Of a stretch of DNA of 64,000 nt, positions 1 to 64,000 are shown in pieces. The stretch spans positions 83,702,001-83,766,000 of the forward strand of contig CM059432.1 of NCBI GenBank assembly GCA_030390025.1, in the 5' to 3' direction. Numbering within the stretch: the stretch's first letter is position 1; every line of letters begins with the position of its first letter. A model generated the notes under the pieces. The model ran no database searches. It worked only from the letters and a program-made list of their open reading frames with translations, and had not been told where the DNA came from. A program made the translations under genes and the position numbers. This DNA is from Squalus acanthias (lineage: Eukaryota).

Positions 1-2359
1 GTGGGTGGGGTGCTTGGGTTGATGTGCGCTCCTTGCGCTGCCTGCGCTTAGCTTCCGCTTGCTCCCGGCGAAGAGACTCGAGGTATTCGACGCCTTCCCG
101 GATGCTTCTCCTCTACTTTGTGCGGTCTTGGGCCAGGGATTCCCAGGTGTCGCTGGGGATGTTACACTTTTTCAAGGAGGCTTTGAGGGTGTCCTTGAAG
201 CGTTTCCTCTGCCCACCTGGGCCTCTCTTGCCGTGCCGGAGCTCCGAGTAGAGCGCTTGTTTTGGGAGTCTTGTATCGGGCATGCGGACAATGTGACCTG
301 TCCATCGGAGCTGATCAAGCGTGGTCAAAGTTTCGATGCTGGGGATGTTGGCCTGAGCAAGAACACTGACGTTGGTGCGCCTATACTGCCAATGGATTTG
401 CAGGATCTGGCGGAGGCAGTGTTGGTGGTACCTCTCCAGTGCTTTGAGGTGCCTGCTGTACATGGTCCATGTCTCTGAGGCATACAGCAGGGCGGGTATC
501 ACTGCTGCTCTGTAGACCATGAGCTTAGTGCCGGGTTTGAGGTCCTGGTCTTCAAACACTCTCTTCCTCAGGTGACCGAAGGCTGCACTGGCACACTGAA
601 GGCGGTGTTGGACTTTGTCGTCGACGTCTGCCCTTGTTGACAGTAGGCTCCCGAGGTATGGAAAGTGGTCCATGTTGTCCAAGGCCTTGTCGTGGATTTT
701 GATAATCGGGGGGCAGTACTGTGTGGCGGGGGCAGGTTGGTAGAGGACCTTTGTCTTACGGATGTTTAGTGTAAGGCCCATGCTCTCGTATGCTTTGGTG
801 AAGGTGTTGACGATGGTTTGGAGTTCGACCTCGGAGTGAGCGCAGAGGCAAACGTCGTCTGCATACTGTAATTCGACAACAGAGGATGGGACGACCTTGG
901 ATCTGGACTGGAGGCGACGGAGGTTGAACAGTTTCCCGTTTGTTCTGTAAATTAGCTCCACTCCAGCGGGGAGCTTACTGAGGGTGAGATGGAGCATTGC
1001 AGCAAGGAAGATCGAGAAGAGCGTTGGTGCGATGACACAGCCTTGCTTGACCCCGGTCCGTACGTGAATTGGGTCTGTGGTGGAACCGTTGGTCAGGATC
1101 ATGGCTTGCATGTCATCGTGAAGCTGGCGGAGGATGGTGACAAACTTTTGAGGGCAGCCGAATTTGCGGAGGACACTCCATAATCCCTCACGGTTGACAG
1201 TGTCGAAGGCCTTTGTGAGATCAAAGAAGGCCATGTACAGCAGTTGGTGCTGTTCCCTGCATTTCTCTTGTAATTGACGTGCGATGAAGATCATGTCCAT
1301 TGTGCCCCTTAGTGGGCGGAATCTGCATTTTGTCTCTGGGAGGAGCTCTTCGGCCACAGGGAGAAGGCGATTGAGGAGGATTCTTGCGATGACTTTCCCT
1401 GTGGCAGACAGCAGGGAAACTCCTCTGTAATTACCGCAATCGGACTTATCACCTTTCTTGAAGATGGTCACAATTACGGCGTCTCTGAGATCCCCTGGCA
1501 TGCTCTCCTCCTTCCATATAAGAGAAATGAGTTCATGAATACACGCCAGTAGTGCTTCTCCGCCATGCTTTAGTGCCTCGGCGGGGATTCCATCTGCTCC
1601 TGAGGCCTTGTTGTTCTTCAGTTGTCGGATGGCCTTTTCAACCTCATGCCGGGCTGGGGTTGTGCTGAGATGGAGGCGGGTAGCATGCTGCGGGATGGAG
1701 TTAAGGACACTCGCGTCGAAGACAGAGTCGCGGTTAAGGAGATCTTCGAAGTGCACCTTCCAGCGGGCACTGACTGCCTCTCTGTCCTTGATGAGTACCT
1801 CTCCGTTTTTGGCCCGCAGTGGGGTAGGACCTTGGGTGCTTGGGCCGTAGGTGGTCTTGACTGCGCTAAAGAATCCACGCACGTCGTGGTTGTCGGCTAG
1901 CTGCTGGATCTCCTGCGCTTTCTCCACCCACCATCTGTTCTTTAGGTCGCGAGTTTTTTGTTGGACCTCAGCCTTCAGGCATCTGTAGAGCTGCTTTCTT
2001 GCTCTCGATTTCTGTTGCTGTTTCCAGATCAGGAATGCCTTGCGCTTGCGGCTTATTAGCTCCTGGATCTCCTGGTCGTTCTCGTCGAACCAGTCTTGGT
2101 GTTTCCTGGTTGAGTGACCGAGCGTCTCTTCAGAGGTGCTGATTATGGAGGCCTTGAGTGCAGACCAGGCGCTGTGGGCACTCTGTGTCTCTGCATCACT
2201 GGGAGTCGTCAGGTTGTTTGTGAGGCACAGGCTGAATAGGGCTTTCTTAGCGGGGTCTTTGAGTGCTCCAGCGTTAATTTTTCTGCGGCATTGTTTCTGT
2301 TGCCGCAGCTGTTTTGGGGCTACATTGATGGAGATGACAGAGCGGATTAGGCGGTGGTC
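1..2359 (-). mobile_element. RTE-clade (BovB-like) LINE, 5'-truncated; 3' end lies outside the window
   Basis: ORF 113..2608(-) from DHRLIRS (end of APE) through RT motifs FFDLTKAFDTV, GVKQGCVIAPTLF, LQYADD and the RTE C-terminal motif QLRWTGHIVRM..RLPK. TAG at 113-115 looks premature because RTE-like coding continues and 1-95 matches the RTE 3' fragment at 45136-45235. Confidence 0.93.
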
Positions 2360-5300
2360 TATATGTGACTTCAGACCCACAGCAATGTGGTTGACTCTTA
2401 ACTGCCCTCTGAAATGGCCTAGCAAGCCACTCAGTTGTAACAAACTGCTACGAAAAACAATAAAAAGAATGAAGTCAGATGGACCACCCGCCATCGACTT
2501 CGGCACCGGGTACGGACATGGCAATGGCACACCCAGCCCAGTCAACCCTGCAAAGTCCTCCTCACCAACATCTGGGGACTTGTGCCAAAATTGGGAGAGC
2601 TGTCCCACAGACTAGTCAAGCAACAGCCTGACATAGTCATACTCACAGAATCATACCTTTCAGCCAATGTCCCAAACTCCGCCATCACCATCCCTGGGTA
2701 TGTCCTGTCCCACCGGCAGGACAGACCCACCAGGGGTGGCGGCACAGTGGTATACAGTCGGGAAGGAGTGGCCCTGGGAGTCCTCAACATTGACTCCGGA
2801 CCCCATGAAGTCTCATGGCTTCAGGTCAAGCTTGGGCAAGGAAACCTCCTGCTGATTACCACCTACCGCTGACCCTCAGCTGATGAATCAGTACTGCTCC
2901 ATGTTGAACACCACTTGGAAGAAGCACTGAGAGTAGCAAGGGCACAGAATGTACTCTGGGTGGGGGACTTCAATGTCCATCACTAAGAGTGGCTCGGTAG
3001 CACCACTACTGACCGAGCTGGCCGAGTCCTGAAGGACATAGCTGCCAGTCTGGGCCTGCGACAGGTGGTGAGAGATCCAACACAAGATAAAAACCTACTT
3101 GACCTCGTCCTCACCAATCTACCTGTCGCAGATGCATCTGTCCATGACAGTATTGGTAGCAGTGACCACTGCACAGTCATTGTGGAGACGAAGTCCTGTC
3201 TTCACATTAACGACACCCTCCATCGTGTTGTGTGGCACTACCACTGTGCTAAATGGGATAGATTCAGAACAGATCTAGCAGCTCAAAACTGGGCATCCAT
3301 GAGGTGCTGTGGGCCATCAGCAGCAGCAGAATTGTATTCCACCACAATCTGTAACCTCATGGCTCGGCATAGCCCTCACTCTACCATTACCATCAAGCCA
3401 GGGGACCAACCCTGGTTCAATAAGGAGTGTAGAAGAGCATGCCAGGGAGCAGCACCAGGCGTACCTAAAAATGAGGTGCCAACCTGGGGAAGCTGCAACA
3501 CAGGACTACATGCATGCTAAAAAGCAGAAGCAGCATGCTATAGACAGGGCTAAATGATCCCACAATCAACGGATCAGATCAAAGCTCTGCAGTCCTGCCA
3601 CATCCAGTCGTGAATGGTGGCGGACAATTAAACAACTAACGGGAGGAGGAGGCTCCATGAATATCCCCAGCCTCAATGATGGTGGAGCCCAGCACATGAG
3701 TGCAAAAGACAAGGCTGAAGCGTTTGCAACCATCTTCAGCCAGAAGTGCCAAGTGGATGATCCATATCGGCCTACTCCTGAGGTCCCCACCATCACAGAA
3801 GCCAGCCTTCAGCCAATTCGATTTACTCCACGTGAAATCAAGAAACGGCTGAGCGCACTGGATACAGCAAAGGCTATGGGCCCCGACAACATCCCGGCTA
3901 TCGTGCTGAAGACTTGTGCTCCAGAACCAGCCGCGCCTCTAGCCGAGCTGTTCCAGTACAGCTACATCACTGGCATCTATCTGACAATGTGGAAAACTGC
4001 CCAGGTATGTCCTGTCCAAAAAAAGCAGGACAAATCCAACCCGGTCAATTACCGCCCCAACAGTCTACTCTCAATCATCAGCAAAGTGATGGAAGGTGTC
4101 ATCGACAGTGCTATCAAGCGGCATTTACTCACCAATAACCTGCTCACTGATGCCCAGTTTGGGTTCCGCCAAGACCACTCGGCTCCCGACCTCATTACAG
4201 CCTTGGTCCAAACATGGACAAAGGAGCTGAATTCCAGAGGTGAGGTGAGAGTGACTGCCCTTTACATCAAGGCAGCATTTGACCGAATTTGGCATCAAGG
4301 AGCCCGAGTAAAACTGAAGTCAATGGGAATCGAGGGGAAAACTCTCCACTGGCTGGAGTCATTCCTAGCATAAAGGAAGATGATTGTGGTGGTTGAAGGT
4401 CAATCATCACAGCCCCAGGACATCGCTGCAGGAGTCCCTCAGGGGAGTGTCCTGGGCCCAACCATCTTCAGCTGCTTCATCAATGACCTTCCCTCCAACA
4501 TAAGGTCAGAAATGGGGATGTTCGCTGATGACTGCACAGTGTTCAGCACCATTCACAACTCCTCAGATAATGAAGCAGTCCATGCCCGCATGCAACAAGA
4601 CCTGGACGACGTTCAGGCTTGGGCTGATAAGTGGCAGGTAACATTCGCGCCACAGAAGTGCCAGGCAATGACTATCTCCAACAAGCGAGAGTCTAACCAC
4701 CTCCCCTTGACATTCAATGGCATTACCTTCGCTGAATCCCCCACCATCAACATCCTGGGGGTCACCATTGACCAGAAACTTAACTGGACCAGCCAGATAA
4801 ATACTGTGACAACAAGAGCAGGTCAGAGGCTAGGTATTCTTTGGCAAGCGTCTCACCTCCTGACTCCCCAAAGCCTTTCCACCATCTACAAGGCACAAGT
4901 AAGGAGTTTGATGGAATATTCTCCATTTGCCTGGATGAGTGCAGCTCCAACAACACTCAAGAAGCTCAACACCATCCAGGACAAAGCAGCCCGCTTGATT
5001 GGCACCCCATCCACCACCTCAAACATTCATTCCCTCCACCACCGGCGTACCGTGGCTGCAGTGTGTACCATCTACAAGATGCACTGCAGCAACTCGCCAA
5101 GGCTTCTTCGGCAGCACCTCCCAAACCCTGCGACCTCTTCCACCTAGAAGGACAAGGGCAGCAGGCGCATGGGAACACCACCACCTCCAAGTTCCCCTCC
5201 AAGTCACACACCGTCCTGACTTAGAAGTATATCGCCGATCTTTCATCATTGCTGGGTCATAATCCTGGAACTCCCTACCTAACAGCACTGTGGGAGTACC

Positions 5301-5428
5301 TTCACCGCACGGACTGCAGCAGTTTAAGAAGGCGGCACACCACCACCTTCTTAAGGGCAATTAGGGATGGGCAATAAATGCTGGCGTTGCCAGCGACGCC
5401 CTACATTCCATAAACGAATAAAAAAAAT
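2360..5428 (+). mobile_element. Family-T LINE (single APE-RT ORF, CR1/Jockey group, Zenon-like); near full length, tRNA head missing, ORF broken by stops/frameshifts
   Basis: APE motifs KVLLTNIWGL, DIVILTESYL, GDFN, SDH; RT motifs AAFDRIWH, GVPQGSVLGP, FADD; 3' tail aagggcaattagggatgggcaataaatgctggc...gaataaaaaaaa; 5' body (cagcaatgtggttgactcttaactg) shared with the copies at ~15930 and ~52820. Confidence 0.92.
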
Positions 5429-6169
5429 GTTTTTAAACACAGGGAGCTGGCACTTCCCTGCAATCCAAACAAAACATGCACCAATGTAAAAATGCCTTAT
5501 ATGAGATTTTCACAGCACCTTTATTATATTGCTTTGAGTATAAAATTTTAATATAATAAAGGCAAACAATAGACCCTATTGCAGTGTGATATTTCTATTT
5601 TCCACACCGGCCCTCTTTGTGGCCTGCCAAGTTAAAGGTGATTATGCAGTTTTATGCTAGGAACTGTGAGTACAAGTGATTGGGTTGAAAACTATTTGAA
5701 TCCATTTCATTTAGGACCTTTGAAGATGGCAAGAAGAGTGTTTACAGCCACTCAGTGTTGACTCCGTTCAAACCCAAGCCCCACAGGTGAAAGGAAGTAT
5801 GCTAATCCACTGTGCCACCCAATCCCTTGTGTATCCTCTTGTGGTTACATTAAAAAGAAGCATTATAAAAGGAATCATAAAAGGGAAGAAAGAACAGTGG
5901 GGAAGGCAGTGTTTTATCTTTTTATCTTTCTGTTTCCTGCTGTCAGAAGAAACTCACCTTTTAAAATCTAACCTTATGGAACAAAAACACACCACTCTGG
6001 CTGACTTCAAAGTTATAGGATACTGCTGGGGCAATTTGTTTTTACACAATGAAAGAAGCTAGGCCACAGTAGTATGAGAGGGACTGGAACTGACCACCGA
6101 CAACAAAGTGATGCAAAGACATTTGCACTCGTTTCCACTGAGCACACCAAAAGCCAATAAGAGGGCCAA

Positions 6170-6325
6170 CCATAGCCACAGGGGAGGTGCCAGAGGACTG
6201 GAGGACAGCTAACGTAGTACCATTATTCAAGAAGGGTAGTAGGGATAAACCAGGGAATTACAGGCCAGTGAGCCTAACATCAGTGGTAGGGAAATTATTG
6301 GAAAAAATTCTGAGGGACAGAATTA
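6170..6325 (+). mobile_element. CR1 ORF2 fragment
   Basis: Translates to VPEDWRTANVVPLFKKG..PGNYRPVSLTSVVGKLLEKILRD, matching other CR1 RT regions in the window. Confidence 0.85.
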
Positions 6326-6329
6326 GTCT

Positions 6330-6742
6330 TAACTGGGAACCAATGTAGGTCAGCGAGCACAGGGGTGATGGGTGAACGGGACTTGGTTTGAGTTAGGACA
6401 CGGGCAGCCAAGTTTTGGATGACCTCAAGTTTACGGAAGGTAGAACATGGGTGGCCAGCCAGGAGTGCGTTGGAATAGTGAAGTCTAGAGGTAACAAAGG
6501 CATGGATGAGGGTTTCAGCAGCGGATGAGCTGAGGCAAGGTTGGAGACGGGCGATATTACGGAGGTGGAAATAGGTGGCCTTAGTTATGCCATGGATATG
6601 TGGTTGGAAGCTCATTTCTGGGTCAAATATGACACCAAGGTTGTGAACAGTGTGGTTCAGCCTCAAAAAAATGATAGTGAGAGGGATGGAGTCAATGGCT
6701 AGGGAATGAATTTGTGGCAGGGACCGAAAAGAACGGCTTTGG
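6330..6742 (-). mobile_element. L2-clade LINE fragment (3' part), split by a family-T insertion
   Basis: ORF 6295..6666: NLGVIFDPEMSF..HI..YFHLRNIARL..LIHAFVTSRL.YSNALLAG..SPITPVLADLHW, typical L2 post-RT region. Confidence 0.88.
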
Positions 6743-9115
6743 TTTTTTTATTCGTTCTTGGGATGTGGGCGTCGCTGGCAACGCCAGCATTTATTGCCCA
6801 TCCCTAATTGCCCTTGAGAAGGTGGTGGTGAGCCGCCTTCTTGAACCACTGCAGTCCGTGTGGTGAAGGTACTCCCACAGTGCTGTTAGGGAGGGAGTTC
6901 CAGGATTTTGACCCAACGACGGTGAAGAAACGGCAATATATTTCCAAGTCAGGATGGTGTGTACCTTGGAGGGGAACTTGGAGGTGGTGGTGTTCCCATA
7001 CGCCTGCTGCCCTTGTCCTTCTAGGTGGTAGAGGTTGCGGGTTTGGGAGGTGCTGCCGAAGAAGCCTTGGCGAGTTGCTGCAGTGCATCTTGTAGATGGT
7101 ACACACTGCAGCCATCGTACGCCGGTGGTGCAGGGAGTGAATGTTTAAGATGGTGGATGGAGTGCCAATCAAGCGGGCTGCTTTGTCCTGGATGGTGTCA
7201 AGCTTCTTGAGTGTTGTTGGAGCTGCATTCATCCAGGCAAGTGGAGAGTATTCCATCACGCTCCTGACTTGTGCCTTGTAGATGGTGGAAAGCCTTTGGG
7301 GAGTTAGGAGGTGAGACACTTGCCACAGAATACCCAGCCTCTGACCTGCTCTTGTTGCCACAGTATTTATGTGGCTGGTCCAGTTAAGTTTCTGGTCAAT
7401 GGTGACCCCCCCAGGATGTTGATGGTGGGGATTCGGCGATGGTAATGCCGTTGAATGTCAAGGGGCAGTGATTAGACTTTCTCTTGTTGGAGATAGTCAT
7501 TGCCTGTCACTTCTGTGGTGCAAATGTTACTTGCCACTTATCAGCTCAAGCCTGAATGTTAGCCAAGTCTTGCTGCATTCGGGCATGGACTGCTTCATTA
7601 TCTGAAGAGTTGCGAATGGAACTGAACACTGTGCAATCATCAGCGAACATCCCCAATTCTGACCTTATGATGGAGGGAAGGTCATTGATGAAGCAGCTGA
7701 AGATGGTTGGGCCTAGGACACTGCCCTGAGGAACTCCTGCAGCGATGTTCTGGGGCTATGATGATTGACCTCCAACAACCACAACCATCTTCCTTTGTGT
7801 GACGTATGACTCCAGTAAGTGGAGAATTTTCCCCCTGATTCCCATTGACTTCAATTTTACTAGAGCTCCTTGATGCCACACTCAGTCAAATGCTGCCTTG
7901 ATGTCAAGGACAGTCACTCTCACCTCACCTCTGGAATTCAGCTCTTTTGTCCATGTTTGGACCAAGGCTGTGATGAAGTCTGGAGCCTAGTGGTCCTGGC
8001 GGAACCCAAAGTGAGCATCAGTGAGCAGGTTGTTGGTGAGTAAGTGCCGCTTGATTGCGCTGTCTTCGACACCTTCTATCACTTTGCTGATGATTGAGAG
8101 TAGACTGATGGGGCGGTAATTGGCCGGATTGGATATGTCCTGCTTTTTGTGGACAGGACATAACTGGGAAGTTTTCCACAATGTCGGGTAGATGCCAGTG
8201 TTGTAGCTGTACTCGAACTGCTTGGCTAGAGGCACAGCTAGTTCTGGAGCACAAGTCTTCAGCACTACAGCCGGGATGTTGTTGGGGCCCATAGCCCGTA
8301 TCCAGTGCGCTCAGCCGTTTCTTAATATCACGTGGAGTGAATCAAATTAGCTGAAGACTGGCTTCTGTGATTGTGGATCATCCACTTGGCACTTCTGGCT
8401 GAAGATGGTTGCAAATGCTTCAGCCTTGTCTTTTGCACTCATGTGCTGGGCTGCTCCATCATTGAGGATGGGGATATTCCTGGAACTTCCTCCTCCCGTT
8501 AGTTGTTTAATTGTCCACCACCATTCACAACTGGATAGGGCAGGACTGCAGAGCTTTGATCTGATCCGTTGATTGTGGGATCACCTAGCTCTGTCTATAG
8601 CATGCTGCTTCCGCTGTTTAACATACATGTAATCCTGTGTTGCAGCTTCCCCAGCTTGACACCTCATTTAAAGGTACGCCTGGTGCTGCTCCTGGCATGC
8701 TCTTCTACACTCCTCATTGAACCAGGGTTGGTCCCCTGGCTTGATGGTAATGGTAGAGTGAGGAATATGCCGCGCCATGAGTTTACAGATTGTGGTGGAA
8801 TACAATTCTGCTGCTGATGGCCCACAGCCCCTCATGGATGCCCAGTTTTGAGCTGCTAGATCTGTTCTGAATCTATCCCATTTAGCATGGTGGTAGTGAC
8901 ACACATCACGATGGAGGGTGTCCTCAGTGTGAAGACGGGGCTTCGTCTCCGCAAGGGCTGTGCGGTGATCACTGCTACCAATGCTGTCATGGACAGATGC
9001 ATCTGTGACATGTAGATTGGTGAGAACGAGGCCAAGTAGGTTTTTCCCTCGTGTTGGTTCGGTCACCACCTGCCGCAGTCCTAGTCTGGCAGCTATGTCC
9101 TTCAGGACTCGGCCA
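6743..9115 (-). mobile_element. Family-T LINE, 5'-truncated, inserted in L2
   Basis: Reverse complement of the tail at 6743-6815; high similarity to ~3020-5420; L2 reading (..LQLNIG / KAVLFGP..) resumes on both sides. Confidence 0.92.
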
Positions 9116-9795
9116 ATATTTAACTGGAGAAAATTTCTGCTCATCCTGAACTGGATGTCGGACAAGGAGTCTGACAATTTAGAGACCGTGGAGGGGTTGA
9201 GAGAAGTGGTGGTGTGGTAAAGTTGGGTGTCATCAGCGTACGTGTGGAAACTGACGATGTGCTTTCGGATGATGCCGCCAAGGGACTACATGTAGATGAG
9301 AAATAGGATGGGACCAAGGATAGATCCTTGCCGGATACCAGATGTAACAATGCGGGAGCAGGAAGAGATGCCATTGCACGTGATTCTCTGGCTACGATTA
9401 AAAGGATAAGAATGGAACCATGTGAGTGCAGTCCCACCCAGCTGGACGATGGTGGAGAGGCGTTGGAGAAGGATGGAGTGGTCAACCGTGTCAAAGGCTG
9501 CAAACAAGTCAAGAAGGACGTCATTTGTGACTTTGATGAGAGCCGTTTTGGTTCTGTGGCACGGGTGGAAACCTGATTGGAGGGATTCAAACATGGAGTT
9601 GCGGGAAAGATGGGCACAGATTTGGGGGGCGACAACACGTTCAAGGACTTTGGAGAGGAAAGGGATGTTGGAGATGGGTCGGTAGTTTTCAAGGATGGAG
9701 GGGTCAAGGGGTGGTATTATGAAGAGAGGGGTGATGATGGCAGATTTGAGGGAGAGGGGGACAGTACCTGAGGAGAGAGAACCGTTAACAATGTC
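9113..9795 (-). mobile_element. L2-clade LINE RT fragment (5' part)
   Basis: IVNGSLSSGTVPLSLKSAIITP..LDPSILENYRPISNIPFLSKVLERVV..LLDLFAAFDTVDHSILLQRL..QGSILGPILF. Confidence 0.9.
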
Positions 9796-10308
9796 TTCTG
9801 TGAAGACAGGTCCAAAATATTTGTTTAAAGTCTCTGTCATTTCCTTATTCCCCATTTTAATTTCTCCTGTCTCAGCCTCTAAGGGACTAATGTGTACTTG
9901 CTACTCTCTTCCTTTTTACATACTAGAAGAAGCTCTTTTAATCTGTTTTTATATTTCATGCCAGTATACTCTCATATTCTATTTTCTCCCTTTTTATCAA
10001 TTTTTTGGTCATCCTTTGCTGATTTCTAAAGCTCTCCCAATCCTCAGGCTTACTACTATTCTTCACAACATTATAAGTCTCTTCTTTTAATTTAATACTA
10101 TCCTTAACTTCTTTAGTTAGCCACGGATGGATCACTTTTACCGTGAAGTTTTTATTTCTCAATGGAATTTATATTCATTGAGAATTTTGGAATATTTCTT
10201 TAAATGTTTGCCACTGCTTATCTACCGTCATACCTTTTAATCTAATTTCCTGATCTACGTTGCCAAATCACCCCTCATACCTATGTAATTGGCTTCATTT
10301 AAGTTTAA

Positions 10309-11034
10309 GGGGGAAAAATTTGGTTGTTTTGCGCCTCCCGTTAGTGAGGGGACGCTAACGGGGCGCAAAACAACTAGCGCCCGGGCGTGGCGCAGCTAAC
10401 GCCTCCCGCGAAATTCAGCGGGAGTTTAGCGCCGGCAGTAGTCGGTAGCACCCCGTGGTGCTGTGCCTCCGGCGATGATGTCTTCGCCGTGCGCAGCGCC
10501 CCGCTCACGCCCCGGCCCCAAACTTGGCTCGCGCCCCCTGACCTACCGTCGGACGCTGTGTCCGACAGGGTCAGGAGGCGTTTTTCCGGCCGGGACGGCG
10601 ATAATTCAAGGGCAGGTGCCTGGTGGCCATTTTTTTGGGGGGCCGCCTGCCAGCTCCTGCCCCCTCTGGCCTCCTGCTGCGGGATGCCAGCTGCGATCCG
10701 TCAGCCTGGCACTCCTCTTGAGTGCTGGGCTCTTTTGCCGGCACCCCGCTCCCTGGTGGCCCAGCAGGGCCCCGGTGCGCGCTGCGCTAGGCCCCTCCCT
10801 TTAATCAGGGGAGGGAGGCCTGTAGTACCGCGGCGCTACGTGCTGGCGCGCATGGTGCTGCTGCACGTAATGGTGCGATATTGAATTGGAGCTCCCCAAG
10901 AGGGAGGGGGAGCACTTCCAGTAGCACTCCGCCTCCTGCTTGGGGTGCTACCATTGAATTTTGGGTGCGGGGCGATAACTTTTTCGGGCAGCTAAGTTAT
11001 TGCCCCAAAGTGGGCGCTAGCCAATTTTTGCCCC
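10309..11034. mobile_element. PIF/Harbinger-type MITE, GC/CpG-rich
   Basis: Termini gggggaaaaattt / ccaatttttgcccc; 3-bp TSD TAA (10306-10308, 11035-11037); removal restores CR1 tttaagtttaagactctag. Confidence 0.88.
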
Positions 11035-11097
11035 TAAGACTCTAGTTGCAGACTGAAGTATTTCATTCTCAAACTCAATGTGAAATTCTATCATAAT

Positions 11098-11861
11098 GGG
11101 CCAAAAATTTGGCTTTCTGGCTTCCTGCGGGTGCAAGCATCGCGCGTGTACTTGCCTACCGCACCTGCAGTTGTGCTTTGGGCCCACGAGGACTTCGGGT
11201 CCTGGGCCTCCTCCAGCTGCCGGCACGCAGTGCTTGTGTATCCCAGGGGCGCAGTTAGTTCGAAGCGTCCCCTGGGATCACATGGGCCATGGAGAGCCAA
11301 TCCTAGCAGGGCATTTTCATTCATAGATTTGACTGGAAGACCTGTCAAACCTATGAATAGAGATCGGCCCCAAAACCACACTTAAACTTCAAATAAATTT
11401 TTAAAAAAACATCACATTTTTAAAATAACTATAAGTTACATAAATTCACTACTTTAAACAAAAATTTGAATTTTTGAAAAATTAATTATACCTTTTAACG
11501 GTGCTAAAAATAAACTTGCCTTTCTTTAAAGTATCTAAAAAAGTTAAACCTGTTGAAAAAAATTTTAAATTGTAATTAATTAACCACTTACCTTGTTAAA
11601 AACAGGCCTTGCACCTCCTTTTTAAAAGTGCAGCTTCTTCATACTTACCTTCCCGGAGAAACCTGAAAAAAAACCTGAAGTTCGCTGCGTGCGCGCAGCC
11701 TCTCCCGCGCACGCGTTCGACTTCTGAACCCCTCCCTTCAGGGGAACGGAAGTTCCGGTTTCCCACGCATGCGCAGTGCATGCAGGAAACCGACACTTCA
11801 GGTGGCCTTACGGGTGAGTACACAGCGCGTACTCACCTGACAACAGCCGGATTTCTGGCCC
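11098..11861. mobile_element. PIF/Harbinger-type MITE (second family)
   Basis: Termini gggccaaaaattt / ggatttctggccc; flanks aat/att; removal restores CR1 aattctatcat-att-atgatc. Confidence 0.8.
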
Positions 11862-13304
11862 ATTATGATCTCTCTTCCCCAGAGAATTCTTTACTATGAG
11901 ATTACTAATTAATCCTGTTTTATTACACAATAGAAGATCTAAAATAGTCTGTTCCCTGGTTGGTTTCATGATGTATTGTTCTTGAAAAATGTCTCAAATG
12001 CATTCCATAAACTTGTCCTCCAGACTATCTTTGCCAATTTGATTTGCCCAGTCTATATGAAGATTAAAATCCCTCACGATTATTGTATTACCTTTGATAC
12101 AAACTCCTATTATTTGTTGATTAATACTCTGTCCAATGGTATAGCTACTGTTTTGGTGCCTATAAACTGCTCCCACCAGTGCTTCCTGCCCCTTATTATT
12201 TCTTATCTCCACCCATAGTGATTCTACTTTCTGATCTTCTGAACTAAGATCCTTTCTCACTAGTGTCCTTATGTCATCCTTTATTATCAGGGTTAACCCC
12301 CTCCTTTTCCATTCTGCCTGTCTTTTTGAAATGTCAAATTCCCTGGAATATTTAGTTCCCAACCTTGGTCACCTTGTAACCACGTCTCTGTAATGGCTAT
12401 TAGATCAAAGCCATTTATCTCTATTTGTGCCATTAACTTGTCTATCTTGTTACGAATGCCTCATGCATTCAGATAAAGAGCCTTTAATTTTAACTTTTTA
12501 CCATTATTCCCTGCCTTCACCTTATTCGCTGATGCACTATTACTGTTAAACTCTCTGTCCCTTCCTCTCACACTCTGTTTATCTTTACCTAAATCATTAC
12601 ATTGCTCCTTTGCCTTGACTTTTCTCTTTAGATTTCTAAATTTCCCCTCAACTGACCACTCCCCCTTTTTAATTTAATGCCTATCTACAGCCCTAGTTAT
12701 TTGATTCGCCAGGACACTAGTCCCAGCCCGGTTTAAGTGGAGCCTGTCCCAATGAAACAGCTCCCTCTTTCCCCAGTACTGGTGCGAGTGCCCCATGAAT
12801 CGAAACCCTTCCTCCCACACCACTCTTTGAGTTACGCATTTAACTCTCTGATCTGCTTGTCCCTATGCCAATTTGTGCGTGGCTCAGGTAACAATCCAGA
12901 TATTATTACCTTTGAGGTTCTGCATTTTAATTTGGATACTAGCTCCTCAAACTCTCTCAGCAGACCCTCATTCCTAGTTCTACCTATGTGGTTGGTTCCT
13001 ACGTGGACCATGACAACTGGATCCTCCCCCTCCCACTCCAAATTCTTCTCCAGCCGTGAGGAGATATCCTTAACCCTGGCACTAGCAGGCAACAAAGCCT
13101 TTGGAACTCCCGGGCTCGGCTGCAGAGAACAGTATCTATCCCCCTGACTATACTGTCCCCTACCACTACAACATTCCATTCCACTCCCGCTACTTGAATG
13201 GCCTCCTGCACCACGGTGCCGTGGTCAGTTTGCTCATCCACCCTGCAGACTTTGCCCTCATCCACACAGGCAGCAAGAACCTCATACCTGTTGGATAAGT
13301 GCAA

Positions 13305-14170
13305 AGTGCTAAGCAGACTTACACCCTACAAGGAACAGAACTGAAACCTGTGGCAAAAGAAAAAGATCTTGGTATCATAGTCATAACTCTCTAAAGGTTC
13401 ACGGCCAATGCCATGAAGCTACAGCTAAAGCAAATAGGGTATAGGGCTGCATTCACAGGACTATCCATTATAAAATAAAATATACCTTTTCTTCCTCGTA
13501 CAAAACCTTAGAATACTGAGTCCAGTTCTCGTCCCCTCACATGGTGAGTGATATTGAGGCTTTGGAAAAAGTTCAGAGGAGGGCCACAAGAATGATTCCC
13601 AGTTTAAAATACCTTAGCTATCTAGATAGGTTTAAGGAGCTGGGTCTATATACTTAAGGGAGTGTAGACTCAGGGACAATTTGATTGTGGTATATAAAAT
13701 AATGAAGGGACTTGATTGTGTGCACACTGAAAAATGATTTCAATTTGATAGGTTGGAAGAACATGGGGCCGTCCGTATAAATGATGCAAGAGAAGAATTA
13801 GGTTAGATTTTAGGTGGTTCTTCTTTTCCCAGAGAATAGTAGACCTGTTGACAACTGTCTTGTGTGTTGAGCAGTTCCTGGCTGAGGTGGAGATCACATT
13901 ATACAAAATGTAGGTACCAATTAATATACATCATGGTCAATGTGGTCTCCTAAACTAATTTTGATTGTCTAAAGGTATCAGAGAGGAATTTTCCAACTTT
14001 TTTCCCCTAATTGGCCATAGAATTTTGATCTGGTTTTCCGTCTCTCCCAGGAGACTACATGGCACCTACGAGGTAGGGGGTATCTTGATGTGATGCATAA
14101 GGCATCACTACTGTATGGGACAGGCTAGATGGACAATTAGTTCTTCTCCTGTTTGACGTTTTCATATGCT
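13305..14170 (+). mobile_element. Old, degraded CR1-like 3' fragment
   Basis: Decayed EKDLGI..KANRV.G..LEKVQRRATRMIP motifs. Confidence 0.7.
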
Positions 14171-14451
14171 TGTTAACCAGCACAAATGTCAAAAACTCTA
14201 TTTATCTAGCTGTGTAGTGGATAATTGTAGTAGGAAATAGCTGAACGCCAGAGAAAATCCTGACTAACTACAAGGCACTACATGGTTTGCAGTCCTAACT
14301 TCCCTACTCAAGACTGACTTGATATGCAGAATGGATAAACATGTAAATTATTATAAAGTGCCCAGGACATACTTTTATACCTGGTCTGACACTACAGTGG
14401 AGGTGCATGCCATCTGCTATGGATTGGGCCCTGACTGCAGATTTACACTAT

Positions 14452-14583
14452 GGGGGTAAAATTCAACATTAAGCAGGGGCGCAAAATGGATGGTAGCAGA
14501 ACAGCTGCCTGTTATGCACCCTGCCTGATTTTCCTTGCTGCTACAGCCCACTTTGCACCCTGGCAATATTGAATTTTGTTCCC
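14452..14583. mobile_element. Short (132 bp) Harbinger-type MITE
   Basis: Termini gggggtaaaattcaa / ttgaattttgttccc; TSD TAT on both sides. Confidence 0.7.
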
Positions 14584-15014
14584 TATAACTTTATTGTCAG
14601 TGGGAGACAGAAATTACCTTCTACCAATGCTGAAAATGCATCCTTATGTTATTTTTTGAATTGTAATAAATTGAATTGTTTTAAGTTGCTTAACTTATTT
14701 TGCATCAAAATCAAATTACAATATTAAACCTTCATGTGTGTTTTATATAATCAGGGATAATAACTTTAGGACAATATGACCATAGATTATAATTGAAACT
14801 TCTAAAGCTTGATACGGTATTTTTAGAAAGATTCTTATTTGCTGTTATGCTATTTGTTAAATGGAAGCTCTTTGATGTTGATTTTTTTCTCATCTGCAGT
14901 AAACCCACCACCTGTATATATGATGATATAATGTGAAGATCAGATTTTAAAATATTGGCCATTTTCAGATTGCCAAAAAAATTGGCTATTTCACCTGGAA
15001 GGAGTGTTTGGCAA

Positions 15015-15565
15015 GTGTGACCCTGAGCTTCCAGTCGCTTGCCATTTTCATTCTCCGTCCCACTCCCACTCTAACCACTCTGTCCTTAGTCGCCTACACT
15101 GTTCTAATGAAGCTCAATGGAAACTTGAGGAACAGCACCTCATCTTTCGATTAGGCACTTTACAGCCTTCCGGACTCAACACTGAGTTCAACAATTTCAG
15201 ATCATAGCCACTGCTCCCATTTTTTCGGACAGCAGGTGCTGGTAATGGTTCGGCTGTTACCATTTGCACCTCCTCTAGACTCATCTTTTGCATCTTTACT
15301 TGTCCCATTACCATCCCCTTTTGCCTTGCACTATCATATCTTTTGTCATTTAATCTCTCCTGCCTTCCACCCGATCACAGACCTTCCCTTTTGTTCTTTC
15401 CTTCCCTCCCCCCTTTTCCTTCTCTGTACTTGCTTAAAAAATGTTAAATCTTTAACATTTGCCAGTTCTGATGAAAGGTCATCGACCTGAAACGTTAACA
15501 CTGTTTCTCTCTCCACAGATGTTGCCTGACCTGCTGAGTATTTCCAGCATTTTCTGTTTTTATTT
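15015..15565 (+). mobile_element. Penelope-like element 3' fragment (GIY-YIG C-terminus plus pseudo-LTR)
   Basis: ORF 15004..15207 PVACHF.SPSHS..KLEEQHLIFRLGTLQPSGLN.EFNNF is characteristic of vertebrate Penelope-like endonuclease ends; hammerhead core follows. Confidence 0.85.
15463..15503 (+). ncRNA. Minimal hammerhead ribozyme motif in Penelope pseudo-LTR
   Basis: CTGATGA (15468-15474), A, stem aggtc/gacct with loop atc, GAAAC, palindromic AACGTT stem III. Confidence 0.8.
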
Positions 15566-15586
15566 TGTTTTGGACCATTATCTCAT

Positions 15587-16225
15587 GGACTCCCAGGGCC
15601 ACTCCCTCCCGATTGTATACCCCTGTGCCACCACCTCTGGTGGATCTGTCCTGCCGGTGGTACAGGACATACCCAGGGATGGTGTTGGAGGAGTTTGGGA
15701 CATTTGCTGAAAGGTATGATTCTGTGAGTATGACTATGTCAGGCTGTTGCTTGACTAGTCTGTGTGGGCAGCTTTCCCAATTTTGGCATATATCCCCAGA
15801 TGTTAGTGAGGAGGACTTTGCAGGGTTGGCTCGGCTGGCCTGGGTGTGCCGTTTTCGTGTCCGAAGCCAGTGGCTAGGTCGATGCCGGGTGGTCCGTCAG
15901 GTTTTATTCTTATTATTGCTTTTCGTGTAGCAGTTAAGAGTCAACCACATTGCTGTGGGTCTGGAGTCACATATTGACCAGACCAGATAAGGACGGCAGA
16001 TTTCCTTCCCTAAAGAACATTAGTGAACCAGATGGGTTTTTACGACAATCCGATGGTTTCATGGTTACCATTACTGATACTAGCTTTTTTATTCCAGATT
16101 TATTTAATTAACTGAGTTTAAATTCCCCAGCTGCCATGGTGGGATTTAGAACTCATGTCTCCGGATCATTAGTCCAGGCCTCTGGATTACTAGTCCAGTA
16201 ACATTACCACTATGCTACCTTTCCC
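15587..16225 (-). mobile_element. Family-T LINE 5' fragment with tRNA-derived head
   Basis: Minus strand: A box tagcatagtgg (16207-16217), B-box-like gagttctaaatccc (16141-16154), SINE-like body, then APE start homologous to ~2480-2780. Confidence 0.88.
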
Positions 16226-18916
16226 CTATCTATTATATTCTAAACAATTTAATATTATCAGTATCAAAAAATGTAAGACACCATGGGTGTAACTTTTGAC
16301 TTCGGCGGGTGGATAACTAGCAGTATTAGATCAGTCTCCCGTTATACACCCTGTCTGATTCTGTTTTCCATTAACCTAGCTGATCTCATTCACAGCAGCA
16401 GTAGAGGTGTCCCTGTGCTATGGCCCCGGGGAGAAAAATCAGGCAGCATTTCCACTCTTTATCACTATTCAGTAACCTCTCTGAAAAGTGCATATGGTGT
16501 CCTTAATGGATGACTAGCCAGCTGGCACTCACTGTGCAGGCTTATATGTGAAGAATAATCAGATGGGCAAGGTACCAGAGTGGCAAGCATGGGTGGAATT
16601 TTACCTAAGCATGAGTCAGAACCTCCAGGAGAGGAAGCAAAAAATTTAGAAAGAAAACGCCCACTTTGAGTCAACAGCACTCCATCAAGTATCTTTTACA
16701 TAATTCATGTAACCACTAAGATGGCTCCTTCTCCTTAGGTTTGGGGCTAGAGGAAGGTGGTGCATATATTGGGCTAGTTTATCTCATTAGCTATTTATTC
16801 CACGCATTTTAGCCGCCTCTTTACAAACTACCTAGCTGCTTCACTTGAAAGACTCCCTATTACTGAAACTAACATAACCACCCATCAATAATGCAGTTAT
16901 CCCACATGCAACTTTAAAGAAAAGTATCAACTAGCCAACAGCAGCTCATTAAGAAATAAATGCTCCCAACCCATCTCAATCATATGGAACAAAAGATATG
17001 GGCTTCATTGTGTCAAAGGGGTTACAATTTAAAATGAATACCAAAACTGTATTATATGCTTTTCCACAATAAAAAGATATTTGAAACATAACAAATGTGT
17101 TATATACTGAATATCTCAAAATTCAAGTATGCATCTATTATTCAGGTCACAATTATGTGATCCACCCAATATTGAATAAACGTTTTTCTGAAACTTTCAG
17201 TACATTAATAAATTCCTTTTCAAAGGTGCAATGCAATTTGTTGATACACTTTCATCCACAGGAAAATGAAGTGCCATGTTATAATGTACAGCAGATCCAA
17301 GCTGGAATCATTTGATATTTGACCTCTGATCTGCATCATAATTGGAATGAATCAATGGAGCCAAATTGGTGAGAAAATTATATCAATTTGTTGTTTCATC
17401 TGGTGTTGGCTCAGATTGTTTAAGGCATATTGTGTAAACAGATCCCCTGACAAATCAGCGCTCGGGAAGTGCTAACGTTCTGCTGTCTTGCACAGTGTAA
17501 GACATATCTTTGTGAGCTGACCCAGTCTCAACAAAGACTTTTGTGGTCCTCACAGACCATGCCTTCTCTTATAACATGGGCCTCATGAAATCGTTCAATT
17601 TTTAACAACACTGACCCTTAAAATAGTAATAAGTCCTGCAGCAACCTGAACCTAATGAGGTCACCACACACAGCACCAAACTGTGGATGGAAAAATAAAA
17701 TCAATATGACCACCCACTCTGCAAGACCAGCAATTTTGAAGGTTCTGACATCTAAGATTTGCTTGCAGACTTATGCTGAATGCAGATTATGAATCCAAAT
17801 CTCAGGGCAATCATGACATAAATTTCATCATAATCCAATGACTTTGACAGTAAGTGTGAAATGGCACATTTGTATTCTCCCCGCTGACTGCCATTTGCTT
17901 GGTTATTTTCCTGATGGTTTAAATGATATCATATGCTCTTTAGGCAAGTATATTTTGTATAAAATTAGAGAATATGGAAGTGAAAATCTCTCAGCAACTG
18001 TAATTAGATCCACAATCCCACATTGTGCACTGAGTTCATGAAGCCAACGTGTCAGTGCCAATGACTGATTGACATTCCCTTTAATGGCATTGTTTTAATT
18101 GCAGAAAGTGAGGAATAAACACCATCAACATTAAATATTAACACGCTCCATCTAGAGACAGTGGGGCTGGCCACAGTACTTGGCTATATTAGGTTTCAAA
18201 GCATGAATTGTGTTAGCTATTAATAATACACTACACTCAGTAAGGGCAGCCAAGCCCTCTTTTTAGCAGGGAATTAACATGGTCATTTAATTTTCACAAA
18301 CACAAAAGCGCAAATCACTGAGTTAAAGGTGATGGGTTTGCTGCATTCATTAGTGCTTGTGATGTAAAAAAAAATGGGCAGTGTTCTAAAGAAGTGGTTT
18401 AGAATTACATGGGCAGAAACTATTAAATAAGAATGCAGCTGAATGCACCTAAGATCTCCTTGGCTTAGGTGTGTGCAAGTTCAATGCCTTAATGCACACA
18501 TTGTGTAAAATAGGCAGGGATCATCAGTTCCTTAGGTTTATCTTATGCAGAAAGATTTCCCCGGTATGTATGTATCACCTTTACAATTTAGAAATTAATA
18601 GTTTTGTTGCCCACTGAAGCAATAGTAACACAACTGAGAAAAAAATTATAATTGACGCATGTGAATGATATCATTTAACTGCTGGCCTCACCATGCAATG
18701 TTGCAAAATTCATTTAAAAGATTCAAGGGTTTGCTTGCTCCTACTGAATGAAAAGATTGTGGGGGTTAATTTGGCCAAAGGGTGAAAACAGGTGCTAAAT
18801 GGGTGCAGTGCTAATAAGACTAGCCTGTTTGAAAGTCTGGATTTAGCACACAATTTTGGTCCTAATTGGTGATTACCATAATTTGAACTTCTCTGGAGGT
18901 GCTAAACAGACACCTG

Positions 18917-20305
18917 GGGGGAAAAATTCAGTTGGTTAATGCCTCCCGTTAGCATCTGCAGAGGGCGGTAACAGGGTGCTAATGCATTAGTGCTGGGGCG
19001 AGGCGAATCCAGCACCGCACGGCAAATCCGACCCCCCCATTGCGCCGCCGGGGACTTCAACACCAGGCAGATCGTGATGTCAGTGAGCGCGCCAGATCTG
19101 GAAAATTCATTGTCGCCACTTACCTTTGCGCCTCGACCAGACAGCAACAGGGAGAGCAGGCGCACAGCTACAGGAAGTCGGCTCCAGCGACGTTATTTAA
19201 AGGCATCAGCATTAATCACTCGCAGCTTTCAGGGCAGGTTAGTTTCAATGGTTTATTGTCAGTTTCAACCAGTGGATGAGTTTGTCAGAGTAATTTCAAG
19301 CTTCTTTTTATCAGCAGTCTTCTGGCGAGTGCAAAGTGGCTACATTTATTGTTCAAAGATTCAAACTGCTACACTTGGCAACATTAATGGGGGCTGCACT
19401 GGCATGCCACCTCGCCCTCCAGAATACTGCTAGGTCATACCCTCCAAGGGTCTTCCTACAGCACTTCTCCTACCTTCAATTAAGCGAGGAGCAGTGTACT
19501 AGACTGCTCCACATCACCAAGGTGGTGCTCACAGAACTCTGCCACCTCTTCTAAACAGACCTCCAGCCTCACACTAGGATGACTTAAACCCCAGATCCCC
19601 TTTGCTCACCACATGCCATATCACAGCGTCCTCCTGGGCGCAAAGGTGAAATGAGAGAGACCACAAAATATTGCAAACTCCATCAATAAATTTATGCATA
19701 AACATATCACACATATCACAATCATTCTAATAACTAATGAAGCTTGTGCCTGCCATAGTTGAATAGCTGTCATTGTGTGTAAGGTGTGAGATGTGGGTGT
19801 GAGTGTTGGTAGGTAGAGATTGTTGGTGAGTGAGTGCTGGGGGTCTAGTGCTTTGGGCAATGTGTGAAGCTTGTGGTACAGATGGTGGTATGTAGCATTT
19901 GTTGAAGCATTCAATCAACCTGACCACCCGACTGAGGTGGATCTGCCATGAGCACACCTGCTTCAGTCCTCCGGCACCTTCTCCTTGTGCTTCTCCTTGC
20001 TGAGGCAGCTGCACAGTCAGCAATGCTGAGAATCAGGTGCTGCAGTATCAATGAACCTCCCCTTTAAGCACTGGGAAAAGCCTGTGACCATGATGAGTTG
20101 AGGTTAGACTGCACCCGATATTGGCCCACCCTTTGAGTGTAACGCCACTGAGCTTGGCCTTTAAGACTTGATTTAGCACCCCAATCATTTCTTTGAGCAG
20201 TGAGAATGAATTTTGCGTGCAGTCTAAAGCATTAGCGCCTGGCGCTAATTCTCAAACTTTTGTAAAGATACCGCCCATTCCTGGGCTATAATGAATTTCT
20301 AGCCC
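18917..20305 (+). mobile_element. Non-autonomous internal-deletion derivative of the Harbinger-A family
   Basis: Termini gggggaaaaattca / tgaatttctagccc; TSD CTG; carries a transposase N-terminal piece (YPPRVFLQHFSYLQLSEEQC), intergenic 3' sequence and a Myb intron-1 piece all homologous to 41455-45773. Confidence 0.88.
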
Positions 20306-20872
20306 CTGCAGGTTTCGCACTCAAGTGCTGATTAGAGACAATTTTTGTGGAACAGTATATGTGGGCTCCTCGCACCAATTCCACTGAAGGTGTGGAGTGC
20401 TCTGGTTGGCATACAGTGGCACGTTGCAGGATGGCTCACGGACTGAAGGAGAGGGTGCATGGGTTCTCGGATGCAGCCCTGGAGGCCCTGGTGGAGGAGG
20501 TCCAGAGAAGGAGGGATGTCCTGTACTCGCAGGGAGAGGAGGACGCCACCTCACCCTCCTGTCCCTCTCTCCTGCAGCAGCTGTTACTGTTCTGCCTGGC
20601 CTGATGTCCTCCTCCCATTCCTCGTCCAGACCAAGGTGGACCCCTAGCAAGATGCCTATGATCAAGCACTCCCTTTATCCTGGTGACTCCTATAAGATGG
20701 AGTAGCACACCACTTACTCTTATTAGGTGAAGTCCTCAGAGAATTTCCAGAATAAATGTTGATAGAGTGTTGGTGAAGTCTTGACGAAGTGTCCCAGAAA
20801 GTCTCCCGATGTGTTTGAGGTCCACTTCTCAGCTCCAGCTGCAATGAACATAAAATGGTGAGTAAAGAAAAA

Positions 20873-21322
20873 AAGACTTGCATTTATATAGCGCCTTTCA
20901 TGACCATCGGACGTCCCAAAGCGCTTTACAGCCAATGAAGTACTTTCAAAGTGTAGTCACTGTTGTAATGTAGGAATCGGGGCAGCCAATTTGCACACAG
21001 CAAGCTCCCATAAATAGCAATGTGATAATGACCAGATAATCTGTTTAAGTGATGTTGATTGAGGAATAAATATTGGCCAGGACACCGGGGATAACCCTCT
21101 TGAAATAATGCCATGAGATGATTTACATCCACCTGAGAGGGCAGACGGGGCCTCGGTTTAATGTCTCATCCGAAAGACAGCACTTCTAACAGTGCAGCAC
21201 TCCCTCAGCAATGCCTTGGAGTGTCAGCCTAGATTTTTGTGCTCCAGTTTCTGGAGTGGGACTTAAACCCACAATCTTCTGATTCAGAGGCGAGAGTGCT
21301 ACCCACTAAGCCACAGCTGACA
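20873..21322 (-). mobile_element. tRNA-derived DeuSINE (SacSINE1-like) with L2-type tail
   Basis: Minus strand: head tgtggcttagtgggtagc..gggtttaagtcccac, Deu-domain-like gtctttcggatgagacattaaaccgaggcccc, tail aagcgctttgggacgtcc..gaaaggcgctatataaatgcaagt. Family name is from memory of the consensus. Confidence 0.8.
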
Positions 21323-22794
21323 CGGCTATCCCTTTAAGCGGTGAGTATCCCTTTAAGTAGTGCTTGAAATAGACATCAACTCCGTGTTTACTCCCAATCA
21401 GCTGGTTGCTGTTAGGGGAGGGCGTTAGGCACCAAAATGCCGTGCAGCCTTTTTAATGAGCTTTAGCAGGCTCTTAAAGTGGCAATCAGCTGTTTAACAA
21501 GCCTCCGGGAGGCCGTTCCTAGCACTGTCTTCAACTCCTTTACCAAGATGGTGTCTTGCGCTAAACGTGGGCTAAACCGCGTTGCAGCTTAAGCTCCCAC
21601 CTTGGCCACCTCTTTAGCGCCTAAAGTATTCAACGAAAATCATCCCTGTATCATCATTGAAGAGGAATTCTTTTGCAAGTAAATATCATAACTCAGTCAT
21701 GTCTGTCTTGCACACAAGTTGTTGATCTTTCACACTTGTGAAAGAAAACTAGTAAATTGCAACCACAATTTTTTTCTCGAGATGTGGGCATCACTGGTAA
21801 TGCTGGCATTTATCGCCCATCCCTAACTGTCCTAGAGTAGGGGGAGGTGCGCCTTCTTCTTGAACCACTGCAGTCTGGTGAAGGTGTGGTGAAGGTGTTT
21901 CCAAAATGCTGTTAGGGAGGGAGTTCCAGGATTTTGACCCAGCGATGATGAAGGAAATACAAAATATGTCCAAGTCAAGATGGTGTGTGACTTGGAGGGG
22001 CACTTGGAGGTGATGATGTTATCATGCACCTGCTGCCCTTGTTCTTCTCGGTGATGGAAGTCATAGGTCTGTGAAATTCTTCTGATGAAGCCTTAGCAAC
22101 TTGCTGCAGTGCATCCTGTAGATAGTACACACTGTAGCCATGGTACATCGGTGGTGGAGGGAGTGAATGTTTAATGTGGTGGATGCACTGTCGATCAAAC
22201 AGCCTGCTTTGTCCTGGATTGTGTAAAGCTTCTTGAGAGTTGTAGCAGCTGCACCCATCCAAACAAGTGAAGAGTCTTCCATCACAATGCTGACTTGTAC
22301 CTTGTAGGTGGTGGAGAGGCTTTGGGAATCAAGAGGTGAGCCACTCGCCATAGAATATCCAGCCTCTGAACTGCTCTAGTAGCAACAGCATTTATGTGGC
22401 TTGTCCAGTTAAGTTTCTGGTCAATGGTGATACCAGGATGTTGATGGTGGGGGATTTGGCGATGGTAATGCTCTTGAATGTCATGGGGAGGTGGTTAGAC
22501 TCTCTCTTGTTGGAGGTGGTCATTGCCTGGCACTTGTGTGGTGTGAATGTTACTTGCCACTTATCAACCCAAGTTGTCCAGGTCTGGTTGCATGTGGCGC
22601 AGACTACTTCATTATCTGAGGAATTGAAAATGGAGCTGAACACCGTGCTATCATCAGCAAACAGCCCCACATCTGACCTTACGATGAAGGGAAGGTAATT
22701 GATGAAGCAGCTGAAGATAGTTGGGCTTAGGACACTGCCCTGAGGAATTCCTGGGGTGAGAAGATTGGCCTCCAACAAACATAACTATTTACCC

Positions 22795-24475
22795 TGTAAG
22801 GGTTTTGCGTGTGTGACACCGCCTGTGGCTCTGTGCTCAGCCTGGGTGCTAGTGCGAGGTTAGGCCTTGTTGCCTGTTCTGGTCTCCAGCCAGTCTGGGA
22901 GCACTAGACACCTGTGAGTGGTTCGACCCACTCACCCTTACGGTTCTGACACTGGACTTAGATGTGAGAGCAATAATGGAGAGAAAACTCAGGTAGACCC
23001 GGTTGAATGGTACGAAATGGAAAATTTTTATTGCATATTATTCAAGATTACGAAATACATGTCATAAGCACAGATTAATGACAGTACAATCTTACACGCA
23101 GTTATGTAACTAATTTTAGGGAAACGAGGAACGAACGACACATCGTAAATGGGGGCACACATTACAGTTATCCTTAAAACTTAAACCCTCCCCTATCAAT
23201 ACCTGCTCTAAACTAGATTTGTAGGATCGAGACTCATGCTCACCACTCGTGATAACTCGGAGAATTCCGAAAACTCTGCTCGGATGTTTTTACCGCAGCA
23301 CCTGATCACCCACGTGTTGATCAGGGGTCTCTGTACCCCACTTGTTTACTCGTTTCTGCTCCGGCTAGCAGGCTGGACCGTCTGCTGTCATGAAGATCTG
23401 TGTTGTCCTCGGAGTTCTGACACGACTCGAAAAATAGTCTTCCTGTGCCCTCACCCCGATGCGATAAAACTCGAAGAATGGTCTTCCGATGCCAGTTCTG
23501 TAAAACTCAAAAGATAGTCTTCCTGGGCAAGGAAAGTGTCTATTCGACCTACAGGCGCGGTCGGGGCTTACTGACCGTGGCGATACGTATGGTCGTCTTC
23601 TTCTCTTCTCATCTCATCTCATCTCATCTCATCTCATCTCGGGCCTTCGGTTCCAACACCGTTTACCGACTTCTCGGGATGGTGTGCCCGTTTGAAGGCT
23701 TCACAGCCCGGTTCCACACAGATCTTCGCGGCAAGCCACGAGGTTGATCCTGGCGGATCAGAAAGTTCGATAGTCTTCCAGCAAGTCGAGCAGCAAGAGG
23801 CAGATACAAGAGTCAGAGTCGCAGGCGAAGAAAGAGGATAAGAGAAAGATGGACGGTTGGAGCTTACAGTTATAGTGCTGAAATTCCTCTTTTCCCGCCC
23901 AATCTTAATGTCTTTTCTTTTGTCAGAGTTTTGGCGCTCAAACTTCTTGTATAGGGTGATCTCCGTTTAATGGGTTTCGGTGATACTCGTAACTGCCTGA
24001 GTACCCGTTAATACTTCTCCCATTGTGTAACCGGTCAGTATTCTCCCTGGAGGGCTTTTGGGGCTTCCAAATGTTTCTGTAACTACCCGCAAACGGCTCT
24101 CTCATCGTAGAGTCGTGGGGATTTTGCATATTAATGTCTTTGGATGGGTTCTTGATCGCTTGGTACAATAGCCCTTATTCGCACCTGGGAGACCGATTCC
24201 AGTATTTATGTGTAAAATGCAAACCCATTATGTCTTGTGATTTATCTCAAATGTGCTGAGTCTTGTACGATCTCACACAAATGTTTATTGGAACGCCATC
24301 TTGTCTGCTTATCGAAAAGTCTAGAATGTTCTGCCACGAGGCATGGCGGCCATTTTACAGGCTGCTTGTGTCCACTTTGAAAACCTGACAGCATTCTGCT
24401 GAAATAAAGCTGTTTGAACGAAACTATGTGTTTCCTCCTTATTTATAAAATTGCGATTATATTGCGAATTCTACA
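22795..24475 (-). mobile_element. Solo LTR (1681 bp), ERV- or Gypsy-type
   Basis: TG...CA termini (tgtaag...ctaca); 4-bp TSD ACCC (22791-22794, 24476-24479); minus-strand ATTGG/GGGCGGG/TATAA cluster at 23870-23903 and AATAAA at 23027-23032; host LINE contiguous on removal. Confidence 0.85.
23602..23640 (+). repeat. (TCTCA)n pentanucleotide microsatellite inside the LTR
   Basis: tctcttctcatctcatctcatctcatctcatctcatctc seen directly. Confidence 0.95.
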
Positions 24476-24688
24476 ACCCTTTGTTCTAGGTATGACTCGA
24501 GCAATTGCAGAGATTTCCCGTGATCCCATTGACTTCAGTTTTACTAGGGCTCCTTGGTGCAACACTCAGTCGAATGCTGCCTTGATGTCAAGGGCAGTCA
24601 CTCTCACCTCTCCTCTGCAATGGCTGCCCATTACAGAAACCACCAGATTTTCATTTCCATATTAATGGAATATAAATCAGGCGATTTC

Positions 24689-24852
24689 CAATGTTCCCTT
24701 TAATTTTTTGGGGGGTGCGCAGCCCCTTTAAGGGGCTCTGCAGCCCATTCAAAATACTGCGCACGCGCGGTTATTCCTATTTAAAAGCCGGTGAGCTGGC
24801 TGCGTGGGAGCTGCAGAGGGCTGCGTAGCCGCGCAGCCTAAAGGGAACATTG
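24689..24852. mobile_element. hAT-type MITE (164 bp)
   Basis: Perfect 14-bp TIR caatgttcccttta / taaagggaacattg; 8-bp TSD gcgatttc / gcaatttc (7 of 8 match). Confidence 0.85.
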
Positions 24853-25321
24853 GCAATTTCTAGAAGGTGTGTCTGATCCGCAACGATAATTTTACGCCTG
24901 GGTGACAAGTTGAAAGTCTACCCAATCAAGTTTATTCCCACACATTTGCTTCCCTTGCCTGCTGGACCCATCTGTTAGCAGCAGCTATTTCACCATTCCC
25001 TCATACCATTCACAATGACCAATACTGAAAATAGCACACTTGCTAATCTGAATTGCAATTTCCCTCCCCCAAAATATTGGCTAAATTATCATTTAGTCCA
25101 TTAGCAGTGTTTGCTGCTTTGGTAAACCATGTAAGAACATATTAATGATGGATGAGGTGGCCCATAACTGTAGAATGATGAAGGCAGATTCTGGAGGGTA
25201 AATTAACTCACATTACTCTTGTCCACCTCTTAGTTGTTGATTGAGCAATACAATTGAGAGGGGCCTGTGCATTCAGTTAGGATTCAGTACAAAGGGTCCC
25301 ATGGCAGTGAATAACTTACAA

Positions 25322-27198
25322 TATTCACAATATATATCAATGATTTGGATGAGGGAACCAAATGTAATATTGCCAAGTTTGCTGACGACACAAAACTAGG
25401 AGGGATTGTGAGTTGTGAGGAGGATGCAAAGAGGCTTCAAAGCGATTTAGACAAGTTGAGTAAGTGGGCAAATACATGGCAGATGCAGTATAACATGGAT
25501 AAATGTGAAGTTATCCACTTCGGTAGGAAAAACAGAAAGGTAGAGTATTATTTAAATGGTGATAGATTGGGAAATGTTGATGTACAAAGGAACCTGGGTG
25601 TCCTTGTACACCAGTCACTGAAAGCAAACATGCAGATGCAGCAAGCAGTTAGGAAGGCAAATGGTATGTTGGCCTTCATTGCAAGAGGATTTGAGTACAG
25701 GAGCAAGGATGTCTTACTACAGTTATACAGGGCCTTGGTGAGACCACACCTGGGGGGAAAAATTCAGTATCGCTCCATTTGGGGCGCAATTATCGGCCGG
25801 GCGCAAAGATTAGCGCCTGGCGCTAATTATCGCCTCCGACTGCAAACTTGGCTTTTATTGCCCCTGGAGGTGATTGGAGCGCTAAATCAGGCGCTTCACA
25901 CCTGTCTTAAGGCGCAAAGGCCGAGGAGCGAGGCGCTACCTCAGAGCACTGGCAAAGCTCATGTGATGTCAGTCAGCAATGGAACAGAGACACAATGGCG
26001 CCAGCCAGTTCTTAAAGGGGAGGGTTGATCTTGCTCTCCATCCACATCCTTGAATCTCGGCCTGGAGAGACCTGTACATCAAGTCTGCTGGAAAGAACAA
26101 TGGAGAGTACCAGGGAAAGAGCTCAGAGTGCAGCCCCCACAGTATCTTCTAAATAGACGCAAGGAAGCGCAAATCAAAATGAACCTGCAAAGTGCTGCCC
26201 AGTACCCAAAACTCCTTCACACAGCGTTGTATCTCTCCAGAAGTCTCTCTCTCTCTCTCTCAGAATTCGTGGTGCAAAAATGTCACCAACAAAAAAAGGC
26301 AGGAAATGTTTGCCTTTAAATAGCGCTCCCCCAGTCCCTTCCTGACTGCAAAACGCTCCCCTTAACCTGTCGTTGCTAGCGGCAGGCGGTAAGGCAGGGG
26401 GCGCCACTCAATATCTGCTCCGAGGCGCTACCGGGGCATTGCGCACTCGACTGATGTCACGATCTGCCGGCGCAGGAGATCGTGGTGGTAGTGTTTAGCG
26501 CCACCTGCAAAATGTCTGGTCAATTTCGCGAGAGGCGCAGATATCGCCGCGCACGGGCGCTAGTTGCTTTGCGCCCCATTAACGTCCTCCTAAGGCACTA
26601 ACGGGAGGTGCAAACCAACTGAATTTTTCCCCCCTGGAGTACTGTGTGCAGTTTTGGTCTCCTTACCTAAGAAAGGATATACTTGCCATAGAGGGAGTGC
26701 AGCGAAGGTTCACCAGACTGATTCCTGGGATGGCAGGACTGTCGTATGAGGAGAGATTGGGTCGACGAGGCCTGTATTCACTAGAGTTTAGAAGAATGAG
26801 AGGGGATCTCATTGAAACGTAAAAAATTCTGACAGGGCTAGACAGACTGGATGCAGGGAGAATGTTTCCCCTGGCTGGAGGGTCTAGAACGAGGGGTCAC
26901 AGTCTCAGGATACGGGGTAGGACATTTAGGACTGAGATGAGGAGACATTTCTTCACTCAGAGGGTGGTGAACCTGTGGAATTCTCTACCACAGAAGGCTG
27001 TGGAGGCCAAGTCACTGAATATATTTAAGAAGGAGATAGATAGATTTCTAGACACAAAAGGCATCGAGGGGTATGGGGAGAGAGCGGGAATATGGTATTA
27101 AGATAGAGGATCAGCCATGATCATATTGAATGACGGAGCAGGCTCGAAGAGCCGAATGGCCTACTCCTGCTCCTATTTTTCTATGTTTCTATATTTCT
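25322..27198 (+). mobile_element. CR1 LINE 3' portion, interrupted by a MITE
   Basis: [29 protein letters not shown]..; terminal (ttctatgt)-type repeats at ~27175-27198. Confidence 0.93.
25753..26633. mobile_element. Harbinger-type MITE
   Basis: Perfect 15-bp TIR gggggaaaaattcag / ctgaatttttccccc; TSD CTG; removal restores CR1 ccacacctggagtac. Confidence 0.92.
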
Positions 27199-27217
27199 AA
27201 AACATTGGAGACATAAT

Positions 27218-27760
27218 GGGGGAAAAATTCAGCTGCTTGCGCCTCCCGTTAGAACCTTAAGAGGGCGCTAATGGGGCGTAAAGCAGCTAACGCCCGGGCG
27301 CAGCGCCGCCCACGCCTCCCGTAAAATTCAGCGGGAGGTTAGCGGCGGCGCCAGCCGGTAGCGCCCTGTGGCGCTGCGCCGCCGGCGATGACGTCATCGC
27401 CGTGCGCAGCACCCCGCTCGCGCTCCAGCCGCGATCTTCAGTCGCGCCCCCTGATTTACCGCCAGACGCTATGTCCGACGGGTTCAGGGAGGCGTACGTG
27501 CGGCCGGGGCGGCGATATTTAAAGGGGAGGTGGCAGGCGGCCATTTTTGTTGCTGGCCGCCTGCCAGCACCTGCCCCCGTTGCTGTCCCCGGCCCCCGTG
27601 AAGCCCCCCCCACCGTGAAGTGCCGGCTGCGCTCCAAGAGCCCGGCACTTCTCTTGAGTGCCGGGCTCTTTTGCCGGCACTCCCGATCCCTGGGGGCCCA
27701 GCTGGGCCCCGGTTCGCGCTGCGCAGGGTCCCTCCCCTTTAAGAAGGGGAGGAAGGCCTA
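27218..27760 (+). mobile_element. Harbinger-type MITE related to 10309-11034, right end missing
   Basis: Left terminus gggggaaaaattcag..gcgcctcccgttag; colinear with ~10309-10820. Confidence 0.82.
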
Positions 27761-27899
27761 CCTGGAAGCCTCAGAAACTGAACCAATATATAACCATAGA
27801 CATTTAGAGCACAGAAGGAGAACAGTTGGCACATGTCTTTGCCGGCTCTTTGCTACAGCAATCCAAAACTAATTCCACTGCCTCGGTCTCTCTGCTTCT

Positions 27900-29046
27900 A
27901 TTAGATAAAAAGTAATAAAGGGGAAAAGTCTCTGGTGGGCGTAGTCTACTGTTGGACAGAGTATAAATCAACAAATAATGGAGGCCTGTAAAAAAGGTAC
28001 GGTAATAATCATGGGTGATTTTAATCTCCATATTGATTGGACAAATCAAATTGGCCATGGTAGCCTTGAGGAGGAGTTCATAGAGTGCATCTGGGATGGT
28101 TTCCTAGAACAGTACATAATGGAACCAACCAGGGAGCAGGCTATCTTGGATCTGGTATTATGTAATGAGACAGAATTAATAAATGATCACATAGTAAAGG
28201 ATCCTCTAGGAAAGAGTGCTCATAGCATGGTTGAATTTCAAATTCAGTTGGAGGGTGAGAAAGTTGTATCTCAAACCAATGTCCTGATCTTAAACATAGG
28301 CAATTACAGTGGCATGAGGGCAGAACTGTAAAAGTGGACTGGAAAAATAAATTAAAGGGTAAGAAAGTTGAAATGCAGTGGCAGACATTTAAGGAGATAT
28401 TTCATAACTCTCAACAAAAATATATTCCAGTGGGAAAGAAAGATTTTAAGAGAAGGGAGCACCATCCGTGGCTAACTAAGGAAGTAAAGGATGGTATCAA
28501 ATTGAAAACGAAGGCATACAATGTTGCCAAGAATGGTGGGAGACCAGAGGATTGGGAAATTTTTAAAAACCAGCAAAGGGTGACTAAAAAAATAATAAAG
28601 AGAGAGAAGATGAATTATGAGAGTAAACTGGCAAGAAACATTAAAACAGATAGTAAGAGCTTCTACAAGTATCTAAAAAGGAAGAGGGTAGCTAAAGTAA
28701 ACGTTGGTCCCTTAGAGGATGAGACTGGGGAATTAATAATGGGGAACAGGGAAATGGCAGGGACTCTGAACAAATATTTGGTATCTGTCTTCATGGTAGA
28801 AGACACTAACAACATCCCAATAATGGATAATCAAGGGGCCAGAGGGAGGGGGGAACTAAAGACAATCACTATCACTAAGGAAATAGTACTTGGTAAAATA
28901 ATGGGACTAAAAGATAACAAGTCCCCTGGACCAGATGGCCTGCATCCCAGGGTCTTAAAAGAAGTGGCTGCAGAGATAGTGGATGCATTGGTTGCAATAT
29001 ACCAAAATTGCCTGGACTCTGGAGAGGTCCCAGTGGATTGGAAAAC
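27900..29046 (+). mobile_element. CR1 ORF2 (APE/linker part); continues at 34931
   Basis: GDFNLHIDW..KSPGPDGLHPRVLKE..VPVDWK, resuming TANVTPLFKKG at 34931. Confidence 0.92.
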
Positions 29047-32000
29047 AGAGAAACATAGAAACATAGAAGATAGGAGCAGGAGTAGGCCATTCGGCCCGTC
29101 GGGTCTGCTCCGCCATTCAACGCGATCATGGCTGATCATCCAAATTCAGCACCCTGTCTCTGCTTTCTCCTCATATCCCTTGATCCCCTTAGCCTTAAGA
29201 AATATATCTAACTCCTTCTTGAATATATTTAATGAATTGGCCTCAATTGCCTTCTGTGGTAGAGAATTCCACAGGTTCACCACTCTCTGGGTGAAGAAAT
29301 TCCTCCTCATCTCAGTCCTAAATGGCTTTCCCCTTATCCTTAGACTGTGACCCCTGGTTCTGGACTCCCCCACCATCGGGAACAGCCTTCCTGCATCTAG
29401 TCTGTCTAGTCCTGTTAGAATTTTATAAGTTTCAATGAGATCCCCTCTCATTCTTCTAAACTCTAGCGAATATAAGCCTAATCGACCCAATCTCTCTTCA
29501 TACGTCATTCCTGCCATCCCAGGTATCAGTCTGGTGAATCTTCGCTGCACTCCCTCCATGGCAAGAACATCCTTCCTCAGACAAGACGACCGAAACTGCT
29601 CACAATACTCAAGGTGTGGTCTCACCAAGGCCCTGTACAACTGCAGCAAGACATCCTTGCTCCTGTACTCGAATCCTCTCGCTATGAAGGCCAACATACC
29701 ATTTGCCTTCTTAACCGCATGCTGCACCTGCATGCTTACCTTCAGCGACTGGTCTCGTTGCATTTCCCCTTTTCCCAATCTATTGCCGTTCAGATAATAA
29801 TTTGCCTTCCTGTTTTAGCCACCAAAGTGGATAACCTCGCATTTATCCACATTATACTGCATCTGCCATGCATCTGCCCAATCACCCAACCTGTCCAAAT
29901 CATACTGGAGTTTCTTGGCATCATCCTCACAGCACACACGCCCACCCAGCTTTGTGTCGTCTGCAAACTTGGAGATATTACATCTAGTTCCCTCGTCTAG
30001 ATCATTAATATATATTGTGAATAGCTGGGGTCCTAGCACCGATCCCTGCGGTACCCCACTAGTCACTGCCTGCCACTCGAAAAAAGACCCGTTTATTCCA
30101 ACTCTTTGCTTCCTGTCTGCCAACCAGTTCTCTATCCAAGTCAATACCTTGCCCCCAATCCCATGTGCTTTAACTTTACACGCTAATCTCTTATGTGGGA
30201 CCTTATCGAAAGCCTTCTGAAAGTCCAAATACACCACATCCACTGGTTCTCCCTTATCAATTCTACCAGTTATATCCTCAAAAAATTCCAGTAGATTAGT
30301 CAAGCATGATTTACCTTTTGTAAATCCATGTTGACTTTGTCCAATCCTGTCACTGTTTTCCAAGTGCTCTGCTATTACAGCTTTTAGAATGGACTCTAGC
30401 ATTTTCCCCACTACTGATGTCAGGCTTACCGGTCTATAATTCCCCGTTTTCTCTCTACCACCTTTTTTAAATAGTGGGGTTACATTAGCTACCCTCCAAT
30501 CCATGGGAACTGTTCCAGAGTCTATAGAATTTTGGAAGATGACCAGCAATGCATCTATTATTTCTAGGGCCACTTCCTTAAGTACCCTAGGATGTAGATT
30601 ATCAGGCTCTGGGGATTTATCGGCCTTCAATCCCATCAATTTCCCTAACACCATTTCCCTACAAATACTGATTTCATTCAGTTCCTCTCTCTCATTAGAC
30701 CTTATGTTCCCTGACATCTCTGGGAGTTTATTTGTGTCCTCCTTTGTGAAGACAGAACCAAAGTATGTATTTAATTGGTCTGCCATTTCTTTGTTCCCCA
30801 TTATACATTCCCCTGATTCTGACTGCAAGGAACCTACGCTTGACTTCACCAATCTTTTTCTCTTCACATATCTATAGAAGCTCTTACAGTCAGTTTTTAT
30901 GTTCCCTGCAAGCTTACTCTCATACTCTGTTTCCCCCCTCTTAATTAATCCCTTTGTCCTCCTTTGCTGAATCCTAAACTGCTCCCAATCCTCAGGTTTG
31001 CAGCTTTTTCTGGCCAATTTATATGTCCTCTCCTTGGATCTTATGCTATCCCTAATTTCCTTGTTAGCCACGGTTGAGTCACCTTTTTTGTTTTATTTTT
31101 ATGCCAAACCGGGATGAACAAATTCTGTAGTTCATCCATGCGATCTTTAAATGTTTGCCATTGCCTATCCACCGTCAACCCTTTAAGTAAAATTCCCCAA
31201 TCCATCCAAGCCAACTCGCGCCTCATACCATCGTAGTTTCCTTTATTTAAATTCAGGACCCTTGTCTCTGAGTCAACTACTACTTCACTCTCCATCTTAA
31301 TGAAGAATTCTATCATATTATGATCACTCCTCCCCAAGGGACCTCGCACAACAAGATTGCTAATTAATCCTTTCTCATTACATAATACCCAGTCTAAGAT
31401 GGCCTGATCTCTAGTTGGTTCCTCGACATATTGGTCCAGGAAACCATCCCGTATTCACTCTAGGAATTCCTCTTCCACAGTATTGTTACTAATTTGGTTA
31501 GCCCAATCTATATGTAGATTAAAGTCACCCATGATAACTGCTGTGCCCTTATTGCACGCATCTCTAATTTCCCATTTAATGCCATCCCCAACCTCAGCAT
31601 TATTGTTTGGGGGTCTGTATACAACTCCCACTATTTTTTTCTGCCCCTTGGTATTTCTCAGCTCTACCCATACAGATTCCACATCATCAGAGCTAATATC
31701 CTTCCTTACTATTGTGTTAATCTCCTCTTTAACCAACAATGCTACCCCACCTCCTTTCCCTTTTTGCCTGTCCTTCCTGAATATTGAATACCCCTGGATG
31801 TTGAATTCCCAGCCTTGGTCACCCTGGAGCCATGTCTCCGTAATCCCAATTATATCATATCCGTTTACATCTATTTGCGCAGCTAATTCATTCACCTTAT
31901 TATGAATGCTCCTCGCATTAAGACACAAAGCCTTCAGGCTTGTTTTTTTAACACTCTTATACCTTTTAGAATTGTTCTTTGCTGTGGCCATGTTTGATTT

Positions 32001-34930
32001 GCACCCTTGATTTCTCTGTCTTCCACTTTTGATTTTCTCCTTCCTGTCTTTTGCTTCTATCCTTGCTTCCCTTTCCTCTGTCTCCCTGCACAGGTTCCCA
32101 ACCCCCTGCCATTTTATTTTAAACCCTCCCCAACAGCACTAGCAAACACTCCCCCTAAGACATCGGTCCCAGTCCTGCCCAGGTGCAAACCATCCAGTTT
32201 GTACTGGTCCCACCTCCCCCAGAACCGGTTCCAATGTCCCAGGAATTTGAATCCCTCCCCCTTGCACCATTCTTCTAGCCACGTATTCATCTGAAATATC
32301 CTTCTTTTTCTACTCTGACTAGTACGTGGCACTGGTAGCAATCCTGAGATTACTACCTTTGAGGTCCTATTTTTTAATTTACTTCCTAACTCCCTATATT
32401 CAGCTTTTAGGACCTCATCCCGTTTTTTACCTATATCGTTGGTACCTATATGCACCACGACAACTGGCTGTTCACCCTCCCCCTCCAGAATGCCCTGCAG
32501 CCGCTCCAAGACATCCTTGACCCTTGCACCAGGGAGGCAACATACCATCCTGGAGTCTCGTTTGCAGCCGCAGAAATGCCTATCTATTCCCTTTACAATA
32601 GTATCCCCTATCACTATAGCTCTCCCGCTGTTTTTCCTCTCATCCTGTGCAGCAGAACCACCCATGGTGCCAGGATGTTGGTTGCTGCTGCCTTCCCCCG
32701 ATAAGCCATCCTTCTCAACAATATCCAAAGTGGTATATCTGTTTGAGAGGGGGATGGCCACAGGGTGTGAAGGAATAGCCAGGATTCAGAGAAATACACG
32801 ATACTACAAACAGATTTCTGAAATTATTAATAAAAGACATACTGGGTTTAAAAATCTGAAAGCCTCAGTGACACAGGCTGCAAACAGAACACAGGCTTAT
32901 GAGATAAGATGGTTTGTTAACACAAAGCTGTGAACACAAGCTTTGATATGGGAATTAGTTAAAAATGCTAAAACAAGCTCTCTTGATAAAGCAAAGGTTT
33001 GCTTCCAGAGCGTCTGGACATTGAAATCAAAACAATGGAATGACCCAAGTAAAGTGTTCTAATCTAACACGTCGAACAGGTGCACAGAACATAAAAAAGA
33101 ACCAAGTGCCTTTGAAAGAATGACATCAAGTAAGAAATACCTGTCGTTAAATAGTTTTATGTTAAAACTTAAAGACAGGAAACACGATTAAATATGCAAC
33201 CAATTGAGCTAGCTAGAAAACAAGTAAACACTGAGAGAAGTGTTTTCAATTTACATATTGTAAATATAATACATACAGAAGCCTTTGAAGAAATGACATC
33301 ACGTAAAAGAAATGCCTGCTGAACAAATAGTTTTAATGTTAAGCTTGAAATATGGAGTCCCAACGTCTGAAAATAACCAGTTAAAGTAGTATTAGAAATT
33401 CAATAGAAAGACTTCCTAAGAATTGCATCAAACAGAAACCATTGCTCTCATTGTGTTTATGATGGTTTTGGAAACACCTAAACAGGACACAAGTCTAAAA
33501 GCATTCAACAGAGATTTCAATAAAGAATAGAACAAAGTCAGCAAAGAATGACTTGATACAATTAGCTTACACAAGCACGAATACTTCAAAGGATAAACCA
33601 CCCAAAAAAGAGTATAAAACATAGACCTTTTCAAACAGAAAAGCAGAAATCGCTGGGAAGACAAGCGTTTCTCAACTTTACAGACATTCTCTGTAAGTTT
33701 ACAACTTTTGAGTCTCGGGTAATCAAGGTATTTGATTTTGGTGGATATTCTGGATTAAGAAATAAGTAGAAGTGTGGAAATGTAATGAAGTTAAGATTTG
33801 AGAATAAGGATCTCTGATAAGAAATAGAAACTATTTGTATTTTGAACAATTAAAGTTGCGATTGCCATAATAAATGTTAACTGAATGTCGGTTCTGTAAT
33901 AAATCTATATATTTTTAGAATAGTCTCAAAGAGCATTTCTGTATCATCTTGCGAACTCAAATTCTGTACACAAAAGGCGTTGCTGAATTTTGGGGGGTAT
34001 TCCGGACCCTTATAATGTCCAGAAGGTTATAGTCTAGTTAAACTTATTAAAAGTACTATCTGGAGCATGGTAACATCTTTAGACTGTTTCTTTCCTTTAT
34101 TGAGAGGTAGTCTGACCTTTAGACCCAATTGAGCGTCTTATGGGATCCGGCTACCACTAACTTTAGTTGAGGGTAAACGTATGGGGAATACGCCTGATCT
34201 GGGGTAGTCCGAAAGGGCTAGGACTTGTAATTATCCCTTCAAGGGGACTCCTGCACTACCTGCCTGCGCCTACTACTCTGCCTGGCAGTCACCTATTCCC
34301 TTCCTGCCTGTGCAGCCTTTACCTGCGGTGTGACCAACTCATTAAACGTGATATCCATGACGTCCTCAGCATCGCGAATGCTCCAGTATGTATCCATTCG
34401 CAGCTCCAGCGCCGTAATGCGGTCTGCCAGTAGCTGCAGCTGGATACACTTCCCACATACATGGTCATCAGGGACACAGGAAGTGTCCCTGATTTCTCAC
34501 ATAGTGCAGGAGGAGCATGCCACAGGGCCGAGCTGTGCTGCCATGACTTACCATTTAATTAATTTAAATTAAATTAAATCAAATCAATACCACAAATTAC
34601 ACTACAATTAAATGATATAGTCAAGGGCCCTTGTTTACTAGCACTCCCCGCTACACAACAGAGACCTTAGAAACTATAACCACAAAATTAAGACCTTCTA
34701 AACTTTATAAACTATTAACCTTAACTGTCAAACTATAGAGTAGTATAAATACTCACCTGGCCGTACTCACCCAATCAGCTGCTTCCTCTTGCCCACGTCA
34801 CTTTTTGAATCGTGACGTGGCTCTGGAACACCGCGGCCGGTCTGCGAGATTGGTAAGCCTCTGAAAAAAAAGCCCGCGAAAGTGAGTTTAAATACGCACT
34901 GTACCGTCGCTCTCTCCGCTCCCGACACCG
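29047..34930 (-). mobile_element. Apparently full-length CR1 LINE (5'UTR, ORF1 with zinc finger and esterase, ORF2), disrupted, containing a solo LTR
   Basis: Tail repeats at 29047-29070; ORF2 fragments 29146-31991; ORF1 esterase 32114-32761; ORF1 N-terminus MAAQLGPVACSSC..HVCGKC from 34544; 5'UTR to ~34930. Confidence 0.93.
32766..34241 (+). mobile_element. Solo LTR (1476 bp) inserted in CR1 ORF1
   Basis: TG...CA termini with short inverted ends tgaaggaata / tatcccttca; 4-bp TSD AGGG (32762-32765, 34242-34245); TATAAAA at 33613; AATAAA at 33869 and 33898. Confidence 0.85.
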
Positions 34931-36370
34931 ACCGCAAATGTAACACCCCTATTTAAGAAAGGAGGGAGACAGAAAGCAGGAAACTATAGACCAGTTAGCC
35001 TAACATCTGTTGTTGGGAAAATGCTGAAGTCCTTCATTAAGGAAGCAGTAGCAGGGCATTTGGAAAATCATAATACAGTCAAGCAGAGTCAGCATGGTTT
35101 TATGAAAGGGAAATCATGTTTAACAAACTTGCTGGAGTTCTTTGAGGAGGTAACGAGCAGGGTGGACAAAGGTGAACCAGCGGATGTGGTGTATTTGGAT
35201 TTCCAGAAGGCATTCGATAAGGTGCCACATAAAAGGTTACTGCATAAGATAAGAGCTCACAGAATTGGGGGTAATATATCAGCATGGATAGAGAATTGGC
35301 TAACTAACAGAAAGCAGAGAGTCGGGATAAATGGGTCATTTTCCGGTTGGCAAACGGTAACTAGTGGGGTGCCACCGGGATCGGTGCTGGGGCCTCAACT
35401 ATTTACAATCTACATTAATGACTTGGATGAAGGGACCGAGTGTAATGTAGCCAAGTTTGCGGATGATACAAAGATGGGTGGGAAAGCAAGTTGTTCAGCG
35501 GACTCAAAGAACCTGCAAAGGGATATAGACAGCTAAGTGAGTGGGCAAACATTTGGCAGATGGAGTATAATGTGGGAAAGTGCGAGCTTATACACTTTGG
35601 CAGGAAAAATAAAAAAAGCAAATTATTATTTAAATGGAGAGAGGTTACAAAATGCTACAGTTCAGAGGGACCTGGGGGTCCTTGTGCATGATCACAAAAA
35701 GTTAGCATGCAAGTAATCAAAAAGGCAAATGGAATGTTGGCCTTTATTTCAGAAGGGTTGGAGTATAAAAGCAGGGAAGTCCTGTTACAACTGTACTGGG
35801 TATTAGTGAGACCACACCTTGAGTACAGTTTTGGTCTCCTTATTTAAGGAAGGATATACTTGCATTGGAGGCAGTTCAGAGACGATTCACTAGGTTAATT
35901 CCAGAGATGAGGGGGTTGACTTATGAGGAAAGGTTGAGCAGGCTGGGCCTATACTCATTGGAATTTGGAAGAATGAGAGGTGATCTTATTAACACATATA
36001 AGATACTGAGGGGGCACGACAAGGTAGATGCAGAAGGATGTTTCCCCTTGTGGGGAAATCTAGAATGCGGGAGCACAGTTTTAGAATAAAGGGTCGCCCT
36101 TTTAGAACTGAGATGAGAGGAATTTCTTCTCTCTGAGGGTCGTAAATCTGTGGAATTCTCTGCCCCAGAGAGCTGTGGAGGCTGGGTCATTAAATACATT
36201 TAAGGTGGAGATAGACAAATCTTTGCAAGATAAGGGAGTGAAGGGTTATGGGGAGCGGGCTGGGAAGTGGCTTTGAGCCCAAGATCAGTCATGATCTTAT
36301 TGAATGGCAGAGCAGGCTCGAGGGGCCAAGTGGCCTATTCCTGCTCCTATTTCTTATGTTCTTATGTTTC
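34931..36370 (+). mobile_element. CR1 ORF2 RT and 3' end (continuation of 27900-29046)
   Basis: SQHGFMKGKSCLTNL..YLDFQKAFDKVPH..FADDTK; tail (ttcttatg)n at ~36350-36370. Confidence 0.93.
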
Positions 36371-36379
36371 TTAATTGTT

Positions 36380-37830
36380 TATCCAATTTTCCTTAAACTA
36401 TGCAATGGCTTCTGCCTCAATACTCCCTGTTGAACAGCTTTCCATGCTCCAACAAGCCTCAATGTAAAGACATTTCTCTTCAACCTTCTCTGCACTCGCT
36501 TAGTGATAATTTTAAATTGATGACCATCCCTCTCATCACTGACTTCCTAACCGAAGGAAGTAGTCTCTCCTTATTTACTGTATCAAAACACTTCATAATT
36601 TTAAACACCTCTATTAAATCTCCCCTTAGCCTTCCCTGTTCCAATGGAGATACTCCCAGTATTTCAGGTCTACCTCATAACTATAGTTTCCCTGCCCTGA
36701 CATAATTCTGGTGAATCTACACTGTGTGCTCTCTATGGCTTCAATGGCTTTAATGGCTTTTATATAATGAGATGCTCAAAACCACACACCATACTCTCAT
36801 TGTGGCCTAACCAATGTTTTGTATAATTCATAATTACTTCTTTACCCTCTACTCTATGTGGTAGAAATTGGTTATGGTCCACTTTTGGGCACATAACTAA
36901 TGGGCGTGCAGAGGCCTAAATTGGGCCTCCGGCATTATTTGAATAATTTGGGTGAGCTGCCAGTGTCTCCAGAGGCAGCTCGTCCAATTTTAAGGGATCA
37001 ATTTTGGACCTCCTGGTGAATCCCATGGGGGAGAGGGTGAAGGACAATGGTAGGGGGGACTTAATATGGGGTTGAACGTATTTCAGGCACCCTTGGGGCT
37101 TGGAAATAGCCCATCCAAAATTGATACTACTTGGCTAGAAAATGAGAAAGCGAGGACCAATTACTACACCTATGCCTCTACTTATAAAACTCAGAATTCT
37201 AATGGCCATTTTATTGGCTGTATCAATTTCGGGAAATTATGTATTTGAACCCCTAGGTCTCTCTGTTGACCGACAACCTTCAGCATCTTTCTGTTAAGTG
37301 TATAGTCCCATTCCTTATTTTTCTCCGAAAATACATTTTGTTACATTTATCCACATTAAATTGCATCTGCTAGCTGTCTTCCCGTTCCACTAATCTGCCT
37401 ATGTCTTCTAAAGTCTTTTACAGTCCTCCTCACTTCTGGCCAAACTTCCTACATCTGTGTTGTCGGCAAATTTCGAGACTTTTCTCCCTATGCCCAAGTC
37501 CAAATCATCTATATACACAGAGAACAAAAGTGGACCCAATACTGATCACTGAGAGACATCACTTCCAACTCTTCTCTAATCATCCTACTTTTTGTTCCCC
37601 ATCCATCAACCAACTTTCTATTCATGCTGCTACATTTCCTTTTATACAATTTGCCTTAATTTTTGCAACAAGCCACTTAATCAAATGGCTTCTGAAAATC
37701 TATATACACTACATCTACTGCCGTCCCTTTATCTACCCAATCAGTTACTTCTTCAAAAAAATCTAGTAAATTTGCTAAATACAATTTACCTTTAACAAAC
37801 CCATGCTGTCTGTCCTTGATTAACCAATGT
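36380..37830 (-). mobile_element. Degraded CR1-like fragment(s), with a probable old insertion at ~36860-37250
   Basis: Decayed reverse-complement CR1 motifs such as catttatccacattaaattgcatctgc and tcggcaaattt (FADD region). Confidence 0.55.
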
Positions 37831-37879
37831 ATGTCATAGAATTGTAGAAATTAGTTTTATTTTGAATTATGGATTCTAA

Positions 37880-38636
37880 GGGCTGGATTTTCAATGAGCC
37901 GTGGAGTCGGGTTTGGGGGCGTGTGGGGGGTTAAAGTTGCAGATTCGGGGGTCCCGACCCCATCCCGCCTCCAACCCGCCTCCACGCAATTTTGATAAAA
38001 TCATGTGCGGTGTTCCCGACTCCGTCCCACCTCCAAGAGGCGGGAGAGGCCATTAAAGCCCTTAATAAGCCCTAAATTGGCTCTGTAATGCCATTTTGAA
38101 ACATTTTAGCTAGTTTAACCCTTTTCTGGCGTGAAGCATGCCTGATGTGAAACACTCCAGTGAAACCTGGCGGGAGCACAAGTGGATAGCTGACTATCAG
38201 CTGCAGGTCCACTATTACAACGGAGATGTGATGAAGGTAGTAGTAGTATTAGGTCTGAAAGTCACCTCTGATGCTGCTGCATTGAATGTCTTCAGAGACT
38301 GCCGGGGCCTTTGGAGGACCTGGATGGAAAAAAAATTCTCTCTCTCTCTCTCTCTGAGATGCTGCTCATTTTGCATCCAGGTCCTCTCACAGCAAAGGCC
38401 AGGCAATCTCTGAGACCAGGCAGTCTCTGACCTGCAATGCAGCAGCAATGATGACATCATCAGAGGCGACTTTCAGACTGAAACCACTAATTGGTTCATG
38501 GGTTCCCACATGCTGGAACTCAATTGCCCAATTAAGTGAAAATTGCATCAATCTCCCACATCCAATTGCAGGCGGGTGGATAACACGAAATGCGGATGAC
38601 ACGACCCCAACCCACCCCAGTATCAAAATCCAGCCC
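37880..38636. mobile_element. Harbinger-type MITE
   Basis: Perfect 12-bp TIR gggctggatttt / aaaatccagccc; flanks taa/tat. Confidence 0.82.
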
Positions 38637-38734
38637 TATGAGTTTGCCCACAGGGGATTATAAAATAATTGGTCTATAGTATGCTTGGTTTATCCTTCAC
38701 TACCTTCTTGAAGAAGATCACTAAAATATCATGA

Positions 38735-39400
38735 ACAGGTACAGAAAATAATCAAAAAGGCTAATGGAATGCTGGCCTTTATATCTAGAGGACTAGAATA
38801 CAAGGGGTAGAAATTATGCTGCAGCTATACAAAACCCTGGTTAGACCACACCTGGAGTACTGTGAGCAGTTCTGGACACTACACCTTAAAGGATAAATTG
38901 GCTTTGGAGGGAGTGCAGCATAGGTTTACCAGAATGATACCTAGTCTTCAAGGATTAAATTATGAGGAGAGATTGCACAAAATAAGGTTTTATTCCCTAG
39001 AATTTAGAAGGTTAAGGGGTGATCTGATTGAAGTTTTCAAGATATTAAGGGGAACAGATAGGGTAGACAGAGAGAAACTATTTCCGCTGGTTGGGGATTC
39101 TAGGACTAGGGGCCATAGTCTAAAAATTAGAGCCAGACCTTTCAGGAGTGAAATTAGGAAACACTTCTACACACAAAGGGTGGTAGAAGTTTGGAACTCT
39201 CTTCTGCAAACGGCAATTGATGCTAGATCAATTGTTAATTTTAAATTGAAGATTGATAGCTTTTTGTTAACCAAAGGTATTAAGGGATATGGACCAAAGG
39301 CAGGTATATGGAGTTAGATTGCAGATCAGGCATGATCTCATTGAATGGCGGAACAGGCTCAAGGGCTGAATGGCCTACTCCTGTTCCTCTGTTCCTATGT
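38735..39400 (+). mobile_element. CR1 3' fragment
   Basis: LEGVQHRFTRMIP..SLEFRRLRGDLIE..RVVEVWNSL; CR1 tail at ~39330-39400. Confidence 0.9.
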
Positions 39401-39433
39401 TACATTGGCTACTTTCCAGTTCCAGAACACAAT

Positions 39434-40228
39434 GGCTCTGAATTTGTGGTTGGTATGACGGCGGATTCTCAGAGTTCGCTGTCATACCGCCTTTGAAACT
39501 GACCGCAACTTCGCGATTTGGCGCATGCGCAAACACATGTGGAAATCCTGAAGTTGCAGTCTGTCAATGACAGCTCTGAAACTGGCAGCGCTGTGCACCC
39601 CCTCCCCCCCACCCCACCCCACACCCACAGAGCCGGCAATCAGTGAAATCTCGTAAATCATTGAAACTGACGAAAACTTCGGCTCTTCCACAGTAATTAC
39701 GCTGTTAAATTCCTCACTAAATTTAGACCCAAAGGGATTAGGCGTAACTGCCGTTTTAACAGCATTATTACTGCTAAACAAATGTTAAGGGACTGAAAAC
39801 TAATTTTAATTTTGTGCAGTGTGAAATTTGTCCATTTTAATAAAAAATTAAAATTTTTAAGAACCTTTTCAAAATAATTCATTATTTTAAAAGTTTGCCC
39901 ATCTTTATTTCAGGTTTGCCTTTTCCCCATGTGAGAGCCCCAATCTTTCTTTTGCCCTCTAACATTTTTAAAAAGTTAGAATTTTAAGGGCTTACTCACT
40001 TCCTTGTTCGCTGTCTGTGAGAATTCTGCCTTTTGATTTGCTGCTTAGACAGCTTGTTGACGTCACAACACTTCGCTCAAGGGGATCCCCATTAAGTTCT
40101 GTTGAATTGAATTCAAGGTCGGAAAACCCAAAGTTCTCGACACAGGGATTGTGAGATCCCTGCGCGGAGCATTCATCAGGGCCAGCAGCTAACGCCTTCG
40201 CTTCCCTGCTGACTGCAAATTCCAGGCC
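39434..40228. mobile_element. Harbinger-type MITE
   Basis: Termini ggctctgaatttg / caaattccaggcc; TSD AAT on both sides. Confidence 0.75.
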
Positions 40229-40547
40229 AATATTCCTTTGATAAGGTGGAGCCGGGTGGAAAGAAGTGTTACAAGGTCTGACAAAGAAGCCACAGTCAAG
40301 AGGATGGAAGAAAAGCCACAGATACGACATCCTCCAAAGTGAATAGTTTCCATACAAACAAAAACAAATGTCTTTAATGAATTAAAAACAAGTTAATATT
40401 GTGTTACAGTATGGGCAGGATACACACTACTGAGATTTCTATATCCAAATAGATTCCACTTGGGTCACTTTGTTTCATGCCCTCTTTGCCCTTTGAAACA
40501 TTTGACTCATGGTGATGTTGAAAAGAAAGTAACAGACAGCTATAGAT

Positions 40548-41445
40548 ACAGGAACATAAAAATATAGGAACAGGAGTAGGCCATTCACCTCCTCGAGCCT
40601 GTTCCACCATTCAATTAGATCATGGCTGATCTGTATATTAACTCCATCTACCCGCCTTGGTTTTGTAACCCTTAATACCCTTGCCTAACAAAAATTTATC
40701 AATCTCAGTTTTGAAATTTTCAATTGACCTAGCCTCAACAGCTTTTTGGGGGAGAGAGTTCCAGATTTCCACCACCCTTTGTGTGAAGAAGTGCTTCCTG
40801 ACATCATCCCTGAATGGCCTAGCTCTAATTTTAAGGTTATGCCCCTTTGTTCTGGACTCTCTCACCTGAGGAAATAGTTCCTCTCTATCTATCCTATCAA
40901 ACCCTTTAATCATCTGAAACATTTCAATTAGATCACTCCTTAATCTTCTATATTCAAGGGAATACAATCCTAGTCTATGCAACCTGTCTTCATAATTTAA
41001 CCCTTTTAACCCTGAAATCATTCTGGTGGATCTGCGCTGCACCCACTCCGAGGCCAATATATCCTTCCTGAGGTGTAGTGCTCAGAACTAAATGCAGTTA
41101 CTCCAGATGGAGTCTAACTAGAGCCCTGTACAGCTGTAACATAACTTCCACCCTTTGTATTCCAGCCCCCTTGAGATAAAGGCTAACATTCCATTAGCCT
41201 TTTAAATTATTTTTTTGTACCTGTCCACTAGCTTTTAGTGATTTCTGAACTTGGACCCCAAAATCTCTCTGCTCATCCACAGTTCCTAGCTTATCACCAT
41301 TTAGAAAAGACACTGATCTATCTTTCCTGGGTCCAAAGTGGATGACCTCGCACTTCCCAACATTGAACTCCATCTGCCACAGTTTTGCCCACTCACTTTA
41401 ACTATCAATTTCCCTTTGCAACTTTCTACTCCCATCTACACTATT
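40548..41445 (-). mobile_element. CR1 3' fragment
   Basis: ORF 40638..41057 is a CR1 ORF2 C-terminus; tail at ~40550-40630. Confidence 0.9.
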
Positions 41446-41933
41446 GGGGTCTTAGGGGGTGAAATTCAGTACCTTAGCGCCTCCAGTAAGCACCTGGCGG
41501 GGGTGCTGAGGCAGTAGCGCCATGGTGAGGTGAATCCAGCGGCACACGCCAAATCTGGACCCCCGTAGCGCTGCCGCTATGAGTTAGCGCCGGGGTCTTC
41601 AGCACCAGGCAGATCATGACATCAATGAGCGTGCAACGCTCACTGGGCGCCCGATCTGCAAAATTAATTGTTGCCCCCTACCTTAGCGCCTCGTCCCGAC
41701 AGTGACAGGGAGAGGAGGTGTGACGCAGTAACTGGCTCCAGGGGTACTACTTAAAGGGATCATGAGTAATGAATCGCAGCTCTCAGATCAGTGGTGTTTC
41801 ACTGCTTCCTTGTCAGTTTGACATTGAATTCACAGTTATTGAAAGGTTGTTTAGTCTCCGGAGTGTTGTGGCTACTAAAAATTAGTTACATTTATTCTCA
41901 CAACATATCAAAGTGCTGCACTTCGTTACATTA

Positions 41934-43091
41934 ATGGGGGTTGTACTGGCAGTCGACCTCGCCCTCCAGGATCTACGGCAGAGGGAGCGGAGGCAGCGAG
42001 AAAGATTGGAACATGTGGCCAGAGTGAGGAGGAGGGCCATGAGGGTTCTCAACAGGAGGCCTTACCCTCCAAGGGTATTCCGACAGCACTTCTTCTACCT
42101 CCAATTAAGTGAGGAGCAGTGTATTAGAAGGCTCCACTTCACCAAGTAGGTGGTCACAGAACTCTGACACCTTCTGCAACCAGACCTCCAGCCTCAGATC
42201 AGGGCGACCATGGCTCTCTCAGCGGCAGTCAAGGTCACTGTCGCCCTCAATGTCTTCACCAACGATCCTTCCAGTCTGCAACAGGAGATATAGCTAACAT
42301 CTCGCAGTTCGCCATCCACCGCTGCATCTGGGAGATCACAGAGGCTCTCTACAGTAGGAGAAGGGACTACATTTCCTTCCCCATCACCAGAGAGAAGCAG
42401 AATGAGCGTGCATGTGGCTTTGCCAGGATAGCGAGATTCCCCATGATTCAGGGTGCCATTGACTGCACACACGTGGATTTGCGGGCACCGCATAACAATC
42501 CTGACATCTTCCGTAACTGCAAAGGCTAACACTCACTTAATGTACAGTTGGTGTGTGACCACAGACAGCAAATTCTCAATGTGAATGCCCGCTATCCAGC
42601 AACCACGATGCCTTCATCCTGTTCCAGACCAGTGTGCCAGCGCTCTTCCAGCCACCACGTCAAGCTTGCGGCTGGCTGGTTGGATGACACTCCTCTGCAA
42701 CCCCAACACTCCTGCCCAGCACTCATATAATGAGAGTCATGCCGCTACTAGGAACATCATTGAGCAGACCATTGGGGTGCTCAAGCAACGGTTCCGCTGA
42801 CTTGACCACTCGGGAGGGGCCCTCCAGTAGTCGCCAGAGCGGGTGTCCCATTTTGTGATGGTCAGCTGCATGCTCCACAATTTGGCCATCATGAGGGCCC
42901 AGCCCTTGTCACCAGGGATTGTTGGACCACCTCAGGAGGAGGAAGAGGGAGAGGAGGAGGAGGAGGAGGACGAGGAGGAAGAGGAGGAGGAGGAGGAGGA
43001 GGAGGAACAGGAGCGAGGGAGGAGGCAGCCAGCCAATTGATCTTCCAGAAGGGCGGTCCATGACCGCCTCATCAGACTGCGGTTCCAATAA
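41934..43091 (+). pseudogene. Harbinger DDE transposase (HARBI1-like family), inactivated
   Basis: LSEEQCIRRLHFTK, VKVTVALN.F, GAIDCTHV, SLNVQLVCD, YNESHAATRNIIEQTIGVLKQRFR, CMLHN; several stops; the GDxGY segment appears deleted. Confidence 0.92.
42935..43010 (+). repeat. (GAG)n-rich repeat encoding a poly-Glu transposase tail
   Basis: Directly visible; translates EEEEGEEEEEEDEEEEEEEEEEEQE. Confidence 0.95.
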
Positions 43092-43277
43092 ATTAAACCC
43101 CAGATCCCCGTTGCTCACCGCATCCCCATCATTCCATCCCTGTCGCAGGCCATATCACAGCACAAAACTGAAATGAGAGACACCACAAAAGAAATGAGAC
43201 ACACCATGAAATAATCCAAACAGAATTAATAAATTTATCAATAATCAGTTAACACATATTTACAACAATAATACTAG

Positions 43278-45428
43278 CTATTCACCCTTGTGCAATCCCT
43301 TATTGCCTCTCGTTACTGTGCCTTTGCCTACTCTAGTGCTCCTACGAAGTGTTGGCCCAGTGGCTGCAGCACGGCTGGTGGAAGGCTGCTGAGTGTCCGT
43401 GCGGGAGACTTCAGATGGCCTTGCAGGACACCCTCGACCAGTCCTGGGCCTAGAAGGCCCGGCTGTAGACTGCACCACCTCAACATGGGCGGCAGCAGTC
43501 TGGGATGGCTGGATGATAGGCAGCGACAAGGGCAATGGTGGAGTGCCAGCGGTGGGAGCAGGAATGCTGTCATCCTGAGAGAGGACAGCAGGGTCCTGCT
43601 CCACTGACCCACTGCCACTCCCCCAGGGCAGCACCTCAGCATCCCTCGCAATCTGTTGGAGCACAGATTGCTGGCCTGCAGTGACACCGTGAAAACCCCG
43701 GTCGACGGTGGTAGACCCAGCCACGATGGCAGCAGACAGAGCTTGCATGGCATCAAACTGAGACTGCATGAGAGCAGTCTGAGATTGAATGGCACCAACC
43801 ATAGACTGCATCACAGCACTAAGACGTTGCATCTCTTCCGCCTGTGCTGCAATGGAAGCTGCTGATCGCCCATCACACACGGCATCAGGTCTGGGTCGCC
43901 ACGGTCTCTCTGGGAGTCGACCATCCTTTCCAGACTGGAAATTATACGCTCCATGGTGTGCGCAGAGCTTTGTGCAATGTTGGAGGCGGACTCCTCCACG
44001 CTCATTACCATTGCCGAGAGGCTCTCGGGCACCCTTGCCAGTGCACCTATCATCTCCGTGTGCATGCCCATCACGCTTCTTCTAAACGCCTCCCCATCAA
44101 GGTTCTCATCTGAGTCCTGTGCAGCAGAACTCGCATGTGAGCTCGCCCTCCGAGGAGCTGGCCCCGAGATACCCTTTCCCCCTGGCCTTGCTGCAGCCCG
44201 CTCATTCTTGGTGCATCACCCTGTGCAGATTCCGCTACTATACTAGCCTCTAAAAACGCGTAGTGCCAGTATCTCAGCTGGTGCCTGCGGGTGAGATATG
44301 CAGTGACGCAGTGTGTTCTTCCTCCTCCTCTTCTCCCGCCTCGCTCTCAACGGTGCCCTCAGGGACAGGCTGCTCAGGTGCTTGCTCATTATCTGAAAGC
44401 ATAAAGGCACAAGAGATGGGTTAAGGTGAGGGGAGGGGGGCAGGAAGGGAGAAAGGCATGCATACAGCATGATTAGCTGGAAAGTGCAAAAGTCTTGTGG
44501 GGTGAGGGGGAAGTGGCATGTGAGAAGAAGGAGTAGGGATGAACATACTGGTGTTGTCCCCAAGGGGGTCAACGTCACTGGTGGCCACGGCGCCCACCAC
44601 CTGGCACCCAATAATCTCCAGCATTCTATTTTCCAGTGCAGATTGTGGTTGGGTGTCGGCTTGTCCCCTGCCTGTGGGCTCCTGCTCCCTCCTGTTGTGA
44701 GCCACCTTGGCCTGCAAATGAAAGGAAAGTGTGTGAGTGAGTGTGGAGCAATGTGTTTGGGTGATGTGCCTGCCATAGTTGAATAGCTGTCATTGTGTGC
44801 AAGGTGTGAGATGTGGGTGTGAGTGTTGGTAGGTAGGGATTGTTGGTGGGTGAGCGCTGGGGGTGTGGTACTTTGGGCAGCGTGTGCAGACTGAGGTTCA
44901 GATGGTGGTATGTAGCATTTGTTGCATTGACTCACCCTGACCACCTGAGTGAGGTCATTAAATTTCTTCCTGCACTGTGTATGGGTCCTGGGGACCACTT
45001 CTTCTTCTTCTTAGGCAGTCCCTCGGAACCGAGAATGACTTGCTTCCACATTAAAAATGAGTTCACAGGTGACTGGTGAGTCCAATGCGGGACCTACAGT
45101 CTCTGTCACAGGTGGGGCAGACGGTGGTTGAAGGGGTGGGTGGGTGGGGTGCTTGGGTTGACGTGCGCTCCTTGCGCTGCCTGCTCTTGGCTTCCACTTG
45201 CTCCCGGCGAAGAGACTCGAGGTGTTCAGGCGCCTTCCTGGGGACCACAGTGCTGCGCAAGACATGCTGGGCTACCTCCCTCCACATGACATGGAAGACT
45301 TGCGGCGAGTGCCTCCTGCCACTTGCTGGGTAGAGCACTGCCCTCTGTCTCTCCATAACAGACACCAACTCCTCCAATGCTTGGTCTGAAAATCTGTGGG
45401 CTATCTCCCTGAGGTGTGAATCTGCCAT
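43278..45428 (-). pseudogene. Harbinger Myb/SANT-like (trihelix) DNA-binding protein gene, 3 exons, disrupted
   Basis: Exon 1 45428-44936 (RFSDQALEELV..WREVAQHV..RTHTQCRKKFNDL, split by an RTE insert), exon 2 44711-44549, exon 3 from 44392; all boundaries GT-AG. Confidence 0.85.
44999..45235 (-). mobile_element. Short 5'-truncated RTE 3' end with (AAG)n tail
   Basis: 13-bp TSD tcctggggaccac (44986-44998, 45236-45248); encodes C2H2 finger CPTCDRDCRSRIGLTSH; matches positions 1-95. Confidence 0.95.
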
Positions 45429-45776
45429 CATGACACCTGCTTGAGTCATCAGGCTCCTTGAGCTTGGCCTGCTCCTGCTTGCTAACACAGGTTCACAGCC
45501 AGCAATGTTGAGAATGAAGTTCTGCAGCATCAATGAACCTCCCCTTAAGAACTGGAAAGAGCTTGTGGGAATGATGACTTGTGATTAGACTGCACCTGAT
45601 ATTGGTTAGCACTTTGAGTGTAGCGCCACTGAGTTACGTCATTAGCACTCCAATCCTTCCTTTGAGCGATGAGACTCAATTTTGCGTGCAGCGTGATTCA
45701 TTAGCGCCTGGCGCTAATTCTCAAACTTTTCAAAAGTTACTGCCATTCCTGGGCTATATTGAATTTCTCCCCCTTG

Positions 45777-46080
45777 GGTTCAGGATAAGGGGTCGGCCTT
45801 TTAAGACTGAGATGAGGAGGAGTTTCTTTACTCAGAGGGTTGTGAATCTTTGGAATTCTTTGTCCCAAAGTGCTGTGGATGCTCAGTCGTTGAGTACATT
45901 CAAGGCTGAGATAGATAGATTTTTGGACTCTAGAGGAATCAAGGGATATGGGGATAGGATATGAAAGTGAAGTTGAGGTCGAAGATCAGCCATAATCTTA
46001 TTGAATGGCGGAGCAGGCTCGAGGTGCCGTAAGGCCTACTCCTGCTCCTAATTCTTATGTTCTTGTGTTCTTATGTTCTT
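45777..46080 (+). mobile_element. CR1 3' end
   Basis: RIRGRPFKTEMRRSFFTQRVVNLWNSL; (ttcttatg)n tail. Confidence 0.9.
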
Positions 46081-46094
46081 ATTTACCATGCAAC

Positions 46095-46910
46095 CTAACA
46101 GGCTGTTAAGAGAAGCAAGGGAGGAAATAGCAGAGGCTCTAACCATTATTTTCCAATCCTCTCTGGCTACAGATGTGGTGCCAGAGAACTGGAGGACTGC
46201 TAAAGTTGTACCATTGTTTAAAAAGGAAGAAAAGGATAGACTGAGTAATTACAGGCCAGTCAGCCTAACCTTGGTGGTGGGCAAATTATTGGATAAAATT
46301 CTGAGCAACAGTATAAATCGTCATTTAGAAAGGCATGGATTAATCAATAACAGTCAACATGGATTTATTAAGTGAAGGTCGTGTCTGACTAACTTGATTG
46401 AATTTTTTGTGAAGGTAGCAAGGAGGGTTGATGAGGGTAGCGCGTTTGATGTAGTCTACATGAATTTTAGCAAGGCTTTTGGCAAGGTCCCACATGGCAA
46501 ATTGGTCAGAAAACTAAAAGCCCATGGGATCCAAGGGAAAGTGGCAAATTGGATCCAAAATTGGCTCAGTGGCAGGAAGCAAAGGGTAATGGTCGACGGG
46601 TGTTTTTGTGATGGGAAGGCTGTTTCCAGTGGGATTCTGCAGGGCTCAGTACTCGGTCCCTTGCTTTCTGTGGTATATATCAATGATTTAGACTTCAATG
46701 TAGTCACTGCATAAAAGGGTGGTAGAGGCAGAAACCCTCATTGCATTTAAAAAGTACTTGGATATGCACTTGAAGTGCCGTAGCTTACAAGGCTACAGAC
46801 CAAGAGCTAGAAAGTGGGATTAGGCTAGATAGCTCTTTTTTGGCCGGCACAGACACGATGGGCCGAATGGCCTCCTTCTGTGCTATAAACTTCTATGGTT
46901 CTATAATTCT
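46095..46910 (+). mobile_element. CR1 RT fragment joined to a CR1 3' end (internal deletion)
   Basis: ORFs 46073..46375 and 46394..46714 are CR1 RT; tail atgggccgaatggcctccttctgtgct. Confidence 0.85.
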
Positions 46911-46914
46911 AACT

Positions 46915-48990
46915 TAGTGTCATCCGCAAACTTAGATATGCGGCTCTCTATTCCTTCATCCAATTCATTTATAAATATAGTGAAAAGCTGTGGCCCCAGT
47001 ACAGATCCCTGGGAGGCACCACTAGTCACATCCTGTCAATTTGCGTACATAGCCATTATCCGTACTTTCCAAACCAATTCTCTATCTAAGCCAATAGGTT
47101 GTCTCCAATTCCATGCACTCTCATTTTTGTTAACAGTCTTTTATATGGAACCTTGTCAAATGCCTTATGGAAGTCCATATAAATAACATCCATAGATAAT
47201 CCCTTAACTACCACGTTAGTAACCTCCTCAAAAAATTCAACTAGGTTTGTTCGACAAAGCCTACCCTTTACAAATCTATGCTGGCTCTCCCTGATCAGCT
47301 CATATGTCAAAATCATGTAAAGTGCTCTGTCATGATATGGTTGTTGGAGGTCAATCATCTCATCCCCAGGACATCGCTGCATGAGTTCCTCAGGGCAGTG
47401 TCCTAGGCCCAACCATCTTCAGCTGCTTCATCAATGACCTTCCCTCCAACATAAGGTCAGAAGTGGGGATGTTCACTGACGATTGCAGAGTGTTCAGTGC
47501 CATTCACAACTCTTCAGCTAATGATGCATTCCATGCCTGCATGCAGCAAGACCTGGACGACATTCAGGCTTGGGCTGATAAGTGGCAAGTAACATTCACG
47601 CCACACAAGTGCCAGGCAATGACTATCTCCAACAAGCGAGCGTCTAACTGCCGCCGCTTAACATTCAACGGCATTACCATCACCAAATCCCCCACCATCA
47701 ACATCCTGGGGGTCACCATTGACTAGAAACTTAACTGGACCAGCCACATAAATACTGTGGCTACAAGAGCAGGTCAGAGGCTAGGTATTCTGCAGTGAGT
47801 GTCTCACCTCCTTACTCCCCAAAGCCTTTCCACCATCTACAAAGCACAAGTCAGGAGTGTGATGGAATACTCTCCACTTGCAGCTCCAACAACACTCAAG
47901 AAGCTCAACACCATCTAGGACAAAGCAGCCTGCTTGATTGGCACCCCTTCCACCACCTTAAACATTCACTCCCTCCACCACCAGCGTACCGTGGCTGCAG
48001 TGTGTACCATCTACAAGATACACTGCAGCAACTCGCCAAGGCTTCTTCGGCAGCACCTCCCAAACCCGCGACCTCTACCACCTAGAAGGACAAGGGCAGC
48101 AGACACGTGGGAACACCATCACCTGCAAGTTCCCCTCCAAGTTACACACCATCCTGGCTTGGAAATATATTGCTGTTTCATCATCGCTGGGTCAAAATCC
48201 TGGAACTCCCTCCCTAACAGCACTGTGCGAGTACCTTCACCACATGGACTGCAGCGGTTCAAGAAGGCGGCTCACCACCACCTTCTCAAGGTCAATTAGG
48301 GATGGGCAATAAATGCTGGCCTTGCCAGCGACGCCCACATCCCATAAAACAAGTAAAAATAAACTATGTCCCTAATAATCGATCTTAGTAACTTCTCCAC
48401 AACTGAGATTAGACTAATAGGTCTATAATTTCCTTGTTTTTCTCTTACCCTTCTTAAATAGTGGATTGACATTGGCAATCCAAGGGAACAATTCCTGAGA
48501 CAAATCGAGACAGTTTTGGAAAATCATGACGAATGCATCAACAATTTCTTTATCTACTACTTTTAATATCCTGGGGTGGAAACCATCAGGTCCTGGAAAT
48601 CTGTCTATAGTTAATAATATTAGTTTCTCCATCACCATATTTTTACTTATATTGAATCTAGTTAGTTCCTCCCCTTGATTTATTTTTATTTTTCCTTGCA
48701 TCTCTGGTATTTTATCCTCATCCTCTACTGTGAAGACCGATACAAAGTAACTATTTAGTAAATCTGCCATTTCCTTATTTCCAATTACAATATCACCTGC
48801 ATCTGTCATTAAGGGCCCACATTACTTTTATCCACCCTCTTTCTCCTAATATATTTGTAAAACCCTTTCGTGTTGCCCTTGATATGCCTCACAAGTTTTT
48901 TCTCGTATTCCTTTTCGCGGGTCTTACCACTTTCTTTGTGCCCCTTTGCTGTTCTTTGTATCTCTCCCAGTCTGCGGGATCTCGACTGTT
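46915..48990 (-). mobile_element. CR1 ORF2 fragment split by a family-T insertion
   Basis: SQHRFVKGRLCRTNLVEFFEEVT..MDFHKAFDKVP (47090-47320) and GNKEMADLLNSYF..PGPDGFHPRILK (48420-48810). Confidence 0.82.
47338..48360 (+). mobile_element. Family-T LINE 3' fragment
   Basis: Colinear with ~4390-5425, including the tail. Confidence 0.92.
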
Positions 48991-49071
48991 CTTTGTCAAG
49001 TCACTGGAACAGAAACCACAGGTGAAGGAGGTGAGATCTGCTCTCATTTTAACATAATGTTACCAGACAAG

Positions 49072-49800
49072 GGGCCGGATTTTATTGTAGAAATAACGGT
49101 GAGGCTATCAACGCTCACCTTTCTCAAATAGTAAATCGGACAGCAACTTCTAGCGCAGAATTAATACTTCCTGGTTCAGACCCTACACAAGCGTAGTTAA
49201 ATGTGGAAATACATTGAACGGCATTAAATTACTGTACTTACCTGATAATTACGAACTAACCTCGCCAGAAAAAGTTAGGACATGTCCATTCAAATGTAAG
49301 TACCCTTTTAATGCTCTGGTAAGCCTTAATTGCTGCCAAACAACCTCTCTGGCACTGAAAATTAACTTTTACAAGTGTGGAGTCTCATTCCTTCAGTTTT
49401 CAATTATTGTTGGAGATTTAAAACAATAAAAAAAACGTAAATAAAACAATTTTTCTTTACTTTTTCTCTCTATCTCTTTTATCTAGCTCTCTTATAGCAA
49501 TCTTTCCCTCTCGTTATTTCACTTTCTGTACCTGATTTCACATTGAATTAAAAATTGATACTTCCTGGTTCAGACCCTGCACTACTTATTAACGATTCGT
49601 CAATCTGATTGGTTAAGGAGATACACAGTTGATTCCCCTATTCATACAGGTCCCAGATGCCCTGTAGAGGGTGGGGCACTGGTAGGATGTCTTGCTGCCA
49701 GCAACTTGCTGTGCAAAACCCCATGGAAAGTCTATGGGCAAGTGCACGTCGAACGAATGGCAGGCACTGTTTGTTCACCACTGAGAGCAAATTCCAGCCC
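49072..49800. mobile_element. Harbinger-type MITE
   Basis: Termini gggccggatttt / aaattccagccc; flanks aag/aat; internal direct repeat atacttcctggttcagaccct at ~49165 and ~49558. Confidence 0.7.
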
Positions 49801-49925
49801 AATGTGAATGAAAGGATAAATTAATTTTTCAGAATTACCATAGTTATCGCCAAATAAAAGATTTCAATATAGAATATTCACAGGTATATTCAAACAGCTT
49901 ACTGCGCCCGGGCCGACTGCGGCTC

Positions 49926-52900
49926 TTTTTTTTAATCATTCATGGAATGTGGGAGACGCTGGGAAGGCCAGCATTTATTTCCCATCCCTAGTTGCCCTTG
50001 AGAAGGTGGTGGTGAGCCACCTCCTTGAACCGCTGCAGTCTGTGTGGTGAAGGTACTCCCAGAGTGTTGTTAGGGAGGGAGTTCCAGGATTTTGAACCTG
50101 GAGGGATTGTGACTTGGAGGGGAACTTGGAGGTGGTGGTGTTCCCATGTGCCTGCTGCCCTTGTCCTTCTAGGTGGAAGAGGTCATGATTTGGGAGGTGC
50201 TGCCGAAGAAGCCTTGGCAAGTTGCAGCAGTGCATCTTGTAGATGGTACACACTGCAGCCACGGTGTGCCTGGTGGTGGAGGGAGTGAATGTTTAAGGTG
50301 GTGGATGGGGTGCCAATCAAGCGGGCTGCTTTGTCTTGGATGGTGTCGAGCTTCTTGAGTGTTGTTGGAGCTGCACTCATCAGGCAAGTGGAGAGTATTC
50401 CATCACACTCCTTACTTGTGCCTTGTAGACGGTGGAAAGGCTTTGGGGAGTCAGGAGGTGAGACACTCGCCACAGAATACCCAGCCTCTGACCTGCTCTT
50501 GTTGCCACAGTATTTATATGGCTGGTCTAGTTAAGTTTCTGGTCAATGGTGACCCCCAGGATGTTGATGGTGGGGGATTTGGCGATGGTAATGCTGGTTA
50601 ATGTCAAGGGGCAGTGGTTAGACGCTCGCTTGTTGGAGATACTCATTGCCTGGTACTTGTGTGGCGCGAATGTTACCTGCCACTTTTCAGCCCAAGCCTT
50701 AATATCATCCAGGTGTTGCTGCATGCGGGCATGGACTGCTTTATTATCTGAGGAGTTGCGAATGGCACTGAACACTGTGTAGTCATCAGCGAACATCCCC
50801 ACTTCTGACCTTATGATGGAGGGAAGGTCATTGATGAAGCAGCTGAAGATGATTGGGCCTAGGACACTGCCCTGAGGAACTCCTGCAGCGATGTCCTGGG
50901 GCTGTGATGATTGACCTCCAACCACCACAACCATCTTCCTTTGTGCTAGGTATGACCCCAGCCAGTGGAGAGTTTTCCCACCGATTCCCATTGACGTCAG
51001 TTTTACTAGGGCTCCTTGATGCCACACTCGGTCAAATGCTGCCTTGATGTCAAGGGCAGTCACTCTCACCTCACCTCTGGAATTCAGCTCTTTTGTCCAT
51101 ATTTGGACCAAAGCTGTAATGAGGTCTGGAGCCAATGGTCCTGGCGGAACCCAAACTGGGCATCAATGAGCAGGCTATTGCTGAGTAAGTGCCGCTTGAT
51201 AGCACTGTCGACGACACCTTCCATCACTTTGCTGATGATTGAGAGTAGACTGATGGGGCGGTAATTGGCCGGATTGGATTTGTCCTGCTTTTTGTGGACA
51301 GGACATACCTGGGCAGTTTTCCACATTGTCGGATAGATGCCAGTGTTATAGCTAAACTGAAACATCTTGGCTAGAGGCGCAGCTAGTTCTGGAGCACAAG
51401 TCTTCAGCGCGACAGTCGGGATGTTGTTGGGGCCCACAGCCTTTGCTGTATCCAGTACCCTCAGTCGTTTCTTGATATCACGTGGAGTGAGTCGAATTGG
51501 CTGAAGACTGGCTTCTGTGATGGTAGGGACCTCAGAAGGAGGCCGATATCAGCACTTCTGGCTGAAGACATTTGCAAACGCTTCAGCCTTGTCTTTTGCA
51601 CCCACTTGCTGGGCTCCACCATCATTGAGGATGGGGATATTCATGGAGCCTCCCTCTCCCGTTAGTTGTTTAATGGTCTACCACCATTCACGACTGGATG
51701 TGGCAGGACTGCAGAGCTTTGGTCTGATCCGTTGATTGTGGGATCGCTTAGCCCTGTCTACAGCATGCTGCTTCCACTTTTTAGCATGCATGTAGTCCTG
51801 TGTTGCAGCTTCCCCAGGTTGGCATCTCATTTTTAGGTGCACCTGGTGCTGCTCCTGGCATGCTCTTCTACACTCCTTATTGAACCAGGGTTGGTCCCCT
51901 GGCTTGATGGTAATGGTAGAGTGAGGGATATGCCGAGCCATGAGGTTACAGATTGTGGTGGAATACAATTCTGCTGCTGCTGATGGCCCACAGCGCCTCA
52001 TTGATGCCCAGTTTTGAACTGCTAGATCTGTTCTGAATCTATCCCATTTAGCACGGTGGTAGTGCCACACAACACAATGGAGGGTGTCCTCAGTATTAAA
52101 ATGGGACTGCGTCTCCACAATGACTGTGCGGTGGTCACTGCTACCAATACTGACATGGACAGATGCATCTGTGACAGGTAGATTGGTGAGGACGAGGTCA
52201 AGTAGGTTTTTCCCTCGTGTTGTTTCTCTCACCTCCTGTCACAGGCCAAGACTGGCAGCTATATCCTTCAGGATTCAGCCAGCTCGGTCAGTAGTGGTGC
52301 TACCGAGCCACTCTTCATGATGGACATTGAAGTCCCCCAGCCAGAGTACATTCTGTGCCCTTGCTCCCTTCCGTGCTTCTTCCAAGTGGTGTTCAACATG
52401 GAGGAATACTGATTCATCAGCTGAGGGTGGTAATCAGCTGGAGGTTTCCTTGCCTATGCTTGACCTGAAGCCATGAGACTTCATGGGGTCCAGAGTCAAT
52501 GTTGAGGACTCCCAGGGCCACTCCTTCCCGACTGTATACCACGGTGCCGCCACCCCTGTTGGGTATGTCCTGTCCCACCAGGGATGGTGATGGAGGAGTC
52601 TGGGACATTGGCTGAAAGGTATGATTCTTTGAGTATGACTGTCAGGCTGTTGCTTGACTAGTCTGTGGGACAGCTCTCCCAATTTTGGCACAAGTCCCCA
52701 GATATTGGTAAGGAGGACTTTGCAGGGTCGACTGGGCTGGGTGTGCCGTTGTCGTGTCCATAGCCGGTGCCGAGGTCAATGCCGGGTGGTCTTTTATTCT
52801 TATTGTTTTTCACAACTGAGTGCAGTTAAGAGTCAACCACATTGCTGTGGATCTGGAGTCACATATAGGCCAGACCAGGTAAGGACGGCAGATTTCCTTG

Positions 52901-53101
52901 TCTAAAGGACCAGGGAACCAGACAATCCAATAGTTTCATGGTTACCATTACTGATACTAGTTTTTCATTCCAGATTTATTTAATTAACTGAATTTAAATT
53001 CCCCAGCTGCCGTGGTGGGATTTGCACTCACATCTCACGGATCATTCGTCCAGGCCTCTGGATTACTAGTCCAGCAACATAACCACTATGCTACTGTTCC
53101 C
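49926..53101 (-). mobile_element. Family-T LINE spanning tRNA head to tail (small internal deletions, ORF broken)
   Basis: Minus strand: gggaacagtagcatagtgg (A box 53083-53093), gagtgcaaatccc (B-box-like 53017-53029), SINE-like body, APE start MPKLGELSHRLVKQQPD, RT ALDIKAAFDRVWH..FADD, tail and A-run at ~49926-49933. Confidence 0.92.
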
Positions 53102-55161
53102 GTTTTCTTGCAAGCTTCTATTATGCTACTTGTCATGGCCTGCACAAGTATCGGCCTGTATTTCCCACCTGACTTTCTATTTCATGCTGCTGTTCCCAAT
53201 CCTAACTCTTTCTGATTGCTACCATCTTTACTTTTTTCCCTCCAATTTTCTTTTCGAATCTTCTCCCCTCCCTTCCTGTCCTCAAGCCTCTCACTCCTTG
53301 ATAGGGCATGATTAAATAAGTGCTGATTACCCCCCAGTACCTCACTCATGTCCATTGCTCATGTGTGGGATTTGAAAGTGAAGGTTGTCTGGCTATTTGA
53401 TTAAGGTTTTGTTTAGTTTGATCCTGTCCTCACCTGATGTTCACACATGTGCACTTCCAGTAGGCATGATGGGAGAGCCAGTGCTGAGGCCAATTTTAAT
53501 GTCGTACCACCATCCTGGCTTCGATCAGCTAACATCAAAGCAGGGGGAACATACTTCCATCATTCGCTGTTTGGACCCTGACTTACAATCTTACAGTTTG
53601 TGCCAGAAACTTATGATTTTAGTCTTGAAAGAGCATGAAAATATTGTTATTTTCTAAAATCATTTTAAAGCTTCAGACACATGGGCCTTTACCTTGGAGC
53701 CGGGTTGTGGGTGTGCGGGCCGCGCAGCGGGTCGGGAACCTGAAGATGTGAACCGCGCGTTCTGCAGTGCAAGTTTTACTGAATGGCCCCAATTAAAACA
53801 GGCATGCGTGTTTCCCGGCCCAATTAAATGGAGCGGGTCTGATGACGTTATCGACGATTCGTTTCCAGCGCGGATATTTAAAGCAGCCTTGCCACATCTC
53901 ATTTGAAGGTTGATGTAGGAGTGCATAAGTTGGTTTCCAGGGGTCTCAATAACGTGATAAAACTGATAAAACTGTGGGTCATGGAGACAAGGCAGAGGGC
54001 CATGCCAAGATTCAATGATGCATTGCTGGAAGTTCAGATGCAGGCAGTAAGAGCACGCAGGGAGGTCCTCTTCCCTGGCGATCGACGCAAAAGTCTACCC
54101 AAAGACACAAAAAGGGCATGGCTGGAGATGGCAGAGGAGATCAGCAGCAGGGATGTGGTCATGAGGACGTGGATCCAGTGCCGGAAAAGATTCAATGATC
54201 TAATGAGATCAGGAAAGGTGAGTGCAAAAGCCACACTCACCTACATCCTGAAGTGCCTGTCACCCCAACCCCATCACTCTGCCTTCCCAAGCCTACTCCT
54301 GCACATCACTCCTCACACCAACCTACCTTGCACATCCACCCATCCCTCTCTCTCTATGTACATACTCACATCCCCATCTGACTAACCACCCCTTACACTC
54401 CCCCTCATCTTAATGCAATCATAGCAAGTAACACCACAGATGGGCCATTTGGCAATATCATGCCACTCCCTCATAGCCACCCTCTACAGATGTAGCCCAT
54501 CCATTCCTTACACTCATTCCATCACTCTCACTCAAAGTTCTCTTATTTCTCTCCTTGCAGGAAAAGAGAGCCTACAACAATAGGGAGAGGCAGAGAACCG
54601 GAGGTGGCCCTCCAGTATTCTGTCAATTGACTCCAGCAGAGGAGGAGGCCCTGGAGATCTCTGGAGTTGCAGAGCTGCTGGCAGTGGAAGACAGAGCGAG
54701 GAGGACATCCCAGCAACCTGGTGACAGAATTACATCTCATACAGTCACATGGCATACAACAGTCACTCATATGGTGACTGATGTCAGCAGCCAGTGAAAT
54801 GTCATCATGTGCATAATGGTAACATTACCCATTCTTATTCTAATTCATCCCTTTACTCTCCCACAGGTCCATCAAGTACCCCCGCCCCCACCCCCCACTG
54901 TCCAGCCGGAGGAGGAAGATGACATAAGAACATAAGAACATAAGAAATAGGAGCAGGAGTAGGCCAATCGGCCCCTCGAGCCTGCTCCGCCATTCAATAA
55001 GATCATGGCTGATCTGATCCTAACCGCCAATCTACTATCTATCACAGAACCATCTCCTGCATCTAACAGAATTGCACACACGAAATAGGAGCAGAATCAG
55101 GCTACACAGTCCCTGGGCCCGCTCCACTACCCACAGGGCCATGACCGATCCGAACCTAGAC

Positions 55162-58113
55162 TCATGTCCAAATTCCTGCCCGCTCCCCGTAACCCTTAAT
55201 GCCCTTTACTTCTAGGAAACTGTCTATTTCTGTTTTAAATTTAATTAATGTTGTAGCTTCTACAGCTTTTTGTGGCAGCATATTCCATGGACCTACCACC
55301 CTCTGAGTGAAGTAGTTCCTCCTCATCTCAGTTTTGAAAGAGCAGCCCCTTATTCTAAGACTATGTCCCCTAGTTCTCGTCTCACCCGTCATCGGGAACA
55401 TCCTCCCCGCATCCACCCGATCCAACCCCTTCACAATCTTATATGTTTCAATAAGATCGCCTCTCATTCTTCTGAACTCCAATGAGTAGAGTCCCAATCT
55501 ACCCAACCTCTCCTCATATGACCACCCCCTCATCCCCGGGATTAACCGAGTGAACCTTTTTTGCACTGCCTCGAGAGCAAGGATGTCTTTCCTTAAGTAA
55601 GGACACCAAAACTGTATGCAGTATTCCAGGTGCGGTCTCACCAATACCTTGTACAACTGAAGCAATACCTCCCTATTTTTATATTCTATCCCCCTAGCAA
55701 TGAAAGCCAACATTCCATTTGCCTTCTTAATCACTTGCTGCACCTGCATACTAACCTTTTGAGTTTCGTGCACCAGGACCCCCAGATCCCTTTGCACTTC
55801 AGTACTCTCCAGTTTCTTGCCATTAAGATAATAAATTGCTCTAGGATTTTTCCTGCCAAAGTGCATCACCTCACACTTTCCAGTGTTGTATTCCATCTGC
55901 CAAATCTCTGCCCACTTACTTAGCCTGTCTATGTCCCCTTGCAGGTTTTTTATGTCCTCCTCACTCACTACTTTCCCTCCCATCTTTGTATCATCTGCAA
56001 ATTTTGATATGTTACACTTGGTCCCTTCCTCCAAATCGTTAATATAGATTGTGAAGAGTTGGGGACCCAGCACTGACCCCTGTGGAACACCACTAGTTAC
56101 TGATTGCCAGTCTGAGAATGAACCATTTATCCCAACTCTTTGCTTTCTGTTAGATAGCCAATCCTCTATCCATGCCAGAATATTACCCCCAATCCCGTGA
56201 TTTTTTACCTTAAGCAATAATCTTTTGTGTGGCACCTTGTCAAATGCCTTTTGGAAGTCTAAATACACTACGTCCACTGGTTCCCCTTTATCCACTCTAT
56301 ATGTTACTTCCTCAAAGAACTCCAGCAAATTTGTCAAACATGACTTCCCCTTCGTAAAACCATGCTGACTTTGTCCTATTAAATTATGATTATCCAAATG
56401 TCCTGTTACTGGTTCCTTAATAATGGACTCCAAAATTTTACCTACCACAGATGTTAGGCTAACCGGTCTATAGTTACCAGCCTTCTGTCTACTGCCCTTT
56501 TTAAATAAGGGTGTTACATTAGCAGTTTTCCAGTCTGCCGGGACCTTAGCGGAATCCAGGGAGTTTTGAAAAATTATTACCAATGCATCTACAATCCCTA
56601 CCGCCACTTCCTTCAAGACTCTAGGATGTAAGCCATCCGGTCCAGGTGATTTATCCGCCTTGAGTCCCATTATTTTACCGAGTACCACTTCCTTAGTGAT
56701 TTTGATCGTGTTTAGCTCCTCTCCCCCTATAGCCCCCTGTTTGTCCAGTGTTGGGATATTCTTAGTGTCCTCTACTGTAAAGACTGATACAAAATATTCA
56801 TTCAGTGTTTTTGCCATCTCCATATTTCCCACCATTAATTTCCCGGTCTCATCCTCTAAGGGACCAACATTTACTTTAGCCACCCTTTTTCTTTTTATAT
56901 AACTATAAAAACTCTTACTATCTGTTTTTATATTTTTTGCTAATTTACTTTCATAATCTATCTTCCCTTTCTTAATCAATCTTTTTGTTATTTTTTGCTG
57001 CCTTTTAAAGTTTTCCCAATCCTCTGTCCTCCCACTAGATTTCGCTACCTTATATGCCCTTGTTTTTAGTCGAATACTATCCTTAATTTCTTTACTTAGC
57101 CACGGATGACTGTCCTTTCTTTTACACCCTTTTCTTTTCAGTGGAATATATTTTTTTTGGAAGTTGTAAAATAACTCCTTGAATGTACACCACTGATCAT
57201 GTGTCGTCTTACCCTTTAATCTATTTTCCCAATCCACTCTACTCAATTCCGCTCGCATACCTTCATAGTCTCCTTTATTCAAGCTTAGCACGCTTGTTTG
57301 AGATCCAACCTTCTCACCCTCTAATTGAATATGGAATTCAACCATGTTATGGTCACTCATTCCAAGGGGATCCTTTACTAGGACATTTTTAATTAATCCT
57401 GTCTCGTTACACAGGACCAGATCTAAGGTTGCTTGCCCCCTGGTCGGTTCAGTTACATACTGCTCAAGAAACCCATCCCTAATACACTCAATGAACTCAT
57501 CCTCAAGGCAGCCCTGCCCCATTTGATTTGTCCAATTAATATGATAGTTAAAATCCCCCATAATTATAGATGTTCCCTTATTACATGCCTCAACTATTTC
57601 CTGATTGATACTCCGTCCAATAGAGTTGCAACTGTTCGGAGGCCTATAGACTACGCCCACTAATGTTTTTTTCCCCTTATTATTCCTTATCTCCACCCAA
57701 ACTGTTTCATTATCATGATTTTTTGACCCAATATCATTACTCTGTATTACAGTGATTCCTTCCTTTATTAACATAGCCACCCCACCTCCCCTTCCTTCCT
57801 GCCTGTCCTTCCTGATCGTTAAATAACCTGGTATGTTTAATTCCCAGGCATTGTCACCCTGCAGCCATGTTTCTGTAATGGCCACAATATCATAACCATA
57901 TGTAGTTAATTGTGCCATTAACTCGTCTATTTTGTTACGAATGCTATGTGCATTCAGATAGAGAACTTTCAAATATGCTTTGTGGCACTTAGTTCCTGCT
58001 TTTTCACTTTTTACCAGTTTACCTTTTACTCCACACACTCTGTCCCTTCCTGCCACGCTCTGATTTGTGATTCCCCTACTGCTACCTATGTCTATGACCC
58101 TCTCTGTTGTCAT
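55162..58113 (-). CDS. CR1 ORF2: APE endonuclease plus reverse transcriptase, uninterrupted 983 aa
   Basis: YLNAHSIRNK, AITETW, GDFN, SDH (APE); YLDFQKAFDKVPH, GVPQGSVLGP, FADD (RT); no internal stop. Confidence 0.95.
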   Translation of the reverse strand: MTTERVIDIGSSRGITNQSVAGRDRVCGVKGKLVKSEKAGTKCHKAYLKVLYLNAHSIRNKIDELMAQLTTYGYDIVAITETWLQGDNAWELNIPGYLTIRKDRQEGRGGGVAMLIKEGITVIQSNDIGSKNHDNETVWVEIRNNKGKKTLVGVVYRPPNSCNSIGRSINQEIVEACNKGTSIIMGDFNYHINWTNQMGQGCLEDEFIECIRDGFLEQYVTEPTRGQATLDLVLCNETGLIKNVLVKDPLGMSDHNMVEFHIQLEGEKVGSQTSVLSLNKGDYEGMRAELSRVDWENRLKGKTTHDQWCTFKELFYNFQKKYIPLKRKGCKRKDSHPWLSKEIKDSIRLKTRAYKVAKSSGRTEDWENFKRQQKITKRLIKKGKIDYESKLAKNIKTDSKSFYSYIKRKRVAKVNVGPLEDETGKLMVGNMEMAKTLNEYFVSVFTVEDTKNIPTLDKQGAIGGEELNTIKITKEVVLGKIMGLKADKSPGPDGLHPRVLKEVAVGIVDALVIIFQNSLDSAKVPADWKTANVTPLFKKGSRQKAGNYRPVSLTSVVGKILESIIKEPVTGHLDNHNLIGQSQHGFTKGKSCLTNLLEFFEEVTYRVDKGEPVDVVYLDFQKAFDKVPHKRLLLKVKNHGIGGNILAWIEDWLSNRKQRVGINGSFSDWQSVTSGVPQGSVLGPQLFTIYINDLEEGTKCNISKFADDTKMGGKVVSEEDIKNLQGDIDRLSKWAEIWQMEYNTGKCEVMHFGRKNPRAIYYLNGKKLESTEVQRDLGVLVHETQKVSMQVQQVIKKANGMLAFIARGIEYKNREVLLQLYKVLVRPHLEYCIQFWCPYLRKDILALEAVQKRFTRLIPGMRGWSYEERLGRLGLYSLEFRRMRGDLIETYKIVKGLDRVDAGRMFPMTGETRTRGHSLRIRGCSFKTEMRRNYFTQRVVGPWNMLPQKAVEATTLIKFKTEIDSFLEVKGIKGYGERAGIWT

Positions 58114-58151
58114 TTTTATTTTTTGCTCTCTTGAAACCTCCCCCCCACTAA

Positions 58152-58850
58152 TTAGTTTAAAGCCCTCTCCACAGCCCTAGTTATTCGATTCGCCAGGACA
58201 CTAGTCCCAGCACTGGCCAAGTGAAGTCCGTCCCAACGGAACAGCTCTCTCCTGCCCCAGTACTGGTGCCAGTGTCCCAAGAAGCAAAACCCATTTTTCC
58301 CACACCAGTCTTTGAGCCACGCATTCAACTCCCTGATTTTATTTACCCTAGCCAAATTTGCTCGTGGCTCAGGTAGTAATCCAGAGATTATTACCCTCGA
58401 GGTTCTGCTTTTTAATTTGGCCCCTAGCTGCTCAAACTCCCTCAGCAGAACCTCTTTCCTTGTCCTATCTATGTCATTGGTACCAACATGGACCACGACA
58501 ACTGGATCCTCCCCCTCCCACTCCAAGTTTCTCTCCAGCCCAGAGGAGATGTCCTTAACCCTGGCACCGGGCAGGCAACACAGCCTTCGGGACTCTCGCT
58601 CTTGGCTGCAAAGAACCCTATCTATCCCCCTAATGATACTATCCCCTACCACGACAACATTTCTTTTTACTCCCCCCACTTGAATGGCCCCCCTTACCAC
58701 GGTGCTGTGGCCAGGTTGCTCATCCTCCCTGCAGTCCCCGCTCCTATCCACACAGGGAGTAAGAGCCTCGAACCTGTTGGACAAGAGCAAGGGCTGCGGC
58801 TCCTCCAACACTACCTCCTGGATCCCTGTACCTGCCTCACTCGTAGTCAC
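58152..58850 (-). CDS. CR1 ORF1 C-terminal SGNH/GDSL esterase domain (5'-truncated)
   Basis: VVGDS, PGAR, HVGTND and DGLHL blocks of the SGNH hydrolase fold. Confidence 0.9.
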   Translation of the reverse strand: MTTSEAGTGIQEVVLEEPQPLLLSNRFEALTPCVDRSGDCREDEQPGHSTVVRGAIQVGGVKRNVVVVGDSIIRGIDRVLCSQERESRRLCCLPGARVKDISSGLERNLEWEGEDPVVVVHVGTNDIDRTRKEVLLREFEQLGAKLKSRTSRVIISGLLPEPRANLARVNKIRELNAWLKDWCGKNGFCFLGHWHQYWGRRELFRWDGLHLASAGTSVLANRITRAVERALN

Positions 58851-60087
58851 ACCTCAGAGGAAGCTCCAGCCTCTGTGGGTGCACCATCAGCAGACCCAAA
58901 TGCACCTAGCACCAGCGCAGAGACGCACACCTCGGTGGATCCTGTGCGAGATAGACCAGTGTTGTCACCTGGTGTCCCTCAGATCACAAGCAAGCAAGAG
59001 CAGATGGTGTTGACAGGGACAGGAGTGGAGACTCCTCGCCGGGGGGCGCAGGACGCTCCAAGATCTGCTGAGCTGCATGCAGACACTGAGCCTCGGGGGC
59101 CACCGAGAAAGAAGGTGATCTTGGAGAGACAGCATCAATTGCATGAGGCTCTGGCAGCTTTTGCAGCCGCGATGTCTGCAAATATGCAGAGAATGGAGGA
59201 GTCCATCTCCAACATGAGCACCACCATGTCGCAGGCGATGGCGACGATGTGCTGTTCCATGGAAAGGATGGCCACCTGCATGGAGCAGCAAATGCGCCAG
59301 TCACATGAGCACAAGCTTGCTGTGGACAACAGATGGCAGACGCTCATTGACCTCATCTCGAGGAGGGATATGAACGTAGACTTGGGCGTTTCTCGCCCCA
59401 CTGATGTGCAGCAAAGTGCTCTCCAACTCCTTGCTATCAGGGAAGTGCAGGTGGCCCATGAGAGGGATGATGTTGAGAGGGGATATGGAAGTGGGGGCTC
59501 TTCTCAAAGCGCTCACACTTTTCCCCATTGCCTCGCCCTCAGTCAGAGCCCCACATGCTTCCTCGGATCCCGCTGGCCGAGTCTGCCCCTGCACAGTTGC
59601 AGGAGGAGCAGTCTTTGGCGGGGCCCTCACAGGCTCCAAAACCCAGAGGACTTACAACAAAAGTGTCTAAGCAGTTACAGCAGCGAAGTGAGCAGCCTGT
59701 CTCTACCTCTGCTGAAGCCACAGGGGTTGCACCTCGTAGAAGCATGTGGAAAAGAAAAAAGACACAAACCTAGATGCACAAGGGTATGCACATGGGTGTA
59801 TGAACAAATGTTAGTGATAAGTTTCAGTTATATTTATGACACAGATAAATTTATTTCTTTGCATCACTTTCCATTTTTGTCTGTGACCTGAGAAGTGGCT
59901 TTGTCACTTGGAGTGAATGGTGAGACATTACTTAACTTCGAGCTATGGGGGTTTGGGTGAGAGGAATGGCTTGTTCATTGTAGGGATGCTTTATTGTGTT
60001 GTTGGTGGGTGCGGGGTGGGGGGGGGGGGGGGGGTGGGGGTAAACTTAGTACAGCATGTGGCAGTCATATGGGTGCATTGGAGCAAG

Positions 60088-61285
60088 TTAAGTAAATCTG
60101 GCCATTATGAGGCCATTCCAGGCCTCCCGGGCAGCAATGTGCACCTCTGCTGGTGCCATCTCCACCTCAGCTTCCTCCTCCTCCTCATTGTCTTCCACCT
60201 GTTCCTCCTCCTCCTCCTCCTCTGAAGAGGCTGTGCGCTCTGCGCCTTGCTCCTCCTGCAGCTCCAATCATCACTGCTGTGCTATGTTGTGCAGCGCACA
60301 ACAAATGACGATGATTCTGGAGATCCTGGCTGGTGCATACTGAAGGGCTCCTCTGTCAAGGCATCTGAAGCGTGTCTTCAGCATGCCTATTCCTTGCTCT
60401 ATGACACATCTGGTGGACATGTGGCTCTCATTATATCGCTCCTCGGCCTCAGTACTTGGCCTCCTCAAGGGTGTCATGAGCCATGTCTTCAGTGGATAGC
60501 CCTTGTCTCCAAGCAGCCAGCCGGTAAGTCTGTTTGGAGGAGCGAAGAGCTGAGGGAGGGTGGACTGGCGCAGCGCGAAAGAGTCATGACAGCTGCAGGG
60601 GAATCTGGCACACACATGCATGATGATCCTGGGTGATGAGGGGATGCCTTTATGGCTACATGTGTGCAGTCAATGACGTCCTGCACCTGTGGGAGCCAGC
60701 CACAGCAGCAAAGCCAAGCGTCCACTCAGTAACACTGACATCATCAGTGGCAAAGTTGATATAATTGGCTGACTTGTCAAACAGGGTGTCGGTCACCTGG
60801 GTGATGCATCTGTGAGCGGCCGACTGCGAGATCCCGCAAATTTCTGCTGCAGATCCCTGGAAGGAGCCTGAGGTGAAGAAGTTGAGGGCGGTGGTGACTT
60901 TGACAGCCACTGGTAAGGAGTGTCCACCAGGTCCTCTGGGCAGCAGGTCTTGTTCCAGCAAGCTACAAATGTCTGCGACGACCTGGCGCGATAGCCTGAG
61001 CCTCCTGAAACACTGCTGCTCCGTCATGTTGAGGAAGCTCATCCTCTGCCTGTATACCCTGTGTTGAGGGTATCGCCTCCAGGGTGGTGCAGCCCTGTGC
61101 TGATCCCCTCTCTCCTGTGGAGCATCAGGTCGTTGAGGAGAAGACTGCTGTTGTGGTTGCTGCTGGTGTTGTGGTTGCTGCTGGTGTTGTGGCTGCTGCT
61201 GCTGGTGTGGCTGGTGTTGTTGGCGCTGGGGCTCATCTTAGTCTGATTCTGAGGTCTAAGGTGAGACAGCATAAACGGCACCCAT
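60088..61285 (-). pseudogene. Harbinger DDE transposase, frameshifted
   Basis: [69 protein letters not shown], spread over several frames. Confidence 0.92.
61147..61225 (-). repeat. Tandem ~18-bp repeat (tgttgtggttgctgctgg) in the transposase N-terminal region
   Basis: Three to four imperfect units seen directly; Gln/Pro/His-rich in one minus-strand frame. Confidence 0.85.
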
Positions 61286-61300
61286 GCTGATGTAATAGAT

Positions 61301-61362
61301 TGAGAGGTCGCACAACACCAGGTTATAGTCCAACAGTTTTATTTGAAATCACAAGCTTTCGG
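61301..61362 (-). mobile_element. Isolated Penelope pseudo-LTR fragment
   Basis: Close match to 62826-62887. Confidence 0.85.
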
Positions 61363-62821
61363 CTGTGATAGTGACTAGCAATGTGGTGAGAGTGGGTTCC
61401 GAGGTTGCAGAAATGACCTGCAAACTGCTGACAGCTAAATCTCTGCACAAAATGGAGTCAGCAAGAGCTTTTCCATTACCAAGTAATCAGGTGCAAAGTG
61501 TGAGTATTTATGTGTTTTTTCCAGCTGTCAATTAATGAACTCACACAATGGCCACTGAGCTTCCACCTCCCCATCACATGCAAGGTTCCTGTGGTGTGTG
61601 AATCCTGTGCTCAAGAAGTTAAAGCCAAAAGCTGCTGTTAAAAAGCCTCTTAAGGGTCTCTCAACAAGCATTTAAGTACTTCAATGAAGTCGCCCACCTC
61701 TGCCGAGCGGGTCTGTGGCACGCTGGGAAATGCGCCAGCGCTAAATGCGGAAGTCGGCGTGATGACGGCGGGTTCCCGACGCGCTGTCAATTTCCGCGAT
61801 TTTTACTGCTGACCCACCCCCCAAACCCACACGCTCGGGACTGGGAAAATTCCTGCCTTGCATTATGTTAAGTGAGGGACCCAGCCTCCAAGTCAATTCT
61901 ACACATGGAATAAAACCAGTGTCCATTAGTTTACTCACGTTCCTTCTCGGCAGCATGAAGATCAGTGTTTAAAGTCTTTCATGTTACACTAGAGAGGGCT
62001 CCATAGAGTATATGCCTTTTTCATTGATTACTTGTAAAAAATCTTAATGGAAATATTAAATTGTCAATGGTTAGCCAAATCTTCCAACCTGAGGATAATT
62101 TTATAATGGTGCAAAAGAAAAGCAAAAAGAGTAAAAATGGAAGACAGATACAGTAAATTGGAATATTTCAGATTTCTTGTCAATTTTTCTTTTCTGCAAA
62201 ATAATTGAATGGCAGGCATTAGATTTGAACTCTAGAATCCACAAGGGCACCAGACACAAACTATAAAGCAACTCTAAAGACATGACTGGGAATACAGCAG
62301 AAGAATCCAGGAGGAGCCTGGAGGCTGCAATAAAAAAGGAGAAAGAAATTTTGGGGTGGATTTCTTCTGCGAGCTATATGTAGCCAAATCATAAACATGT
62401 TCGTTATAAACAGATTTTGTTACACATGGTGCACAGAAAAAAGCTTCCCCCATAATTTCTCGCAATAACTTTTGTGAACTTCTTGCACAACCTTTTCAGT
62501 TTCTTGAGGCTTTAATAATGGATGGTTTTACTTGCTGATTTTCAGTGGAATTCTAGCCAAACCATTGCTACAAAGTTATAGAAAAAATGATCAGTAACCC
62601 GCTCGCTAGAAAGAAAGAGAAGACAGATGCTGGGACCGCAGTAACAGCACAGTTGGTAACTAACCCTTCCAACTCACTCTTACTTTCTAAACATTCATCT
62701 TCATTTTAGAATACGCATCCACTTGTCTAATTACTTAGTTTACTGGTATATTTTATACCAGACAGAATAAATTAAAGGTCTGGGGCAACCTAAAGCATCT
62801 AGAGGCCTAACACATATAATG

Positions 62822-63367
62822 AAAATGAGAAGTCGCACAACACCAGGTTATAGTCCAACAGATTTATTTAAAATTACAAGCTTTCGGAGCTGTCGGCCTT
62901 CTGGATACACGACAGCGCAAAATCATAGAGCAGAAACTGATAGCCAAGTTCCGCACTCATGAGGATGGCCTCAATCGCGATATCGGGTTCATGTCACGAT
63001 ACAGAACGTGACTTGACATCATGGCCGGTCTTTCCAGGTTTTTTTTAAAAAACTAACACAAGAACCAAACTCAACTGAAGAGGATATGCAGCCAGCAGGT
63101 GTTTTGACACGTTGGACCCCCTGGGACACATCTCATTGTCTTGGCTGTGCTCTTAGTGTGTCTTTGATGTAGGGAAAGATTTGAATACATTTTTTCTGTG
63201 TTTATATTGTGAATTCTGGGAGATTCTCTCACAGCTACCCTACCTGAAGAAGGAGCGACAGCTCCGAAAGCTTGTAATTTTAAATAAATCTGTTGGACTA
63301 TAACCTGGTGTTGTGCGACTTCTCATTTTTGTCCACCCCAGTCCAACGCCGGCATCTCCACATCATG
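62822..63367 (+). mobile_element. Penelope-like element: inverted partial pseudo-LTR, GIY-YIG C-terminus, pseudo-LTR
   Basis: Perfect 74-bp inverted repeat (62822-62895 / 63256-63329); RKIIEQKLIAKFRTHEDGLNRDIGF; flanking direct repeat acatataatgaa (62812-62823, 63368-63379). Confidence 0.9.
63240..63278 (+). ncRNA. Minimal hammerhead ribozyme motif
   Basis: CTGAAGA (63244-63250), A, stem ggagc/gctcc with loop gaca, GAAA, palindromic AAGCTT. Confidence 0.8.
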
Positions 63368-64000
63368 ACATATAATGAATACCCAGCACATCTGGTTAAA
63401 CCCTGCTACTTCAGCACATGACTGAATATTCATCATTATAAAATGATGTAGTATATTGTGGGATGGAGGGCCTTTCTGTCTAGGCTCTGAAATAACACCA
63501 GCCAGAGTGTCTTGGATTGTTTTATGCTCCAGGTAGCCCCTGCTGCCACCGCTATCTCCCCTGGTAACCCCCGCTCTACATGCATCGCCTGTTATCCTGC
63601 CCCCACAGGCTTGCAATTCCAGAAATAACTTTCCAACCTTGCGAAAAGGCCACTTTTCAGCAATCCAGAAAAAATATTGGGGGAAATAAATCTCTTGGAC
63701 CACCATCCATTCTGGCCCCAGCACTTTTGTGAGTAATTGAGTGGTTTTGTTGCTTTATTTTTTCCTTTACCTTTGGTTTAAACATCAGTGTTTTTATTTC
63801 AAAAGAAATATGGCTACTCCAAAAAGATGAAAGGGGTAAGCCCCTTTCCAGTTTTGCACATTGTTTCCAGTTCCCTCCAGTGTATGTACTTTATGGATGG
63901 CCCCTAACTAAATTTGTAAAATAAAAAAGTTGTCGACTTATAAGTTGACTTGAAGTGAGCAGTGGGGCAGGTTGAAATATTATCTGAAGACACATGACTC

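Follow-up and report, generated by a model that had tools for sequence, protein, structure and literature searches.

The question raised by this locus is why a LINE copy should extend for about 3 kb without a single run of four T residues on its sense strand. Vertebrate RNA polymerase III (Pol III) terminates at runs of at least four T, and a sequence-only reading of the window (the whole 64,000-nt stretch of Squalus acanthias DNA that was analysed) had taken the absence of such runs for selection against terminators, as expected for a long Pol III transcript. Under the working rule, LINEs are transcribed by Pol II and SINEs by Pol III, and the RNA that Pol III makes is only short and non-coding (PMC10886601, PMC6023835).

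The window copy and its neighbours

The copy that raised the question has the following parts, in coordinates of the window.

2355–5427, plus strand: dead, 5'-truncated copy of a Zenon LINE (family positions 244–3305, 96.7% identical to the family majority), without the tRNA head and with no sense run of four T (T4)
2441–5364, plus strand: remnant of a single frame for an APE endonuclease and a reverse transcriptase (RT), with stops and frameshifts in this copy; start mapped by hand
2564–2581, plus strand: first endonuclease motif (TNIWGL), 5' of which the family majority has no in-frame AUG
5373–5394, plus strand: AATAAA, then a 3' hairpin (GCTGGC/GCCAGC), likely the RT recognition stem-loop
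5420–5427, plus strand: A8 tail
5430–5434, plus strand: T5 in flanking DNA, two bases past the A tail; no enrichment behind other copies, and judged a chance occurrence

The absence of T4 or longer runs from 2360–5428 on the plus strand was confirmed. The neighbouring runs lie at 2312–2315 and 5430–5434, and the 3118 nt between them form the longest TTTT-free stretch of the window when both strands are counted. Further Zenon copies and two control LINEs are found in the same window.

49926–53101, minus strand: near full-length Zenon copy with a tRNA-like head (91% identical to the family majority)
15587–16225, minus strand: second head-bearing Zenon copy (family positions 1–672)
6743–9115, minus strand: 5'-truncated Zenon copy (family positions 908–3305), no sense T4
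47338–48362, plus strand: 5'-truncated Zenon copy (family positions 2275–3300), no sense T4
21768–22790, minus strand: old, decayed Zenon copy (83.6% identical to the family), three private sense T4
24478–24621, minus strand: small internal Zenon fragment
1–2359, minus strand: RTE LINE copy of a control family, in which a tRNA head was not seen and sense T4 are absent; it meets the Zenon copy 5' end to 5' end
55162–58176, minus strand: intact CR1 ORF2, used as a control, with 8 sense T4 runs, in line with its composition

The T4 counts in these elements agree with what had been read by eye, including the caveat that the T-poor RTE copy also lacks sense T4; the single sense T4 of the 49926–53101 copy (52098–52101) is private to that copy. 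The copy at 21768–22790, the most diverged, was considered as an older or separate subfamily, which was ruled out, its best genomic matches being ordinary family copies.

The same reading had expected four to seven T4 runs in 2360–5428, and this proved too high. With a T content of 20.1%, the expectation against 0 observed was 3.9 in base shuffles (P 0.011), 2.1 in dinucleotide shuffles (P 0.076) and 1.6 in trinucleotide shuffles (P 0.12). The bare absence of T4 from the window copy is real, if only marginally past chance. Nor are TTT triplets abundant, as had been claimed, since the family majority holds 7 against 20.4 expected; the 14 in the window copy are due to decay, and this copy has gained two TCTTT, at 4838 and 5239. 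As the window copies share one master, they do not provide independent evidence each.

A Zenon LINE with a selected frame

In the 3.7-Gb genome, the head of the 49926–53101 copy gave 5811 first-look candidates. The family majority, taken from 25 long copies, is 3306 nt long and consists of a leader of about 329–340 nt, a frame of 973 codons (stop to stop), a 55-nt trailer with the hairpin, and an A tail, which was found at the family 3' ends (63 listed). A second majority, from 158 segments covering 262 kb, differs from it at 14 sites and again has no T4 and 7 TTT. Pfam found RVT_1 in the frame, together with Exo_endo_phos below the cut-off (E 1e-4 and 1e-3). Upstream of the frame there is no other long frame, only the leader, and the esterase ORF1 of canonical CR1 was not found in the family, which shares 28% identity with the CR1 ORF2 of the window. 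In an RT tree that included no named Zenon reference, the family groups with unnamed single-frame relatives (92/98, not starred), apart from the CR1 of the window.

Elasmobranch Zenons have been described by Stuart et al. 2026 (PMC13343379) as CarCar, HypSab, RhiTyp, ScyCan and SquAca_Zenon, with a single APE and RT frame, no ORF1, a poly(A) tail and a length of about 3.3 kb, as here. Compared by eye, the first 400 nt of SquAca_Zenon-1 are nearly letter for letter those of our family majority, and by this match the window element is a member of that published LINE family. The head is visible in the published consensuses. In the main text of that paper, the words 'tRNA', 'Pol III' and 'polymerase' have no occurrence, and neither the head nor the purging of terminators nor the lack of an AUG is discussed there.

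Variants common to many copies comprise 52 synonymous and 32 replacing changes, against 1037 and 2875 among private variants; therefore, the masters have been selected for their protein. No consistent target-site duplication was seen in about 30 full-length copies.

A tRNA-like head at the 5' end

The 5' end of the near full-length copy carries three features.

53014–53094, minus strand: tRNA-like head (match to Rfam tRNA with 22.2 bits and E 0.063, short of the cut-off of 29 bits)
53093–53083, minus strand: A box, within the tRNA-like head
53029–53018, minus strand: B box, with one change in this copy

The Rfam match spans model positions 7–64 and takes in the D arm, the anticodon arm, an extra hairpin and the T arm; the acceptor stem is absent. 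ARAGORN reported no tRNA gene in the window, so that the head is detected by Rfam alone, below its cut-off. In most of 74 heads, the A box (TAGCATAGTGG) starts 8 nt past a sharp, G-rich 5' start, and no common sequence lies upstream among these 74; both A and B boxes are present in 47 aligned heads. When loci were selected by the head, 36 of 39 continued into the coding part. When 39 loci were selected by the frame start, 12 reached the head and the other 27 ended at scattered family positions (33–338) in unrelated flanks, one of them (L190) having a deletion inside the head; no alternative shared 5' end was found among the 39. For the Zenon family, no 5' end other than the tRNA-like head was found.

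In the five published consensuses from sharks and a ray, both the A box and the B box are retained with a differing spacer in between, and by eye no TTTT is present in the visible first 400 nt. Zenons without such a head (hagfish, coelacanth CR1-5_LCh, lepidopteran Zenon) are described as belonging to the same group, with a single frame and an A tail as here; unlike the sharks and the ray, the two hagfish rows and the one coelacanth row, also compared by eye, contain TTTT in the first 400 nt. The predicted fold of the leader of about 340 nt is not better than that of shuffles (z -0.80). A G precedes the element start in 4 of 47 heads, a count looked at as a cap-derived extra G and uninformative as a cap sign because the element itself starts with GGG.

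Depletion of T runs on the sense strand

Synonymous codons in the Zenon frame were permuted to obtain expected counts. T4 alone gives 0 against 1.84 expected (P 0.12), runs of three or more T give 5 against 11.2 (P 0.006), and TT gives 75 against 91.4, with none of 3000 permutations as low. The shortest working Pol III terminators in mammalian cells are TTTT and TVTTT, the latter with an efficiency of 20–50% (PMC8466645). Counted together, they number 0 in the Zenon majority against 3.46 in the synonymous-codon permutation, at a P of 0.011 that is somewhat flattered, as the TVTTT set was adopted after the weak T4 result, with efficiencies from mammalian cells. A whole-codon shuffle gives P 0.019 and a base shuffle of the whole element gives 0 against 7.1 (P 0.0006). 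In the family, the corresponding motifs written in A, C or G are not depleted, and the antisense strand of the majority holds 19 T4 or TVTTT.

Within the same genome, the family was compared with an RTE majority and the 3' half of an L2 majority, each built from 20 copies, and with the intact CR1 ORF2; outside it, the controls were 72 of 80 metagenome relatives, 8 having been dropped for frames below 500 aa. T4 or TVTTT occur 4 times against 5.9 expected in RTE, 16 against 16.6 in CR1 and 9 against 8.2 in L2, and at least 8 times in all 72 relatives (lowest ratio 0.69, median 0.97). The observed/expected ratios of TT and TTT are 0.70 and 0.25 in Zenon, compared with 0.98 and 0.86 in RTE, 1.09 and 1.11 in CR1, and 0.88 and 0.74 in L2. 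The minima of the 72 relatives, 0.76 and 0.54, are both above Zenon, for relatives that are distant (28–41% identity) and come from T-richer hosts, and the regression on them is an extrapolation. The label 'head-less' was given by eye to nine metagenome relatives and to the hagfish and coelacanth rows, many contigs possibly lacking the true 5' end; Rfam found no tRNA in the 18 metagenome loci scanned of the 80, and a scan of viral contigs gave no relatives among 18 pattern matches.

Selection against terminators, as first proposed from T4, is thus not borne out by T4 alone (P 0.08–0.12 with dinucleotide or codon control), and it gains support once TT, TTT and TVTTT are counted, for which Zenon is depleted and RTE, CR1, L2 and the 72 relatives are not. 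The same division applies to equal depletion in LINEs without a head, which had been named as the finding that would speak against selection: RTE is equally depleted for T4, and not for TT, TTT and TVTTT.

The protein follows the same direction, with Phe at 2.1% of aligned positions against 4.3%, a level as low in 2 of 105 protein relatives. Among Zenon copies, 44 T4 were found, each in one or two copies, and these therefore reflect decay after insertion. No T4 was created by any of 105 shared variants, yet by our estimate fewer than one was expected, so this count has no power.

The 3' end and a short derivative

A T4 lies within 50 nt of 24 of the 63 listed 3' ends, about 11 of the 24 being inside the A tail; the remaining 13 or so of 52 (hand count) come close to the 23% seen at window positions picked at random. 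The T5 at 5430 was put down to chance, given that T4 past other 3' ends occur at about this background rate. T runs before A runs have extension rates of 0.29/0.55/0.50 at tail-like sites and 0.35/0.51/0.46 elsewhere in the genome, and with so similar a genome-wide rate the tail T runs were also rejected as relics of Pol III termination. Of the plan of T+ SINEs, whose Pol III RNAs are polyadenylated, with AATAAA and then a terminator before the A tail, the majority has the AATAAA and lacks the terminator.

A SINE-like form of 445 nt joins leader positions 1–340 to the last 107 nt of the element, head and tail each being 99% identical to the long form. A ladder of junction lengths was seen in all 30 loci examined. 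The joint occurs in 4 of 4 sequencing runs, three from other organisms and one guessed to be RNA, whose contigs cover the element and reveal neither where an RNA begins nor its strand. The 445-nt form is a deletion product of the Zenon LINE. It may resemble the amniote repeat AmnSINE2.

A frame without a starting AUG

In the Zenon majority, the first endonuclease motif is at residue 43, and no in-frame Met occurs until residue 287. The motif is recognisable in 26 of the 72 relatives, and in every one of these 26 an in-frame Met precedes it, unlike in the Zenon majority; the metagenome relatives thus differ from shark Zenon in their in-frame AUGs as well as in their ordinary T runs. At family position 358, 46 of 85 copies have an AUG that starts a frame of 48 codons, offset by one base; by eye this AUG is visible in approximately four of the five species' consensuses, those of dogfish and whale shark included. 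The protein may start by non-AUG initiation, by a frameshift from the 48-codon frame or from an IRES-like fold. In the predicted fold, TCGAC and GTCGA pair just 5' of the endonuclease motif, a pairing without covariation support because it is invariant in the rows compared. A functional mRNA made by Pol III was reportedly the subject of a 1995 paper, to go by its title. RNA made by Pol III is commonly regarded as unsuited to translation (PMC6023835).

Discussion

We lean, modestly, towards the view that Pol III, starting from the A and B boxes in the head, transcribed active Zenon masters end to end. TFIIIC would bind the two boxes, and Pol III would run for about 3.3 kb and halt at the first T run in the flanking DNA. 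Pol III transcripts of Alu stop in this manner. A master that gained an internal terminator would lose the 3' hairpin from its RNA and leave no progeny, and Pol III transcription of the masters would therefore explain the purging of T-run terminators from the sense strand. Translation of this RNA, which would lack a cap, would begin cap-independently at a codon other than AUG, and the A tail would serve RT as its priming site. The head, the sharp 5' end and the missing AUG point the same way as the terminator depletion, all of it evidence from sequence and from one lineage. The fuller proposal is evenly balanced in our judgement: an autonomous coding LINE made wholly by Pol III, with a 3.3-kb uncapped RNA, selection against terminators acting on codons and on Phe, a non-AUG start, conservation in sharks and rays, and a SINE arising from it by internal deletion.

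The main competing explanation, which we consider unlikely while giving it real weight, places a Pol II promoter inside the leader of about 340 nt, makes the head a captured SINE relic, and ascribes the scarcity of T runs to chance and to a T-poor strand bias of LINEs without ORF1. The RTE of the same genome lends it substance, being itself T-poor (17% T), with one T4 in its frame against 3.4 expected and a T4-free stretch of 3.7 kb. However, the full RTE retains T4/T5 in its 5' leader, a T5 at the stop codon and three TVTTT in its frame, unlike the Zenon majority, which is free of T4 end to end, and its TT and TTT ratios lie well above those of Zenon. At silent sites of CR1, too, T is avoided before another T (odds ratio 0.55, against 0.43 in the Zenon family), and the signal may therefore be host-wide in part. 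The AATAAA 40 nt before the A tail and the P of 0.12 for T4 alone likewise speak for this explanation. For a captured relic, the A and B boxes would hardly be expected to be kept across the published shark and ray consensuses while their spacer changes. The leader also speaks against this explanation: it is CpG-poor (CpG o/e 0.42), it does not have the AAGATGGC start found in RTE, its first 140 nt hold two AATAAA and one ATTAAA, and no AUG is offered to cap-dependent scanning. Some Pol III promoters, those of type 3, have been described as recruiting Pol II (PMC6023835).

A division of labour is improbable in our view. The Pol III RNA would be copied into DNA, as if from a very long SINE, with protein supplied in trans by different RNAs, made by Pol II or through read-through. 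Under this split no uncapped RNA has to be translated, and the head, the sharp start and the purging of terminators are all accounted for; the 445-nt form shows RT working in trans. Purifying selection on the frame is easiest to understand if copies use their own protein, though, and the missing AUG would still need an explanation; no shared upstream flanks mark read-through masters. We give very little credence to the head as a processing signal, through which a cleavage of the RNase P type would free the element from host Pol II transcripts, like the ribozymes of R2 and RTE. RNase P needs an acceptor stem, and the Rfam match lacks one. No ribozyme family matched in 52700–53600, and the terminator purge is not predicted by such a role.

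The 445-nt form fits the plan of tRNA-derived SINEs (SINE2), including the bipartite Bov-tA, namely an A/B-box head, a body and a LINE tail (PMC5786205). SINEs are given as 100–700 bp, with LINEs described as Pol II units (PMC10886601); of the two Zenon forms, the 445-nt form alone is non-coding and of that length. The long form differs from SINE2 in that it codes for its own endonuclease and RT, over 3306 nt with a selected frame, and here the head belongs to the LINE while the SINE-like form is its deletion product. Persaeus, an internal-deletion element of Zenon (PMC6740152), is likewise a short derivative of head and tail, but it is described as having neither a Pol III promoter nor homology to tRNA, 5S or 7SL, unlike the 445-nt form. 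RTE-1_DAn and elements related to it, LINEs of the RTE clade with a tRNA-like sequence, receive a one-sentence mention (PMC5786205), which leaves aside where the tRNA-like part lies, which promoter is used and what T runs occur, and are likened to Zenon by that description only. Helenus, Ajax and Cassandra (TRIMp3) resemble Zenon as non-SINE retroelements with Pol III promoters derived from small RNAs; unlike Zenon, they are of LTR type, non-coding and at most 1263 bp long (PMC10886601).

In the literature searched, most subscription papers and Repbase lying outside it, no paper was found that proposes Pol III transcription of Zenon or of another autonomous LINE. Pol III reading of the head is directly testable by standard reporter assays. 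If it is false, Zenon is still a SINE-headed LINE, so far unremarked. If it is true, sharks and rays would carry a natural, 3.3-kb coding retrotransposon made by Pol III, in thousands of copies, which would break the rule that assigns LINEs to Pol II. Such an element would let Pol III processivity, as well as cap-independent, non-AUG translation in vertebrates, be tested on a natural example, and it would open a route to the origin of SINEs in which the LINE already bears the tRNA head.

Derivatives and ends of the elements

The Zenon leader joined to the last 107 nt of the element constitutes a SINE-like family of 445 nt in the spiny dogfish genome, the members of which (loci L239-L268) are approximately 95% identical to their own majority sequence and have junction lengths that form a ladder. 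A first look at this family returned 5287 candidates. Across own-genome loci, T runs immediately 5' of A runs extend readily genome-wide, so that many A tails become TnAn; a T4 precedes 3.4% of the A5+ runs.

Full-length copies of RTE, the control LINE family (loci L219-L238), start with CAAGATGGC, which we take to be similar to a YY1 site, as in L1, and T4/T5 are present within their first 130 nt. In the window, the RTE copy on the minus strand abuts the Zenon copy on the plus strand head to head at 2340-2365, with a few bases common to both. Both of these copies are 5'-truncated, and no resumption of the RTE 5' part was found downstream of the Zenon tail in the window.

Start of the Zenon main frame and other features of the window

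Two features lie at the start of the Zenon frame:

2470-2615, plus strand: AUG-started frame of 48 codons, overlapping the main-frame start with a one-base shift
2500-2550 (family 380-435), plus strand: potential TCGAC/GTCGA pairing, immediately upstream of the endonuclease motif

The AUG of the overlapping frame is found in 46 of 85 Zenon copies, and can also be seen in published consensuses. No covariation was seen at the TCGAC/GTCGA pairing (family 380-435).

Other repeats and frames in the window are the following:

53260-53500, minus strand, and 16370-16560, plus strand: stretches near head-bearing Zenon copies, presumably resembling LF-SINE
53882-54385, plus strand, and 60656-61237, minus strand: reading frames with the appearance of Myb/SANT and Harbinger-type transposase pieces
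62822-62902 and 63248-63329: 82-bp inverted repeat, 97.6% identity, arms about 350 bp apart, possibly a MITE
61301-61362: third, partial copy of this inverted repeat

Protein relatives and gene models

Many of the distant metagenome LINE relatives, including L103, L105, L110, L115, L137, L143 and L144, carry a GD(I/V)ExNPGP peptide upstream of the endonuclease, presumably 2A-like. Public shark and ray gene models (records P0001-P0005, P0007, P0012, P0020, P0023, P0036 and P0037) hold in-frame pieces of the Zenon LINE protein, with 56-84% identity, which represent either annotation errors or exonisation.

Follow-up and report, generated by a model that had tools for sequence, protein, structure and literature searches.

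A tRNA-headed, single-ORF APE-type LINE family in Squalus acanthias and its putative transcription by RNA polymerase III

Organization of the element and its relatives in the window

The window analysed here is a 64,000-nt stretch of Squalus acanthias DNA (contig CM059432.1, positions 83,702,001 to 83,766,000). The focal element lies on its minus strand and reads from 53101 to 49926, with GGG as its first bases at 53101, followed by a tRNA-type head, a body, an endonuclease-reverse transcriptase (RT) frame and an A-tailed end at 49926. An initial annotation had described this copy as running continuously from head to tail without an ORF1, and our analysis bears this out, with the A box at 53093-53083 and the B box at 53029-53018. 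The features of the focal copy are:

49926-53101, minus strand: copy of the tRNA-headed LINE family, full-length but inactivated, 5.3% from the family majority
53013-53101, minus strand: tRNA-derived head with D arm, anticodon arm, long extra arm and T arm, without acceptor stem
53083-53093, minus strand: A box of a type-2 Pol III promoter (sequence motif)
53018-53029, minus strand: B box, with one substitution in the focal copy; family version intact
52810-53012, minus strand: non-coding body or 5′ UTR, 241 nt in the family; fold not significant
52715-52809, minus strand: ORF leader, Arg-rich and AUG-less, with an A-rich stretch before it
49988-52809, minus strand: the single family ORF, 972 codons between stops, in which Met first occurs at codon 286
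52130-52715, minus strand: apurinic-type endonuclease domain (Pfam PF03372/PF14529), broken in the focal copy
50545-51270, minus strand: RT domain (Pfam PF00078), with the FADD motif at 50793
49926-50036, minus strand: 3′ tail with a stem-loop (z -3.1), an AATAAA-like motif and an A tail, common to the short SINE forms

The focal copy is dead, as its frame contains 12 indels, 10 of which shift the reading frame, and in-frame stops as well. It carries eight deletions of at least 5 nt; deletions have shortened the body of ~240 nt, the candidate ACG start falls inside a 13-nt deletion, and the B box differs from that of the family by T>G. Family copies (49926-53101 and loci L002-L060) have many deletions of 8-36 nt, together with larger internal ones, at only 3-6% substitution.

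Seven related segments occur in the window, six of at least 600 bp and one of 144 bp; the initial annotation had counted six copies. Besides the focal copy these are:

15587-16225, minus strand: second copy with head, body and ORF start; 3′ part absent
2355-5427, plus strand: copy 5′-truncated within the body, reaching the A tail
6743-9115, minus strand: 5′-truncated copy
47338-48363, plus strand: 5′-truncated copy
21774-22788, minus strand: older 5′-truncated copy, 15.9% from the majority
24478-24621, minus strand: internal RT fragment

The head-body-ORF junction of the focal copy recurs at 15587-16225, as had been claimed, and the body-ORF junction placed earlier near 2360-2600 is present at 2355-2600. 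A separate older subfamily was considered for 21774-22788 and rejected, its best other matches reaching just 79-83%.

Other repeats share the window. A near-intact CR1-type LINE (55162-58853, minus strand), with a 1,004-codon endonuclease-RT frame and a GDSL-esterase ORF1 upstream, served as a control. A further LINE (113-2355, minus strand), whose RT frame is long and open and which is presumably RTE-like from its motifs, adjoins the family copy at 2355, a contact that is probably a nested insertion. Short inverted repeats (62822-62902 with 63248-63329, and a third copy at 61301-61362) are possibly a MITE at 61301-63329.

The head as the inherited 5′ end of the coding unit, and its short derivatives

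A family majority of 3,311 nt, built from 74 aligned segments, holds one 972-codon frame starting at nt 330, and 73 of the 74 segments differ from it by 2.5-8.7%. The endonuclease and RT catalytic motifs are intact and all lie in this one frame (Pfam matches and motif placement), and the family has no ORF1. Two subfamilies, of 31 and 22 segments, are separated by 46 differences, and both retain a full frame of 972-973 codons. The head-body-ORF architecture of the family is certain.

The Rfam tRNA match to the head covers its D, anticodon and T arms, without an acceptor stem, and is weak (model positions 7-64, 22.2 bits, E=0.063; gathering score 29 bits); ARAGORN predicts no tRNA gene at the head. 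The A and B boxes are identical between the subfamilies save for one degenerate A-box position. At head positions 13 and 32 of the family, variants common in the subfamilies replace A-U by G-U pairs in the D and anticodon stems, so that tRNA-like arms are retained.

The initial annotation had asked whether full-length copies start at the GGG before the A box. With a query comprising the head and the endonuclease, the alignments of 20 of 29 other loci begin at position 1-2, beyond which their flanks show no relation to one another; the head-to-A-tail structure is complete in at least 5 of the 29 long loci. This sample is biased toward copies that hold both parts. A sample free of that bias, consisting of the 20 best of 39 other matches to endonuclease DNA alone, contains 8 copies that extend to the head start, 10 that are cut in the head or body and 2 that are cut in the leader, and an alternative shared 5′ end is found in none of these 20. 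The upstream flanks of long truncated copies share just out-of-register repeats. Shared sequence upstream of the head, a Pol II 5′ UTR and an ORF1, each of which would speak against the proposed architecture, were looked for and none was found.

Exact-pattern searches of the 3.7-Gb assembly, whose counts are lower bounds on copy number, returned 42,027 matches to the tail, 3,732 to the head with A and B boxes, 2,129 to the body followed by the endonuclease start and 357 to the body followed by the tail (within 30 nt), and none to reversed versions of all four patterns. The family thus has a common 3′ end with an A tail and, judging by its tails relative to its heads, a gradient of 5′ truncation, as in APE-type LINEs. 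A single body-to-ORF junction is shared by the 2,129 matches, so that differing head-ORF junctions, which were looked for, did not appear, and the initial view of a replicating architecture in place of a chance insertion is upheld. No clear target-site duplication was found in 11 of 11 copies examined; in this LINE group the duplications can be short or missing. The head is a real, inherited 5′ end of the coding unit.

Several loci show other arrangements. In L056 and L190, the head is followed by family sequence in reverse orientation, resembling 5′ inversions or nested insertions, and a tandem array of a 40-nt endonuclease-region piece lies upstream of a copy at L040:4302-4900. The flanks of L003, L030 and L075 contain pieces like the printed SacSINE1 head and Deu domain, evidence that the genome also houses another SINE family.

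The family head also begins short elements. When the head alone served as query, the 20 best matches comprised 14 copies that continue into the ORF, 5 short head-body-tail forms and 1 interrupted copy. Of 14 heads taken in position order along one contig, 6 continue into the ORF, 4 belong to short forms, each with a junction of its own, and 4 are interrupted. The short forms are 380-480 nt long and fuse parent positions 299-356 to 3167-3234, joining the 5′ and 3′ parts of the parent by internal deletion, as in bipartite LINE derivatives. Remnants of the ORF leader and ORF end persist in some of them, which identifies the long form as their parent; short SINE forms therefore arise from the LINE by internal deletion, an origin that had been suggested at the outset. 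Among 100 listed of the 357 junction matches, three junctions recur approximately 31, 24 and 9 times (hand count), which may reflect either SINE lineages that amplify themselves or hotspots of microhomology. Contigs from four runs of four organisms, whose RNA nature is a guess, cover the head, leader and ORF and include short-form joints; these contigs do not carry strand, start or head-ORF linkage, nor do they establish expression.

Coding constraint, translation start and T-tract depletion

Variants present in at least 10% of copies have a pN/pS of 0.20-0.23 and rare variants one of 0.86, with CpG-type changes left out and one divergent copy dropped. The ORF was kept intact by purifying selection in the source lineages. 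Head and RT variants, although ~2 kb apart, are moreover linked (p<0.03 for 15 of 27 site pairs; best Fisher p 0.0004), and together with pN/pS this linkage indicates that source elements held both the head and a working ORF, and points to a cis preference. Gene models from Heptranchias, Heterodontus, Pristiophorus and Rhincodon include protein fragments 65-87% identical to the family, from which it follows that the ORF family is spread across sharks. In this genome the family seems quiescent, as no intact copy is present among those sampled, the longest family-frame ORF being 581 aa.

No in-frame AUG precedes the endonuclease, the first in-frame Met being codon 286, beyond that domain. The leader is open in 40 of 66 copies and contains an ATG in just 3, two via frameshift and one via decay of ACG, while an ACG lies within the first 8 codons of 20 of the 40 open leaders. 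The Arg-rich character of the leader is retained, and common variants from nt 398 onward are synonymous. Translation would most likely start at the ACG following the A-rich stretch. Further ideas were tried: the fold of the body is not significant (z +1.25, with window z-scores likewise), leaving a structured IRES-like body unsupported; long-range pairing of the body end with the tail ranked 88 of 288; pairing via the stretch 187-221 (16 of 2,887 random pairs) was equalled by 11 of 60 shuffles after correction; and a frameshift from an AUG-started short overlapping frame in the body is not favoured, as the A-rich site varies among copies.

Human Pol III terminates at T4 and at degenerate T5 (PMC3141230). 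The sense strand of the family contains no T4 run, compared with 15 on the antisense strand and 3.9 runs of T4 or longer expected under mononucleotide shuffling (p 0.03); by itself this absence is not significant under dinucleotide or codon nulls, for which 1.5-1.8 runs are expected (p 0.12-0.22). Windows with four T in five occur once on the sense strand versus 20.6 expected (p<=0.0025), or 10.0 when dinucleotides are kept (p 0.005), and the ORF has 5 runs of T3 or longer versus 11.3 under codon shuffling (p 0.004). Runs of A, C and G are near expectation, depletion is present in both subfamilies, and none is seen in the ORFs of two other window LINEs, CR1 and the second LINE (41 vs 39 and 24 vs 14). 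The observed-to-expected ratio for T3 or longer runs is 0.31 in the family, versus a minimum of 0.65 and a median of 1.1 in the 72 of 80 related metagenome LINEs that are long enough to score, and none of these 72 shares the zero-T4 state. Given that T4 runs do arise in copies after insertion (29 in 151.6 kb), their absence in source elements needs selection.

Phe makes up 1.85% of the family protein, a lower share than in 192 of 194 related proteins. In three relatives the Phe content equals or falls below that of the family, which we count against the reading favoured below, as we do the lack of a terminator inside the element, the missing target-site duplications and the lack of an intact copy in the sample. 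Related LINE proteins P0200, P0086 and P0087 (also P0142, P0107 and P0090) have 1.5-2.1% Phe and are candidates for further T-avoiding elements. On these sequence statistics, the coding RNA was probably transcribed by Pol III.

Proposed mechanism, alternatives and relation to known elements

We think it likely, from the arrangement of promoter boxes, frame and T tracts, that the family is an autonomous single-ORF APE-RT LINE with its tRNA-derived A/B-box head as promoter. Initiation by TFIIIC and Pol III would take place at the GGG that precedes the A box by 8 nt, and transcription would continue for 3.3 kb until Pol III meets the first T run of the flanking DNA. This uncapped RNA would need no AUG for its translation, the ACG close to the frame start being the most likely initiation codon, and the protein would bind the 3′ stem-loop of its own RNA, which would then be inserted through target-primed reverse transcription. 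SINEs with both promoter and recognition tail would result when the enzyme jumps on its template from the tail to the body end. In a human assay, retrotransposition of Pol III transcripts did not require ORF1p (PMC2666806), in keeping with the lack of an ORF1 in the family; many relatives look single-ORF too, and this lack therefore need not reflect Pol III.

An unlikely alternative is that Pol II makes the coding RNA, by host read-through or from a cryptic body promoter, and that the head is an RNA element or relic, such as a processing or stability signal setting the 5′ end, with T avoidance being a leftover or otherwise caused. Pol II is held to transcribe LINEs, elements of several clades release their own 5′ ends by cleaving longer transcripts (PMC5786205), and translation would be easier for a capped RNA. 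However, the head has no acceptor stem for RNase P-type cutting, an Rfam search gave no ribozyme family match, and an in-frame AUG is missing even if the RNA is capped. Conservation of the B box among copies (0.967) is close to that of the body (0.956), which is what neutral decay would give, and it therefore proves nothing in favour of Pol III. The boxes are unchanged between subfamilies apart from the degenerate A-box position. The depletion, which occurs in both subfamilies, affects no base but T, no strand but the sense strand and none of the other families compared, and this argues against Pol II as well.

A division of labour, with template RNA from Pol III and protein supplied in trans by Pol II-read copies or another LINE family, seems to us quite improbable. 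Such a division would accommodate three points: Pol III RNAs lack a cap, SINEs are described as non-coding (PMC5786205), and the family frame has no AUG start. Templates copied in trans would decay, however, yet the shared variants have a pN/pS of about 0.2, the majorities of both subfamilies hold a full frame linked to their own head, and 0 of the 20 copies chosen as the best of 39 has a different 5′ end. That the head-ORF copies are repeated one-off chimeras, made by a LINE RT switching onto an abundant SINE RNA, has been largely refuted and is very improbable. Template switching does yield such chimeras (PMC4824008, PMC5499810), and short SINE forms are common (4 of 14 heads, and 5 of 20 among the best 20 matches) and dominate in some other organisms' runs; nevertheless, the body-to-ORF junction is identical in thousands of copies, RT alleles track head alleles, and it is the short forms that have many junctions, some with pieces of the ORF leader and ORF end. 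A constant long-form junction opposed to varied short-form junctions gives the direction from LINE to SINE.

In a quick tree of 79 of 229 eligible rows, which does not fix the clade, the RT of the family is placed apart from that of the window CR1, with invertebrate-type proteins as the nearest rows at an unstarred node, and this suggests a place in the L2/CR1 group of APE LINEs. Membership in the CR1 clade proper was rejected, as the family has no ORF1 and its RT is separate from that of the window CR1, the control with a GDSL ORF1. CR1-Zenon or Daphne is a candidate label for the family. Zenon is listed with one ORF (PMC4016481). Invertebrate LINEs of the L2/CR1 group have an APE-RT protein 33-50% identical to that of the family (invertebrate-type, Loxostege, Amphiura and Scylla entries) and, like it, a short Arg-rich leader ahead of the endonuclease; in contrast to the family, these relatives begin with Met. 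Neither head similarity nor T-run depletion was found in 80 distant relatives with DNA (T runs scored in 72), BLAST, box motifs and relaxed ARAGORN found no tRNA heads in 80 metagenome loci, many of them short-flanked, and viral contigs searched for tRNA-headed relatives gave no matches.

R2 likewise has a single ORF, and its uncapped RNA, which is not a Pol II product, and non-AUG start parallel the uncapped, AUG-less message proposed for the family. R2 uses a ribozyme and co-transcription with rRNA (PMC5786205), and is site-specific, with a restriction-like endonuclease and Pol I read-through, whereas the family is dispersed and APE-type, with a putative internal promoter of its own. In bipartite LINEs and SINEs (Bov-A/Bov-tA; SINE2-1_ACar with Vingi-2_ACar), short forms also consist of LINE 5′ and 3′ parts, and a tRNA head precedes LINE-derived sequence (PMC5786205). 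There, however, the head was added to a deleted, non-coding derivative, while here it sits on the full coding element, so that deletion alone makes a SINE. The text of Kojima 2018 available to us describes tRNA heads on deleted RTE and Vingi derivatives, treats autonomous LINEs as Pol II-transcribed and SINEs as unable to encode protein, and reports bipartite forms just for RTE, Ingi, Vingi and R2 (PMC5786205).

SINE2 elements such as SacSINE1, paired with L2-2_CM (PMC5499810), and HE1, paired with HER1 (PMC3747384), share with the family an A/B-box head, a body, a LINE-type tail and a start few bases before the A box. Unlike them, the family is 3.3 kb long with a 972-codon frame, and only its 380-480-nt derivatives are short and non-coding. 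In the accessible part of Luchetti 2017, shark SINE-LINE homology is limited to the tail (PMC5499810). Identity of the head with that of SacSINE1, and of the body with the Deu domain of SacSINE1/AmnSINE1, was rejected, as the printed SacSINE1 head, EbuSINE2 and SINE2-2_CM Deu differ by eye, and motif searches of the available portion of the PMC5786205 supplement were negative; UCON3 identity was rejected for want of a match by eye. In a literature search with most subscription papers outside its scope, no account came up of a tRNA head on a coding LINE, for which a Repbase or Dfam entry is possible (further related literature, available in part: PMC7245038, PMC11481361, PMC9004415, PMC3234267).

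A coding LINE bearing an A/B-box head contrasts with the accepted picture of Pol III products, in which they are short and do not code for protein. On balance, we favour the view that the family was a once very successful vertebrate Pol III mRNA, 3.3 kb long and uncapped, which would encode, from a non-AUG start, a protein whose sequence was moulded by the avoidance of Pol III terminators, copy itself and shed SINEs by single deletion. If true, this breaks the split by which LINEs belong to Pol II and SINEs to Pol III, and invertebrate LINEs with low Phe may form a further such group that has gone unrecognised. It also lets a LINE give rise to a SINE in one step. One natural sequence would make testable the length limit of Pol III transcripts, uncapped AUG-less translation and the origin of SINEs, and the combination of a tRNA head with a T-tract-free ORF would provide a signature with which genomes may be scanned for more cases.
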